The notes beneath the pieces were generated by a model. It searched no databases. It had not been told where the DNA came from and worked only from the letters and a program-made list of their open reading frames with translations. From a virus: a stretch of DNA of 40,192 nucleotides. Position numbers and translations under genes: made by a program. Shown piece by piece: positions 1 through 40,192 of this stretch; position 1 is the first letter of the stretch, and each line of letters starts with the position of its first letter. The stretch is taken from the UHGV virus genome UHGV-0071970; one strand, given 5' to 3'.

Positions 1-49
1 TTTCAATGACTAAATCAAAACAAGGGGAGCAAATTAACGCAAATTACAA

Positions 50-1042
50 CTAGTCAATGGACAGTTTATGGACACTATCAGCCAGCGGATTAAAGCTAAT
101 CGCATCCTGTAAAAAGTCCGGTGAAAAATGCGCATACGTCATCGTTTGTTGAATCGTGGCGTGCCCAAGGATTCGCTGTAACGTAACGATATTTCCGCCG
201 TTCATCATGAAATGCGTGGCGAACGTGTGACGCATAACGTGAGTCGCCTGACCTTTGGGTAAATCCGGTTTCACCTCCTGAAGGATATCCCGAAAACGGA
301 TGTAATCAGCCTGGTACAATAGCCCGGTTTTTCGGGTTTTTATCAACGAAAGCACCGTATCAGAAACAGGAACCGCGCGGGATTTTCCATTCTTTGTGTT
401 AAAGAACATTACGCGGTTACCAACGATATGCTCACCACGTAAGCCAGCTGCTTCCCCCCACCTTGCGCCAGTGGAAAGACACAGAACAGCAACGCGACGC
501 GCATCCCCCTCGAGTCGTTCAAGCAGCCGATCAATCTCATCATCTGAAAGAAAGGCCATTTCTGTATTCCTGACCTTGAGCTTACGTATTCCACGCACCG
601 GGTTTTCGTTATGGAAAACATCCGCATCAATCAGCGAGGTAAACATTGCAGACAAGGCACACAAATCACGATTAACACTGGAGGGCATTAATCCGGCCTG
701 TAATTTATCTGAACGATACCCGAGCATAAACTTTCGCGTCATCTCACTGGCGCGGGGGTCCCTCATCTCACGGTTTATTTTTTCCAGCCTGACCCTGTAA
801 GTATCCCCGTAAGGCTGATTCCGGCCATCAAGCACCCACCAGGCATCTATCAGTTCGGATAACCGACGCTGATCAGCTGGCTTGGCCTGCCACGGTTTAT
901 CGTGGAAATTCTGCAAAACATACCTTTCAAACTCCTGTGCCTTTGACTTCAGGGTAAAAATCTTACGGATCCGCTTTCCTTCCGTCCCTTGCGGTCTTAC
1001 ATCAACCTTATAACGCCCGTCTTTGAGTTGCTTAATCGACAT
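50..1042 (-). CDS. int: Tyrosine recombinase / phage integrase (P2 Int-like)
   Basis: Translation MSIKQLKDGRYKVDVRP...LSTGARWGEA...HVMRHTFATHFMMNGGNIVTLQRILGHATIQQTMTYAHF matches the P2 integrase pattern including the catalytic R..H-x-x-R..Y region. ATG at 1042 has SD GGAGGGG upstream; the track start at 1057 is a TTG. Confidence 0.9.
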   Translation of the reverse strand: MSIKQLKDGRYKVDVRPQGTEGKRIRKIFTLKSKAQEFERYVLQNFHDKPWQAKPADQRRLSELIDAWWVLDGRNQPYGDTYRVRLEKINREMRDPRASEMTRKFMLGYRSDKLQAGLMPSSVNRDLCALSAMFTSLIDADVFHNENPVRGIRKLKVRNTEMAFLSDDEIDRLLERLEGDARRVAVLCLSTGARWGEAAGLRGEHIVGNRVMFFNTKNGKSRAVPVSDTVLSLIKTRKTGLLYQADYIRFRDILQEVKPDLPKGQATHVMRHTFATHFMMNGGNIVTLQRILGHATIQQTMTYAHFSPDFLQDAISFNPLADSVHKLSID

Positions 1043-1111
1043 GATTAGCCCCTCCAACGGATGAATCAGCCGTACACTCTCTACGGGATGAAACCCGCTC
1101 GATGTACAGCG

Positions 1112-1453
1112 TTAGCCAGCATTGCGACGAGATCGGGGTGATTTTTGGGTAATGCCGATTGAAACCTGATCGCCCTCCGACTGAATGGAGCCATCAAGAG
1201 AGAGAGCCGGGGCTATCTGACCGGCAGCAGGCATTGTCTTATCTTTTATTAGCCACATCATGTATTTTTCAAACCGATCAACTTGGAGAACCATCTCAAC
1301 AATTTTGGCTCTGGCGCTTTTTTGCCCTGATTCATAGTTCCTTATGGCAGCTAAAGACAACCCCGTAATATCCGCAAATTCCTTTTGCGTTAGCCCTTCA
1401 GCCTTGCGTATTTGACGTAGCTTTTTTGCATAGTCTATTGACAAGATAACCAT
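1112..1453 (-). CDS. Immunity repressor, P2 C-like helix-turn-helix protein
   Basis: Translation ...LTQKEFADITGLSLAAIRNYESGQ...GQIAPAL resembles P2 repressor C (HTH followed by a GQIAPAL motif). Divergent from the early operon and adjacent to int. Confidence 0.75.
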   Translation of the reverse strand: MVILSIDYAKKLRQIRKAEGLTQKEFADITGLSLAAIRNYESGQKSARAKIVEMVLQVDRFEKYMMWLIKDKTMPAAGQIAPALSLDGSIQSEGDQVSIGITQKSPRSRRNAG

Positions 1454-1473
1454 TTGAGTATTAACCTCTCGCG

Positions 1474-1497
1474 AAAGATACTCGTGCGAGTATCTTT
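1474..1497. promoter_or_regulatory. Candidate operator: perfect palindrome AAAGATACTCG-TG-CGAGTATCTTT between divergent repressor and early genes
   Basis: 11-bp perfect inverted arms in the 104-bp divergent intergenic region. A TTGACA hexamer (1438-1443) sits just upstream on the plus strand. Confidence 0.5.
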
Positions 1498-1557
1498 TAT
1501 AAACCTAAACAAACCTTCATGAGGCGCGACAAGCGCACCAACGCAAGAGGATAGCAA

Positions 1558-2082
1558 ATGCGGAAGTCAATTGCCGATAAAGAGTTATCTGACACACAAG
1601 CCCTTCAGGAAAACGACAGCATCACCGAATCCGTTGGCGCGGCAAACGACGATGAACACCAAGAGGAAAAGAAAAAACGCACCTACAAAAAAGGGGCAAC
1701 CTTGCGACTGGATGGCCCGGTAGCCGGACTTTGCTCACTTGAAAAAGGGGCAGCCTATATCGGGTTGACAAAAGCTGCATTGCGCGTGGCGCTTCAGCGA
1801 AATCAGATGCCTGGACACAAGACCCGTTCAAACCCTGAAGATGAAAATTCGGATGGCGTGTGGTGGTTTAACGCCAGAGAGTGGGACAAGCTGGCTGACG
1901 AACTACCAGAATGCGAGCCGCCAGAATGGCACAACTGGAAAAGCTACTGGACATACGACCGACAGAAAAGAAAGTTTTCCCCGGCAAACAAAGAAGACTG
2001 CCAGACCATCAATGGAAAGCGGGTTTACACAGGAAGAAAGTCAAAACTGGAGCAACACCAATACAGTGGAGGCAACCAGTGA
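1558..2082 (+). CDS. Cox/excisionase-like HTH protein with long acidic N-terminal extension (first early gene)
   Basis: Segment YIGLTKAALRVALQRNQMPG...WWFNAREW resembles the Cox/AlpA-type HTH plus aromatic wing. ATG with SD AAGAGG. At 174 aa it is far longer than P2 Cox, so the assignment is tentative. Confidence 0.5.
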   Translation: MRKSIADKELSDTQALQENDSITESVGAANDDEHQEEKKKRTYKKGATLRLDGPVAGLCSLEKGAAYIGLTKAALRVALQRNQMPGHKTRSNPEDENSDGVWWFNAREWDKLADELPECEPPEWHNWKSYWTYDRQKRKFSPANKEDCQTINGKRVYTGRKSKLEQHQYSGGNQ

Positions 2083-2166
2083 CATCAAAACAAACCGGCA
2101 ACAGCGAAATCCCAGGAATGAGATTTCGCCGCAGATGCTGTGGAAAATGGTTGTTATGCAAGCAGC

Positions 2167-2622
2167 CTACCAGGCTGATGGATGATCATCCTCAATATCA
2201 AACACATTTCTGTAAAAACGAGAATGTTGCAAGGGATGAATAAGCGACCCCCAACAATCATAAATATCAGCCAGTTCGAACACATCGTATGAGAGATGTT
2301 GAGCAAACGATTCGGCATCTTCAAAAGACTCAAACACCTCATCATACAAGTGAATGTTTTCAGGATACGAAAGTGACAAGCAAAAACCAGACGTAGATTC
2401 CGTAACCAAGAAGACAAGGTGATATTTATCATTCACCAGTGACTGAGCACATTTTTTTACAGAGCGAAGAATCACAGGGGAACGCGCGCCAATACGAAAG
2501 AGTTCTGCATGAGCACGGGCATCAACAAAACTGTGAAACCCCTCACTTCTTGCAAGCTCACGTTCGGCAGCACGCAAAACCCAAAACCACCGCCCAGATT
2601 CGGATGTAAGGATAATTTTCAT
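2167..2622 (-). CDS. Hypothetical protein (151 aa), opposite strand inside the early region
   Basis: 456-bp ORF with no competing plus-strand ORF over most of its length; lower GC than surroundings; no motif I recognise. Its ATG abuts the ATG of the divergent ORF at 2623. Confidence 0.4.
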   Translation of the reverse strand: MKIILTSESGRWFWVLRAAERELARSEGFHSFVDARAHAELFRIGARSPVILRSVKKCAQSLVNDKYHLVFLVTESTSGFCLSLSYPENIHLYDEVFESFEDAESFAQHLSYDVFELADIYDCWGSLIHPLQHSRFYRNVFDIEDDHPSAW

Positions 2623-2886
2623 ATGAATAAAGAGAAATCTCCGGATTATTTTGTGAAACGATTACAGGATGCAACAGAGTCAATGTTGATTGCCCTGAAT
2701 AATTACTCTTACGAAGAGGCCGTAACGGTACTTGAGTGGATAAAGGAAAAAATAACGGAAGACAGCATCGTCAAGATGCAGAGTATCAACATCTCCCGTG
2801 ACAAAACATTTCCACTGCGAATACCGCCAAAACGACGACTGGTTTACTCGATACCAGTCTCAATGCAGTGCAAATTGCCGAAATAG
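2623..2886 (+). CDS. Hypothetical protein (87 aa)
   Basis: ATG at 2623 (MNKEKSPDYFVKRLQD...); the track ORF begins upstream at 2509, but that part overlaps the minus ORF. Weak SD AAGGA 11 nt upstream. Confidence 0.4.
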   Translation: MNKEKSPDYFVKRLQDATESMLIALNNYSYEEAVTVLEWIKEKITEDSIVKMQSINISRDKTFPLRIPPKRRLVYSIPVSMQCKLPK

Positions 2887-2981
2887 TTTATGAGAAAACA
2901 TAAATACTCCTTTGTGTGGTTGGTTATCGTTACAACAGTTCGGGCAAGAATTGCAAGGCGTAACGAAATTACCACAAAACC

Positions 2982-3383
2982 ATGCGCCGGGCATGGCTAA
3001 AAACCCGGCACAAATTCACAGCAGCAGTAGGGATTTTTATGAAGAAACCGGGAAATTTTTCACAGCAGAATTTTCGAACAAGTGCCGAACGCCACGTTGC
3101 ACGCCAGCACTTCCGCAAAAATAGTGCGACCACAACCACTGAAATCCATGCCACACCAGACGGTCACCCGGTAAAACAAACCGGCAAGCACACCTGGACG
3201 ATTGGCGACACTGGCATCGTTATTCACAAAAGTTTTCGCAGCCCTGTTACTGGCAGATTTAATTTCACCCTGACTCGCGGGGATGATTACTTCGGACAGG
3301 ACTTCACATTTTTTGAAGCCTTAAGAACGGCAGACAGATTAATCAGCGGCCTGCGTTTTCAATATCCGGGAAGCAAGCACTGA
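2982..3383 (+). CDS. Hypothetical protein; start uncertain (alternative ATG at 3039)
   Basis: Open frame in the early operon; no recognised motif. Confidence 0.4.
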   Translation: MRRAWLKTRHKFTAAVGIFMKKPGNFSQQNFRTSAERHVARQHFRKNSATTTTEIHATPDGHPVKQTGKHTWTIGDTGIVIHKSFRSPVTGRFNFTLTRGDDYFGQDFTFFEALRTADRLISGLRFQYPGSKH

Positions 3384-3401
3384 TAAATAAAGGATTCAGC
3401 C

Positions 3402-3644
3402 ATGATCGAAGCCTACAAAATACTTATTAATAACGCGTTGCAGCGTTACCACTTCGAACTTGCAAACCGGGGCGTAACTAAGGATGAAAGCCTTCGTAAC
3501 TCACTGCGCGGCGCAATTATGGGACTGTATAACTGCGCGCTGGGCAGCGATGACCGTGAAGCGCTGGAAGAATTAAAGTCGATTATGACAGAACTGTTTG
3601 AAGGTGAAATTGTCGAGCCTTACTTCACAGGAGTGGCAGCATGA
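3402..3644 (+). CDS. Hypothetical early protein (80 aa)
   Basis: Compact ORF; its stop overlaps the next ATG (ATGA at 3641-3644). Confidence 0.5.
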   Translation: MIEAYKILINNALQRYHFELANRGVTKDESLRNSLRGAIMGLYNCALGSDDREALEELKSIMTELFEGEIVEPYFTGVAA

Positions 3645-3766
3645 GCATATTCCTTTCATGGGTAATTCTGATTATCTCCGTGCTTATGGCAATCGGCATT
3701 ATGCGAATTATCCACACACTGAAGGATATCGAATTATTCTTTACCGGCGATAAACGCCGTAAATAA
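3641..3766 (+). CDS. Small hydrophobic peptide (41 aa), candidate membrane peptide
   Basis: MSIFLSWVILIISVLMAIGIMRIIHTLKDIELFFTGDKRRK: one predicted TM helix and a basic tail; translationally coupled to the upstream ORF. Below the 60-aa cutoff of the ORF track. Confidence 0.3.
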   Translation: MSIFLSWVILIISVLMAIGIMRIIHTLKDIELFFTGDKRRK

Positions 3767-3778
3767 AGCGAAAACCTT

Positions 3779-3874
3779 ATGAAGAATGTAAAAGCAATAC
3801 ACACCATCGCCACTGTATGGGTGATATTTCAGGTGAGTGCGCTTATCTGGTTAGCCCTGAAGATCTGGGAATAA
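3779..3874 (+). CDS. Small hydrophobic peptide (31 aa)
   Basis: MKNVKAIHTIATVWVIFQVSALIWLALKIWE: one predicted TM helix; lies 13 bp after the previous small ORF. Confidence 0.25.
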   Translation: MKNVKAIHTIATVWVIFQVSALIWLALKIWE

Positions 3875-3980
3875 CCTGAAGCCGAAAGCAGGCGCGGAAT
3901 AACACCAGAAAACACACGAGCAATTAATTAAGGCATTCATGCCTTCGGGTTCCCTTTGTCTTTTTTTCAGGAGTCAACAA

Positions 3981-4211
3981 ATGAGAACAGCCGAATCACC
4001 CGGCAGAGAAATAACCGCCAGACCAGCTAACCATCATGCGCATATCAGCATGGCCGCAAGAAAAGCCGAGCGTGCACATATCTGCGAATTACTGCGCGAG
4101 CTGACTGAGACAGCGAAAGAGACACACACCTGTCCACAGGAAACCTGCGCAGCCATTGAACGACTGATTGCAATACTCGCCAACCCAGACGAACTGAAGG
4201 GGTGCGCATAA
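3981..4211 (+). CDS. Hypothetical protein (76 aa)
   Basis: ATG with SD CAGGAG upstream; ends where the exonuclease gene starts. Confidence 0.4.
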   Translation: MRTAESPGREITARPANHHAHISMAARKAERAHICELLRELTETAKETHTCPQETCAAIERLIAILANPDELKGCA

Positions 4212-4792
4212 TGAACCATCTCATGATTGACACCGAAACACTGGGTAACGGACCGGACGCAGCCATATTCGCGATTGGGGCGGTGTTTTTCGACCCGTTC
4301 ACCGGAAAGCTGGGCAAGCAGTTTGAGAAATTCATCGACCCGGTGGATTCAGAACGCAACGGCGGAACCGTCAATGCAGCCACCGCTGTATGGTGGGCCG
4401 GACAATCCGTGGAGGCCAGATCCTGCCTGCGCAACGCAGATGGAACAGAGCTGGCAGCAGTGACCGAATTTCTGGCGTTCATTTCACGCAATATGCATGA
4501 CGAAAGCCCGGGCAATTCACTGAACATATGGTGTAAGGGCGCATCCTTCGATTTCCCGATCCTGAAATCCGCCATAACACGCACAGCCGGAGAAAAAAGC
4601 ATCCCCTGGTGCTACTGGAACGAGCGCTGTATGCGCCCGCTTATCGCCATGGCTGAATCAACTGGATGGAAAATGCCAGGCAGATCAGGCAAAGAGACCA
4701 TTGCTCACACCGCGCTGGGCGACGCCGTTTACCAGGCAAAGGTCGTGTCAGAAATCTGGCAGCGCTTCACAACACCATTCCTGAACATATGA
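4211..4792 (+). CDS. DEDD-family 3'-5' exonuclease (DnaQ/epsilon-like)
   Basis: Exo motifs visible: MIDTETLG (Exo I, D-x-E), GASFDFPIL (Exo II), HTALGDAV (Exo III, H-x4-D). Confidence 0.75.
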   Translation: MNHLMIDTETLGNGPDAAIFAIGAVFFDPFTGKLGKQFEKFIDPVDSERNGGTVNAATAVWWAGQSVEARSCLRNADGTELAAVTEFLAFISRNMHDESPGNSLNIWCKGASFDFPILKSAITRTAGEKSIPWCYWNERCMRPLIAMAESTGWKMPGRSGKETIAHTALGDAVYQAKVVSEIWQRFTTPFLNI

Positions 4793-4830
4793 GGTGAAGC
4801 CATGGTCGCCATCCTGAATGTGTGTTGCTG

Positions 4831-4840
4831 CCCCCCCCCC
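4831..4840. repeat. Homopolymeric C(10) tract
   Basis: Exactly ten consecutive C read directly in the sequence, in the spacer upstream of dam. Confidence 0.95.
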
Positions 4841-5027
4841 TGAACGTGGAAAGAAAAGCCCGCGCATCGCTGCATTTATTCCGCGACGGCGTGCGGAATT
4901 TTTCACGCATAAAACCCCACGACTACCTGGTAATAAGAATCGGTTTTCGCTGGCGATTGCTGAGCAAAAACAACGGGGCGTCATGGGATTTATTAACGCA
5001 CGAAACCTATAACAAAGAGGCCGCGTT

Positions 5028-5816
5028 ATGAGCAAAGAACTGTTATCCGGCACGCCGCTTAAATGGGTGGGCGGAAAAAGTCGCATCATGAACACACTGA
5101 AGGCGCATCTGCCAGAAGCAGACTGCCTGGTTGAGCCGTTTGTGGGTGGCGCATCGGTATTCATGAACACCAGTTACAAGCGTTACATCCTGGGTGATTC
5201 CAATGGTGCGCTGATTAATTTCTACCGGCAAGCCAGGGACAACACCGACAGCCTGATCGACGAGGCGAAAACCCTGTTCCTGAACCACAACAACAGGGGT
5301 GACTATCTCATCATTCGCGAAACCTTTAACGCAGAGAATCATGCCTTCCTGAACAGTAGAACGGGAATAAGCGACCGCCGTGAACTGCGACTGGCCGCCA
5401 TGTTTTTGTACCTGAACCGACACAGCTTTAACGGTTTGTTCCGCGTGAACGGAAAAGGCGATTTTAACGTGCCTTTCGGCTGCTACCGCAAGCCCTACTT
5501 CCCTGAGCGGGAAATCCGCGCATTTGCAGACAAGGCAAACAGCACCCGAACGCTGCTTATCCACGCAGATTTTAAGGATACGCTGAACTCTGCCAGTCAC
5601 CTGTTCGGCATGGGCAACACGCTTTGCGTGTACTGCGATCCCCCTTACCTGCGATTCAGTGGCCGGGACAATTTCACCGCCTACGGAAAACCATTCGATG
5701 AAGACGAGCACGTTCGTCTGAGGGCAGCGCTTGACCGCCTTTCACAGGAAACGGGCGGCATGACCAGCATCACCATCTCCAATTCCGACACACCGGAAAC
5801 CAGACGCATTTATTAG
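5028..5816 (+). CDS. dam: DNA N6-adenine methyltransferase (Dam family)
   Basis: KWVGGK, FVGGAS (AdoMet motif I) and catalytic DPPY motif in the translation. Confidence 0.85.
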   Translation: MSKELLSGTPLKWVGGKSRIMNTLKAHLPEADCLVEPFVGGASVFMNTSYKRYILGDSNGALINFYRQARDNTDSLIDEAKTLFLNHNNRGDYLIIRETFNAENHAFLNSRTGISDRRELRLAAMFLYLNRHSFNGLFRVNGKGDFNVPFGCYRKPYFPEREIRAFADKANSTRTLLIHADFKDTLNSASHLFGMGNTLCVYCDPPYLRFSGRDNFTAYGKPFDEDEHVRLRAALDRLSQETGGMTSITISNSDTPETRRIY

Positions 5817-5825
5817 GGTTACCGG

Positions 5826-6008
5826 ATGAACGCCATCCAGGCACCACGAAGCGTTGGCGCAAGAACCCGCGAACCCGCACCGGAGGTTATCGCCACCCTG
5901 AAACAGTGCGACGCATGCGGTCGCCATGGCGGTGGCTACTGCCCGGACTGCGGACCGGTAACGGGAGATGCAACTTACAGCGCGATGTTAATCACCGCCA
6001 GTACGTAA
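5826..6008 (+). CDS. Small Cys4 zinc-ribbon-like protein (60 aa)
   Basis: CDACG...CPDCG pair of CxxC motifs; weak ribosome-binding site. Confidence 0.35.
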   Translation: MNAIQAPRSVGARTREPAPEVIATLKQCDACGRHGGGYCPDCGPVTGDATYSAMLITAST

Positions 6009-6042
6009 ACAACCAGTAAATCAGTAACACCGGAGTCAGGAA

Positions 6043-6279
6043 ATGAATAGCGAAAACAACAAAGAGCTTTTGTGGGAATTGCGTCTCATCGCCCGTGCAC
6101 ACGAGGAAGCAGCAAAAGTTGTCGCAGCTGCTGGAAGACCAGAGCTCGTTATCACTTCAGCAATCTCACTGAGGATCACCATGGAAGCAATTCAGGTAAT
6201 TCAGGATCAGGAAAGTGAAATCGCCACCCTTAAAAAGCAGCTCAACGAGAAATCTGCCGGGCAAAGGAGTCAGCAATGA
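6043..6279 (+). CDS. Hypothetical protein (78 aa)
   Basis: ATG with SD AGGAA; its stop overlaps the next start. Confidence 0.45.
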   Translation: MNSENNKELLWELRLIARAHEEAAKVVAAAGRPELVITSAISLRITMEAIQVIQDQESEIATLKKQLNEKSAGQRSQQ

Positions 6280-6494
6280 TCCAGGAATCAACCGTTATCA
6301 GATTCACAGCCAACGGCCGTCAGTATGAAGTCGACGAAAGCCTGATTGACCAGGGCATGACACGCCAGGACTCACGCAATTCTGAGATGCATCACATCCG
6401 CCTTATCAACGGTTCGCACTTCTGCGCCACGAACATGGAAGAAGTACGCGTGCTGACAGCAACACGCAATACGGGAGGTAAAGCATGGCAGTGA
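6276..6494 (+). CDS. Hypothetical protein (72 aa)
   Basis: ATGA overlap with the upstream ORF (translational coupling). Confidence 0.45.
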   Translation: MIQESTVIRFTANGRQYEVDESLIDQGMTRQDSRNSEMHHIRLINGSHFCATNMEEVRVLTATRNTGGKAWQ

Positions 6495-6835
6495 TTTATA
6501 TCGCCGGTCCCATGACCGGATGCAAAGACCACAACAGGACGGCATTTTGCGTGGAGGACCTGAAACTTCGGTGCGCCGGAAACATCGTTCTTAATCCTGC
6601 CGTACTGCCTGACGGATTAAGCCAGCAGCAGTACATGAGTATTTGTATTCCGATGCTCATGTGTGCCGATGCCATTTACTTACTGGATGGATGGGAAGAG
6701 TCCGCTGGCGCACGGGCTGAGTACGCAATGGCGCTCAAACTGAACATGCCAGTGTCATTCCCGGAAAACCGGGCAGCCGGCGAAACCGTCGCGCAGCTGC
6801 TTCACAAATCAAAAGCCGCACAGGCGACTGAGTAA
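6485..6835 (+). CDS. DUF4406-like protein (nucleoside 2-deoxyribosyltransferase-like fold)
   Basis: N-terminus MAVIYIAGPMTG is the characteristic start of this family. Confidence 0.55.
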   Translation: MAVIYIAGPMTGCKDHNRTAFCVEDLKLRCAGNIVLNPAVLPDGLSQQQYMSICIPMLMCADAIYLLDGWEESAGARAEYAMALKLNMPVSFPENRAAGETVAQLLHKSKAAQATE

Positions 6836-7273
6836 CCGACCGGAGATCGAAACATGATTGCGCGCAGAGCTACCAACCGTCTCACAGGCTTTATTCCAGG
6901 CAAGGTTGATCATGCACTCCATCACGGGGCTGTCACTTTCCTCAACAAAGGAGAGGCGCGCAATCATGCATTCCGGGGTGAGCACGTGGCGCTGGCTAAT
7001 CAGTCTTTGATAGCTAAGCGCCTGCCATTCAGCCTTTTCAGCTCTGATAGAAAGAGAGGCAGCCATGACCTGCCACACCAGAAAGAGCACCACACTGGCG
7101 AAAACAAACGTTGCGCTGTCGCAAAAAATGAATGCGGCAACAATCGCAAGGAAAGCGCTAATCCTCAGAACCAAGGAAGCGCGACGGTGGAGAAGGCTTG
7201 TCATGTGTTCAAGCCAGTAGCTGTACCACAGGTCAAAAAGAATTTCGTAATCAGAAGGGAGCTTATCACTCAT
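6809..7273 (-). CDS. Predicted membrane protein (154 aa)
   Basis: ATG at 7273 with SD GGGGTG; two long hydrophobic segments (LRISAFLAIVAAFIF, FASVVLFLVWQVMAASL). Its 3' end overlaps the DUF4406 gene by 27 bp, convergently. Confidence 0.45.
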   Translation of the reverse strand: MSDKLPSDYEILFDLWYSYWLEHMTSLLHRRASLVLRISAFLAIVAAFIFCDSATFVFASVVLFLVWQVMAASLSIRAEKAEWQALSYQRLISQRHVLTPECMIARLSFVEESDSPVMECMINLAWNKACETVGSSARNHVSISGRLLSRLCGF

Positions 7274-7450
7274 CAGAAACACCCCGCGTATGCAGACAAT
7301 CACCAGTTGCCAGGTGATATTAATTCGCAACATTCTAACCACATCAGCACGCAACACAAAAACCGCTTGCCAGCGCTCGTCGTGTCGGGTTACATTTCCG
7401 CTGCACCTCATAAAACGGGTGCCGGGATTTCCACCCCGCTGACAAACGAA

Positions 7451-7477
7451 GCGCACAGCCGCGCCAGCGGTTTTTTT
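7451..7477 (+). terminator. Terminator-like hairpin followed by T7 (copy 1 of 2; second copy at 8280-8306)
   Basis: GCGCACAGCCGCGCCAGCGG followed by TTTTTTT; short GC stem, so weak. Confidence 0.35.
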
Positions 7478-7517
7478 GTGCGTACTGTATCGCCACGTCT
7501 TTTTCGCGTCAGAATTA

Positions 7518-7595
7518 TGGCGGGGCGTACAGGGCCGACTTCGGTCGGGCCGGTTTCTTCGTTTGCCGGTTGTGGAAACCCTGTACGTCTCGCCA
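7518..7595 (+). other. Long imperfect hairpin with internal UUCG-capped stem-loop, RNA-like (copy 1)
   Basis: TGGCGGGGCGTACAGGG pairs with CCCTGTACGTCTCGCCA (17 bp, including two G-T pairs that would only pair as G-U in plus-strand RNA); inner GGCCGAC-TTCG-GTCGGGCC stem-loop. Confidence 0.4.
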
Positions 7596-7656
7596 CCCTG
7601 AGTTTTCCACCTCTGGTTGGTGAGTTTTCAAAATTCACAAACGAAGAGGCCACACC

Positions 7657-7878
7657 ATGGCAAACCGCAAGCAACAGCGCGCCCGCGCTGAGCGTCTTCA
7701 CATCCGCAGCGAAATCAACCGCAGACTTTTCCGCGCAACACGCGTCGCACAAATCATGCATATCAACATGCTGCATGAGCGCACGCACGCGCTGTCAAAC
7801 CGTTACTGCGCTGCTGTCTTCAGCTATCTCGCCGAAGATCTGGCAGAACTGCAAAGCCTCATCAACCAGCACCGATAA
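7657..7878 (+). CDS. Small basic protein (73 aa), copy 1
   Basis: MANRKQQRARAERLHIRSEINRRLF...; SD AAGAGG 7 nt upstream. A longer antisense ORF (7408..7788) also exists, so coding strand is not certain. Confidence 0.45.
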   Translation: MANRKQQRARAERLHIRSEINRRLFRATRVAQIMHINMLHERTHALSNRYCAAVFSYLAEDLAELQSLINQHR

Positions 7879-7946
7879 ACCACATCCGGAAGCTATCCCA
7901 CACCTGCACGCGGGAGGCTTCCGCACGTCTGTTACCGGAGGTTCTC

Positions 7947-8117
7947 ATGAAGAGCGTTAAGGGACTTTCAGATATTCAGGACTTCTTTAACTGGATGTGG
8001 GCGGTGGATCCCCTGCTGGCTTCCCGCCTGAACAACTGGCACGACTATTACCGCCGCGCCTGTAAACAGGCTGCCCGCAGCGTCACCACATACGGGGCTT
8101 TCTCCTTCACCGTTGAC
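7947..8117 (+). pseudogene. Duplicated 5' fragment (about 57 codons) of the 138-aa gene at 8776..9192
   Basis: Same N-terminus MKSVKGLSDIQDFFNWMW...; the frame then runs out of the unit into repeat copy 2, giving the artefactual 280-aa track ORF 7947..8789. Confidence 0.5.
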
Positions 8118-8346
8118 TATGCAGACAATCACCAGTTGCCAGGTGATATTAATTCGCAACATTCTAACCACATCAGCACGCAACACAAAAACCGCTTGCC
8201 AGCGCTCGTCGTGTCGGGTTACATTTCCGCTGCACCTCATAAAACGGGTGCCGGGATTTCCACCCCGCTGACAAACGAAGCGCACAGCCGCGCCAGCGGT
8301 TTTTTTGTGCGTACTGTATCGCCACGTCTTTTTCGCGTCAGAATTA

Positions 8347-8424
8347 TGGCGGGGCGTACAGGGCCGACTTCGGTCGGGCCGGTTTCTTCGTTTGCCGGTT
8401 GTGGAAACCCTGTACGTCTCGCCA
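8347..8424 (+). other. Second copy of the RNA-like hairpin element
   Basis: Identical sequence at +829 bp. Confidence 0.4.
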
Positions 8425-8485
8425 CCCTGAGTTTTCCACCTCTGGTTGGTGAGTTTTCAAAATTCACAAACGAAGAGGCCACACC

Positions 8486-8707
8486 ATGGCAAACCGCAAG
8501 CAACAGCGCGCCCGCGCTGAGCGTCTTCACATCCGCAGCGAAATCAACCGCAGACTTTTCCGCGCAACACGCGTCGCACAAATCATGCATATCAACATGC
8601 TGCATGAGCGCACGCACGCGCTGTCAAACCGTTACTGCGCTGCTGTCTTCAGCTATCTCGCCGAAGATCTGGCAGAACTGCAAAGCCTCATCAACCAGCA
8701 CCGATAA
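8486..8707 (+). CDS. Small basic protein (73 aa), copy 2, identical
   Basis: Identical duplicate inside repeat copy 2. Confidence 0.45.
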   Translation: MANRKQQRARAERLHIRSEINRRLFRATRVAQIMHINMLHERTHALSNRYCAAVFSYLAEDLAELQSLINQHR

Positions 8708-8775
8708 ACCACATCCGGAAGCTATCCCACACCTGCACGCGGGAGGCTTCCGCACGTCTGTTACCGGAGGTTCTC

Positions 8776-9192
8776 ATGAAGAGCGTTAAGGGACTTTCAG
8801 ATATTCAGGACTTCTTTAACTGGATGTGGGCGGTGGATCCCCTGCTGGCTTCCCGCCTGAACAACTGGCACGACTATTACCGCCGCGCCTGTAAACAGGC
8901 TGCCCGCAGCGTCACCACATACGGGGATTTCTCCTTCACCGTGGACGGTCGTTACCGCGTGGACGTGAAAGGTGATGGTGATGGACTGGGTTTATTTCAC
9001 ATCAACGGCACCGACAGTACCGCCATCAGCTGGTCGTCATCAGAGATGGCGCTGATTCTGGAAATGACAACCCACAGCGTGGCCGTGAAAGGTATATACA
9101 CCGCAGAAGGTTTTATCGGCGAATACCAGCGCCTTCTCGTGCTGTACCGCGCGGCGTTTCAGGTGGCAACTGCCGGGGAGTGCGACGCATGA
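8776..9192 (+). CDS. Hypothetical protein (138 aa) immediately upstream of gpA
   Basis: Its stop overlaps the gpA ATG (ATGA at 9189-9192). Confidence 0.5.
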   Translation: MKSVKGLSDIQDFFNWMWAVDPLLASRLNNWHDYYRRACKQAARSVTTYGDFSFTVDGRYRVDVKGDGDGLGLFHINGTDSTAISWSSSEMALILEMTTHSVAVKGIYTAEGFIGEYQRLLVLYRAAFQVATAGECDA

Positions 9193-11702
9193 GCGACCAT
9201 AACGCACAACTGGCGTACCCGTGGAACGCCCCGCTACCGGTTATCGATCCTGAAACGTTCGGCAGAGCACAGCCAACCGCATTACGCCAGGCCATTCAGA
9301 GCTACATCAACGAGGACATTCGCATTGATGCCAGACTGGATGAAGAAACCGTCGCCTTTCTGACAACCACAGACGAAGGGAAGCGAATTAATTCGCACCT
9401 TCACCACAACGAAGAGCGTCGGATCAGACTGGAAAAACTGGCGAAGCACAAACGCGAGAATCCGCCCACGGTGGTATCGGAAGCCATGGCAGAACTTCGC
9501 GCCCTGCCCTCGTTTCTTGGCAACGTGCTCATTCGTGATCTGGCGCGTTTAAACCGCAAACAACAAAGCGCCCGCAATGAAGGCGTGAAAAACAACAACA
9601 CTCACGTGGCCGATAACTTCGTTCGCCGTGGACTGCGCACACGCCTGAAACGCATCGAACAGGTGAATGAATGCTTCGCCACGACGGCATTCAAAGCCAC
9701 CGCAGCGCGTCATCGCCTTGATGAATTACTCATGCTGCCACAACTCAACCGTGATCAAATTCAGCGCCTTGCCACACTAACGGCGGCGGCATTTTCCACC
9801 GAACTGGAACGCATATGTGATGAAGTTACTGAGCGGACAGGAAAAGGTGACGATAACCTGTTCACCTGGTTGCTGACTTACCAGCAGCTGGCGCGCATGG
9901 CGTTAAAACTGGGCGTGACCCCACCATACTGGCCGTCACTCGAGATCAGACGTGACCGCCGCACGGCACCAGACCCTGAACTGGTACCGGGTGCGGTAAT
10001 GCGTATCACCTGCGCCACCTGGTGGAACAACCAGCTGCGCCACCTCGCTGATCTCTGGCGGGAGGAATTACTGCGTGCCGCCGGAAGAGTATCGCGCAAG
10101 GCATCCCCCTACATCAGCCATGAGTCACTCCAGGAATTCCGGGAGAAACGCCAGCGCACCCGTGATTTTCTCAAAAGCTGGGACATTGAAAACGAAGACG
10201 GTGAACGCCTGAGTCTGGAGGACGTGTACTGGTCAGGGCTGGGGAATCCGCGCAACCGCCGCAACGAGATGATGGCCTGCGTCAGAGGGATGGAACAGGT
10301 CGCCGAATCGCGTGGTGACTCCGCGTTCTTCGTGACAGTGACCTGCCCTTCCCGCTTTCACAGCGTAAACGAGGACGGCAGCCTGAACCCGAAATACAAC
10401 GGTGCCACCGTGCGCGATGCCAGTGATTATCTGGTTTACGACGTCTTTGCAGCTGCAAGAAAAAAACTCAACAAAGAAGGCCTGAGCTGGTACGGGGTGC
10501 GCACCGTTGAGCCACACCATGACGGCACACCGCACTGGCACATGCTGGTATTCACCGCCCCGGACAATGAAGAACGCATCATTGAAATCATGCGTGACGC
10601 AGCAATCAAATCAGATCGCGCAGAACTGGGGAATGATATTTCTCCGCGCTTCAAGTGCGAAAAAATCGACCCGGCAAAAGGCACACCGGCAAGCTACATC
10701 GCAACCTATATTGGCAAGAACCTGGACGCCAGCACCTTTCACGACAATGACCCGAAAACCGGCAAACCTTACGCCGATAAAGAATCGGGAAAAACCATGG
10801 CGGAAACCGTGGAAAACGCCATTGCCTGGGCGAGTCTCCACCGCATCCGGCAGTTCCAGTTCTTCGGTATCCCGCCCCGCCAGGTATGGCGTGAACTCCG
10901 CCGCCTTGCCGGACAAATGGAGCGTAACCCCGCATCACCGAAGCGCCTGGACCATGACGACATTGACGCCATTCTGGCCGCCGCTGACGTGGGGTGTTTT
11001 GCCACCTACATCAACCGTCAGGGCGGCGTGCTCATTCCACGCAACCTGTACCTGATCCGCACCGCATACGAAACCGCAGATGAGGCCAACGACTACGGCG
11101 AATTCCCGCAGCGCATCTACGGAATTTGTGCCCCGTCGCTCGGCGAGCGCTACACCATCTGCACCCATCCGGACGAGTGGAAACTGGTCAGAAAAGAAGC
11201 GAAAGCCGACAACAGCACGGACGAGGATTTTGACGTTGGGGGCGGCTTCGCCGCACCTTGGACTCGTGGCAATAACTGTCCCCATGATGAAAAAACAGAC
11301 ACCGGAGAGGGTAAAACCCCACCACCGGAAACCAGGAAAGAACAAAAACTGGTCGTCCCGGGAGGTGATTTGGGTGAGTGGTTAAGGTCACTGACCCCCA
11401 CAGAGCGAAAACAACTCACCAGGCAGCTGAAAGATGCGCCATCTGACACAAAAACCGTGAAAACCGGCGGCCCCACCACGCCCGATGACGTCATACATGT
11501 GCGTACAGCATTGCCGCTGACTGACGTCACCACCACCGTAATCAAGTCGGCACTGAGCGCGACGGGCGAGGAGCTACACAGTGGCGCAGCACTTTCCGTA
11601 CACAGAGGTGCACGCGTTCGCCTGCCTGACGGGCGGATTGTGCACTGGGATGAGAAATCACGAAGCCTGGTGGCAGCAGATCAACCGGAGGTGAACCCAT
11701 GA
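9189..11702 (+). CDS. A: Replication initiation protein gpA (rolling-circle endonuclease)
   Basis: About 838 aa; tyrosine motif SYIATYIGKNLD typical of rolling-circle initiators; position and size match P2 gene A. ATG at 9189; the track start at 9180 is a GTG. Confidence 0.8.
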   Translation: MSDHNAQLAYPWNAPLPVIDPETFGRAQPTALRQAIQSYINEDIRIDARLDEETVAFLTTTDEGKRINSHLHHNEERRIRLEKLAKHKRENPPTVVSEAMAELRALPSFLGNVLIRDLARLNRKQQSARNEGVKNNNTHVADNFVRRGLRTRLKRIEQVNECFATTAFKATAARHRLDELLMLPQLNRDQIQRLATLTAAAFSTELERICDEVTERTGKGDDNLFTWLLTYQQLARMALKLGVTPPYWPSLEIRRDRRTAPDPELVPGAVMRITCATWWNNQLRHLADLWREELLRAAGRVSRKASPYISHESLQEFREKRQRTRDFLKSWDIENEDGERLSLEDVYWSGLGNPRNRRNEMMACVRGMEQVAESRGDSAFFVTVTCPSRFHSVNEDGSLNPKYNGATVRDASDYLVYDVFAAARKKLNKEGLSWYGVRTVEPHHDGTPHWHMLVFTAPDNEERIIEIMRDAAIKSDRAELGNDISPRFKCEKIDPAKGTPASYIATYIGKNLDASTFHDNDPKTGKPYADKESGKTMAETVENAIAWASLHRIRQFQFFGIPPRQVWRELRRLAGQMERNPASPKRLDHDDIDAILAAADVGCFATYINRQGGVLIPRNLYLIRTAYETADEANDYGEFPQRIYGICAPSLGERYTICTHPDEWKLVRKEAKADNSTDEDFDVGGGFAAPWTRGNNCPHDEKTDTGEGKTPPPETRKEQKLVVPGGDLGEWLRSLTPTERKQLTRQLKDAPSDTKTVKTGGPTTPDDVIHVRTALPLTDVTTTVIKSALSATGEELHSGAALSVHRGARVRLPDGRIVHWDEKSRSLVAADQPEVNP

Positions 11703-12103
11703 CACGATTCCATTGTGTACTCCAGCGCCATGATTTCAGCGCCATCATGAGTGGACGCATTCCCGCACTGACGCTGAGCGGCGTCAGTGTTCGACCACAG
11801 CCAGGCGACGAACTGGAGATCACGATCGCAAACCCCGATCGCAGCACAGATACCGTCATGACCGACATCCTGACTGCAAGAATCAACACCGACAGAAGCG
11901 CATTCATCGTTGCCGTGCGCCCTCGTCGCGCCATATCAGAGCCTGAACCACTGACTCCCGTAGGAAAAATCATGCAGGCATACCACGAAAAACAGACCAG
12001 AAAACTCAACGAAGAACTGGCAAGAACGCTGGCCGTCGTTAACCGAAAAGCGGCAATTGTCCGCTATGTGCATTCGGCCGCCAGCAGGCAATCACGCAGG
12101 TAA
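11699..12103 (+). CDS. Hypothetical protein (134 aa)
   Basis: ATGA overlap with the gpA stop. Confidence 0.45.
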   Translation: MTRFHCVLQRHDFSAIMSGRIPALTLSGVSVRPQPGDELEITIANPDRSTDTVMTDILTARINTDRSAFIVAVRPRRAISEPEPLTPVGKIMQAYHEKQTRKLNEELARTLAVVNRKAAIVRYVHSAASRQSRR

Positions 12104-12151
12104 CAAAAGACCATGAACATGACCAGAAACAGCAAACCGAAGGAGCACACC

Positions 12152-12322
12152 ATGAACGACATCAGGAGGATCAGCGACAAAGAGCTTACGAAAATGATTG
12201 AGTCGGCGCAGCAGCTGCTTTCACGACGAAATCCGGTTGTGGAAGAAACATGGTGGGAAAATTTACTGGCAGCACTGACCGAACTCCGCGAACGCCGGAA
12301 CAACGAAGGAGCCGCCAAATGA
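12152..12322 (+). CDS. Hypothetical small protein (56 aa)
   Basis: ATG at 12152 with strong SD AAGGAG; the track ORF starts further upstream at 12113. Confidence 0.4.
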   Translation: MNDIRRISDKELTKMIESAQQLLSRRNPVVEETWWENLLAALTELRERRNNEGAAK

Positions 12323-12657
12323 AGACACCCAGAATGACCGGAAAGGTAATCATTTTACGCTACCTGGAAACGCACGCACGCTTCAGCGCACCAGAGCTGG
12401 TTGAAAAACTGGGCGTGAAAAGGACCATCATTAATCAGGCCGCCGGAAAGATGGTACGCGAAGGGCTGCTGGTTGTGGACGGGTACACGGACAAGATAAC
12501 GCATTACCGGAAGCCAACGGAAAAGGAACGACTGGAGCTGGAGCGGCGGGCTGAACAGCAACAAAAGCCGTCCGTAATCCAGGACTGCAAGCGAAGCGAA
12601 ATCATGAAGCGAATTCTGTTTATCTACGGCGCTGGCGAAGAGCTGCCAGTCATCTAA
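12319..12657 (+). CDS. Putative winged-helix DNA-binding protein (112 aa)
   Basis: ATGA overlap with the previous ORF; LRYLETHARFSAPELVEKLGVKRTIINQAAGKMVREGLLVV looks like an HTH followed by a wing. Confidence 0.45.
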   Translation: MKTPRMTGKVIILRYLETHARFSAPELVEKLGVKRTIINQAAGKMVREGLLVVDGYTDKITHYRKPTEKERLELERRAEQQQKPSVIQDCKRSEIMKRILFIYGAGEELPVI

Positions 12658-12689
12658 CCCCAACAATAAAACCAACACGGGAGACAAAT

Positions 12690-13007
12690 ATGCCAACACA
12701 GGTTGCAACAGAGGGACGACTGGCAGCAGACCCGAACACAAGGAGAACAACCAAAGGAACCAACGTCACAACGGCACAACTGGCGGTATCACTACCCTGC
12801 CATGGCGCAGAACAGCCAACCACAATGTGGCTTTACCTTATTGCATTCGGGAAGCAGCACGAAGAACCGGCAAAACACAGAAAAGGCGATCTGATTCTGG
12901 TGCACGGAAACTTGCAGGTAAACAGGTATCAGGACAAGTACGGGCAACAGAAAGAGGGCTGGCAGTTGCTGGCGCAAAGCATTATCAGCTCAAGAACCGG
13001 GCGATGA
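12690..13007 (+). CDS. SSB-like OB-fold protein (105 aa)
   Basis: Residue pattern G-L..DP....KG....A.LAV ... W....AFGK.AE ... KGD.I.V.G.L....Y.DK.G.Q follows the single-strand-binding protein fold pattern; SD GGGAGA. Confidence 0.45.
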   Translation: MPTQVATEGRLAADPNTRRTTKGTNVTTAQLAVSLPCHGAEQPTTMWLYLIAFGKQHEEPAKHRKGDLILVHGNLQVNRYQDKYGQQKEGWQLLAQSIISSRTGR

Positions 13008-13017
13008 CTTCACGCAT

Positions 13018-13041
13018 GTTACCCTCAGCAGCGAGGGTAAC
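13018..13041. terminator. Bidirectional terminator hairpin between convergent genes
   Basis: GTTACCCTC-AGCAGC-GAGGGTAAC, 9-bp stem, with a T-rich run (13049-13058) on the plus side. Confidence 0.5.
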
Positions 13042-13056
13042 ACAGGATTTCTTTTT

Positions 13057-13602
13057 TCAGTCAAACCGAAATCGGCCGCTTGTCGCGTATGCATAGGTGA
13101 CCACCGCACCCAGCGCATTCACACGCTTCTTCACATAAATCACATTACCATCCTGATAGTCACCGTATGGGTAGCAAATAAAGATTGTTTTTTGCAAATC
13201 AGGATCATCAACAAATGCCCCTGAACAACTTTTTGAGCTACCGCGACTGTACTCATAGGGAGCGGAATAGAATGAATCTTCACCCGGAAGAAAATATATC
13301 AGCGTAACCAGGAGGGTAAACAGAATCATCCAGGTAAGAAGGCACATACCCGAAAAAAACTTAAGATACGATGTAACCCCGGTAAATTTAGACCGATCAA
13401 CCAGGTTCTTTTTCAACAGGCACAGTGAGACAAAAACCGAAAGCACCACAGACACTGAAACAAGGCAGTTTGTCGTGAACGAATAAAGGTAGGTAATTCT
13501 GTAAACATCGTTTCGCCACCAAATAAAAAGAAAAATCCCCCCCAAAACAGAAAGCGTGACAAAAGTTAAATAAGGATATGAGTAATTTTTCACAGTTCTC
13601 AC
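13057..13602 (-). CDS. Multi-pass membrane protein (about 182 aa) of the accessory cassette
   Basis: Probable GTG start at 13602 with SD GGGAGA; the track ORF extends to 13764 over the promoter motif. Three hydrophobic helices plus a C-terminal soluble domain; AT-rich. Confidence 0.5.
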   Translation of the reverse strand: MRTVKNYSYPYLTFVTLSVLGGIFLFIWWRNDVYRITYLYSFTTNCLVSVSVVLSVFVSLCLLKKNLVDRSKFTGVTSYLKFFSGMCLLTWMILFTLLVTLIYFLPGEDSFYSAPYEYSRGSSKSCSGAFVDDPDLQKTIFICYPYGDYQDGNVIYVKKRVNALGAVVTYAYATSGRFRFD

Positions 13603-13673
13603 CCGGCAGTCTCCCACTGATTCAGACAGATGAATATCATCACCACTTGCCACAAAAAATCGCAAGATCAAAA

Positions 13674-13712
13674 CTGCACAAAAGCGCACGAAATTGCACA
13701 ATTTTTCTAATG
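13674..13712. promoter_or_regulatory. Conserved 39-bp promoter-proximal element, copy A (upstream of membrane gene)
   Basis: CTGCACAAAAGCGCACGAAATTGCACAATTTTTCTAATG; 30/39 identical to the element at 16602-16640; contains three GTGCA/GTGCG repeats at about 10-11 bp spacing. Confidence 0.5.
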
Positions 13713-13932
13713 TACTTTTTCCCCATTCCGCCCGGTAACGGCGCTGGCTGAGGCCGGTTTGCACGGTGCACGAAAAACGAGGCGAGTAGTGGATGGGTAA
13801 AAATTAATAATAAGTATAAGCAATGTCGATAAACCAAGACACAACAAGTATTCAACACAATTAATCATGCACGTGCAAATAGCAATAACATTAACACATT
13901 ATTTATATAAAAAACAATCTGATATTATTTCG

Positions 13933-13963
13933 GTTGTGGGCTTGGTATTTTCAAACCCACAAC
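13933..13963 (-). terminator. Possible terminator hairpin downstream of the three-gene operon
   Basis: GTTGTGGG-N15-CCCACAAC; a U-rich run follows only after a gap on the minus strand, so weak. Confidence 0.3.
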
Positions 13964-13997
13964 AATAATATTATTTCGAGATATTAAACATAGACAA

Positions 13998-14789
13998 TCA
14001 CCCTATTTTTCTATGCATTTTCATGAGTTCCCTTATTAAGCTAGCATGAAAGATTGATACATCAGAAATCCTTGTATCAATAGATGAATCAATATTATCA
14101 GAAACCTTTTGCTCAAATAAATCGCAGATACCATCAAGTGACTCAATATCTTTTTCCAACTTAGAAAAACCCTTAAATAGATATAATGAATCCCTTAACT
14201 CCCCAAGCTTTGAAAATAGTTGGCTATCTAGTAATGATATAAATTCATCAGAGGGAAGCCCCATCGCATCCTTAAAATCTTCCGTAACTTCAAAAGCTAA
14301 TCCATTAATTTTAGGGAGAATAACTTCTCGTAACCAATACCCTTCGTTTATAGCTTCATTTCTTCCTTTATAATGCTGCCACAAAGGAACCCCTACAGAT
14401 GCAATTAGCGCAATAATTGAAATTGCTATAGAGTACCATTCAGGTCCTGATTCAGGAACTCTAACGATATTATAGAGATTCCCCGATGAGGTTGAGGGGT
14501 AATATCCATTCAGAACATAATTATCAGGTTTATCATAAAGAAGGTGCGGTGTAAACTTCCTTTCATAACTATTGCATAATTTTAGATCGCTATTTTTTCC
14601 AATGCATATATCAGCATTAAAAATGTTTCCACTCTTTGGTTCTATTACGTGAGACTCTGAATTTTGCGAATCCATGTTAGACGCGGTTCTTTCTAGATAT
14701 GTCGCAGAGCAAGCGGATATATTAACAAAAAAAATGACAGGCAATGCTGTCATTTTAAAAACAGAGCACAAATCAGAAGAACGGAACAT
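13998..14789 (-). CDS. Predicted lipoprotein/membrane protein (263 aa), cassette gene 3
   Basis: N-terminus MFRSSDLCSVFKMTALPVIFFVNISAC looks like a signal peptide with lipobox ISAC; internal TM WYSIAISIIALIASVGVPLW; acidic C-terminal domain. Start overlaps the upstream gene by 17 bp. Confidence 0.5.
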   Translation of the reverse strand: MFRSSDLCSVFKMTALPVIFFVNISACSATYLERTASNMDSQNSESHVIEPKSGNIFNADICIGKNSDLKLCNSYERKFTPHLLYDKPDNYVLNGYYPSTSSGNLYNIVRVPESGPEWYSIAISIIALIASVGVPLWQHYKGRNEAINEGYWLREVILPKINGLAFEVTEDFKDAMGLPSDEFISLLDSQLFSKLGELRDSLYLFKGFSKLEKDIESLDGICDLFEQKVSDNIDSSIDTRISDVSIFHASLIRELMKMHRKIG

Positions 14790-15117
14790 TTCGATGTAAT
14801 CCTCTTCTCACAGCCCTATCCAGCTCAGAAAGCATTCCTTCTTTATAATTCACTCCATCTAAAGATGTTCTGCTATAAAATTCATTCGGAGATGAAAAAA
14901 GAGGCAATATATTCTCTAGCATACCCAAAAAGTATGAGCTTGACACAACCACACCATTCGGAATTGATAGAAAAATCCTATCATTGTTATCAAAAGTAAA
15001 GCGATCTATGCCAAAGAAACTATATGCCTTGCGACCATTATCACGCCCAGCAAATAATTTCTTGCCGCCATCTTTAACTAATTTATTGAAATCTATATAA
15101 ATATTTGCCATTTTCAT
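14773..15117 (-). CDS. STAS-like (DUF4325-type) small protein, cassette gene 2
   Basis: Core RIFLSIPNGVVVSSSYFLGML fits the STAS-like DUF4325 pattern as I recall it; SD GAGGAA; coupled to the upstream ATPase gene. Confidence 0.45.
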   Translation of the reverse strand: MKMANIYIDFNKLVKDGGKKLFAGRDNGRKAYSFFGIDRFTFDNNDRIFLSIPNGVVVSSSYFLGMLENILPLFSSPNEFYSRTSLDGVNYKEGMLSELDRAVRRGLHRNVPFF

Positions 15118-15128
15118 TTACCTATTCC

Positions 15129-16505
15129 TCAGGTTCTTTGAGTTGCATTTTCCGGTAAAGGAAAACGTATATTAATCATAACTCCCGGAAAACGGGCTTT
15201 CTGCATACACTTAAGATAGGTACGATCTGGTTCAGATTCAAGCCCTGTATTATTAAATGGATAAGTGAATTTGTCACTTTGGTTATCTAACGTTTGCTTT
15301 TTCAACTTATAAGAACCATCAAAGTTTATATGTGTGCATCCAGAAATTAAAGACATTCTGATGTTTCCACTTAGTTCTTTGGATAGTTCTTTTAAACTAT
15401 CATGCATATCCTGGAAAAACTTCAATAGCTCAATGGTTCCCGTACCAGAACTATCTGTCTCCGTTTCATTTTTACAACTAACCCGCCCCTGCAAAGCAGC
15501 GACTGTAATCAAACCTTCTCTAAACATCCCTTTTTTATTTATGTGTTTTTCCACATAAGGGATTATGTGATTGTTATATGAATAATGTTCTAAAGAAAGT
15601 CCTGAAAAAGTTTCATCAATAGTTTTTCCAAAGTTAAAAACAGCTATTTCACATGTTGGCTGTTTTAAGCCATTATTTACAAACCCCCTCAAATACCAAC
15701 GCGGACGCTGCTCAAGCCCACAATGTCTCTCTGCATTATCAAGTAATTCGCCCATGCAAGATGTTAGATGGTTTTCTGCCTTGCTAACTAATTTTAATTG
15801 ATGATCACTTAGACACTCGTTTATATAATTAGTGAATTTCTCAGACATTCTATTTTTGGTATCTTGTGCAAATGCAGACGCATTTTCCTTGCCGATACTA
15901 TCAGCAGAGAATATTCTTTTCTTAGGGTTATCTTTTTTCGATTTTTCTGTTTCATCATGCACCTTCCCTGGCGTCACTTTATTTATTTCTTTAACCAACC
16001 CGATGTCACGAATAATTTCTAAATATTTTTCATCCTTCGGATAAATGCCATTAAGTTGTACTTGAGCATCTTTTAAATTTATATTGTGACGTTTGGCTGA
16101 GCTCAGTGCAACACCAAGGAGACATTCCGCACCTAAACAATGCTTTTTATTTTTAGTATAATCAAGCAAATATGATTTACGTTTACCCCTGGCAATCAAT
16201 CTAGTTACACCATGAATAAACAAAAGAGATTTTTCTGGATGATCAAACAAATCGAAACATTTAGGTATTATTACTCTATCTTCTTTGCGACGAAGAGTTG
16301 CAGTATCATATTTCTTTACGGATGAAATACTTTCAATAAAAGTAGCCACCTGACTTTTCACTGGTGTTACTTCGTCAGAAAAATGTAACCTTTCATAGGC
16401 TTTATATTTAATTCTTCTTTTATTTTTTCTCTCAACGCCTTTTAAAAAGCGAATCCAACCACGTAAAAAGCGTTTTCTTGCATCCTTTTTATCTATTTTT
16501 TTCAC
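15129..16505 (-). CDS. GHKL-superfamily ATPase, anti-sigma-factor-kinase-like, with about 240-aa basic N-terminal extension; cassette gene 1
   Basis: N-box-like GELLDNAERH and G-rich lid DSSGTGTIELL in the C-terminal half; GTG start at 16505 with SD AAGG; strongly AT-rich. Confidence 0.5.
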   Translation of the reverse strand: MKKIDKKDARKRFLRGWIRFLKGVERKNKRRIKYKAYERLHFSDEVTPVKSQVATFIESISSVKKYDTATLRRKEDRVIIPKCFDLFDHPEKSLLFIHGVTRLIARGKRKSYLLDYTKNKKHCLGAECLLGVALSSAKRHNINLKDAQVQLNGIYPKDEKYLEIIRDIGLVKEINKVTPGKVHDETEKSKKDNPKKRIFSADSIGKENASAFAQDTKNRMSEKFTNYINECLSDHQLKLVSKAENHLTSCMGELLDNAERHCGLEQRPRWYLRGFVNNGLKQPTCEIAVFNFGKTIDETFSGLSLEHYSYNNHIIPYVEKHINKKGMFREGLITVAALQGRVSCKNETETDSSGTGTIELLKFFQDMHDSLKELSKELSGNIRMSLISGCTHINFDGSYKLKKQTLDNQSDKFTYPFNNTGLESEPDRTYLKCMQKARFPGVMINIRFPLPENATQRT

Positions 16506-16547
16506 TATTCACCTTACTTAACAAACATCTATACTACTTCGTTGCAA

Positions 16548-16575
16548 AGTATACATATCACTTGCTAATACACAA
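16548..16575 (-). promoter_or_regulatory. Candidate sigma70 promoter of the cassette operon (TTGTGT-N16-TATACT on the minus strand)
   Basis: Hexamers read on the minus strand about 45 bp upstream of the GTG start, just downstream of the repeat motif. Confidence 0.3.
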
Positions 16576-16601
16576 TATGGCTTCGAGATAATCCGCAGCA
16601 T

Positions 16602-16640
16602 CTGCACAATAGTGCACAAATTTGCATAATTTTTTTGAAC
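16602..16640. promoter_or_regulatory. Conserved 39-bp promoter-proximal element, copy B (upstream of ATPase operon)
   Basis: CTGCACAATAGTGCACAAATTTGCATAATTTTTTTGAAC; see copy A. Confidence 0.5.
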
Positions 16641-16725
16641 GACTTTTTGCCCTTCCGGCCCGCGTGGCGGCTGGATCCGTCAAGGATCCGTGCGTGCACA
16701 AAAAAACACGCTTTTTCTGCGCGCA

Positions 16726-16745
16726 GGCGACGAGGGAAGGGCGCC
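16726..16745. other. Candidate cos (cohesive end) region
   Basis: GGCGACGAGGGAAGGGCGCC loosely resembles the P2 19-nt cos sequence as I recall it (GGCGAGGCGGGGAAAGCAC); sits between the accessory region and portal gene as in P2. Exact ends not determinable. Confidence 0.3.
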
Positions 16746-17024
16746 CGAATTGAGGGGTGGAAGGCAGGTTGCTTTATTTGGGGTCGTATTGCGCGTGATA
16801 CGCACGCAGTGAAGCCGGTTCTGAAAAAACCACACCGAAACAGAGTCAGAAAAACAGGCCGCCAGAATGCGTCTGGTTGAGTTTTACGGGGTCGGGATTA
16901 AATGCGGAAACATCACACCGCAGGCATGACGCGAAAAAGAGAAAAACCACAGCAAAACATAATGTTAAATGTTATTGATGAGTTGAGAAGCGAAAGGTGT
17001 ATTGCGTTGACAGAGCTGGAGAGT

Positions 17025-17049
17025 CGGGGCATAAATTTTTTATGCCCCG
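17025..17049 (-). terminator. Perfect 11-bp-arm hairpin just downstream of the portal gene
   Basis: CGGGGCATAAA-TTT-TTTATGCCCCG, 27 bp past the Q stop; no clean U-run after it, so function as terminator is uncertain. Confidence 0.35.
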
Positions 17050-17075
17050 GCGAAGCAGCCGACAAGCGAAGCGCG

Positions 17076-18119
17076 TCAGCTGGCGCCATCCTGAAGCAGC
17101 GAATAGGGATTAAAGCGCATCACTTCAACCCCAAGCCATTCATTGACATGCTTCATCGCTTCCATGACCGGTTGCAACTCGTTGATGAAAAATACCCTCG
17201 CCGCCTTCTCAACGTCACCGAACGCCGTGTTCCCGTCAGGCATTGCCCCCATCAGCTGAGGCGGTACACGGTGAGCCGCAAGGATATCGTCGCGGGCACT
17301 CCCCTTGATGTTAAGGAATTCGTCCTTCGCGGTGATTTGCTGGAACGGTAGTATTTGCACACCATCCTTGCCGCCACCTGGCGCGTGCAGAAGGATATTG
17401 CGGAACGCCCCCTTGCCACGGGATTCCGTGAGTGTTTTCTTGATGGCTTCCACGCTTTCAGCGTTTGCCTGGGCGGCACCAACATAGACAATGCACCCGG
17501 CATGTGAACCGTTGTCATAGTAGAGCTTGCGGAACGTATCCGCTGAGTTCGACAGACTCACCGACAGCAACCCACCGATATACTCCGGCATCCCGTAGAT
17601 TTCCTGGTTGATATCGGGGTTCAGAACGTGGCACACAGCCCCCTTACGGAAAGCAAATTCAGAACCATCATCATTGAGGTACCAGTACGTATCGAGATCA
17701 CTGCCCCGCCGCGTGTATTTCGCCAGCGCAGGACGAAGCGCAATGGGTTCACCGAACTTGTTGCGGCGGACTTCAAGATAGGCATTACCGAACACGAACC
17801 AGTCCAGCGCAAACGCGGAAAACGCCTGGCGGGACAGTAGCGGATGAGGAACAAAGCAGCCGTTCAGGGCATTACGCTTAAAATACAGGGCCGACTGGTG
17901 CCATGATGCACGACGCGAGGCGCGAGCAATGGCATTCCAGTCCATGGGGGTGTCATAGTAGCGGCCATTATCGGCGCACGACATGTTATCAAGCAGATCA
18001 AGACGGCTTGCTTCATAAGGACCGTCAAACGTGAAAGCACTGAGTGACGGCGCTGATTTCAGTGCATCAGCCAGTGAGCCCGTGCCGCGCTTTCCGGTGT
18101 ATTTTTTACGTTTACTCAT
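17076..18119 (-). CDS. Q: Portal protein (gpQ)
   Basis: 347-aa translation matches the P2 Q portal family by size, position next to terminase and overall sequence character. Confidence 0.85.
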   Translation of the reverse strand: MSKRKKYTGKRGTGSLADALKSAPSLSAFTFDGPYEASRLDLLDNMSCADNGRYYDTPMDWNAIARASRRASWHQSALYFKRNALNGCFVPHPLLSRQAFSAFALDWFVFGNAYLEVRRNKFGEPIALRPALAKYTRRGSDLDTYWYLNDDGSEFAFRKGAVCHVLNPDINQEIYGMPEYIGGLLSVSLSNSADTFRKLYYDNGSHAGCIVYVGAAQANAESVEAIKKTLTESRGKGAFRNILLHAPGGGKDGVQILPFQQITAKDEFLNIKGSARDDILAAHRVPPQLMGAMPDGNTAFGDVEKAARVFFINELQPVMEAMKHVNEWLGVEVMRFNPYSLLQDGAS

Positions 18120-18124
18120 TGTGT

Positions 18125-19858
18125 TCAGAACTCCATTGCAAAGCCACGATTATCCTCACGCTCTGCGCCGATTGGCTCATTGATAACAGCAAGCATGGTT
18201 GCCCAGGCGAGATCACCATGACTGACACCGCGTGAGCGGTCAGTGTCATAGGTGATATAGCCGCCGGGCGTCTGTATTTTTCGCACCGATGCAAAGGCCT
18301 GTACCAGGTCGCGCTCGCTGCGGTCATACTCCCAGCGTCCGGCACGGACCACCTGAAGCATCTTCATGACCAGCGCCCGCTTTGAAGCGATATTAAAGTT
18401 ATACGGAACAGCCAGGGGGAAGAATTTTTTCACTATCTGATAAACCCCTTCCCCGTTCCCGCCGGTGACATCAATCCCGATATGCTTCACATTGTATTTT
18501 TGGGTGTACTCCTCAATCAGGGCGGCCTGCTGTTCAAACTCCATGCCCTGAACCCTGACGGTTTCCACCGTACGAAAACGCCCACCGGCAACAAGGGGTG
18601 GCACGCACACCGACAGCGCCCCGCAGTCCCCCTTCCCGCTGCTGCCGTTGGCGTCATACCCGAGCCAGACTTCCCTCACCCCCATAGGGCGGACAGCAAA
18701 AGGCTTCCAGTCCGGCCATTCGTCATAGCCATCAACACCGCACCCGACGAGCGTATTCAGACTGAAGGCTGCCTCACCATCACGGACAAATTCGCACATG
18801 TACAGATTGCGAAATTCACTTTCTGTATTTTCGCCGCGAATATCATCAATACTGGTGAACTGCCATCCGTTAGCGACAGCATCCTCAATGGTGACAATCT
18901 GCCGCCACGTTTTGTCGGGAAAGAGCACGCCCCTCTTCAGGTGAGCATGTGAAACATCAAACTCACTGCGTTTTGAGCGTGGCTGTTCGCTGTTCCAGCG
19001 GTCCCCCGTCCAGAACTGATACGCCTCATGCATTTCCCCCGACGGCGTCGAGAAGTAAGTGCGCGTAAGCCCTTCCAGGGTCGCCATTGCCCCGGCAACC
19101 TTCCTGAGGTTCACAAAGTTACTGACCCAGAAAAATTCGTCGAATTTAAGATGACCGGTATAGGACTGCGCGGTGGCAGCTGACGTACCGAGGAAGTGCA
19201 GCTCCGCGCCGTTGGACAGCACGATCTTGTCGCCCCCTTTCAGCTCAACATCCACTTCCAGCGCCGCCTGCTGAATAAAATGCTTGAACTGATACGCCTG
19301 ACGACGGGAGGCGGACAAAAATATCTGGTTGCGCTGATACCCGGCGGAGACGTCATCACGCAGTGCATCAAGGAGCGCCTCGCGCGCAAAATACCAGGTC
19401 GCACCAATCTGACGCGACTTCAGGATCATACGGTTGCGGTGGTGACGGTTTTCGTACCATTCACGTTGATGCCACGCCAGCGTCGGGAGGATTTTTTCAC
19501 GAAGCGCGACAATCTGTTCTTCGGTGAAGTGATTTTTCAGTCTGCGTTTACGGGGCTTTTTACCGGAAACGGCCTGTTCTCCCTGACCGTCATTCAGTTT
19601 TTTCAGCTGGCGCGTGAGAAGGTCAATTTCCTTAAAATCGCTGCCGCTTTTCTCTGTTTTTGTGGTGAGCTGGATCAGGCGCGCATCAATGGACTGGGTG
19701 ACCCGCTGGATCGGAGGTGTGGCATCCCACTCATCGCGTTTTTTCCATGAGTAAATCGTGTTCTGGCTGATCCCCATCAGTTGCGAGATTTCCGCAGGTG
19801 TGTACCCTTGCCAGTAAAGTTGTCTTGCCCTTATGCGGACAAATGCATCCTGAATCAT
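18125..19858 (-). CDS. P: Terminase large (ATPase) subunit (gpP)
   Basis: N-terminal HTH-like segment ARQLYWQGYTPAEISQLMGISQNTIYSWKKRDEWD followed by a large ATPase/nuclease body. ATG at 19858 has SD GGGGG; the track gives an alternative ATG at 19903. Confidence 0.85.
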   Translation of the reverse strand: MIQDAFVRIRARQLYWQGYTPAEISQLMGISQNTIYSWKKRDEWDATPPIQRVTQSIDARLIQLTTKTEKSGSDFKEIDLLTRQLKKLNDGQGEQAVSGKKPRKRRLKNHFTEEQIVALREKILPTLAWHQREWYENRHHRNRMILKSRQIGATWYFAREALLDALRDDVSAGYQRNQIFLSASRRQAYQFKHFIQQAALEVDVELKGGDKIVLSNGAELHFLGTSAATAQSYTGHLKFDEFFWVSNFVNLRKVAGAMATLEGLTRTYFSTPSGEMHEAYQFWTGDRWNSEQPRSKRSEFDVSHAHLKRGVLFPDKTWRQIVTIEDAVANGWQFTSIDDIRGENTESEFRNLYMCEFVRDGEAAFSLNTLVGCGVDGYDEWPDWKPFAVRPMGVREVWLGYDANGSSGKGDCGALSVCVPPLVAGGRFRTVETVRVQGMEFEQQAALIEEYTQKYNVKHIGIDVTGGNGEGVYQIVKKFFPLAVPYNFNIASKRALVMKMLQVVRAGRWEYDRSERDLVQAFASVRKIQTPGGYITYDTDRSRGVSHGDLAWATMLAVINEPIGAEREDNRGFAMEF

Positions 19859-19925
19859 TGACGCCCCCTTGCTGTTTGATCTCAAGAGTAAACGCCCGCG
19901 CATTCATCCAGGTATCCGGTGCCAT

Positions 19926-19943
19926 TGTCGCCACGCTCTTACA
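19926..19943. promoter_or_regulatory. TGT-N12-ACA dyad in the P/O divergent intergenic region (candidate Ogr-type late activator site)
   Basis: TGTCGCCACGCTCTTACA; the P2 late-promoter dyad motif is recalled from memory. Confidence 0.4.
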
Positions 19944-20015
19944 ACATCGCCGCCTTGAGGCGCAGCCATCCCCTTATCATCATGAAGAAAAGCAACCCAC
20001 AGAAAGGGGATTTAC

Positions 20016-20852
20016 ATGGCAAGTAAAAACGCGCCAGTACGGAAAAAATTCCGCGTCGCCGTCTCGGGCACCACCATCGACGGGCGTGAGATTTCGGGGC
20101 TGATGTTGCGTCAGGCCGCTGAGAATTACGACCCGGAAGTGTGGGGGTCACGGGTGAACGTGGAGCACATGCTTTCACGTATGCCATCCAGTGAATTCAG
20201 TGCCGTGGGCGATGTGATTTCACTGTCCACCGAAGAAATCAGGGAAGGCAAACTGGCCGGCCGCACCGCACTGTATGCCGAAATTGAGCCCACCGACCGC
20301 ATGACGCAGATGCTGAATGATGGCAAGAAAATCTACTCAAGCATTGAGCTTGAACCCAACATTGATGCCGTTGGCGGCCCTTACGTAATTGGCCTGGCAA
20401 TGACCGATACCCCGGCAAGTCTCGGCACTGAACGACTGAAGTTTGCCGCCCAGCAGCGCGCCAGCATCATGCAGTTCAACAGCCGCAACGGTGAGCCAGT
20501 CATGTTCACCGAATGTATGGAAGCGGAACTCGCGGCCTCCGTACAGGACAGCACCGAAGAAAGCCAGAAATGGTTTTCGCGCGTCATGGCGCTCATCAGC
20601 AAAACCCGTGACACGGACAGCGAGCAGTTCGCTCACGTGCGCGAAGCCGTCGAGAGCATTGCCACGGAACAGGCCGGCCTTCTGGATCGCTTCCATGCGA
20701 TGGAAGAGCAACAGCGCAGTGATAAGGCATCACTGGAAACCCTGACCCGCGAACTGACTGAACTGAAGGCGCAGCTGAAAACCGAAGATGCAGACAAGGA
20801 ACAGCGCTTTGCTTCAACCGGTGGCAACAGCCACGCCCTGGCTGATTTTTAA
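20016..20852 (+). CDS. O: Capsid scaffolding protein (gpO)
   Basis: Size, position and N-terminus (KKFRVAVSGTTIDGREIS...) parallel P2 gpO. Confidence 0.75.
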   Translation: MASKNAPVRKKFRVAVSGTTIDGREISGLMLRQAAENYDPEVWGSRVNVEHMLSRMPSSEFSAVGDVISLSTEEIREGKLAGRTALYAEIEPTDRMTQMLNDGKKIYSSIELEPNIDAVGGPYVIGLAMTDTPASLGTERLKFAAQQRASIMQFNSRNGEPVMFTECMEAELAASVQDSTEESQKWFSRVMALISKTRDTDSEQFAHVREAVESIATEQAGLLDRFHAMEEQQRSDKASLETLTRELTELKAQLKTEDADKEQRFASTGGNSHALADF

Positions 20853-20867
20853 CTGAGGAACAAAATC

Positions 20868-21962
20868 ATGGGAAACCGCTTAACGCTTTCTCGCGAAGGT
20901 CGCAGCAATCTTGAGGCCTATCTTGCACGCCAGGCTGAACTGGCCGAAACCACCGTAGAACGACTGGGGAAAACCTTCAGCGTTGATCCGGCTGTTCATC
21001 AGAAGATGGAAAACGCCATCAAAGAGAGCGACGAGCTGCTGAAAAGAATCAACAGCATCGGCGTTGACGATCAGGAGGGTGAAAAAGTCCTGGTGAATAC
21101 CAGCGGCCCCATCGCCAGCACCAACTCAACCAGTGACGGCGTGAAGCGACGCAATCCCGCTGACGTCTCTGATCTGGCATCACGTCGTTATCGCTGCGAA
21201 CAGGTGAACTACGACACCTTCATCAGCTACGCACAGATTGACGCGTGGAGCAGCCAGAAAAACTTCCAGCAACTGCTGAGTGCACAAATCACCCGACAGA
21301 TTGCACTGGACCGTATCATGATTGGCTTTAACGGTGAGTCGCACGCCATCATCTCCGATCGTTCTGCCAACCCGAAACTTCAGGACGTTAACACCGGGTG
21401 GCTGAAACACATCCGTGAACACGCCACGACGCGTGTCGTGAAGGCAATGACGCTGACCCGTCGCGATCATGAAAACAAACTGGTTGCAAAAGGCGACTAC
21501 GGCAACGCTGACGCGATGGTTAACGACATTCGTTCTTCCGTACTGGATGAGTGGCACAAGGACGCCCCGGATCTGGTTGTTGTCATGGGCCGCAACCTGT
21601 TCAACACGCTGCGTCTGCCTATGATTAACGCCATCAGCACCACCAACCCGAACACGGAGCTGGTCGCCGGACAGCTGATTACAGCCTCCCGCACCATTGG
21701 CGCGCTGCCGACCTTCTTTGCGCCGTACTTCCCGGACGATGCCATGCTGATCACGTCGTTCAGCAACCTTTCGGTGTACTTCCAGAAAGGGTCACTGCGT
21801 CGCTTCATCCGTGAAGAGCCGGAGTACAACCGTATCGCCACCTACCAGTCCATGAACGACTGCTACGTGGTGGAAGACTACGGCAAATGTGCGCTGATTG
21901 AGGGCATTTCTTTCGCCGGTGAAGATCCGGAAGACAAGGAAGAGGCAGAAGCGCAGGCGTAA
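20868..21962 (+). CDS. N: Major capsid protein (gpN)
   Basis: 364 aa, directly after the scaffold gene; P2 N-like. Confidence 0.8.
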   Translation: MGNRLTLSREGRSNLEAYLARQAELAETTVERLGKTFSVDPAVHQKMENAIKESDELLKRINSIGVDDQEGEKVLVNTSGPIASTNSTSDGVKRRNPADVSDLASRRYRCEQVNYDTFISYAQIDAWSSQKNFQQLLSAQITRQIALDRIMIGFNGESHAIISDRSANPKLQDVNTGWLKHIREHATTRVVKAMTLTRRDHENKLVAKGDYGNADAMVNDIRSSVLDEWHKDAPDLVVVMGRNLFNTLRLPMINAISTTNPNTELVAGQLITASRTIGALPTFFAPYFPDDAMLITSFSNLSVYFQKGSLRRFIREEPEYNRIATYQSMNDCYVVEDYGKCALIEGISFAGEDPEDKEEAEAQA

Positions 21963-21970
21963 CGCATCAT

Positions 21971-21990
21971 GGCGGGCACATGCGCCCGCC
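21971..21990 (+). other. GC-rich hairpin between N and M
   Basis: GGCGGGC-ACATGC-GCCCGCC; no U-run. Confidence 0.3.
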
Positions 21991-22011
21991 GGTTAATCAG
22001 GAGTCGAATAC

Positions 22012-22821
22012 ATGCTGACACCGGCACAACGATACCTTCAGCGCGTGATGGCGCATCATCGGGCTGATCCATTCAGTCGCGAAGAGCAGCGAACACGAAC
22101 GGCACATGAACAGGTTCTTCACCAGTTACGCCTCGCCCAGTTGCAGCTGAAGGGCGTGCAGTCGAACATCGCGAAAGCGGAGCTGAAGAAGCACCTGATA
22201 CCGAATTTTGAAGGCTGGATAGACGGCACGCTGGCAGGCGACAGCGGACGCCAGGACGAAGTCATTACCACCATGATGGTGTGGGCAATTGACTGCCGGG
22301 ATTATCCGCTGGCACTGCGTATCGGTGAGTACGTCATTCGTCACCGGCTGGCACTGCCGGACAACTTCGGGCGCGATTCGGCGACCGTGCTCACCGAAGA
22401 AATTGCCGAAGTTGTGCTGACAGAAGCCGCCACCAACAGCGAAACCGACTTATCCGGCTATATCCGTATGCTGGACGAGCTGGATGCACTGGTTCACGAC
22501 CAGGACATGCCGGATCAGGTTCGTGCAAAACTACATAAGGCGCGGGCATTTTCACGGCGCGCATCAGGCAGTACGGAAGACATGACTGTGTCACTTGGTC
22601 TGCTGCGTGAAGCCATGCGCATCAATCCGGCAGCGGGCGTGAAGCGTGAAATCGCCACGCTGGCCAGAAAGGTATCAAAGGTTCAGCCGGAACCGGAAAA
22701 ACCGGCAGAAGAGAAAAGTAAATCGAAAGCAACATCAGGGCGCAAAAAGCCGACTACAAAAGCGACGGCCAGAAAAGCCACGAAAAAAACCGCCGCAAAA
22801 CCGGCGCGCAAGGCGACCTGA
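22012..22821 (+). CDS. M: Terminase small (endonuclease) subunit (gpM)
   Basis: Position after N and a basic lysine-rich C-terminal tail, as in P2 gpM. Confidence 0.75.
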   Translation: MLTPAQRYLQRVMAHHRADPFSREEQRTRTAHEQVLHQLRLAQLQLKGVQSNIAKAELKKHLIPNFEGWIDGTLAGDSGRQDEVITTMMVWAIDCRDYPLALRIGEYVIRHRLALPDNFGRDSATVLTEEIAEVVLTEAATNSETDLSGYIRMLDELDALVHDQDMPDQVRAKLHKARAFSRRASGSTEDMTVSLGLLREAMRINPAAGVKREIATLARKVSKVQPEPEKPAEEKSKSKATSGRKKPTTKATARKATKKTAAKPARKAT

Positions 22822-22853
22822 TAACACCGGACCCGACCTCGTCGGCAGGCGGC

Positions 22854-22900
22854 GCGACCGGTGATCTGATCGCTGACTCCCGGTCATTTTCACCGGTCGC
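22854..22900. repeat. 11-bp perfect inverted repeat (GCGACCGGTGA ... TCACCGGTCGC) in the M-L spacer
   Basis: Arms at 22854-22864 and 22890-22900, extendable with one bulge to about 19 bp. Confidence 0.4.
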
Positions 22901-22929
22901 CCACCGCCTGATCTACAGGAGAAGACATC

Positions 22930-23424
22930 ATGAGCATGGTAGCCAGACCCCGTGTGAACGACGCCACGGATGACACGACAGACATCGACGACGGAGAAGC
23001 GCGCATCAGTACAGACGCGTTCTGGCCGGATATCGTGCTGAAAGAGCTGCGCCTTGCCATGCGCATTCCCGGGCGCACCACCACCTCACGTCTGCTGCAT
23101 TCGGCCACCGAAGCTGTGGCACATGTAACGGCAGAGCTTGACGCCTGGAAACAGAAACAGGAGGCGGCGGGACGGTCGACACTGGCGGACGTTCCGGCAG
23201 CACACATCAACGGTGAGAGCGTGAACGTGCACCGGTATCGACGCGCGGTGTATGCACTGACCCGCGCGGGCGTTCTTGAGCGTTCGCGGGATGTGGACAC
23301 CACCGACAAAGGTGATCGCCGGGCCGATGCGCTGGACATGCAGATTGAAGATATGTGGCGCGATGCACGCTGGGCAATATCCGATATTCGCGGCGTCAGA
23401 CGGATTTATGCGGAGCTGATTTAA
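22930..23424 (+). CDS. L: Head completion/stabilisation protein (gpL)
   Basis: Position and size as P2 L; SD AGGAGA. Confidence 0.75.
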   Translation: MSMVARPRVNDATDDTTDIDDGEARISTDAFWPDIVLKELRLAMRIPGRTTTSRLLHSATEAVAHVTAELDAWKQKQEAAGRSTLADVPAAHINGESVNVHRYRRAVYALTRAGVLERSRDVDTTDKGDRRADALDMQIEDMWRDARWAISDIRGVRRIYAELI

Positions 23425-23624
23425 TGAAGGTAACCGCGCATGACGGCGACACCGTTGACTTACTCTGCCAGCGTCATTACGGCATGACAAAGGGCGTGAC
23501 AGAGCGCGTTCTGGCTGCCAATCCGGGGCTGAGTAACACGGTATTCCTCACTGCCGGGCAGGAAGTTGAATTACCGGAAATCACACAGGAAAAACAGCGC
23601 GAAACCGTTCAGTTGTGGGATTGA
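23424..23624 (+). CDS. X: Tail protein X (LysM-like)
   Basis: 66-aa ORF in the gpX position. Confidence 0.65.
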   Translation: MKVTAHDGDTVDLLCQRHYGMTKGVTERVLAANPGLSNTVFLTAGQEVELPEITQEKQRETVQLWD

Positions 23625-23626
23625 TT

Positions 23627-23917
23627 ATGTTTCAGAGAATTTACGACCACATTACGTTTTTCACATCCGTCATGGTCACCGGTATAGGGGTTATGACGCT
23701 GAGCGAGAAGATGGCGCTGGCAGGACTGATTCTGGGGGCGCTTTCACTGCTGCGCGGATGGATGCACAGAACACGTATGGAGCAGGCACAGGAGCGGCGC
23801 AATGAGCTTATTGCACGCATTGCCGACCAGATGCAGCACCGACCACTAAAAGGCAGCGAGAAGCGCGCTCTGGAAGCCCTGAATGCAGACGGGGAATCAC
23901 ATGCCAGGACAGATTAA
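23627..23917 (+). CDS. Holin (gpY-like)
   Basis: Two hydrophobic helices and a charged C-terminus, immediately before the endolysin. Confidence 0.65.
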   Translation: MFQRIYDHITFFTSVMVTGIGVMTLSEKMALAGLILGALSLLRGWMHRTRMEQAQERRNELIARIADQMQHRPLKGSEKRALEALNADGESHARTD

Positions 23918-24440
23918 ACGCTATGCCGTTGCCGCCATCGTGGCGCTGGGTTTTTCGCTGGCCCCCGGGGAGCTGAGAACCTCACAGGAGGCACAGGAAA
24001 AAATTGCCACCTGGGAAGAGTGTCGGGCATTCCCGTACAGGGATATCGCTGGCGTGAAAACCGTGGGTTGTGGCTCAACGGGAAACGTCCCCGACCGCCA
24101 CCATACCAAACAGGAAGTTGCCGGTCGATGGGTGAACGATTTACGACGGGCGGAGAACTGCATCAATCAGAATTTCAATGGCCGCGACATGCCACAACGC
24201 CACTTTGAGGCAATGACGGATGCTGCCTTTAATCTGGGGTGCAAAGGCCTGATGTGGTTTAAGGGGCGTGACGGGAGGATGCACAGAACAACCATCTGGA
24301 AGTTCGCTCAGGGAAAGAACTGGAGCGCAATGTGCGGCAGGCTGACGGATTTTGTGAACAGCGGCGGACGCTATTCACAGGGGCTGTTTAACCGGCGCAA
24401 TGACTTCAGGAACTGGTGTATGAACGGAGTGAAGCAATGA
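23901..24440 (+). CDS. Endolysin (T4-type lysozyme family), possibly with an N-terminal signal-arrest-release segment
   Basis: Catalytic E-x8-D-x5-T-like spacing in TWEECRAFPYRDIAGVKT; hydrophobic N-terminus YAVAAIVALGFSLAPG. ATG at 23901 with SD GGGGAA. Confidence 0.75.
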   Translation: MPGQIKRYAVAAIVALGFSLAPGELRTSQEAQEKIATWEECRAFPYRDIAGVKTVGCGSTGNVPDRHHTKQEVAGRWVNDLRRAENCINQNFNGRDMPQRHFEAMTDAAFNLGCKGLMWFKGRDGRMHRTTIWKFAQGKNWSAMCGRLTDFVNSGGRYSQGLFNRRNDFRNWCMNGVKQ

Positions 24441-24871
24441 AAACACCTGCCGTGTTGCTCTGGTTTCTTGCCACCCTGTTGCTTTGTGGCCTGACAGGCT
24501 GGGAAGCATACCGCAAAGGGAAGGAAAGTCTCGGACGGGAACAGATGATGGACATCATAGAGGACAACCGCGCCGCCATGCAGGAAGTTCGCCATGCATA
24601 CACAGACTTTTCCAGGGTGATAAACGTGATCCGCATTCTGGACCAGCAACGGATTGCAGAAGGAGAGCAACGACGTGAAGAAATGCAAAAAGACGCGCAG
24701 GGTGACACGTGTGCCAGCGCTTATCCTCCCGCTGCTGTTACTGAGCGGTTGCAGCAACACGCAGCACACATTGAAAACCAGACTCGTTTACGAGCCGGTG
24801 CCGACAGTTCTGACAAGGCAGACCCCGGTTCCGGCACTGGAAATACCCGTGACATGGTACAGGGTGACTGA
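24437..24871 (+). CDS. Rz-like inner-membrane spanin (LysB)
   Basis: N-terminal TM then a charged coiled region; position after the endolysin. Confidence 0.6.
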   Translation: MKTPAVLLWFLATLLLCGLTGWEAYRKGKESLGREQMMDIIEDNRAAMQEVRHAYTDFSRVINVIRILDQQRIAEGEQRREEMQKDAQGDTCASAYPPAAVTERLQQHAAHIENQTRLRAGADSSDKADPGSGTGNTRDMVQGD

Positions 24872-24986
24872 ATGGAGCGATCGGCTACTGGAAGCACTCG
24901 ACACATGCAACGCAGACAAGGCTGCGATCGCCTGGCTGGATAAACAAAGAGCAGAGCGGGCGCAAGATGCGCCCCATCAGGAGTAA
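24675..24986 (+). CDS. Rz1-like outer-membrane lipoprotein spanin (LysC), overlapping LysB in another frame
   Basis: Lipobox LLLLSGC followed by a proline-rich segment; GTG start at 24675 with SD AGGAGA. Confidence 0.5.
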   Translation: MKKCKKTRRVTRVPALILPLLLLSGCSNTQHTLKTRLVYEPVPTVLTRQTPVPALEIPVTWYRVTEWSDRLLEALDTCNADKAAIAWLDKQRAERAQDAPHQE

Positions 24987-24989
24987 ACG

Positions 24990-26960
24990 ATGAGCAAAAA
25001 ACACTTTGAACTGATTACTGCCACCAACCGCGCAGAATTCGCTGAAAAAGTTAACAAGCGATTACAGGAAGGCTGGGAACTTCTCGGTAATGCCGGTATT
25101 GCATCAGAGCCGGGAGTCCCCTGGTATCTCATGCAGGCTATGGTTTCAGGCAGTGATGACCAGGGAGGCACCATTATCACCCCGACATCCGACAGCGAAC
25201 CGGAGTGGTATTACGTTGTGGTGAGCGCTGGTCAGTCCAACTCTATGGCATACGGTGAGGGGTTACCTCTCCCGGACAGTTACGATAAACCCGATTCGCG
25301 CATTCGCCAGCTGGCACGCCGCAGCACCGTAACCCCGAGCGGAAAAGCCTGTGCCTATAACGACATCATTCTGGCGGATCACTGCCTGCATGACGTGCAG
25401 GATATGAGCCAGTACAACCACCCGAAAGCCGACCTGAACAAAGGTCAGTATGGCTGTGTGAGTCAGGGATTGCACATTGCGAAGCGCCTGCTGCCATTTA
25501 TCCCGGCAAATGCGGGGATCCTTCTGGTCCCATGCAGCCGTGGCGGTTCCGGCTTTACAACCGGTGATGCGGGGCAATTCAGCGAGATCGGCGGCGCAAC
25601 TGAAAAATCCTGCCGCTGGGGAACGAACACGCCGCTGTACAAGGATTTAATCAGCCGCACAAAAGCAGCGCTGGCGAAAAATCCGAAAAACGTCCTGCTG
25701 GCCGTCTGCTGGACACAGGGCGAGGCAGATCTTGAGAAAGAACAAAACGCCGCACAGCATAAAGATCTTTTCACAGCCATGGTGAAGCAGTTCCGGGCTG
25801 ACCTGGCCGATGTTGCGAAGCAGTGCAACCAGGGCAACCCTGAAAGCGTGCCGTGGATTTGTGGAGATACCACCTACCACTGGAAAAAAACCTACGAAGC
25901 ACAGTACGCAACCGTGTATGGCGGATACAAAAACAGCACTGAGAAGAATATTGTTTTTGTGCCTTTTGTTACGGATGAGTACGGGAAAAACACCCCAACA
26001 AACGAGCCGACAGAAGATCCGGATATTGCGGAAGCGGGTTATTACGGTGCCGCATCCCGCAGTAGCGGAAACTGGGTAAGCCATCTGCGTGGAACGCACT
26101 TCAGCTCATGGGCCCGCCGGGGCATTATTGCCGATCGCATGGCGTCAGCAATCCTGCTTAACGTCGGCCGCACGCTGCCATTTATTGCGGGTACAGAGCC
26201 GGAACGCGTGGCAAAACCATCACAGGATGCACCGGGCGGCATCAGTAAGCCATCTTCACCGGAAGCAGAACAACCGGCAGTCAGACCGGGGCCGGTCACG
26301 CTCATGAGTCTGCTGGCATCATCTCCTGAACTGGAAAGCCAGGGCTGGACGCTGAGCGAAGGCAAAAACGGGGCCAACACACCAAAACAACTGAAAGACA
26401 CGCTGATCGGTGATGAGGAAGCAACAGGGAAAAAAGCCCTGAAACTGACCAAACAGGAAGGCAATACCTGGTATCTGGAGCATAAGGCCGGTAATGGTGC
26501 TGACCTTCTGAAAAATGGCGGGACTGTAAGTTGCCGATTCAAAATCGAGGGTGAGCTGAAAAAAGACCAGTACGCAATGGCGATGTACTGGAAAACATCA
26601 GCATTACCGCAGGATGTGAAATTACTGGGGGCAGATCCAAATAATTTATTGCTCTCATTCTTTCTTCAGACAGACAGCGCAAACCTGAATCTGATGTATC
26701 ACAAAACGCCAAACGAACAACTGGGAACCTTTGGTCAGTTCAATAACAACTGGCACACCATAGCGTTTCGTTTTGCGGGAAACAACAGCACCCAGGTAAC
26801 ACCGGTTCTGGATGGCGTGGACGGAAAACCGTTCATGCTTTCCACATCAAAAGCCGATGTTACCAACGACACGTTACGCGTGACCGATATCACGTATCGG
26901 CCGACCTATACCGTACTGATTGACAGCCTGAGCGTTGTCGTAAATCAGCCACCGGCATAA
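24990..26960 (+). CDS. NanS-p-like carbohydrate O-acetylesterase: DUF1737-like N-domain + SGNH/SASA esterase + C-terminal beta-rich domain
   Basis: N-terminus ...FAEKVNKRLQEGWELLGNAGIASEPGVPWYLMQAMV fits the DUF1737 pattern; catalytic-serine block VVVSAGQSNSMAYGEG (GQSN). Architecture is as I recall for prophage NanS-p esterases. Confidence 0.65.
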   Translation: MSKKHFELITATNRAEFAEKVNKRLQEGWELLGNAGIASEPGVPWYLMQAMVSGSDDQGGTIITPTSDSEPEWYYVVVSAGQSNSMAYGEGLPLPDSYDKPDSRIRQLARRSTVTPSGKACAYNDIILADHCLHDVQDMSQYNHPKADLNKGQYGCVSQGLHIAKRLLPFIPANAGILLVPCSRGGSGFTTGDAGQFSEIGGATEKSCRWGTNTPLYKDLISRTKAALAKNPKNVLLAVCWTQGEADLEKEQNAAQHKDLFTAMVKQFRADLADVAKQCNQGNPESVPWICGDTTYHWKKTYEAQYATVYGGYKNSTEKNIVFVPFVTDEYGKNTPTNEPTEDPDIAEAGYYGAASRSSGNWVSHLRGTHFSSWARRGIIADRMASAILLNVGRTLPFIAGTEPERVAKPSQDAPGGISKPSSPEAEQPAVRPGPVTLMSLLASSPELESQGWTLSEGKNGANTPKQLKDTLIGDEEATGKKALKLTKQEGNTWYLEHKAGNGADLLKNGGTVSCRFKIEGELKKDQYAMAMYWKTSALPQDVKLLGADPNNLLLSFFLQTDSANLNLMYHKTPNEQLGTFGQFNNNWHTIAFRFAGNNSTQVTPVLDGVDGKPFMLSTSKADVTNDTLRVTDITYRPTYTVLIDSLSVVVNQPPA

Positions 26961-27024
26961 CAATGCTTCCCAGCCATCCGGCGGGGAAGCTCGCTGACAA
27001 CCGGGAAAATAAAAGGAGCAAGCC

Positions 27025-27189
27025 ATGGGATTTATTCATCAGATAATGTTGTATTTCAGTACCGCCGTATCCCTTCTGTATCTGATCTCAGGGGGATATA
27101 AAGCCGTCCGCAATTTCTGGAACAAAAAGATAGATGAAGCAGCCGCCAGGAAATCAGCTGGCGGAGCGGTCAACGGGGTATTGCCATAA
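27025..27189 (+). CDS. Small membrane protein (54 aa)
   Basis: Strong SD AAGGAG 6 nt before the ATG; one TM helix (IMLYFSTAVSLLYLISGGY) and a basic tail. Confidence 0.4.
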   Translation: MGFIHQIMLYFSTAVSLLYLISGGYKAVRNFWNKKIDEAAARKSAGGAVNGVLP

Positions 27190-27245
27190 CAACAGGCACA
27201 GCGCATCAGAACGGCACCACTGTCCACAGCAAAAGAAACAAAAAA

Positions 27246-27264
27246 CCCTCCGGTATACGGAGGG
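27246..27264 (-). terminator. Intrinsic-terminator-like hairpin whose U-run is on the minus strand
   Basis: CCCTCCG-GTATA-CGGAGGG preceded on the plus strand by AAACAAAAAA (U-rich after the stem on the minus strand). Confidence 0.4.
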
Positions 27265-27361
27265 TGCAAGAGGGGAAAGGTGAGCAAGAAAGAACCCGAA
27301 TTAAAAGCCATTTAATTTTGAGATTTTTAATTGCCACACGCAACACGTTCTACGGTGTTTT

Positions 27362-27832
27362 ATGCTGAAACTGAATTCATTACGCGAAGCTCTGACCAGC
27401 AACTGCCGGTGGTGTAAGGCCAGCCCGGAAAAATTCACGGTATTCATTGAATCGGGTGGCATTGAAACCACCGGTGAATCCCCCTCATTCCTGTACCGCT
27501 ACAACCTGGTGTTGTTCGTCATGGACTTCACAGAAAGTATCGACAACATCATGCTGCCGGTCATGGCGTGGCTGTACAGGAATCAGCCGGATCTTCTTCT
27601 CAATCCGGAGAAGAACAAAAGCATCAAATTTTCGACGGCCATCAACGATGACGACAGTGCCGATATCCTGCTGGAAATCCCGGTATGGGAGCGCGTGATT
27701 GTGCGCCGTAATGACGACGGCACGGTGACGGCAGAGCACATCGGTGAGCCCCCGATAAGCCGGGCACTGGAAGCATGGCGCGTAGTGTTTGAAGACATGA
27801 CGTGGCGAACCGGAACGGAGACCAGCACATGA
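27362..27832 (+). CDS. R: Tail completion protein R
   Basis: P2 R-like pattern (MLK...SLR.ALT...F.E.Y.L.....DFT....L.V.AWL..NQPD). Confidence 0.8.
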   Translation: MLKLNSLREALTSNCRWCKASPEKFTVFIESGGIETTGESPSFLYRYNLVLFVMDFTESIDNIMLPVMAWLYRNQPDLLLNPEKNKSIKFSTAINDDDSADILLEIPVWERVIVRRNDDGTVTAEHIGEPPISRALEAWRVVFEDMTWRTGTETST

Positions 27833-28464
27833 GAGCGGACCGCGAACTGGATGTCATCTTTCAGGATATTCTTTCCGGCCTGTCGGCAGCCGGAATTCAG
27901 CGCACGGCAATGAGCGTGGGTAAGGTCGTCCGACAGCTACAGACAAAACGCATCAGAAGCCAGGTATCCCCGGAAGGCCAGCCATGGGAGAAACGAAAAC
28001 GCCGCATCATGCGCATACAAAAAGGCGTGAAGTTTATCTGGAAGGACGGCCAGGTAAGAAACCTGAAAAACTGGAGCACGTCACAGGGATGTTTCGGGCA
28101 GAAAATCACCGGCTACGATACGGACGCCGGGGGGATCAGGACGTTTTACAAGGCAGACATCGGGGACTACCTGGAAATTAACACACAGCGCGTCGCAGCA
28201 AGAGCATCACGTCGCTCACCTATGTTCGAAAAGCTGAGAACAGCACGCTTTCTGAGAATCATCCCCGACACAAACGGCGTAAGTGTCGGCTTTCAGGGCC
28301 GGGCCGCGCGTATTGCCAGAGTGCACCAGTTCGGTGAGGTGGGCCTGGTATCACCCGGGAACGCCACGAAATACCCCGTGCGCGAGCTGCTGGGCCTGAA
28401 CGAAAAAGACAAACAGCAAATCACAGAAACCGTGATTGCCGGACTGGGGAAAGCAGCGAAATGA
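27829..28464 (+). CDS. S: Tail completion/virion morphogenesis protein S
   Basis: ATGA overlap with R; position between R and V. Confidence 0.7.
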   Translation: MRADRELDVIFQDILSGLSAAGIQRTAMSVGKVVRQLQTKRIRSQVSPEGQPWEKRKRRIMRIQKGVKFIWKDGQVRNLKNWSTSQGCFGQKITGYDTDAGGIRTFYKADIGDYLEINTQRVAARASRRSPMFEKLRTARFLRIIPDTNGVSVGFQGRAARIARVHQFGEVGLVSPGNATKYPVRELLGLNEKDKQQITETVIAGLGKAAK

Positions 28465-29042
28465 ACATCGAGCTTATGCGTCTGCTGGAAAACATTGTGC
28501 GGATTGGTGTGGTTACGGAAATCAACACCGACACCTGGGAGGTGCGTGTGCAGACCGGCGGCCTGACCACAAACTGGATCCGATGGAACAGCGGGCGGGC
28601 CGGAAAATTTAAAATCTGGATCCCCCCATCACCGGACGAACAGGTGTTTCTCCTATGCCCGGGCGGCAATCCGGAAACCGCAGTCAGCGCAGGAAGTCTG
28701 TACAGCAACGACAACCCGCCACCGGGATCGCTGGAAAACGAAATGGTCATTACCGCGCCGGACGGTGCGGAATTTCGCTATAACGCACAGGAAAGCAACC
28801 TGACGGCCAGAGGTATAAAAACCGCAACCATTACGGCTGAAACCAGTATCACGCTGGACGCGCCAAAGGTGGAATGTACGCAGTTGCTGAAGACAAAGAC
28901 ATTCGAGCTGACCAGCGGCGGAACAATGAAAGGCAACGTGAAACACAGTGGCGGCAGCCTCGAATCAAACGGCATCACCGTACACACCCACGTACACAGC
29001 GGAGTGAAGAGCGGTAGCGATACGAGCGGAGGCCCACAATGA
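28461..29042 (+). CDS. V: Baseplate spike/assembly protein V
   Basis: 193 aa, P2 V-like, with Gly/Ser-rich C-terminal tip. Confidence 0.8.
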   Translation: MNIELMRLLENIVRIGVVTEINTDTWEVRVQTGGLTTNWIRWNSGRAGKFKIWIPPSPDEQVFLLCPGGNPETAVSAGSLYSNDNPPPGSLENEMVITAPDGAEFRYNAQESNLTARGIKTATITAETSITLDAPKVECTQLLKTKTFELTSGGTMKGNVKHSGGSLESNGITVHTHVHSGVKSGSDTSGGPQ

Positions 29043-29407
29043 GTACCGGCTACACAGGCATGAATCACGCAGGCTACGGAACGCTGACAGACATCGACCA
29101 TCTGAACCAGTCAATCACGGATATTATCCTGACACCGGAAGGTTCGCGTGTTATGCGGCGCGAGTATGGCAGCAACCTGCCCGTTCTTCTTGACAGTCCG
29201 GCAAATGAAATAACCAGACTGCGCTGTATGAGTGCTGCCGTGATCGCCATTACACGATGGGAGCCACGCGTTGCCATAAACAGCGTGGACCTGACGTGGA
29301 GAAACAATGGCAGCGCAGTGTTATCCATGAGCTATCTGATTGTAAGCACCATGCAGAGCGCCAGTATTTCCGTTGATATACAGGGAGGGAAGGATGCCGA
29401 CAATTGA
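29039..29407 (+). CDS. W: Baseplate wedge protein W (gp25-like)
   Basis: 122 aa; ILTPEGSRVMRREYGSNL matches the GPW/gp25 family pattern. Confidence 0.8.
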   Translation: MSTGYTGMNHAGYGTLTDIDHLNQSITDIILTPEGSRVMRREYGSNLPVLLDSPANEITRLRCMSAAVIAITRWEPRVAINSVDLTWRNNGSAVLSMSYLIVSTMQSASISVDIQGGKDADN

Positions 29408-30290
29408 TTTATCCCAGCTGCCGCAACCGGCGATCATTGAATCGCTGGATTATGAAGTGATTCTGGCACAGACAAAGACATTCATGATTAGCGTCTTTCC
29501 GGAAGCCATGCGCGATGAAGTGGCGGCAGCCCTTGAACTGGAGTCAGAACCACTGAACATCATCGCTCAGGCTATGGCATGGCGGGAGCTGTTACTGCGG
29601 CAGCGAATCAATGATGGCGCAGCGGCCTGTATGCTGAGTCATTCATCAGGAAGCGATCTTGACAATCTGGGTGCAAACATGAATGTGCAGCGCCTGGTTA
29701 TCACCGAAGCAACGGAGACCACACCGGCGGTAATGGAAAGTGACGCCGCGTTCCGGATGCGCATACAGAGCGCCTTTGAAGGGATGAGTGTTGCCGGGCC
29801 TTCCGGCTCATATGAGTATTTTGCACGCAGCGCAAGCGGAAAAGTGGCAGATGCCAGAGCAACCAGCCCGGCACCGGCGGAAGTTGTGGTTGCGCTCCTT
29901 TCAGCCGACGGAGACGGAACGGCGAACGAAGCACTGATTAACGAAGTGAAAGCCGTACTGAACGACGAAACAGTTCGCCCCGTGGCGGACAGACTGACGG
30001 TGAAAAGCGCGGAAATCATCAGCTACAAGATTGATGCGACACTCTATTTTTACCCGGGGCCGGAATCAGAACCCATACTTCAGGCCGCACGGGCACAACT
30101 GGAGGCGTGGCTGGCAGAGCAGCGAAGAATTGGTCGTGACGTGGCCCGTTCAGCCATCATGGCGGCCCTGCATGTGCCCGGAGTTCAGCGGGTGGAGTTA
30201 ACACAACCAGCGAAGGATCTGGTGATCAGCGAAACACAGGCGGCGCGATGCTCCGCCACAGAGATTCGCGCCGGGGGGACCGATGAGTAA
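29394..30290 (+). CDS. J: Baseplate assembly protein J
   Basis: ATG at 29394 with SD GGGAGGGAAGG; about 298 aa as for P2 J. Confidence 0.8.
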   Translation: MPTIDLSQLPQPAIIESLDYEVILAQTKTFMISVFPEAMRDEVAAALELESEPLNIIAQAMAWRELLLRQRINDGAAACMLSHSSGSDLDNLGANMNVQRLVITEATETTPAVMESDAAFRMRIQSAFEGMSVAGPSGSYEYFARSASGKVADARATSPAPAEVVVALLSADGDGTANEALINEVKAVLNDETVRPVADRLTVKSAEIISYKIDATLYFYPGPESEPILQAARAQLEAWLAEQRRIGRDVARSAIMAALHVPGVQRVELTQPAKDLVISETQAARCSATEIRAGGTDE

Positions 30291-31002
30291 AACGGTGCTT
30301 CCGCCGTCTGCCAGTGTTTTTCTGAAAACCGTTGATCGCTCCGGGGAAAAAATCAGCCAGCTGCCGGTGAAACTTAACACCCTGTGGAATGCGGACGAAT
30401 GCCCTGAAGTACTGCTGCCATGGCTCGCATGGACGCTTTCAGTGGACAGATGGGATAAGGCATGGACGGAAGAGACTCGCCGGGACGTTATACGCGAGTC
30501 GTGGATGGTTCACCGTCATAAGGGGACCATCAGCGCCATGAGAAGAGCTATTGCCCCGTTCGGCGCGCTGCTGAGCATTACAGAGTGGTGGGAAAACGGC
30601 GACCCTCCAGGCAGTTTTCGTCTCAACATCGATGTTACACATGCAGCCCTGACAGAGGCGACCTATCAGGAAATGGAGCGCATGATTGCGCTGGCGAAGC
30701 CGGTAAGCCGTCACCTGAAAGCACTGAGGCTGACATACATTGCAAAAGGGGAAGTCTTTACCGGGGCAGTGAGTCATAGCGGAGACATCATACAGGTATA
30801 TCCGGACGCAACACTGCCGAACCCCTGCATTACCGGAGGAGAAATTTATTGTGCTGGCGCGATTTACGACAGTGACATAACCCGGGTTAAACCGGATACG
30901 GAGATACCGTCACCGTGCGCCGCACAAGCCGCTATCTGTATAGCCGGAACAACATACGACGGCACAACGACCATCGTAAAACCGGCACCGGAGGAACCAT
31001 GA
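30283..31002 (+). CDS. I: Baseplate/tail protein I (C-terminally extended relative to P2)
   Basis: Overlaps the J stop; P2 I position. Confidence 0.75.
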
Positions 31003-32597
31003 CACAGAAATACAAAACCATTATCACCACTGAGGGCCGCCGGAAGCTGGCCGAAGCCCTGAAGCCCGGTGGAAAAAAAGTCACCCTGGCAAAGATGCAG
31101 GTGGGCGACGGCAACGGCCAGGAAGTGGAGCCATCAGAAGGGCAAAAACAACTGGTGAAAAAAGTCTGGGAAGGGAATATCTCCAGCATCACACAGGATG
31201 CGGAGAATGAAAGCTTTGTCACCGCAGAGCTGGTTATTCCTGCTGACCAGGGCGGCTTCTGGGTGAGGGAGATTGGGTTATTCGATGATGAAGGTGCCCT
31301 GATTGCTGTTGGCAACGTAGCAGAAGGTTACAAACCGAAGCTGGAGGAAGGTTCAGGTCGGGAGCAGGTATTCAGGATGGTTATTCTCCTGAGTAATATT
31401 TCTGCGCTGAATATTAAACTGGATCAGTCAGTTGTCATGGTCACAAAAGCCGCTCTGGATCAGGCCATCAAAGAACATGAAAAAAGCGGCACCCACCAGT
31501 CTGCATCCACAAGCACAAAGGGATTTGTGCAACTGAGCAGTGCCACCGACAGTGACAGCGAAGAAACAGCCGCAACCTCTAAGGCCATCAAAACGCTGAA
31601 AGGAATGATTAATGAAAAATCTTCAGTCACTGACGCCACGACCAGCCAGAAAGGCATCGTCCGGCTGAGCAGCGAAACGGGCAGCGCCGCCGAAAACGCC
31701 GCTGCAACACCAAAGGCAGTCCAGCTCACCATGCAGAAAGCCACTGAAGCCGAAAAACTGGCTGAACAGGCTAAACAGAGTGCACAGGCAGCAAGTGAGA
31801 AAGCCTCAACACTGGAGCAACAAATCAATGCCACAAACCAGACCGTACAACAACTTCAACAGTCAACACAAAGCGGAGCACAGAAGGCGAAATATACCGC
31901 GCTGACCGTTGATCTCAATACACTGGGAAAACCAGAACACCACGGGGATTACTATCAGTCGGCCAATAAAGATGCAACCACCGCCATGCACTACCCCGTT
32001 GAACAGGCGGGATACCTGTCCGTGAAAATGGGAGCCTGGGGTTTCTGTCAACAGGAATACACTACATGGAACCCCATCAGGAAGTTTGTCAGGGCTGTCA
32101 ACGGTAATTTCACCGGAAATGGTCCATGGACGGACTGGAAGGAACTGGGGGCCGAGGGGCCGGCGGGTCAACAAGGACCTGCCGGGCCGACGGGGCCGCA
32201 GGGGAACACCGGGCCACGAGGTTCGCAGGGAGAAACAGGAAGACAGGGCCCGGCAGGTCCACAGGGCCCGACAGGTGAAACCGGACCACGGGGACCACAA
32301 GGGCCAACCGGAAGGCTGGTACCCGGGGAAATTTACAGCATCGGAACATACATTATTGCCGCACTAGGCCCGTATATAACCGACATCGGCAGAACCTATC
32401 AGCCAGGAGAAACTGTATCGGGTTCACGCCTTAAGCGATGCGCCCTAATCAAAGACGAAAACGGAAACTATATGAAAGCTAACACCGATGGCATTGACGG
32501 CAACCTATCCTCAGTTCCGGGGTCATGGATGGTGTGTAATGAAATTACGTCGACAAATGACAATGAAGGCATCGGGCTGTTCCAGCGCGCATACTGA
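30999..32597 (+). CDS. H: Tail fibre protein H with collagen-like segment
   Basis: N-terminus [20 protein letters not shown] and the next 150 aa parallel the P2 H N-terminus (...[27 protein letters not shown]...); Gly-X-Y repeats; divergent C-terminus. Confidence 0.8.
32154..32312 (+). repeat. Collagen-like Gly-X-Y repeat (about 17 triplets) inside the tail fibre gene
   Basis: [52 protein letters not shown]. Confidence 0.8.
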
Positions 32598-32616
32598 CAG
32601 ACAGGAGATGACATGA

Positions 32617-33216
32617 ATGTGGAAAAAAATAAGCAATCCGCAATGGGCAGATAAAGATCACACTGCTGTCAATTGCATGGTGAAGTTTGAGCACATTGAG
32701 CAGGCGGTTCCTTTCACTGCAACAGCCAGCGATACCGAAGCATACGGGCGGGATATTTATGCCGCTTGTCTGAGAGGAGAGGCCGGTGAAATTGCAGAAT
32801 ATGTACAGCCATCCATCAGCCCGGAAAAAGCCAGAGAACTCAAAACCGCCGGGATCAACGCCTGGCGGAACAGAATGGAATCAGCCAGTTATATTTTCAG
32901 CTTTAATGGCCGTAACTGGGATTATGGAAAGGAAACACAGGATCGCCTTGGCCCATCAGTTATCGCAGCAAAAGAAGGCAATCTCCCGGAGAAGTTTTTC
33001 TGGACAGACGCAGACAACAACGACGTCCCCATGACTGCGGAAGAACTGATTGCGCTGAGTGAAGCCGCGCAACAGGCAATGTTCGCGAAGGGAATGGAAA
33101 TTCATGTGCGCCAGCGCAACATGAAAAAAGAGATTGCAGAACTTCAGGATGCGGAGGCCATTCAGCGTTACGTTGTGGGCTGGCCCACAACGGAAGAACC
33201 CGCCACCGAAAGATGA
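32617..33216 (+). CDS. Putative tail fibre assembly chaperone (G position)
   Basis: Follows H with SD AGGAGA; no resemblance to P2 gpG that I can see, so the function is positional. Confidence 0.45.
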   Translation: MWKKISNPQWADKDHTAVNCMVKFEHIEQAVPFTATASDTEAYGRDIYAACLRGEAGEIAEYVQPSISPEKARELKTAGINAWRNRMESASYIFSFNGRNWDYGKETQDRLGPSVIAAKEGNLPEKFFWTDADNNDVPMTAEELIALSEAAQQAMFAKGMEIHVRQRNMKKEIAELQDAEAIQRYVVGWPTTEEPATER

Positions 33217-33224
33217 ACAGCAAA

Positions 33225-33246
33225 AACGCCCTGACACCAGGGCGTT
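33225..33246. terminator. Bidirectional terminator between convergent G-position gene and U
   Basis: AACGCCCTG-ACAC-CAGGGCGTT flanked by an A-run upstream and a T-rich run downstream. Confidence 0.55.
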
Positions 33247-33251
33247 ATTAT

Positions 33252-33725
33252 TTAAACCGGAATGGACAGATTATTCAGGGCACCTTTGACGTTATTCGCA
33301 AGATCACCAAGCGACGAGGACTGAAGACGTTCACGCAGATCTTCATCCACACGCTCAAAAGTGACAGTAAACTCAATCTTTCTTGCCCGACCATAGCGAT
33401 CAAGTTCAGAGCGGGTGGTGTTAAGCCCGGTAATGACATACATCCCGTAAATCTGCCCTACCCCATCAATCAGCGGCCATGGTCGCCCGACGTAAGCCTG
33501 GCTGGTCAGTGCGGTCAGGGAGACTTCACCGCCCGTAATTTCCGGGTAGAGCAAACCCGAAAGCGTGATGGTATCGTCACCCGCGCCGATATACTGCCAG
33601 CTGGCTGAGCGGTTGATTCGCTCGTTCTTTACATGCCTCCAGTTACGGGACTGTTGTATTTGTTGGTGTGGCAGTGTGCTTAACTGAAAAACAAACATGC
33701 CGTAAATCATCATCATAACCATCAC
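33252..33725 (-). CDS. U: Tail protein U
   Basis: MMVMMMIYGMFVFQL...RNWRH...GDDTITLSG.L.PEITGG...L...GRPWPLIDG.G...GMYVI closely parallels P2 gpU. The track start at 33725 is a GTG; first ATG at 33722. Confidence 0.85.
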   Translation of the reverse strand: MMVMMMIYGMFVFQLSTLPHQQIQQSRNWRHVKNERINRSASWQYIGAGDDTITLSGLLYPEITGGEVSLTALTSQAYVGRPWPLIDGVGQIYGMYVITGLNTTRSELDRYGRARKIEFTVTFERVDEDLRERLQSSSLGDLANNVKGALNNLSIPV

Positions 33726-33727
33726 TC

Positions 33728-34117
33728 CTAATCACGATCGCGGAAACTGTTCATACCGCCGGATTGTCTGCGAATTTCTTCCCGTACCGCCTCCCCCACC
33801 ATTCTGGCAAGGTCGCGAGGGTTCTGCGTAACCACGTTGTGAAGGTGAACATGAATATCACCACCGTACACAGGCGGCGGTTCAGGAGAGCGCGAAGGCC
33901 CCCGGGGTGTCGGGGACACCGGATCCCACCGCTTAACCTCCACAGGACGGGAAGAATCCGGGGAAACCGCCGGAGACACAGGCGAAAACGCTGGCATAAG
34001 CGGAAGCCCGGGTGCAACAGTCGGTTCATTCCACTGCCCGCGAACAGCCAGCGCACGGGGGAGATTTTTAAACACGATATCGCCAGGACCGATACGCTTG
34101 CGGGCTTCCTGAAGCAT
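33728..34117 (-). CDS. 129-aa ORF between T and U; possibly the displaced C-terminus of the tape measure protein
   Basis: Its frame is open upstream to 34249 (no stop), overlapping the last 24 codons of T in a -1 frame. Proline-rich linker then ...GGDIHVHLHNVVTQNPRDLARMVGEAVREEIRRQ. Confidence 0.4.
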   Translation of the reverse strand: MLQEARKRIGPGDIVFKNLPRALAVRGQWNEPTVAPGLPLMPAFSPVSPAVSPDSSRPVEVKRWDPVSPTPRGPSRSPEPPPVYGGDIHVHLHNVVTQNPRDLARMVGEAVREEIRRQSGGMNSFRDRD

Positions 34118-34176
34118 ACCCGACGTATTACCCTCGATACCTTTGAGCCTGCGAAGAACGCCACTGGTGCCGTCGT

Positions 34177-36558
34177 TTATGACAGAAGGCTTGCCACCAT
34201 TATTACCTTTATCATTGCCATCAACTGGCTTAGCGGCGAGATAATGGCATTAACATCCCCCTGAAGCAGGGAGAGCTTGCCCTGAAGAAGCGAAGCCCGC
34301 TGTGCATCCTCCAGTTTCCGGCGCGCCCTTTCAGCTTCATCAGGCAGCACGCCAAGCTTTTCCAGTACCCAGGCAAGTCCATCCATCAGCGCCTTCAGCG
34401 GCGTAAGCGCAAGCGATATCGCCCCACTAAGTACACGACCGAAGCTTTCTCCCGCAGACGTACACCGTTCAAGAGATTCGTTGCTGGCCTGAACAGGCGT
34501 GAGTAACCGGGTAAACCAGTCAAACACCGTGGACACCGCACCCGACACCAGATCAAACAACGGCGCAAACTGAGCAATACTTTCACGAACAGGCGCAAGG
34601 CCAGCCCACAGCGACCGGAATGTGCCGAGCATGAACGCCTTAACCTGTTCCCAGTGACGCCATATGAGCAGCGCCCCACCGGCAAGAGCAGCAATCACGA
34701 GACCAACAGGACTGAGAAGACCGGAAAGCACCCCGCCCAGCACAGAAACCGCACCGGAGACCATCCCCCACAGTGCCGGAAGGCCGGACAGGCGAAGAGC
34801 AAGACCACCAACACCGTTTGTAAGCGAGGATAGCCCGCCACCAAGAAGCGCAGAGCCAAGCTGAAGTTTTGCAAAAATCCCCGTCAGTAACCCACCTCCG
34901 ACAGACAACGCACCAATGGCCGTTGTGGCCGCAAGCACGCCACCCACGGTAAGGGTCAGCGTGCGTACAAGCTGCGGGTTTTCCTGAACCCACGACCTGA
35001 AGCGTTCACCCACAGAAGCAACAGCCTGTACAAGCTCGCGGATATCATCAGTAACCAGCGACACAACATCACTGCGAATACCGGAGAAAATGCCGGACAG
35101 ACGATCGGTGTCGCCGCCGAGGTTGTCACGCAGAACATCCCCCATTCGCCGGGCGGTTCCCTGAACCAGCCCCATACGGTCAGATACCGTTGCAAGCGAC
35201 CGGAGAAAATCCGGGATCTGGTCAACAGCCAGATCTTCAATGGGTGTGCCGAACAGCGCTATCGCCGCATTGGCCCGTTCTGCAGGATCCTGAATCTGTA
35301 ACAGACCTGACGCGGTGCGACGCATCGCTTCACGCGCGACCGCGCCGCCACTGGCGATCGCTGACGACATTCTTTCAGCGTTAAGGCCAATCAGCTCATA
35401 GGCTTCAACGCTGGATTTGGACATATCCGAGCCGCGAATACTGAATTCTTTGACAGCATCGCCGGTTTTATCCAGGGCGAATTTCCCCTGCTGCGCCATA
35501 CTGACAAGCAGCGTCATGGTTTCAGAGCCGGATAGCCCCATATTGCGGAAATGCGTGGAATACTCATGCAGAATTTCAGGAAGTTCGCCGCGCATTTCGG
35601 AAGACATTTTCTGCATCCCTGCCGCCATCAGGTCCACGGCCTCACCTGCATTTGCGGCAAGCCCGTTTTTCAGCATAATGCCGGCAGCCTGAACCTGTTC
35701 AGCCACATTACCGCCGGTGACCTGAGCAAGATCGATTGCCTGCCGTGCCACCCTTTCCAGTTCTTCAGTACCTACGGTACCCAGTGCGCCAAGCGTGCTT
35801 TGCGCCGCAGCTGCTGCTTCCGAAATCATCGCGATATCCGTGGCCGCACCTGACGCACGGATGCTCTGAATCATACGGCTGTAGCGCTGGCCGTCTTCTG
35901 CGCTGCCGCCACTCTGTGCCGCAATGAGCGCCCCCTGCCGTTGCTCTTCAACAACAGGTGCAACCGCGCGACCGGCAGCATACAGACCGGCACTGCCAGC
36001 CGCCATGGCAACAGCACCGCGCTGACTGAGCTTACCGGCAATATCCTGAACACGGTCATAGCGTTGCTGCGCCTGCGTGACGCGTGCAAGCTGGCCCCGC
36101 TGGCGTTCGAGCTGATCGTTGTATTCCTGCGTCCGCCTGATTGCCCTCTCGACCGTACGGTTACTTCCGTCCGCCCGTATACCGTGAGATTCCAGTTCGC
36201 GACTGGCTTCGCTAAGTCGGGATTTGTGGAGGGAATAAACCGTATTAAGGCGATCAATCTTCACAGTCAGCGAGCGGATAGCTTCCTGCTGTTTTTCCGT
36301 TAGTGTTGTGCCTGTACGCTGGGCCTCCTGGAGGCGCTGAAGTCGCGCACGCGCCTCGTTCAGACTGTTTTCAGTCGAGGTCACCTGCTGGCGGGCACGG
36401 GAAAACGCATCACTGCTTCGCTGGAGTGACTTAAGAGCGTTCTGCGTGGAGGAAAGAGATTCAGAAAGCGCGCCGGTCATTTCCCGGGCGCGCCTGACGG
36501 GTTGAGTGAGACGGTCGACCGCAGTAAGGGCTACACGTATCTGGAGATTATTACTCAT
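34177..36558 (-). CDS. T: Tail tape measure protein T (as annotated, 793 aa; may be interrupted near its 3' end)
   Basis: Long alpha-helical Ala/Gln/Arg-rich protein after E/E'; ATG at 36558 overlaps the E' stop (ATGAGTAA). Confidence 0.8.
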   Translation of the reverse strand: MSNNLQIRVALTAVDRLTQPVRRAREMTGALSESLSSTQNALKSLQRSSDAFSRARQQVTSTENSLNEARARLQRLQEAQRTGTTLTEKQQEAIRSLTVKIDRLNTVYSLHKSRLSEASRELESHGIRADGSNRTVERAIRRTQEYNDQLERQRGQLARVTQAQQRYDRVQDIAGKLSQRGAVAMAAGSAGLYAAGRAVAPVVEEQRQGALIAAQSGGSAEDGQRYSRMIQSIRASGAATDIAMISEAAAAAQSTLGALGTVGTEELERVARQAIDLAQVTGGNVAEQVQAAGIMLKNGLAANAGEAVDLMAAGMQKMSSEMRGELPEILHEYSTHFRNMGLSGSETMTLLVSMAQQGKFALDKTGDAVKEFSIRGSDMSKSSVEAYELIGLNAERMSSAIASGGAVAREAMRRTASGLLQIQDPAERANAAIALFGTPIEDLAVDQIPDFLRSLATVSDRMGLVQGTARRMGDVLRDNLGGDTDRLSGIFSGIRSDVVSLVTDDIRELVQAVASVGERFRSWVQENPQLVRTLTLTVGGVLAATTAIGALSVGGGLLTGIFAKLQLGSALLGGGLSSLTNGVGGLALRLSGLPALWGMVSGAVSVLGGVLSGLLSPVGLVIAALAGGALLIWRHWEQVKAFMLGTFRSLWAGLAPVRESIAQFAPLFDLVSGAVSTVFDWFTRLLTPVQASNESLERCTSAGESFGRVLSGAISLALTPLKALMDGLAWVLEKLGVLPDEAERARRKLEDAQRASLLQGKLSLLQGDVNAIISPLSQLMAMIKVIMVASLLS

Positions 36559-37086
36559 CGTTATGATTCCCGGTTCTGACGGCCGCCCGTTCTCGCCAGG
36601 CAACCAGTTCACCGGGAGTCATCACAAAGATTTCAGAGGGCGACCAGTGAAATACAACGGCTATATCAGCGACAATATCTTCAACGTAATCAAAAGCAAG
36701 AAGCGTTACGCGCCGCCCGCCTCCTGCGCCTTCTTCGCTGACGAGGGAAGCAAAAAACCGACTGCCACCTCGTACAGTTTAAAGAAGTCTTCCGGGCACA
36801 TTGACATAAGTGCCGCGCGGCTGAGGTGAGGTTCAGTTACGCGTTCCAGAAAAATGGCGGCAGCATCAACATCGGTGTTGAACAGGTCCGTCATGCGGAT
36901 CCCTCGAAGCGAGCCCACCTGACGCGCAAGCGCCCCAATCTTCACGCTGGAAACCGTCTTATTACCGCAGACAACAGGAACCCTGAGATTAACCGTGTCA
37001 TTTGCGATCGCCTCTGCGTTTTCCGTGTCTCCATTCGTCACAGCATCTGTGTCATTCGTCACGATATTTTCTTCAGTCTGATCCAT
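36551..37086 (-). CDS. E+E' fusion chaperone produced by programmed -1 frameshift
   Basis: The -1 frame is open from the slip site to a TAA at 36551-36553 (about 68 extra codons) and ends overlapping the T start, as in P2 E/E'. Confidence 0.6.
36706..37086 (-). CDS. E: Tail assembly chaperone E
   Basis: 126 aa; SD GGGAGA; contains the slippery heptamer near its 3' end. Confidence 0.8.
   Translation of the reverse strand: MDQTEENIVTNDTDAVTNGDTENAEAIANDTVNLRVPVVCGNKTVSSVKIGALARQVGSLRGIRMTDLFNTDVDAAAIFLERVTEPHLSRAALMSMCPEDFFKLYEVAVGFLLPSSAKKAQEAGGA
36751..36757 (-). promoter_or_regulatory. Slippery heptamer T-TTT-TTG for the E/E' -1 frameshift
   Basis: Minus-strand GGTTTTTTG with zero-frame codons TTT TTG. 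Confidence 0.65.
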
Positions 37087-37137
37087 TATTTTTCTCCCGG
37101 GGCAACAGGACGCCGCCCCTGTTATCAGATTTAACTA

Positions 37138-37650
37138 TCAGCCAAGCCCCAGCATGGAGCGGGTGCGGTCAGGAAGAACATCCTTACCATCAATGCGCCA
37201 GATGAAGTTCAGCACGTCGATTTCAATAACATCGCTGTTATCAACGCTGAGCTTGTACCAGGTGCATTTCATCGCATAGGTATGTTCGGTATCTTCACCC
37301 TGTTTGGCCTCGCCCTTGTCGATTTCGACAATGCGACCACGGGCTTCAATATCGACGTACTCAATCCCTTCTTCGGAATAGTATTCACCCGAGAAGCGAA
37401 CACGCACGGCATCAATACCGGCGGCGTATTTGGCAAAGATGTGACGATCGACGCCACCAACCGCAAAGGAGAGATCCAGTGCACCATCATCAAGACCGAG
37501 ATCCACCGACGCAGAGCCTGGCATCCCCGCCCCGCGATACGACTCTGTTTTACGGGTCAGTTTTGGCGGGGTAAAAGACGTCACCTTTCCCAGCTTGTTG
37601 TCACCGTCCACAAAGACGGTAAACACACGAAGTTTTTTTGGTACGGCCAT
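37138..37650 (-). CDS. FII: Tail tube protein FII
   Basis: 170 aa, P2 FII-like; start overlaps the FI stop (TAATG). Confidence 0.85.
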   Translation of the reverse strand: MAVPKKLRVFTVFVDGDNKLGKVTSFTPPKLTRKTESYRGAGMPGSASVDLGLDDGALDLSFAVGGVDRHIFAKYAAGIDAVRVRFSGEYYSEEGIEYVDIEARGRIVEIDKGEAKQGEDTEHTYAMKCTWYKLSVDNSDVIEIDVLNFIWRIDGKDVLPDRTRSMLGLG

Positions 37651-38843
37651 TAGCTACCTCCAAGAGATGCAAAAGCAGAGCTGAAGAACTCGTCGGTAAA
37701 CGTCTGATAGAGTTCCATACACTCCATCGGCGGAACAGGCGTGTATTTGTAGCGAATACGCACAATGCCCTGACGAAGACTGGTTGTGCCGTTGTCGATG
37801 ATATCGAACCAGCACTCAGCCCCGATGAGTTTTCCGGCTGTCACCAGTGCATCCAGCTTTGCCTTGATAGCGCTCACGGCATCCTTAGCATTGGCAGGCG
37901 TAAGCGGTGAATCCACTATCTGAAGTTGCGCCTCCGCAATGGTGTCAGCCAGTTGCTGCGCCGTACGTGTGTACACCTCAAAGATGTACTCCGCAGTTTC
38001 CGGCGTACGGTTACCCCAGAAACGGAAGGAGCCGTCGCCCTGGTGAATAAGAGTGGTCACCTCGCTATTGTTCAGCGTGTTGGCATCGCTGTTTTCATCC
38101 TGAAGTGACCAGGAAACAGACGCTGACACCCCAAGAACATTTTTCACAGGCATGTTAGAAAGGGAGCGATGCCAGCCCTGTTCATGGTCGAGTCGGGCAC
38201 GAAGACCGCACGCATACGCCGCAGCCGGGAAGGTTTCGTTTTTACCGGACACCGGGTTGAACGCAATGAAATCAGGCCACAGAAGCATGATTTCGCGACC
38301 GGAAATCTTTTTACGAAACGCAATAGCATCGGACGGTTTTGTGCAGCCAGGGCAGCCGGAATACGCAAATGCGCGCATTTTTCCGGCAACAGTCACCAGT
38401 GCAGCCGTGACAGCATCCGATTCAAGGCCCGGAGCGGCAAGAATGCGGGGTCGGTAACCAATACCTTCCATCTGTTCGGCAACCAGAAGCGCCTGCATAC
38501 CGCTGTAGCTTCCGTCTTCTTCCGTGGTACCAATGACCAGTTGATCCTGTGTTTTATTCTCAGCCCCCTCTTTTGCCGCCTCCACGCGAACGACAATCAC
38601 CCGTGTACTGACCTGGTCAGATATCGCTTTAAGGGCCTTATAAAGCGTGCCCGCTTTCCCGGCCTTCCCCAGAACAGAAGATACACGGGTAATCAGCACT
38701 GGCTTGTTAAGGGGGAACTGCCCGGTATCCGCATCATCTGCAACGGCAACAATACCAATGACGCTGGAATCAACGTCATTAATGGCCGTCACAAGGTCGG
38801 TATTCTCCGTGACGCGCACACCGTGAAATCGTTTTTCAGCCAT
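37650..38843 (-). CDS. FI: Contractile tail sheath protein FI
   Basis: Close match to the P2 FI pattern (FPLNKPVLIT, KLRAF.YSG, LRA..D.EQGWH..LSN, GFRFWGNRT, NYTRTAQ, RI.Y.YTPVPP). ATG at 38843 with SD GGTGA; the track alternative is 38855. Confidence 0.9.
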   Translation of the reverse strand: MAEKRFHGVRVTENTDLVTAINDVDSSVIGIVAVADDADTGQFPLNKPVLITRVSSVLGKAGKAGTLYKALKAISDQVSTRVIVVRVEAAKEGAENKTQDQLVIGTTEEDGSYSGMQALLVAEQMEGIGYRPRILAAPGLESDAVTAALVTVAGKMRAFAYSGCPGCTKPSDAIAFRKKISGREIMLLWPDFIAFNPVSGKNETFPAAAYACGLRARLDHEQGWHRSLSNMPVKNVLGVSASVSWSLQDENSDANTLNNSEVTTLIHQGDGSFRFWGNRTPETAEYIFEVYTRTAQQLADTIAEAQLQIVDSPLTPANAKDAVSAIKAKLDALVTAGKLIGAECWFDIIDNGTTSLRQGIVRIRYKYTPVPPMECMELYQTFTDEFFSSAFASLGGS

Positions 38844-38895
38844 ACGATTCACCATCAGTTGTGTTTATGCTCGCCTGAATAATCCACCATTGGCG

Positions 38896-38922
38896 CACAG
38901 CCCTCACCTGATGCGGGCTGTG
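38896..38922 (+). other. Hairpin CACAGCCC-N11-GGGCTGTG followed by T7, in the FI/D divergent spacer
   Basis: 8-bp perfect stem; T-run starts 4 nt after the stem on the plus strand. Confidence 0.35.
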
Positions 38923-38936
38923 GGGATTTTTTTACA
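38919..38936. promoter_or_regulatory. TGT-N12-ACA dyad in the FI/D divergent spacer
   Basis: TGTGGGGATTTTTTTACA, about 60-80 bp from both the FI and D start codons. Confidence 0.3.
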
Positions 38937-38996
38937 ACAGAGCCGGACAGAAACGACAAGGTACGCGTGGGATGATACGCACACGGGAGGGATATC

Positions 38997-40142
38997 ATGA
39001 GCATCACTGAATCAGTAACACATCACATCAACAGCGCACTGGATGCAGCGGAAGATACCGTTAGGGTGCCAGACTTCACTATCACACTGGAAGGGAAAGA
39101 TGCCAGCCTGAAGAACATCACGCAGCGCATCATGAGCCTGACCATGACAGACAACAGGGGTTTTGAGGCTGACAGGGTGACACTGGAAATCGACGACGCC
39201 GAGGGCGGGGTGGTACTTCCGGAACGCGGAACACGATTATCGCTGGCGATGGGATGGAAAGGTGAAAGCCTCACTCGCAAGGGAACGTTTGTGGTGGACG
39301 AAGTGAGCCACGAAGGTCCGCCGGATAAGCTGACCATATCCGCGAACAGTGCGGATTTTCGCGAAGAGTTTAACGTGAAACGCGAAGTCTCCTGGCATGA
39401 CGTGACCGTTGAGCGTGTGGTATCTGCCATCGCGCACCGTTACGGACTGAAAGCACAAATCAGCGAAATGCTGATGAATATCGAAATCGACCATGCAGAC
39501 CAGACAGAGGAAAGCGACATCTCGTTCCTCACGCGCATGGCTGACATGCTGGGTGCAATAACCACCGTAAAAAACGGATGCCTGCTGTTCATTCTGCCGG
39601 GTGGCGGTGTGACAGCCAGCGGGCGCGCCCTCCCCTCATTCGCCCTGACCCGCTCGGATGGCGACAGTCATCGCTTTCGCATTGCTGACAGAAAAGCCTA
39701 TACCGGAGTGAAAGCTTACTGGCTGGATTTAAAGTTCGGCCAGAAGAAGGCCGTGAACGTGAAAAAGCGAAACGCGAAAACCACACAGAAGCCGGAGAAA
39801 AGCAGTTCACGGGAGGGTGGATACATGGAAGGCGCAGAAGGCAATGTGTATGTGCTGAGAAAAACCTACCCGAACGAAGAAGCCGCGCGTCGCGCAGCTG
39901 CCGCACGCTGGCAGCAACTTCAGCGGGGTGCAGCAGAATTCAGCATCACGCTGGCGCGCGGACGCGCCGACCTGTATCCGGAGATGCACGGCACGGTATC
40001 CGGGTTCAAGAGCGACATTGACAATCAGGACTGGGTTATTTCGCGCATTGAGCACGTCATCGACGACAGCGGCTTCACCACCAGACTGGAGCTGGAAGCA
40101 AAAATCGCAGACTGGATAGCAGAGCGCGCCACGACTGGCTAG
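38997..40142 (+). CDS. D: Tail protein D (late control D family)
   Basis: 381 aa; SD GGGAGGG; motifs TLTDNRG, EADRVTLEIDDA, ASWHD, IDHADQTEESD match the gpD family as I recall it. Confidence 0.85.
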   Translation: MSITESVTHHINSALDAAEDTVRVPDFTITLEGKDASLKNITQRIMSLTMTDNRGFEADRVTLEIDDAEGGVVLPERGTRLSLAMGWKGESLTRKGTFVVDEVSHEGPPDKLTISANSADFREEFNVKREVSWHDVTVERVVSAIAHRYGLKAQISEMLMNIEIDHADQTEESDISFLTRMADMLGAITTVKNGCLLFILPGGGVTASGRALPSFALTRSDGDSHRFRIADRKAYTGVKAYWLDLKFGQKKAVNVKKRNAKTTQKPEKSSSREGGYMEGAEGNVYVLRKTYPNEEAARRAAAARWQQLQRGAAEFSITLARGRADLYPEMHGTVSGFKSDIDNQDWVISRIEHVIDDSGFTTRLELEAKIADWIAERATTG

Positions 40143-40192
40143 AATGAGCGCGAGCCCACCCCGTTTCAGCCTGGGGGACCATCATGCATCCT

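Follow-up and report, generated by a model that had tools for sequence, protein, structure and literature searches.

Inverted FI-to-U tail block of an Escherichia coli P2-like prophage as a probable ancient hallmark of one Enterobacterales clade

The tail sheath, tube, chaperone, tape measure, and U genes of UHGV virus genome UHGV-0071970 (the window, here meaning the whole stretch of 40,192 nucleotides analyzed) are encoded on the other strand from D and the fibre genes. We consider it very probable (roughly 0.85) that this layout derives from a fixed, ancient inversion of the segment PF–FI–FII–E/E′–T–U that defines a single clade of Enterobacterales P2-like phages (Peduoviridae), together with the account of the FI–U and D promoters developed below. 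This clade includes Xuanwuvirus (P88), Novemvirus, Reipivirus, Reginaelenavirus, and Serratia phage KSP20, as well as the prophage of the window, which in E. coli is flanked by dmsA and serS.

The window carries a P2-like contractile tail module, with homologues of all six components (sheath FI, tube FII, chaperone E, tape measure T, U, and hub D) present in Pfam and PHROGs searches (Table 1). The same searches confirm the gene identities and strands assigned in the initial annotation, namely, H and the G-position gene on the plus strand, U–T–E/E′–FII–FI on the minus strand, and D on the plus strand. The canonical order that it gave for P2 (V–W–J–I–H–G and FI–FII–E–E′–T–U–D sharing a strand, and D closing the F operon) agrees with the P2 RefSeq record.

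Table 1. Features of the tail region, in window coordinates
Feature	Position	Strand	Evidence
H, H-type tail fibre gene	30915-32597	+	Pfam Phage_tail_fib 2e-51, also Phage_fiber_2
G-position gene, tail-fibre assembly type	32617-33216	+	Pfam DUF4376 2.8e-20, phrog_1141
Bidirectional intrinsic terminator	33225-33246	both	terminator scan, fold z-scores
U, tail protein	33252-33725	-	Pfam Phage_P2_GpU, E 5.6e-40; 49% identical to P2 gpU
T, tape measure, as a whole	33728-36559	-	phrog_28 and phrog_17114 match, split over two ORFs
E, chaperone	36706-37086	-	Pfam Phage_TAC_7, phrog_103 1.5e-23
E+E′ via predicted -1 frameshift	36551-37086	-	slippery heptamer, open -1 frame
FII, tail tube	37138-37650	-	Pfam Phage_tube 4.3e-49
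FI, tail sheath	37650-38844	-	Pfam sheath domains, phrog_23 6.7e-114
Predicted -10 of FI (PF) late promoter, GATTAT	38879-38884	-	conservation, P2 analogy
Ogr/Delta-type dyad, GCTGT-N12-ACAAC	38917-38938	–	core TGT-N12-ACA 38919-38936, centre 38927.5
Predicted extended -10 of D promoter	38969-38977	+	conservation in diverged spacers
D, baseplate hub/"late control D"	38997-40142	+	Pfam Phage_GPD, phrog_52 6.7e-153

Some gene boundaries are refined by comparison with other copies. In the near-identical E. coli copy NZ_CP145707 (PGAP annotation), the start of H corresponds to position ~30990; the probable start of U is the ATG at 33716; and the FI ORF reaches back to an ATG at 38855, whereas the gene starts at 38844 in the relatives and, according to PGAP, in a 99.6% identical copy. 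The G-position gene, the last of the plus-strand baseplate/fibre operon, has 87 to 88% nucleotide identity to fibre-assembly genes of the lambdoid PhiR/P-Eib phages. At the other end, the window holds only the first 9 nt of ogr, the ogr/Delta-like gene for the cognate zinc-finger activator, which follows D by 41 bp in the 99.6% identical copy.

Within the block, gene content, internal order, and the E/E′ slippery site are those of the P2 F operon. The slippery heptamer, GGTTTTTTG at 36751 to 36757, is the same as the annotated frameshift site of P2, the -1 frame is open up to the start of T, and the E′ stop (36551 to 36553) overlaps that start, features that together suggest a programmed -1 frameshift upstream of T. 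The sole peculiarity of the window copy is that T lacks 1 nt (GG versus GGG near 34235, a single gap in the blastn alignment). This deletion divides the gene into two ORFs (34177 to 36612 and 33728 to 34117) and could be a sequencing error; if genuine, it would be expected to deprive the prophage of functional tails. T is intact, at 943 aa, in NZ_CP145707.

The layout proves to be widespread. Relatives were found by protein-level searches; when the block was compared by megablast with 50,697 phage records, the fibre-assembly region alone matched. All 80 IMG/VR relatives have D on the plus strand diverging from FI on the minus strand, with U–T–E–FII–FI opposite to D, H, I, and J. The same layout occurs in each of the 13 informative species-representative (GTDB) genomes whose D is 62 to 76% identical (among them Edwardsiella, Citrobacter, Salmonella, Brenneria, Klebsiella, Serratia, Pantoea, and Rouxiella) and in six phage records (P88, 520873, phiT5282H, ST16-OXA48phi5.4, Kp4860-2, and KSP20), again with D at least 62% identical, bearing out the expectation of a fixed or lineage-specific arrangement. 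In contrast, all genomes with D at 43 to 52% identity (61 of 61) show the canonical P2 order, as do Dagavirus, Kapieceevirus, and P2 itself. The earlier reading as a clean FI-to-U inversion with intergenic breakpoints is supported. Across the 102 loci of the clade, the layout is identical (FI-to-U opposite to D and to H/I/J): it is invariant inside the clade and absent outside it. The initial annotation had named, as an observation that would count against its view, that close relatives share exactly this arrangement as their norm; all relatives with D at least 62% identical do share it, and the arrangement is therefore the ordinary state of a populous clade, not a local anomaly, although the earlier interpretation itself holds. 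FI diverging from D thus offers a simple marker of the clade among enterobacterial P2-like prophages, one that is without exception in our sample, in which the split falls at ~60% D identity. P88 and PhiSM, whose layout is as here, are inducible or plaque-forming (PMC5285337, PMC6456863), and phages with the inverted layout are viable.

The arrangement in P88 and other members of Xuanwuvirus, phiT5282H (Novemvirus), ST16-OXA48phi5.4 (Reipivirus), Kp4860-2 (Reginaelenavirus), and KSP20 is identical to that of the window: D and ogr share one strand, FI–FII–E–E′–T–U diverge from them, and the fibre genes lie beyond U on the strand of D. Their FI, U, and D proteins are 63 to 76% identical to those of the window (~73% protein identity for P88), whereas no megablast-level DNA similarity extends across the tail block; a megablast of 32500 to 39500 found no match to the P88 tail block that would place the prophage in Xuanwuvirus. 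Genera are delimited in ICTV practice at ~70% nucleotide similarity over the full length. Given the lack of megablast-level similarity in the tail block, the prophage of the window falls outside those genera by nucleotide criteria.

Simple neighbour-joining trees of D, FI, and J, computed without bootstrap, place the inverted loci, including the lineage of the window, in one clade with no canonical member inside, such that the inverted loci are monophyletic both for genes of the block and for genes beyond it. The D tree shows the inverted enterobacterial group as sister to the canonical one, and polarity hence hangs on the outgroup. That sister relationship would accommodate the reverse history, in which divergent FI and D are ancestral and the P2 order is derived, but we judge this history very improbable: the outgroup, a Billgrantia prophage, has the canonical order. 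Burkholderia P2-like phages are also canonical, with U and D of KS5 adjacent on the same strand and overlapping by a few bases (PMC3091744), and a Mannheimia hit has D and U together under one match. The overlap of U and D in canonical genomes is, moreover, consistent with translational coupling and with an old arrangement.

Neither junction shows signs of misassembly or of a switch. When the 7 kb from 32500 to 39500 were compared with complete E. coli genomes, the region was whole and collinear in 15 independent ones (87 to 99.6% identity), and the junctions are collinear in >100 related loci from many genera. The chance that the block arose in assembly, or by a recent inversion confined to the strain of the window, is negligible. 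A reversible, invertase-driven flip of FI–U, of the kind by which Mu, P1, and P88 switch their fibre segments, also yields opposite-strand blocks near tail-fibre genes, and P88 and 520873 do encode a DNA invertase directly beside U. The P88 invertase, however, adjoins alternative fibre and chaperone cassettes, its usual substrate. Switches of the Gin/Cin/Hin type depend on an invertase gene and on short crossover sites in inverted orientation, and they occur in both states side by side. The FI–U block shows none of these traits. As initially noted, there are no inverted repeats that pair the two junctions (33217 to 33251 and 38845 to 38996), the search returning scattered chance pairs only, and no invertase is listed in the PGAP annotation of the 99.6% identical prophage. 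No locus in the opposite state was found among the 15 E. coli genomes, and 102 of 102 loci of the inverted clade have the block in one orientation relative to D. With these results, a switch is scarcely credible, in line with the earlier view; misassembly and a one-off event are likewise rejected for the block.

At the left junction, where an invertase and alternative fibre cassettes separate U from H in P88-type phages, the window has a 35-bp gap over which U and the G-position gene converge and which contains the terminator. This hairpin (9 pairs, 6 of them G-C, with a 4-nt loop) matches the terminator scan on both strands and has RNA fold z-scores of -4.46 (plus) and -3.47 (minus), in agreement with the bidirectional terminator first proposed there. 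The FI–U operon and the baseplate/fibre operon would thus end at one common bidirectional terminator.

At the right junction, FI and D are separated by a divergent spacer, as described at the outset, although its length is not 153 bp but 152 bp when counted from the FI start at 38844, or 141 bp from the ATG of the longer ORF at 38855. The spacer contains the TGT-N12-ACA dyad exactly where it had been reported. This motif is the P2 late promoter consensus as cited in PMC3931495. The bare motif is no rarer than chance in the window (10 seen versus 9.5 expected), and we dropped its count as evidence in favor of an extended dyad of 10 positions and its conservation across lineages. At a match of at least 9 of 10 positions, the extended GTTGT-N12-ACAAC has only two sites in 40 kb, both of which lie in divergent late-gene spacers: P/O (19924 to 19945) and FI/D (38917 to 38938). 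Upstream of R (27245 to 27362), the best candidate for an Ogr dyad scores 7/10 and is too near the start codon. The core TGT/TCT-N12-ACA is kept in 101 of 102 inverted loci, with a left half-site of TCT in place of TGT, a mismatch to the textbook core, in 87 of the 102; the sites of P2 itself are also imperfect, reading TGT-N12-CCA at PF and at pP/pO. Upstream of FI, the dyad lies 78 to 88 nt from the start codon in inverted loci and 78 to 82 nt in canonical loci (83.5 nt in the window and 82.5 nt at PF of P2), and this likeness supports homology of the FI/D-spacer dyad with PF.

The dyad is flanked by -10-like hexamers equidistant from its centre, at 44 to 49 nt on either side. In 22 diverged spacers (each pair differing at >30 of 170 positions) stacked on the dyad without gaps, GAnnAT is conserved at -44 to -49 on the FI side and TGn-nAnnnT at +41 to +49 on the D side; in the window, the latter corresponds to a TG at 38969 to 38970, one base, and GATGAT at 38972 to 38977. 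From these elements, transcription of FI (PF) is predicted to start at ~38872 and that of D at ~38984, the two predicted starts being ~112 bp apart. The Shine-Dalgarno sequence GGGAGGG lies at 38986 to 38992; the predicted D leader is short (~13 nt), a point against the D promoter. Scanned for the sigma-70 consensus, the spacer yielded no full promoter. At FI/D, an Ogr/Delta-type dyad appears to stand upstream of putative promoters that have no good -35 element. A stem-loop with a T run at 38896 to 38930 was considered as a terminator in the spacer and rejected (z = -1.8, not significant, and without conservation among relatives); in the lineage of the window, the T run is the spacer of the dyad itself.

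This geometry, with a conserved dyad at the midpoint of a pair of conserved -10-like elements, upholds the suggestion that the dyad is placed to serve either of the divergent promoters, and it is that of pP/pO in P2. There, the RefSeq record has a single "activator binding site; pO, pP promoters" at 3057 to 3087, between starts at 3016 and 3127 that are 111 bp apart and each 55.5 nt from the dyad centre. In both systems, a symmetric dyad is midway between back-to-back promoters, although the P2 pP/pO sites are annotated from experimental work, whereas those of FI/D are predicted from sequence conservation. The P/O spacer of the window follows the same design as P2 pP/pO, and in the P88 group the spacer dyad and both -10 elements are conserved as in the window.

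The surroundings of D differ from those in P2, where the F operon runs with V–W–J–I–H–G, and D comes last, its start codon overlapping the end of U. In the window, D (48% identical to its P2 counterpart from residue 25; 49% for U) stands apart from the operon, is preceded by a Shine-Dalgarno sequence of its own, and begins with a diverged N terminus ~10 residues longer than that of P2. The inverted segment would have brought along its own PF promoter and the symmetric Ogr-binding dyad, and this single dyad would now sit ~55 nt upstream of each of two late promoters placed back to back, for FI–U and for D. Most likely, judging from motif conservation and P2-like spacing, the PF activator site moved together with the block and has come to drive D as well.

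Alternatively, the dyad might serve FI (PF) only, with D transcribed from an Ogr-independent promoter, such as an extended -10, or from elsewhere. Extended -10 promoters of sigma-70 can function without an activator or a -35 element, and the conserved TG one base upstream of the D-side hexamer could permit activator-independent transcription. With no full sigma-70 promoter in the spacer, the shared-dyad and Ogr-independent readings both need a noncanonical promoter. We regard Ogr-independent transcription of D as unlikely: even in diverged lineages, the D-side hexamer mirrors its FI-side counterpart at a constant distance from the dyad, which an activator-independent promoter would not need; the geometry is the same as that of the annotated shared activator site of P2 pP/pO; and D is a late structural gene, expected to share the regulation of the other tail genes.

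Returning to the shared dyad, the 99.6% identical copy has no terminator-like site separating ogr from D, so transcripts of D probably run on into ogr. On balance, we favor, with some reserve, the view that the inversion created a second bidirectional Ogr-dependent late promoter beside pP/pO, making D an independent late unit that probably reaches ogr. No such promoter arising by inversion is described in the literature searched. Similarly, we found no explicit description of the inversion itself in the literature on P88, PhiSM, KSP20/PP4, the Burkholderia P2-like phages, or global P2-like diversity, a survey with limited coverage of subscription journals, in which absence is no proof. The layout as such is already known as the arrangement of a lineage of sequenced and classified phages.

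As the normal state of a large, sequenced, and classified P2-like group, the layout gives no reason to mark a genome as rearranged, misassembled, or carrying a decaying prophage, and it has little importance beyond annotation. The conserved FI/D spacer, for its part, predicts a second bidirectional late promoter with a shared activator. If this is true, the shared FI/D promoter would show that Ogr-type regulation tolerates operon rearrangement, and it would offer a case from nature in which part of an operon can invert without regulatory loss because its upstream activator site is symmetric.

The window is a P2-like prophage of E. coli, and a near-identical copy (99.6%; strain S1-CAM-02-A, NZ_CP145707) lies between dmsA, on the integrase side, and serS, on the D-ogr-hok side. 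Every gene name in the initial annotation was confirmed by Pfam and PHROGs, and the layout that it described, with the FI-to-U block on the strand opposite to the flanking late genes, is present in the window. The P2 order that it gave matches the RefSeq record, in which V-W-J-I-H-G and FI-FII-E-E'-T-U-D share one strand, D is the final gene of the F operon, and the start of D overlaps the end of U. The slippery site in E (GGTTTTTTG, 36751-36757) is identical to that of P2, and the -1 frame is open up to the start of T.

Tail-region genes and predicted promoter elements of the prophage
Feature	Coordinates	Strand	Basis
H	30915-32597	+	Pfam/PHROGs
G-position gene, DUF4376	32617-33216	+	Pfam/PHROGs
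U	33252-33725	-	Pfam/PHROGs
T, tape measure	34177-36612	-	Pfam/PHROGs
E	36706-37086	-	Pfam/PHROGs
FII, tube	37138-37650	-	Pfam/PHROGs
FI, sheath	37650-38855 (longer ORF)	-	Pfam/PHROGs
FI-side predicted -10, GATTAT	38884 to 38879	-	conservation in spacers
D-side predicted extended -10, TG-G-GATGAT	38969-38977	+	conservation in spacers
D, hub protein	38997-40142	+	Pfam/PHROGs

Relative to NZ_CP145707, T is split by a 1-nt deletion (GG versus GGG, ~34235) into 811-aa and 129-aa ORFs (33728-36612, minus strand), and over a 7-kb query the near-identical E. coli copies each have one base more than the window; the frameshift is either a sequencing error or the mark of a tail-defective prophage. A 656-aa protein (24990-26960, plus strand; DUF1737, SASA carbohydrate [sialate O-acetyl] esterase, and DUF6645 domains) separates the lysis genes from R in the window, a position at which P2 lacks such a gene. 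Between the replication genes and the portal gene Q, at the position of old/tin in P2, sits a low-GC island (13057-16505, minus strand; 35 to 41% GC versus about 55% elsewhere), whose four ORFs (458, 114, 263, and 235 aa) had no matches in Pfam and PADLOC searches and could be cargo or defence genes of a kind not yet characterised.

The inverted arrangement is real and not unusual. The whole 7 kb from 32500 to 39500 is collinear in 15 complete E. coli genomes of unrelated origin (87 to 99.6% identity), which excludes misassembly, and a rearrangement private to this prophage is likewise excluded by a search for relatives sharing the arrangement as their norm: all 80 IMG/VR loci with D 70 to 95% identical are inverted, as are 13/13 informative loci with D 62 to 76% identical in bacterial assemblies surveyed at one genome per species (only informative loci being counted). 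The latter come from Edwardsiella, Citrobacter, Salmonella, Brenneria, Klebsiella, Serratia, Chania, Rouxiella, Pantoea, Symbiopectobacterium, and Trabulsiella, plus one "Vagococcus" assembly that is probably contaminated. Two Firmicutes assemblies, Vagococcus sp. WN89Y (L094, with a complete inverted tail block) and Planococcaceae UBA3378 (L163), carry D genes 72 to 76% identical to that of the window, most likely on contaminant contigs. At 43 to 52% identity in D, all 61 loci from the one-genome-per-species assemblies have the P2 order, as do Dagavirus and Kapieceevirus phages (51 to 53%).

By protein, the closest deposited phages are P88, P884B11, 500465-2, PhiSM, phiT5282H, KSP20, and several Klebsiella phages. 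P88 (Xuanwuvirus) is laid out exactly as the window: sheath-tube-E-E'-T-U run opposite to D, and beyond U the fibre genes are on the strand of D again. The window's prophage falls outside Xuanwuvirus by nucleotide similarity, yet is clearly a member, with P88, of one inverted-block clade. The same layout occurs in 520873, Novemvirus phiT5282H, Reipivirus ST16-OXA48phi5.4, Reginaelenavirus Kp4860-2, and Serratia phage KSP20. In the 520873 record (6676-9820), an IS100 element breaks the sheath gene and both T and D are fragmented, so this record is a decayed prophage, not a working phage. Since P88 and PhiSM can be induced or form plaques (PMC5285337, PMC6456863), the inverted arrangement is fully functional.

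The inverted loci group together as a single clade, with no canonical sequence among them, in each of three neighbour-joining trees (D, FI, and the baseplate gene J). When the D tree is rooted with a Billgrantia prophage, which has the canonical order, the sister of this clade is the group of canonical enterobacterial loci. A single inversion on the stem branch of the clade explains this most simply, in keeping with the fixed or lineage-specific rearrangement originally proposed. A reversible switch flipping the FI-U block is very unlikely: a search found no inverted repeat pairing the two junctions and the near-identical prophage has no annotated invertase, both in line with the initial annotation, and every locus seen has a single orientation. 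P88 does have an invertase next to U, but this adjoins alternative fibre cassettes, the usual substrate.

At the convergent junction of U and the G-position gene, the 35-bp gap holds a hairpin (33225-33246) with a 9-bp stem; it is scored as an intrinsic terminator in both directions and folds far more strongly than shuffled controls (z-scores of -4.5 and -3.5), bearing out the proposed bidirectional terminator. Nearby, the stretch 32500-33156, which takes in the 3' end of H together with most of the G-position gene, has 86 to 88% nucleotide identity to fibre-assembly genes of lambdoid PhiR phages and P-Eib prophages (87 to 88% for the fibre-assembly gene), which points to a fibre module exchanged between phage types; elsewhere in the tail block, nothing in the phage collection matches at the nucleotide level.

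FI and D do diverge from a spacer, whose length is 152 bp from the FI start at 38844 (PGAP and alignments to relatives), or 141 bp if the longer ORF's first ATG is used, and not the 153 bp first given. The bare TGT-N12-ACA pattern of its dyad, with 10 occurrences in the window against 9.5 expected, is no rarer than by chance. The extended GTTGT-N12-ACAAC, at ≥9/10 positions, has only two sites in the 40 kb, one in the FI/D spacer (38917-38938) and one in the P/O spacer (19924-19945). The latter, ATTGT-N12-ACAAC, is the sole other strong extended dyad and has -10-like hexamers about 44 to 50 nt to each side, a shared-activator design of the type annotated for P2 pP/pO. Upstream of R (27245-27362) there is a terminator-like hairpin (about 27246-27266) and no convincing Ogr-type dyad; with S overlapping V, the R-S-V-W-J-I-H-G unit lacks a PV of its own.

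The dyad core (TGT or TCT-N12-ACA) is kept in 101/102 loci. An alignment of 60 distinct FI/D spacers was joined by a gapless stack, anchored on the dyad, of 22 spacers differing pairwise at >30/170 positions. Conserved in these spacers, besides the dyad, are a GAnnAT hexamer on the FI strand and an extended -10 (TGn-nAnnnT) on the D strand, each 44 to 49 nt from the dyad on opposite sides. In the window, the two elements are symmetric around the dyad centre (38927.5), with predicted transcription starts at ~38872 and ~38984, an interval of about 112 bp; this mirror spacing agrees with the original view of a dyad placed for either divergent promoter. The dyad lies 78 to 88 nt upstream of FI in inverted loci, 78 to 82 nt in canonical relatives, and about 82.5 nt in P2, and these matching distances support its homology with the activator site of PF, the FI late promoter, carried with the inverted block.

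As originally noted, D lacks its normal upstream operon, the inversion having parted it from PF; the terminator would stop read-through from the fibre operon, so D would need its own promoter. We infer that the PF activator site was recruited to serve D too, and that D is probably expressed via the FI/D-spacer dyad. One rival is still live, though less likely: the dyad may activate FI alone, with D transcribed from an activator-independent extended -10 promoter. The fixed mirror-image spacing of the D-side and FI-side elements argues against it. Expression of D through the shared dyad would follow a design already known from P2, whose late promoters have a TGT-N12-ACA consensus and depend on Ogr (summarised in PMC3931495): the RefSeq record gives a single "activator binding site; pO, pP promoters" (3057-3087) with starts at 3016 and 3127 (111 bp between them), both at a distance of 55.5 nt from the midpoint of TGT(3063)-N12-CCA(3080). 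The near-identical copy has no terminator-like site between D and ogr, so D transcripts probably run on into ogr. The ogr start lies 41 bp beyond D (the window covers only the first 9 nt of ogr), and at this junction (window 40140-40145 and record L002 10637-10689) a TAGAAT overlapping the D stop codon is a candidate -10 of an ogr promoter.

The inverted layout can already be seen in public annotations of classified phages, with KSP20 and P88 published, and we found no explicit comment on the inversion in the searchable literature, which covers P2 work only in part. The original finding is correct, correctly interpreted, and ordinary; the sole small addition is the prediction that the activator site of PF came to serve D.

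Follow-up and report, generated by a model that had tools for sequence, protein, structure and literature searches.

The tail module of this prophage raises a simple question: why is its tape measure gene, T, divided between two reading frames? A reading made from the sequence alone had preferred a single-base indel to programmed frameshifting or a homopolymer error, and had left two explanations side by side at its close, a real inactivating lesion and a genuinely separate gene. We examined the locus in the 40,192-nt stretch of DNA that contains it (the window) and in its relatives. The window very probably carries a genuine CCC to CC deletion that inactivates T of a P88-like prophage, which is probably tail-defective as a result. 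The split T is not a novel arrangement: it is a frameshift pseudogene of the ordinary kind, and the tape measure protein (TMP) concerned is already known.

The tail module and the two parts of T

The window holds almost the whole of a P2-like prophage, beginning with the integrase (53-1042, minus strand) and reaching gpD (38997-40142). The host element is a P2/P88-like (Peduoviridae) E. coli prophage; in the relatives and in metagenome contigs it is located in E. coli between serS and dmsA. The features that matter for T are the following.

38855-37650, minus strand: sheath
37650-37138, minus strand: tube
36706-37086, minus strand: gpE tail assembly chaperone, intact
36751-36757, minus strand: T_TTT_TTG heptamer in phase with E (sequence and phase taken directly from the window)
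34177-36558, minus strand: 5' part of T, 793-aa product, from ATG 36558 (ORF list)
34235-34236, minus strand: site of the 1-nt deletion, CC against CCC in relatives (pairwise alignments and a regular-expression count of C runs)
34180-34249, minus strand: overlap of the two frames, 70 nt (codon listing of both frames)
34207-34210, minus strand: A_AAG in phase with the T frame, ATA AAG (codon listing)
33728-34234, minus strand: 3' part of T, native residues 776-943 plus stop (tblastn, phrog_17114, alignments)
33728-34117, minus strand: 129-aa ATG ORF (ORF list; called a gene by gene finders)
33252-33716, minus strand: gpU (tube initiator), intact, 154 aa (PF06995, E=5.6e-40)

The gpD gene lies on the plus strand and points away from the module, and the tail-fibre genes run convergently towards U. 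This layout recurs in phage P88 (Xuanwuvirus, Peduoviridae) and is therefore characteristic of the family, not a rearrangement. The gpU protein is 100% identical to WP_001537176.1. Upstream of T, the heptamer at 36757-36751 is, as predicted from its sequence and phase, the module's real programmed -1 site, which yields E+E'. The E' frame ends with a TAA at 36556-36554 and overlaps the T start; annotations or gene calls of relatives include the E' tail (PF06528, Phage_P2_GpE).

T as now encoded begins at ATG 36558. A GTG at 36612 is an alternative start that would give 811 aa; in an exact look-up the 793-aa ATG-start product was on record and the 811-aa GTG-start product was not. The frame runs into a TAA stop (34179-34177) after ...VNAIISPLSQLMAMIKVIMVASLLS, which is the atypical hydrophobic tail, ending at 34177, described in the sequence-only reading. 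The product consists of native residues 1-775 followed by 18 out-of-frame residues, LSQLMAMIKVIMVASLLS. It contains the core domain of a P2/P88-type gpT: PF10145 (PhageMin_Tail) matches residues 254-455 with E=5.9e-18, and the tape measure profile phrog_28 (PHROG 28) matches the 5' part of T with E=2.5e-106. The position of the gene is also that of gpT, because the order sheath-tube-E-(E')-T-U is found in the window, in loci L001 and L002 and in P88. A gpT of this type is one ORF of about 935-952 aa that includes the C-terminal motifs and ends before U; in the window such a continuous ORF appears only once one base is restored. The window T is a frameshifted allele (pseudogene) of the gpT family, not an intact member.

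The remainder of the protein lies in the -1 frame, which is open from 34249, following a TAA at 34252-34250, to the stop at 33730-33728. The encoded sequence, AKPVDGNDKGNNGGKPSVINDGTSG...REEIRRQSGGMNSFRDRD, opens with AKPVDGNDKGNNGGKPSV and ends with ...SFRDRD. This translation agrees with the earlier description of a -1 frame that is open from 34249 through the 129-aa ORF to 33728 and stops at the U start; U begins at ATG 33716, the start given in the annotation of relatives, or alternatively at GTG 33725, that is 2-11 nt from the end of the -1 frame. The 129-aa ORF is an internal fragment of T, the portion of the -1 frame past its first ATG. When the intact 943-aa T was compared with the window by tblastn, residues 1-775 mapped to 36558-34234 and residues 776-943 to 34234-33731 with 100% identity. 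The phrog_17114 profile is split between the same pieces: the first takes up positions 25-208 and the second the abutting positions 209-388.

The stranded 3' part holds the motifs KRIGPGDIVFKNLPRALAVRG and GG(D/E)IHVHLH...NPR(D/E)LAR.VGEAVR.E, which are the best conserved blocks in this TMP family. The alignment of the C-terminal piece contains 22 invariant columns across 20 homologues. The break falls outside these blocks, in a poorly conserved linker rich in Gly, Asn, Pro and Lys.

A missing base at a short C run

A megablast search with positions 33200-36700 against 5,426 complete E. coli genomes identified 14 that match at 98.9% identity or above. In all 14 genomes 3,502 bases align to the 3,501 of the window; each has the extra base and a single 943-aa CDS labeled as phage tail tape measure protein. 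With the site in its middle, a 301-nt query likewise corresponds to 302 nt in every one of these genomes. A base-by-base comparison over 3.5 kb with one of the sequences, NZ_CP145707.1, revealed ten substitutions and one indel, the missing C at 34236/7; this sole indel bears out the preference of the sequence-only reading for a single-base event. The sequence is CTCGCCCGCT in the relatives and CTCGCCGCT in the window, with one C of a C3 run gone; on the plus strand this appears as GG in the window and GGG in the relatives. The comparison points to a short C3 run as the ancestral state, which would have changed from CCC to CC at codon 775/776 of the 943-aa T.

The same picture emerged from other sources. 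Four metagenome contigs were recovered by a pattern scan for either state of the site, and all four have CCC. A more distant relative, L002 (88% identity), encodes a single 952-aa T, and in phage P88 T is a single ORF of 935 aa that ends 7 nt before U. Together with the 14 complete genomes and six loci of the intact haplotype, these are all cases of an uninterrupted T. Furthermore, nearly all of the 40 members that we read from the 90%-identity T cluster (456 members) have 943 aa. A pattern scan for the site in genome_contigs, a collection with one genome per species, found nothing; its E. coli representative is evidently without this prophage.

Re-insertion of the C in silico produced a 943-aa protein, close to the length of about 940 aa that had been estimated for a joined product. 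It is an exact full-length match to P0078 (ELC97546.1, UPI0002A2E9E2), an intact protein present on at least 39 contigs (85 index blocks). Inside T, the deletion and a single synonymous SNP (36463) are all that separates the window from loci L017-L021, which are most but not all of the loci fetched for the intact allele.

A megablast of the T region against the phage collection gave no match. In its DNA the phage is thus only a distant relative of sequenced phages, and for this reason we turned to tblastn at the protein level. In all 43 phage records that were matched, the piece encoded by the -1 frame is the C-terminus of an annotated TMP; the matches include P88, Klebsiella phage ST16-OXA48phi5.4 and others. 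The alignment that the sequence-only reading had proposed as a check thus places the 129-aa product within TMP C-termini. A conserved gene of its own between T and U is absent from all the relatives examined, and the T ORF of the window stops at a point at which no full-length homologue terminates, so that neither of the findings named beforehand as fatal to a split gene was made. Of the two explanations left at its close, the inactivating lesion is supported and the genuinely separate gene is rejected by the relatives.

Artefact, intended frameshift or leaky lesion

The deletion would be trivial if the true sequence were CCC and T were intact. The site is indeed a short homopolymer, and the window differs from its relatives in further runs, C10/C8 at 4831-4840, T7/T6 at 3967, A6/A5 at 13914 and A7/A6 at 32623-32629; one metagenome scaffold, L006, even has a gap of 10 N exactly at the site. 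However, the exact truncated 793-aa product occurs with the identical deletion on 11 Illumina metagenome contigs, which come from at least three samples and three assemblies. Contigs L008 and L004 are from run ERR525838 assembled by MEGAHIT and L011 is from the same run assembled by Logan, so two different assemblers gave the deletion; L009 and L005 are from ERR525839, and L010 is from ERZ27239488. Over positions 33200-37200 these contigs are 100% identical to the window, deletion included, and the indel is therefore present in independent data sets of the same haplotype. A run of three bases is moreover too short for typical homopolymer miscalls, and the A7 indel, like another at 32611, is also common to the deletion-carrying contigs. 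Since the deletion recurs in several metagenome assemblies made independently, a sequencing error is unlikely, and the deletion appears to be genuine; that T is in truth intact seems very improbable to us.

The deletion is unique to one haplotype. The CC allele is absent from the matching complete genomes and from the NCBI isolate proteins of the T cluster, as judged from the 40 of 456 members that were read, and it is rare. The samples that carry it are possibly epidemiologically linked (e.g., consecutive runs, one cohort), so that the allele may represent a single strain. Two other contigs were considered as carriers and rejected: L006 because its scaffold gap coincides with the site, and L007 because it starts downstream of it.

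With a genuine deletion, the two frames could still both be intended, either as a programmed -1 frameshift or as two genes, T and a separate protein of 129-173 aa. Tail modules do use -1 frameshifting, here in E/E', and on 13 contigs the 129-aa ORF has been called as a gene. A -1 shift anywhere within 34180-34249 would recover the native C-terminus of T. The codon-by-codon listing of both frames, however, contains no X_XXY_YYZ heptamer in this overlap and no homopolymer, as had been stated before; to this it adds the ancestral C3 run and an A_AAG at 34210-34207, the only minimal -1 shift-prone motif within the overlap. The two-frame architecture is not conserved either: the 943-aa length prevails in the T cluster, and P88 and the Klebsiella phage homologues have the piece as the C-terminus of T. 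The related phages that were matched have no homologue with its own start and ribosome binding site. In the window the first start codon of the -1 frame is at 34117, and this ATG is without a well-spaced Shine-Dalgarno sequence, the nearest similar motif being GAGGG, 13 nt upstream. Other stand-alone 'C-terminal' proteins turned out to be partial sequences at contig edges or fragments of other broken T genes. We regard the two-product explanation as refuted by the comparative data and its truth as barely conceivable. The R-pyocin 'ripcord' was considered as a precedent for a small gene beside T and rejected, as the comparative data exclude a separate gene; the ripcord has no detectable similarity to the TMP C-terminus (P2 preprint).

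Another explanation accepts the deletion and asks whether it is leaky. Only a few copies of the TMP are needed per tail. Non-programmed -1 slippage in the overlap might yield a few per cent of a near-native T and leave the prophage weakly viable. The most plausible slip site would be A_AAG 34210-34207, which is in phase with T; a -1 slip there rejoins the native frame at ...KGNNGGKPSV. The product would have LSQLMAMIK in place of AKPVDGNDK at residues 776-785, a replacement that sits in the non-conserved linker; an example of a mixed-frame junction peptide is ...IISPLSQLMAMIK-GNNGGKPSVINDGTSGVLR. A_AAG has been documented as a minimal site of -1 shifting in E. coli (PMC5009743), and single-bp deletions in E. 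coli test genes are suppressed at an aggregate frequency of 1-10% (PMC10861913). On the other hand, an isolated A_AAG has low efficiency, the overlap lacks a heptamer, no stimulator resembling a Shine-Dalgarno sequence was noticed upstream, and every relative has one ORF instead of this architecture. Such leakiness is unlikely in our view. That the CC allele is alive, in the sense that slippage gives enough TMP for a low yield of infective phage, is likewise doubtful. If it were true, the locus would be a natural 'leaky' frameshift in a structural gene, which throttles the productivity of the prophage and is tolerated or even favoured in the host lineage.

Expected consequence and known systems

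We return to the inactivating deletion as the preferred explanation. Beyond the deletion, ribosomes on T would translate 18 codons in the wrong frame before they reach the stop at 34177. The resulting 793-aa product would keep the PhageMin_Tail core and the hydrophobic, glycine-rich segment, and it would lack the last 168 residues with the two most conserved motifs and the C-terminal helix. According to the P2 cryo-EM preprint, the TMP of P2 rests with its C-terminal helices on the spike gpV in the hub, below the tube initiator gpU. By analogy, the lost C-terminus would be the region on the spike/hub inside the baseplate. A TMP devoid of it would presumably not be anchored where tube polymerisation begins, and the nucleation or anchoring of tube assembly would be expected to fail. 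The prophage should then form no or very few normal tails and be defective for infective particles. T function has probably been lost and the prophage is probably tail-defective; -1 suppression and the position of the break in a poorly conserved linker mean that the phenotype could be leaky and not null.

The structural role suggested for the C-terminal piece comes from the P2 analogy because the AlphaFold2 model of the C-terminal 168 aa, computed from the 20-sequence alignment, has low confidence (pLDDT 56, pTM 0.18); it contains only two helices, at 24-47 and, terminally, at 139-158. A Pfam search with the C-terminal piece found no family, and a PDB sequence search with the intact T found no match. 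In a tblastn analysis of the late region every late gene other than T was intact. The intactness of the remaining late genes suggests that the lesion is recent, most likely very recent.

For annotation this means that the 793/811-aa and 129-aa ORFs are one frameshifted tape measure pseudogene, which should be joined and flagged; the error to avoid is to list them as a short TMP with a hypothetical protein beside it. In spite of its complete appearance, the prophage is best classed as probably tail-defective. It provides an example of young prophage decay, with one lesion and an intact twin allele that is still common. Only if translation turned out to leak through the lesion would it offer phage biology anything new.

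The closest known relative is the intact TMP of E. coli prophages. ELC97546.1 has the amino acid sequence of the window T after the C is restored, and WP_032182346.1 in NZ_CP145707.1 is also among the closest intact forms. As in the window, the intact gene is located between E/E' and U in a prophage at the serS-dmsA locus; the window differs in having one base fewer, which puts the last 168 residues into the -1 frame. Phage P88 has the same layout, with D divergent from sheath-tube-E-E'-T-U and with tail fibres on the strand opposite to the tail module. Its TMP (gp45, YP_009113088.1, 935 aa) is about 40% identical to the -1-frame piece over the C-terminal ~150 aa, both motifs included. Unlike the window, P88 is a viable phage with an uninterrupted T, and its DNA is only distantly related (no megablast match).

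The role and neighbourhood of T in phage P2 (E, E', T, U, D) match the window, and the E gene of the window has the P2-type T_TTT_TTG site. Compared with the gene order of P2, the FI-U block of the window has the opposite orientation. The C-terminus of P2 gpT has no similarity to the window piece that was detectable by tblastn at E<=1e-3. In contrast to E/E+E' of P2, the split in the window T is neither at a slippery site nor conserved.

Finally, the locus resembles the pseudogenes of decaying (cryptic) prophages, in which a single-base indel disrupts a long structural gene and the remainder is intact. The same T cluster contains independently broken members: L006 carries a nonsense mutation, TCG to TAG, and STM15377, STM15378 and P0001 are fragments with different frameshifts. 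Compared with such pseudogenes the window T is distinctive in nothing; it is very young, and its intact twin allele is circulating.

Other apparently disrupted alleles of the tape measure gene

Alleles of the tape measure gene T other than that of the window also appear to be broken. L006 (ENA ERZ28662456 scaffold_2494) is a metagenome scaffold that carries another haplotype of the same prophage. Its T contains a TCG to TAG nonsense codon (window equivalent 36272), which would be an independent inactivation of the gene. The same scaffold has a 10-N scaffold gap precisely at the site of the T indel (window equivalent 34235-34238); this gap might stem from a mixture of CC and CCC in the population, or it could be a coincidence. 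The database proteins P0001, P0075 and P0077 (STM15377, STM15378; E. coli 4.25-Mb contig) come from another E. coli genome, in which the same T is encoded in several pieces, with different frameshifts; P0001, for instance, retains ISPAKPVDG and its frame shifts past LPLMPAF. The fragmented T of the E. coli 4.25-Mb contig has two possible readings: T has decayed independently here too, or the long-read assembly is error-prone.

Indels outside T and the tandem duplication

Two paired single-base indels distinguish the window from all relatives with an intact T, and both are located at the start of the DUF4376 tail-fibre assembly gene. At 32611 one A is missing from the spacer 3' of the Shine-Dalgarno sequence, and at 32623-32629 an A6 run within codons 4-6 has become A7. 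The native ATG at 32613 is now out of frame; the ORF begins at the ATG at 32617, and the N-terminus of the product reads MWKKISN... in the window versus the native MNVEKISN... This pair of indels is common to the metagenome contigs with the T deletion.

A homopolymer near the prophage methylase gene also differs in length. The two features are:

4831-4840, + strand: poly-C tract (C10), inside the ORF starting at ATG 4802
5028-6005: prophage DNA adenine methylase (dam)

The tract lies within codons 10-13 of an ORF of 75 aa that carries the annotation 'ParE family toxin-like protein'; the stop of this ORF overlaps the start of dam. A length of C7-C9, chiefly C8, fits 27 related E. coli prophages. 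With C8 the ParE-like ORF stays in frame; C10 leads to a TGA at 4841-4843. The tract could be phase-variable, or it could be a second frameshift of the window's lineage. Taken together, the indels in the DUF4376 gene, in T and in the poly-C tract hint at an indel-prone, possibly mutator, history.

The early region contains a larger rearrangement:

7289-8117 and 8118-8946: the two copies of an 829-bp tandem duplication

The reported 300-nt copies of this duplication are 100% identical. The repeat doubles a 73-aa ORF together with the N-termini of the two flanking ORFs. NZ_CP145707.1, a complete E. coli genome with a closely related prophage, has a single copy of the segment, whereas the window has two in tandem.

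Tail gene organization in comparison with related phages

The tail fibre gene (30999-32597) shows in-frame length variation in a collagen-like Gly-X-Y repeat at 32190-32290; compared with NZ_CP145707.1, the window lacks 18 nt and carries an additional 9 nt there. Upstream of T lies the following site:

36751-36757, - strand: T_TTT_TTG, a programmed -1 frameshift site of the canonical P2 E/E' type; its phase is that of gpE

The end of the E' frame (TAA at 36556-36554) overlaps the ATG of T. The sheath-tube-E-T-U block (33252-38855) is on the strand opposite to D (38997-40142) and to the baseplate and fibre genes V-W-J-I-H-G (29394-33216), and is hence inverted with respect to the classical P2 gene order. 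The inverted block is a lineage trait, because Escherichia phage P88 and all of the E. coli relatives share the orientation found in the window.
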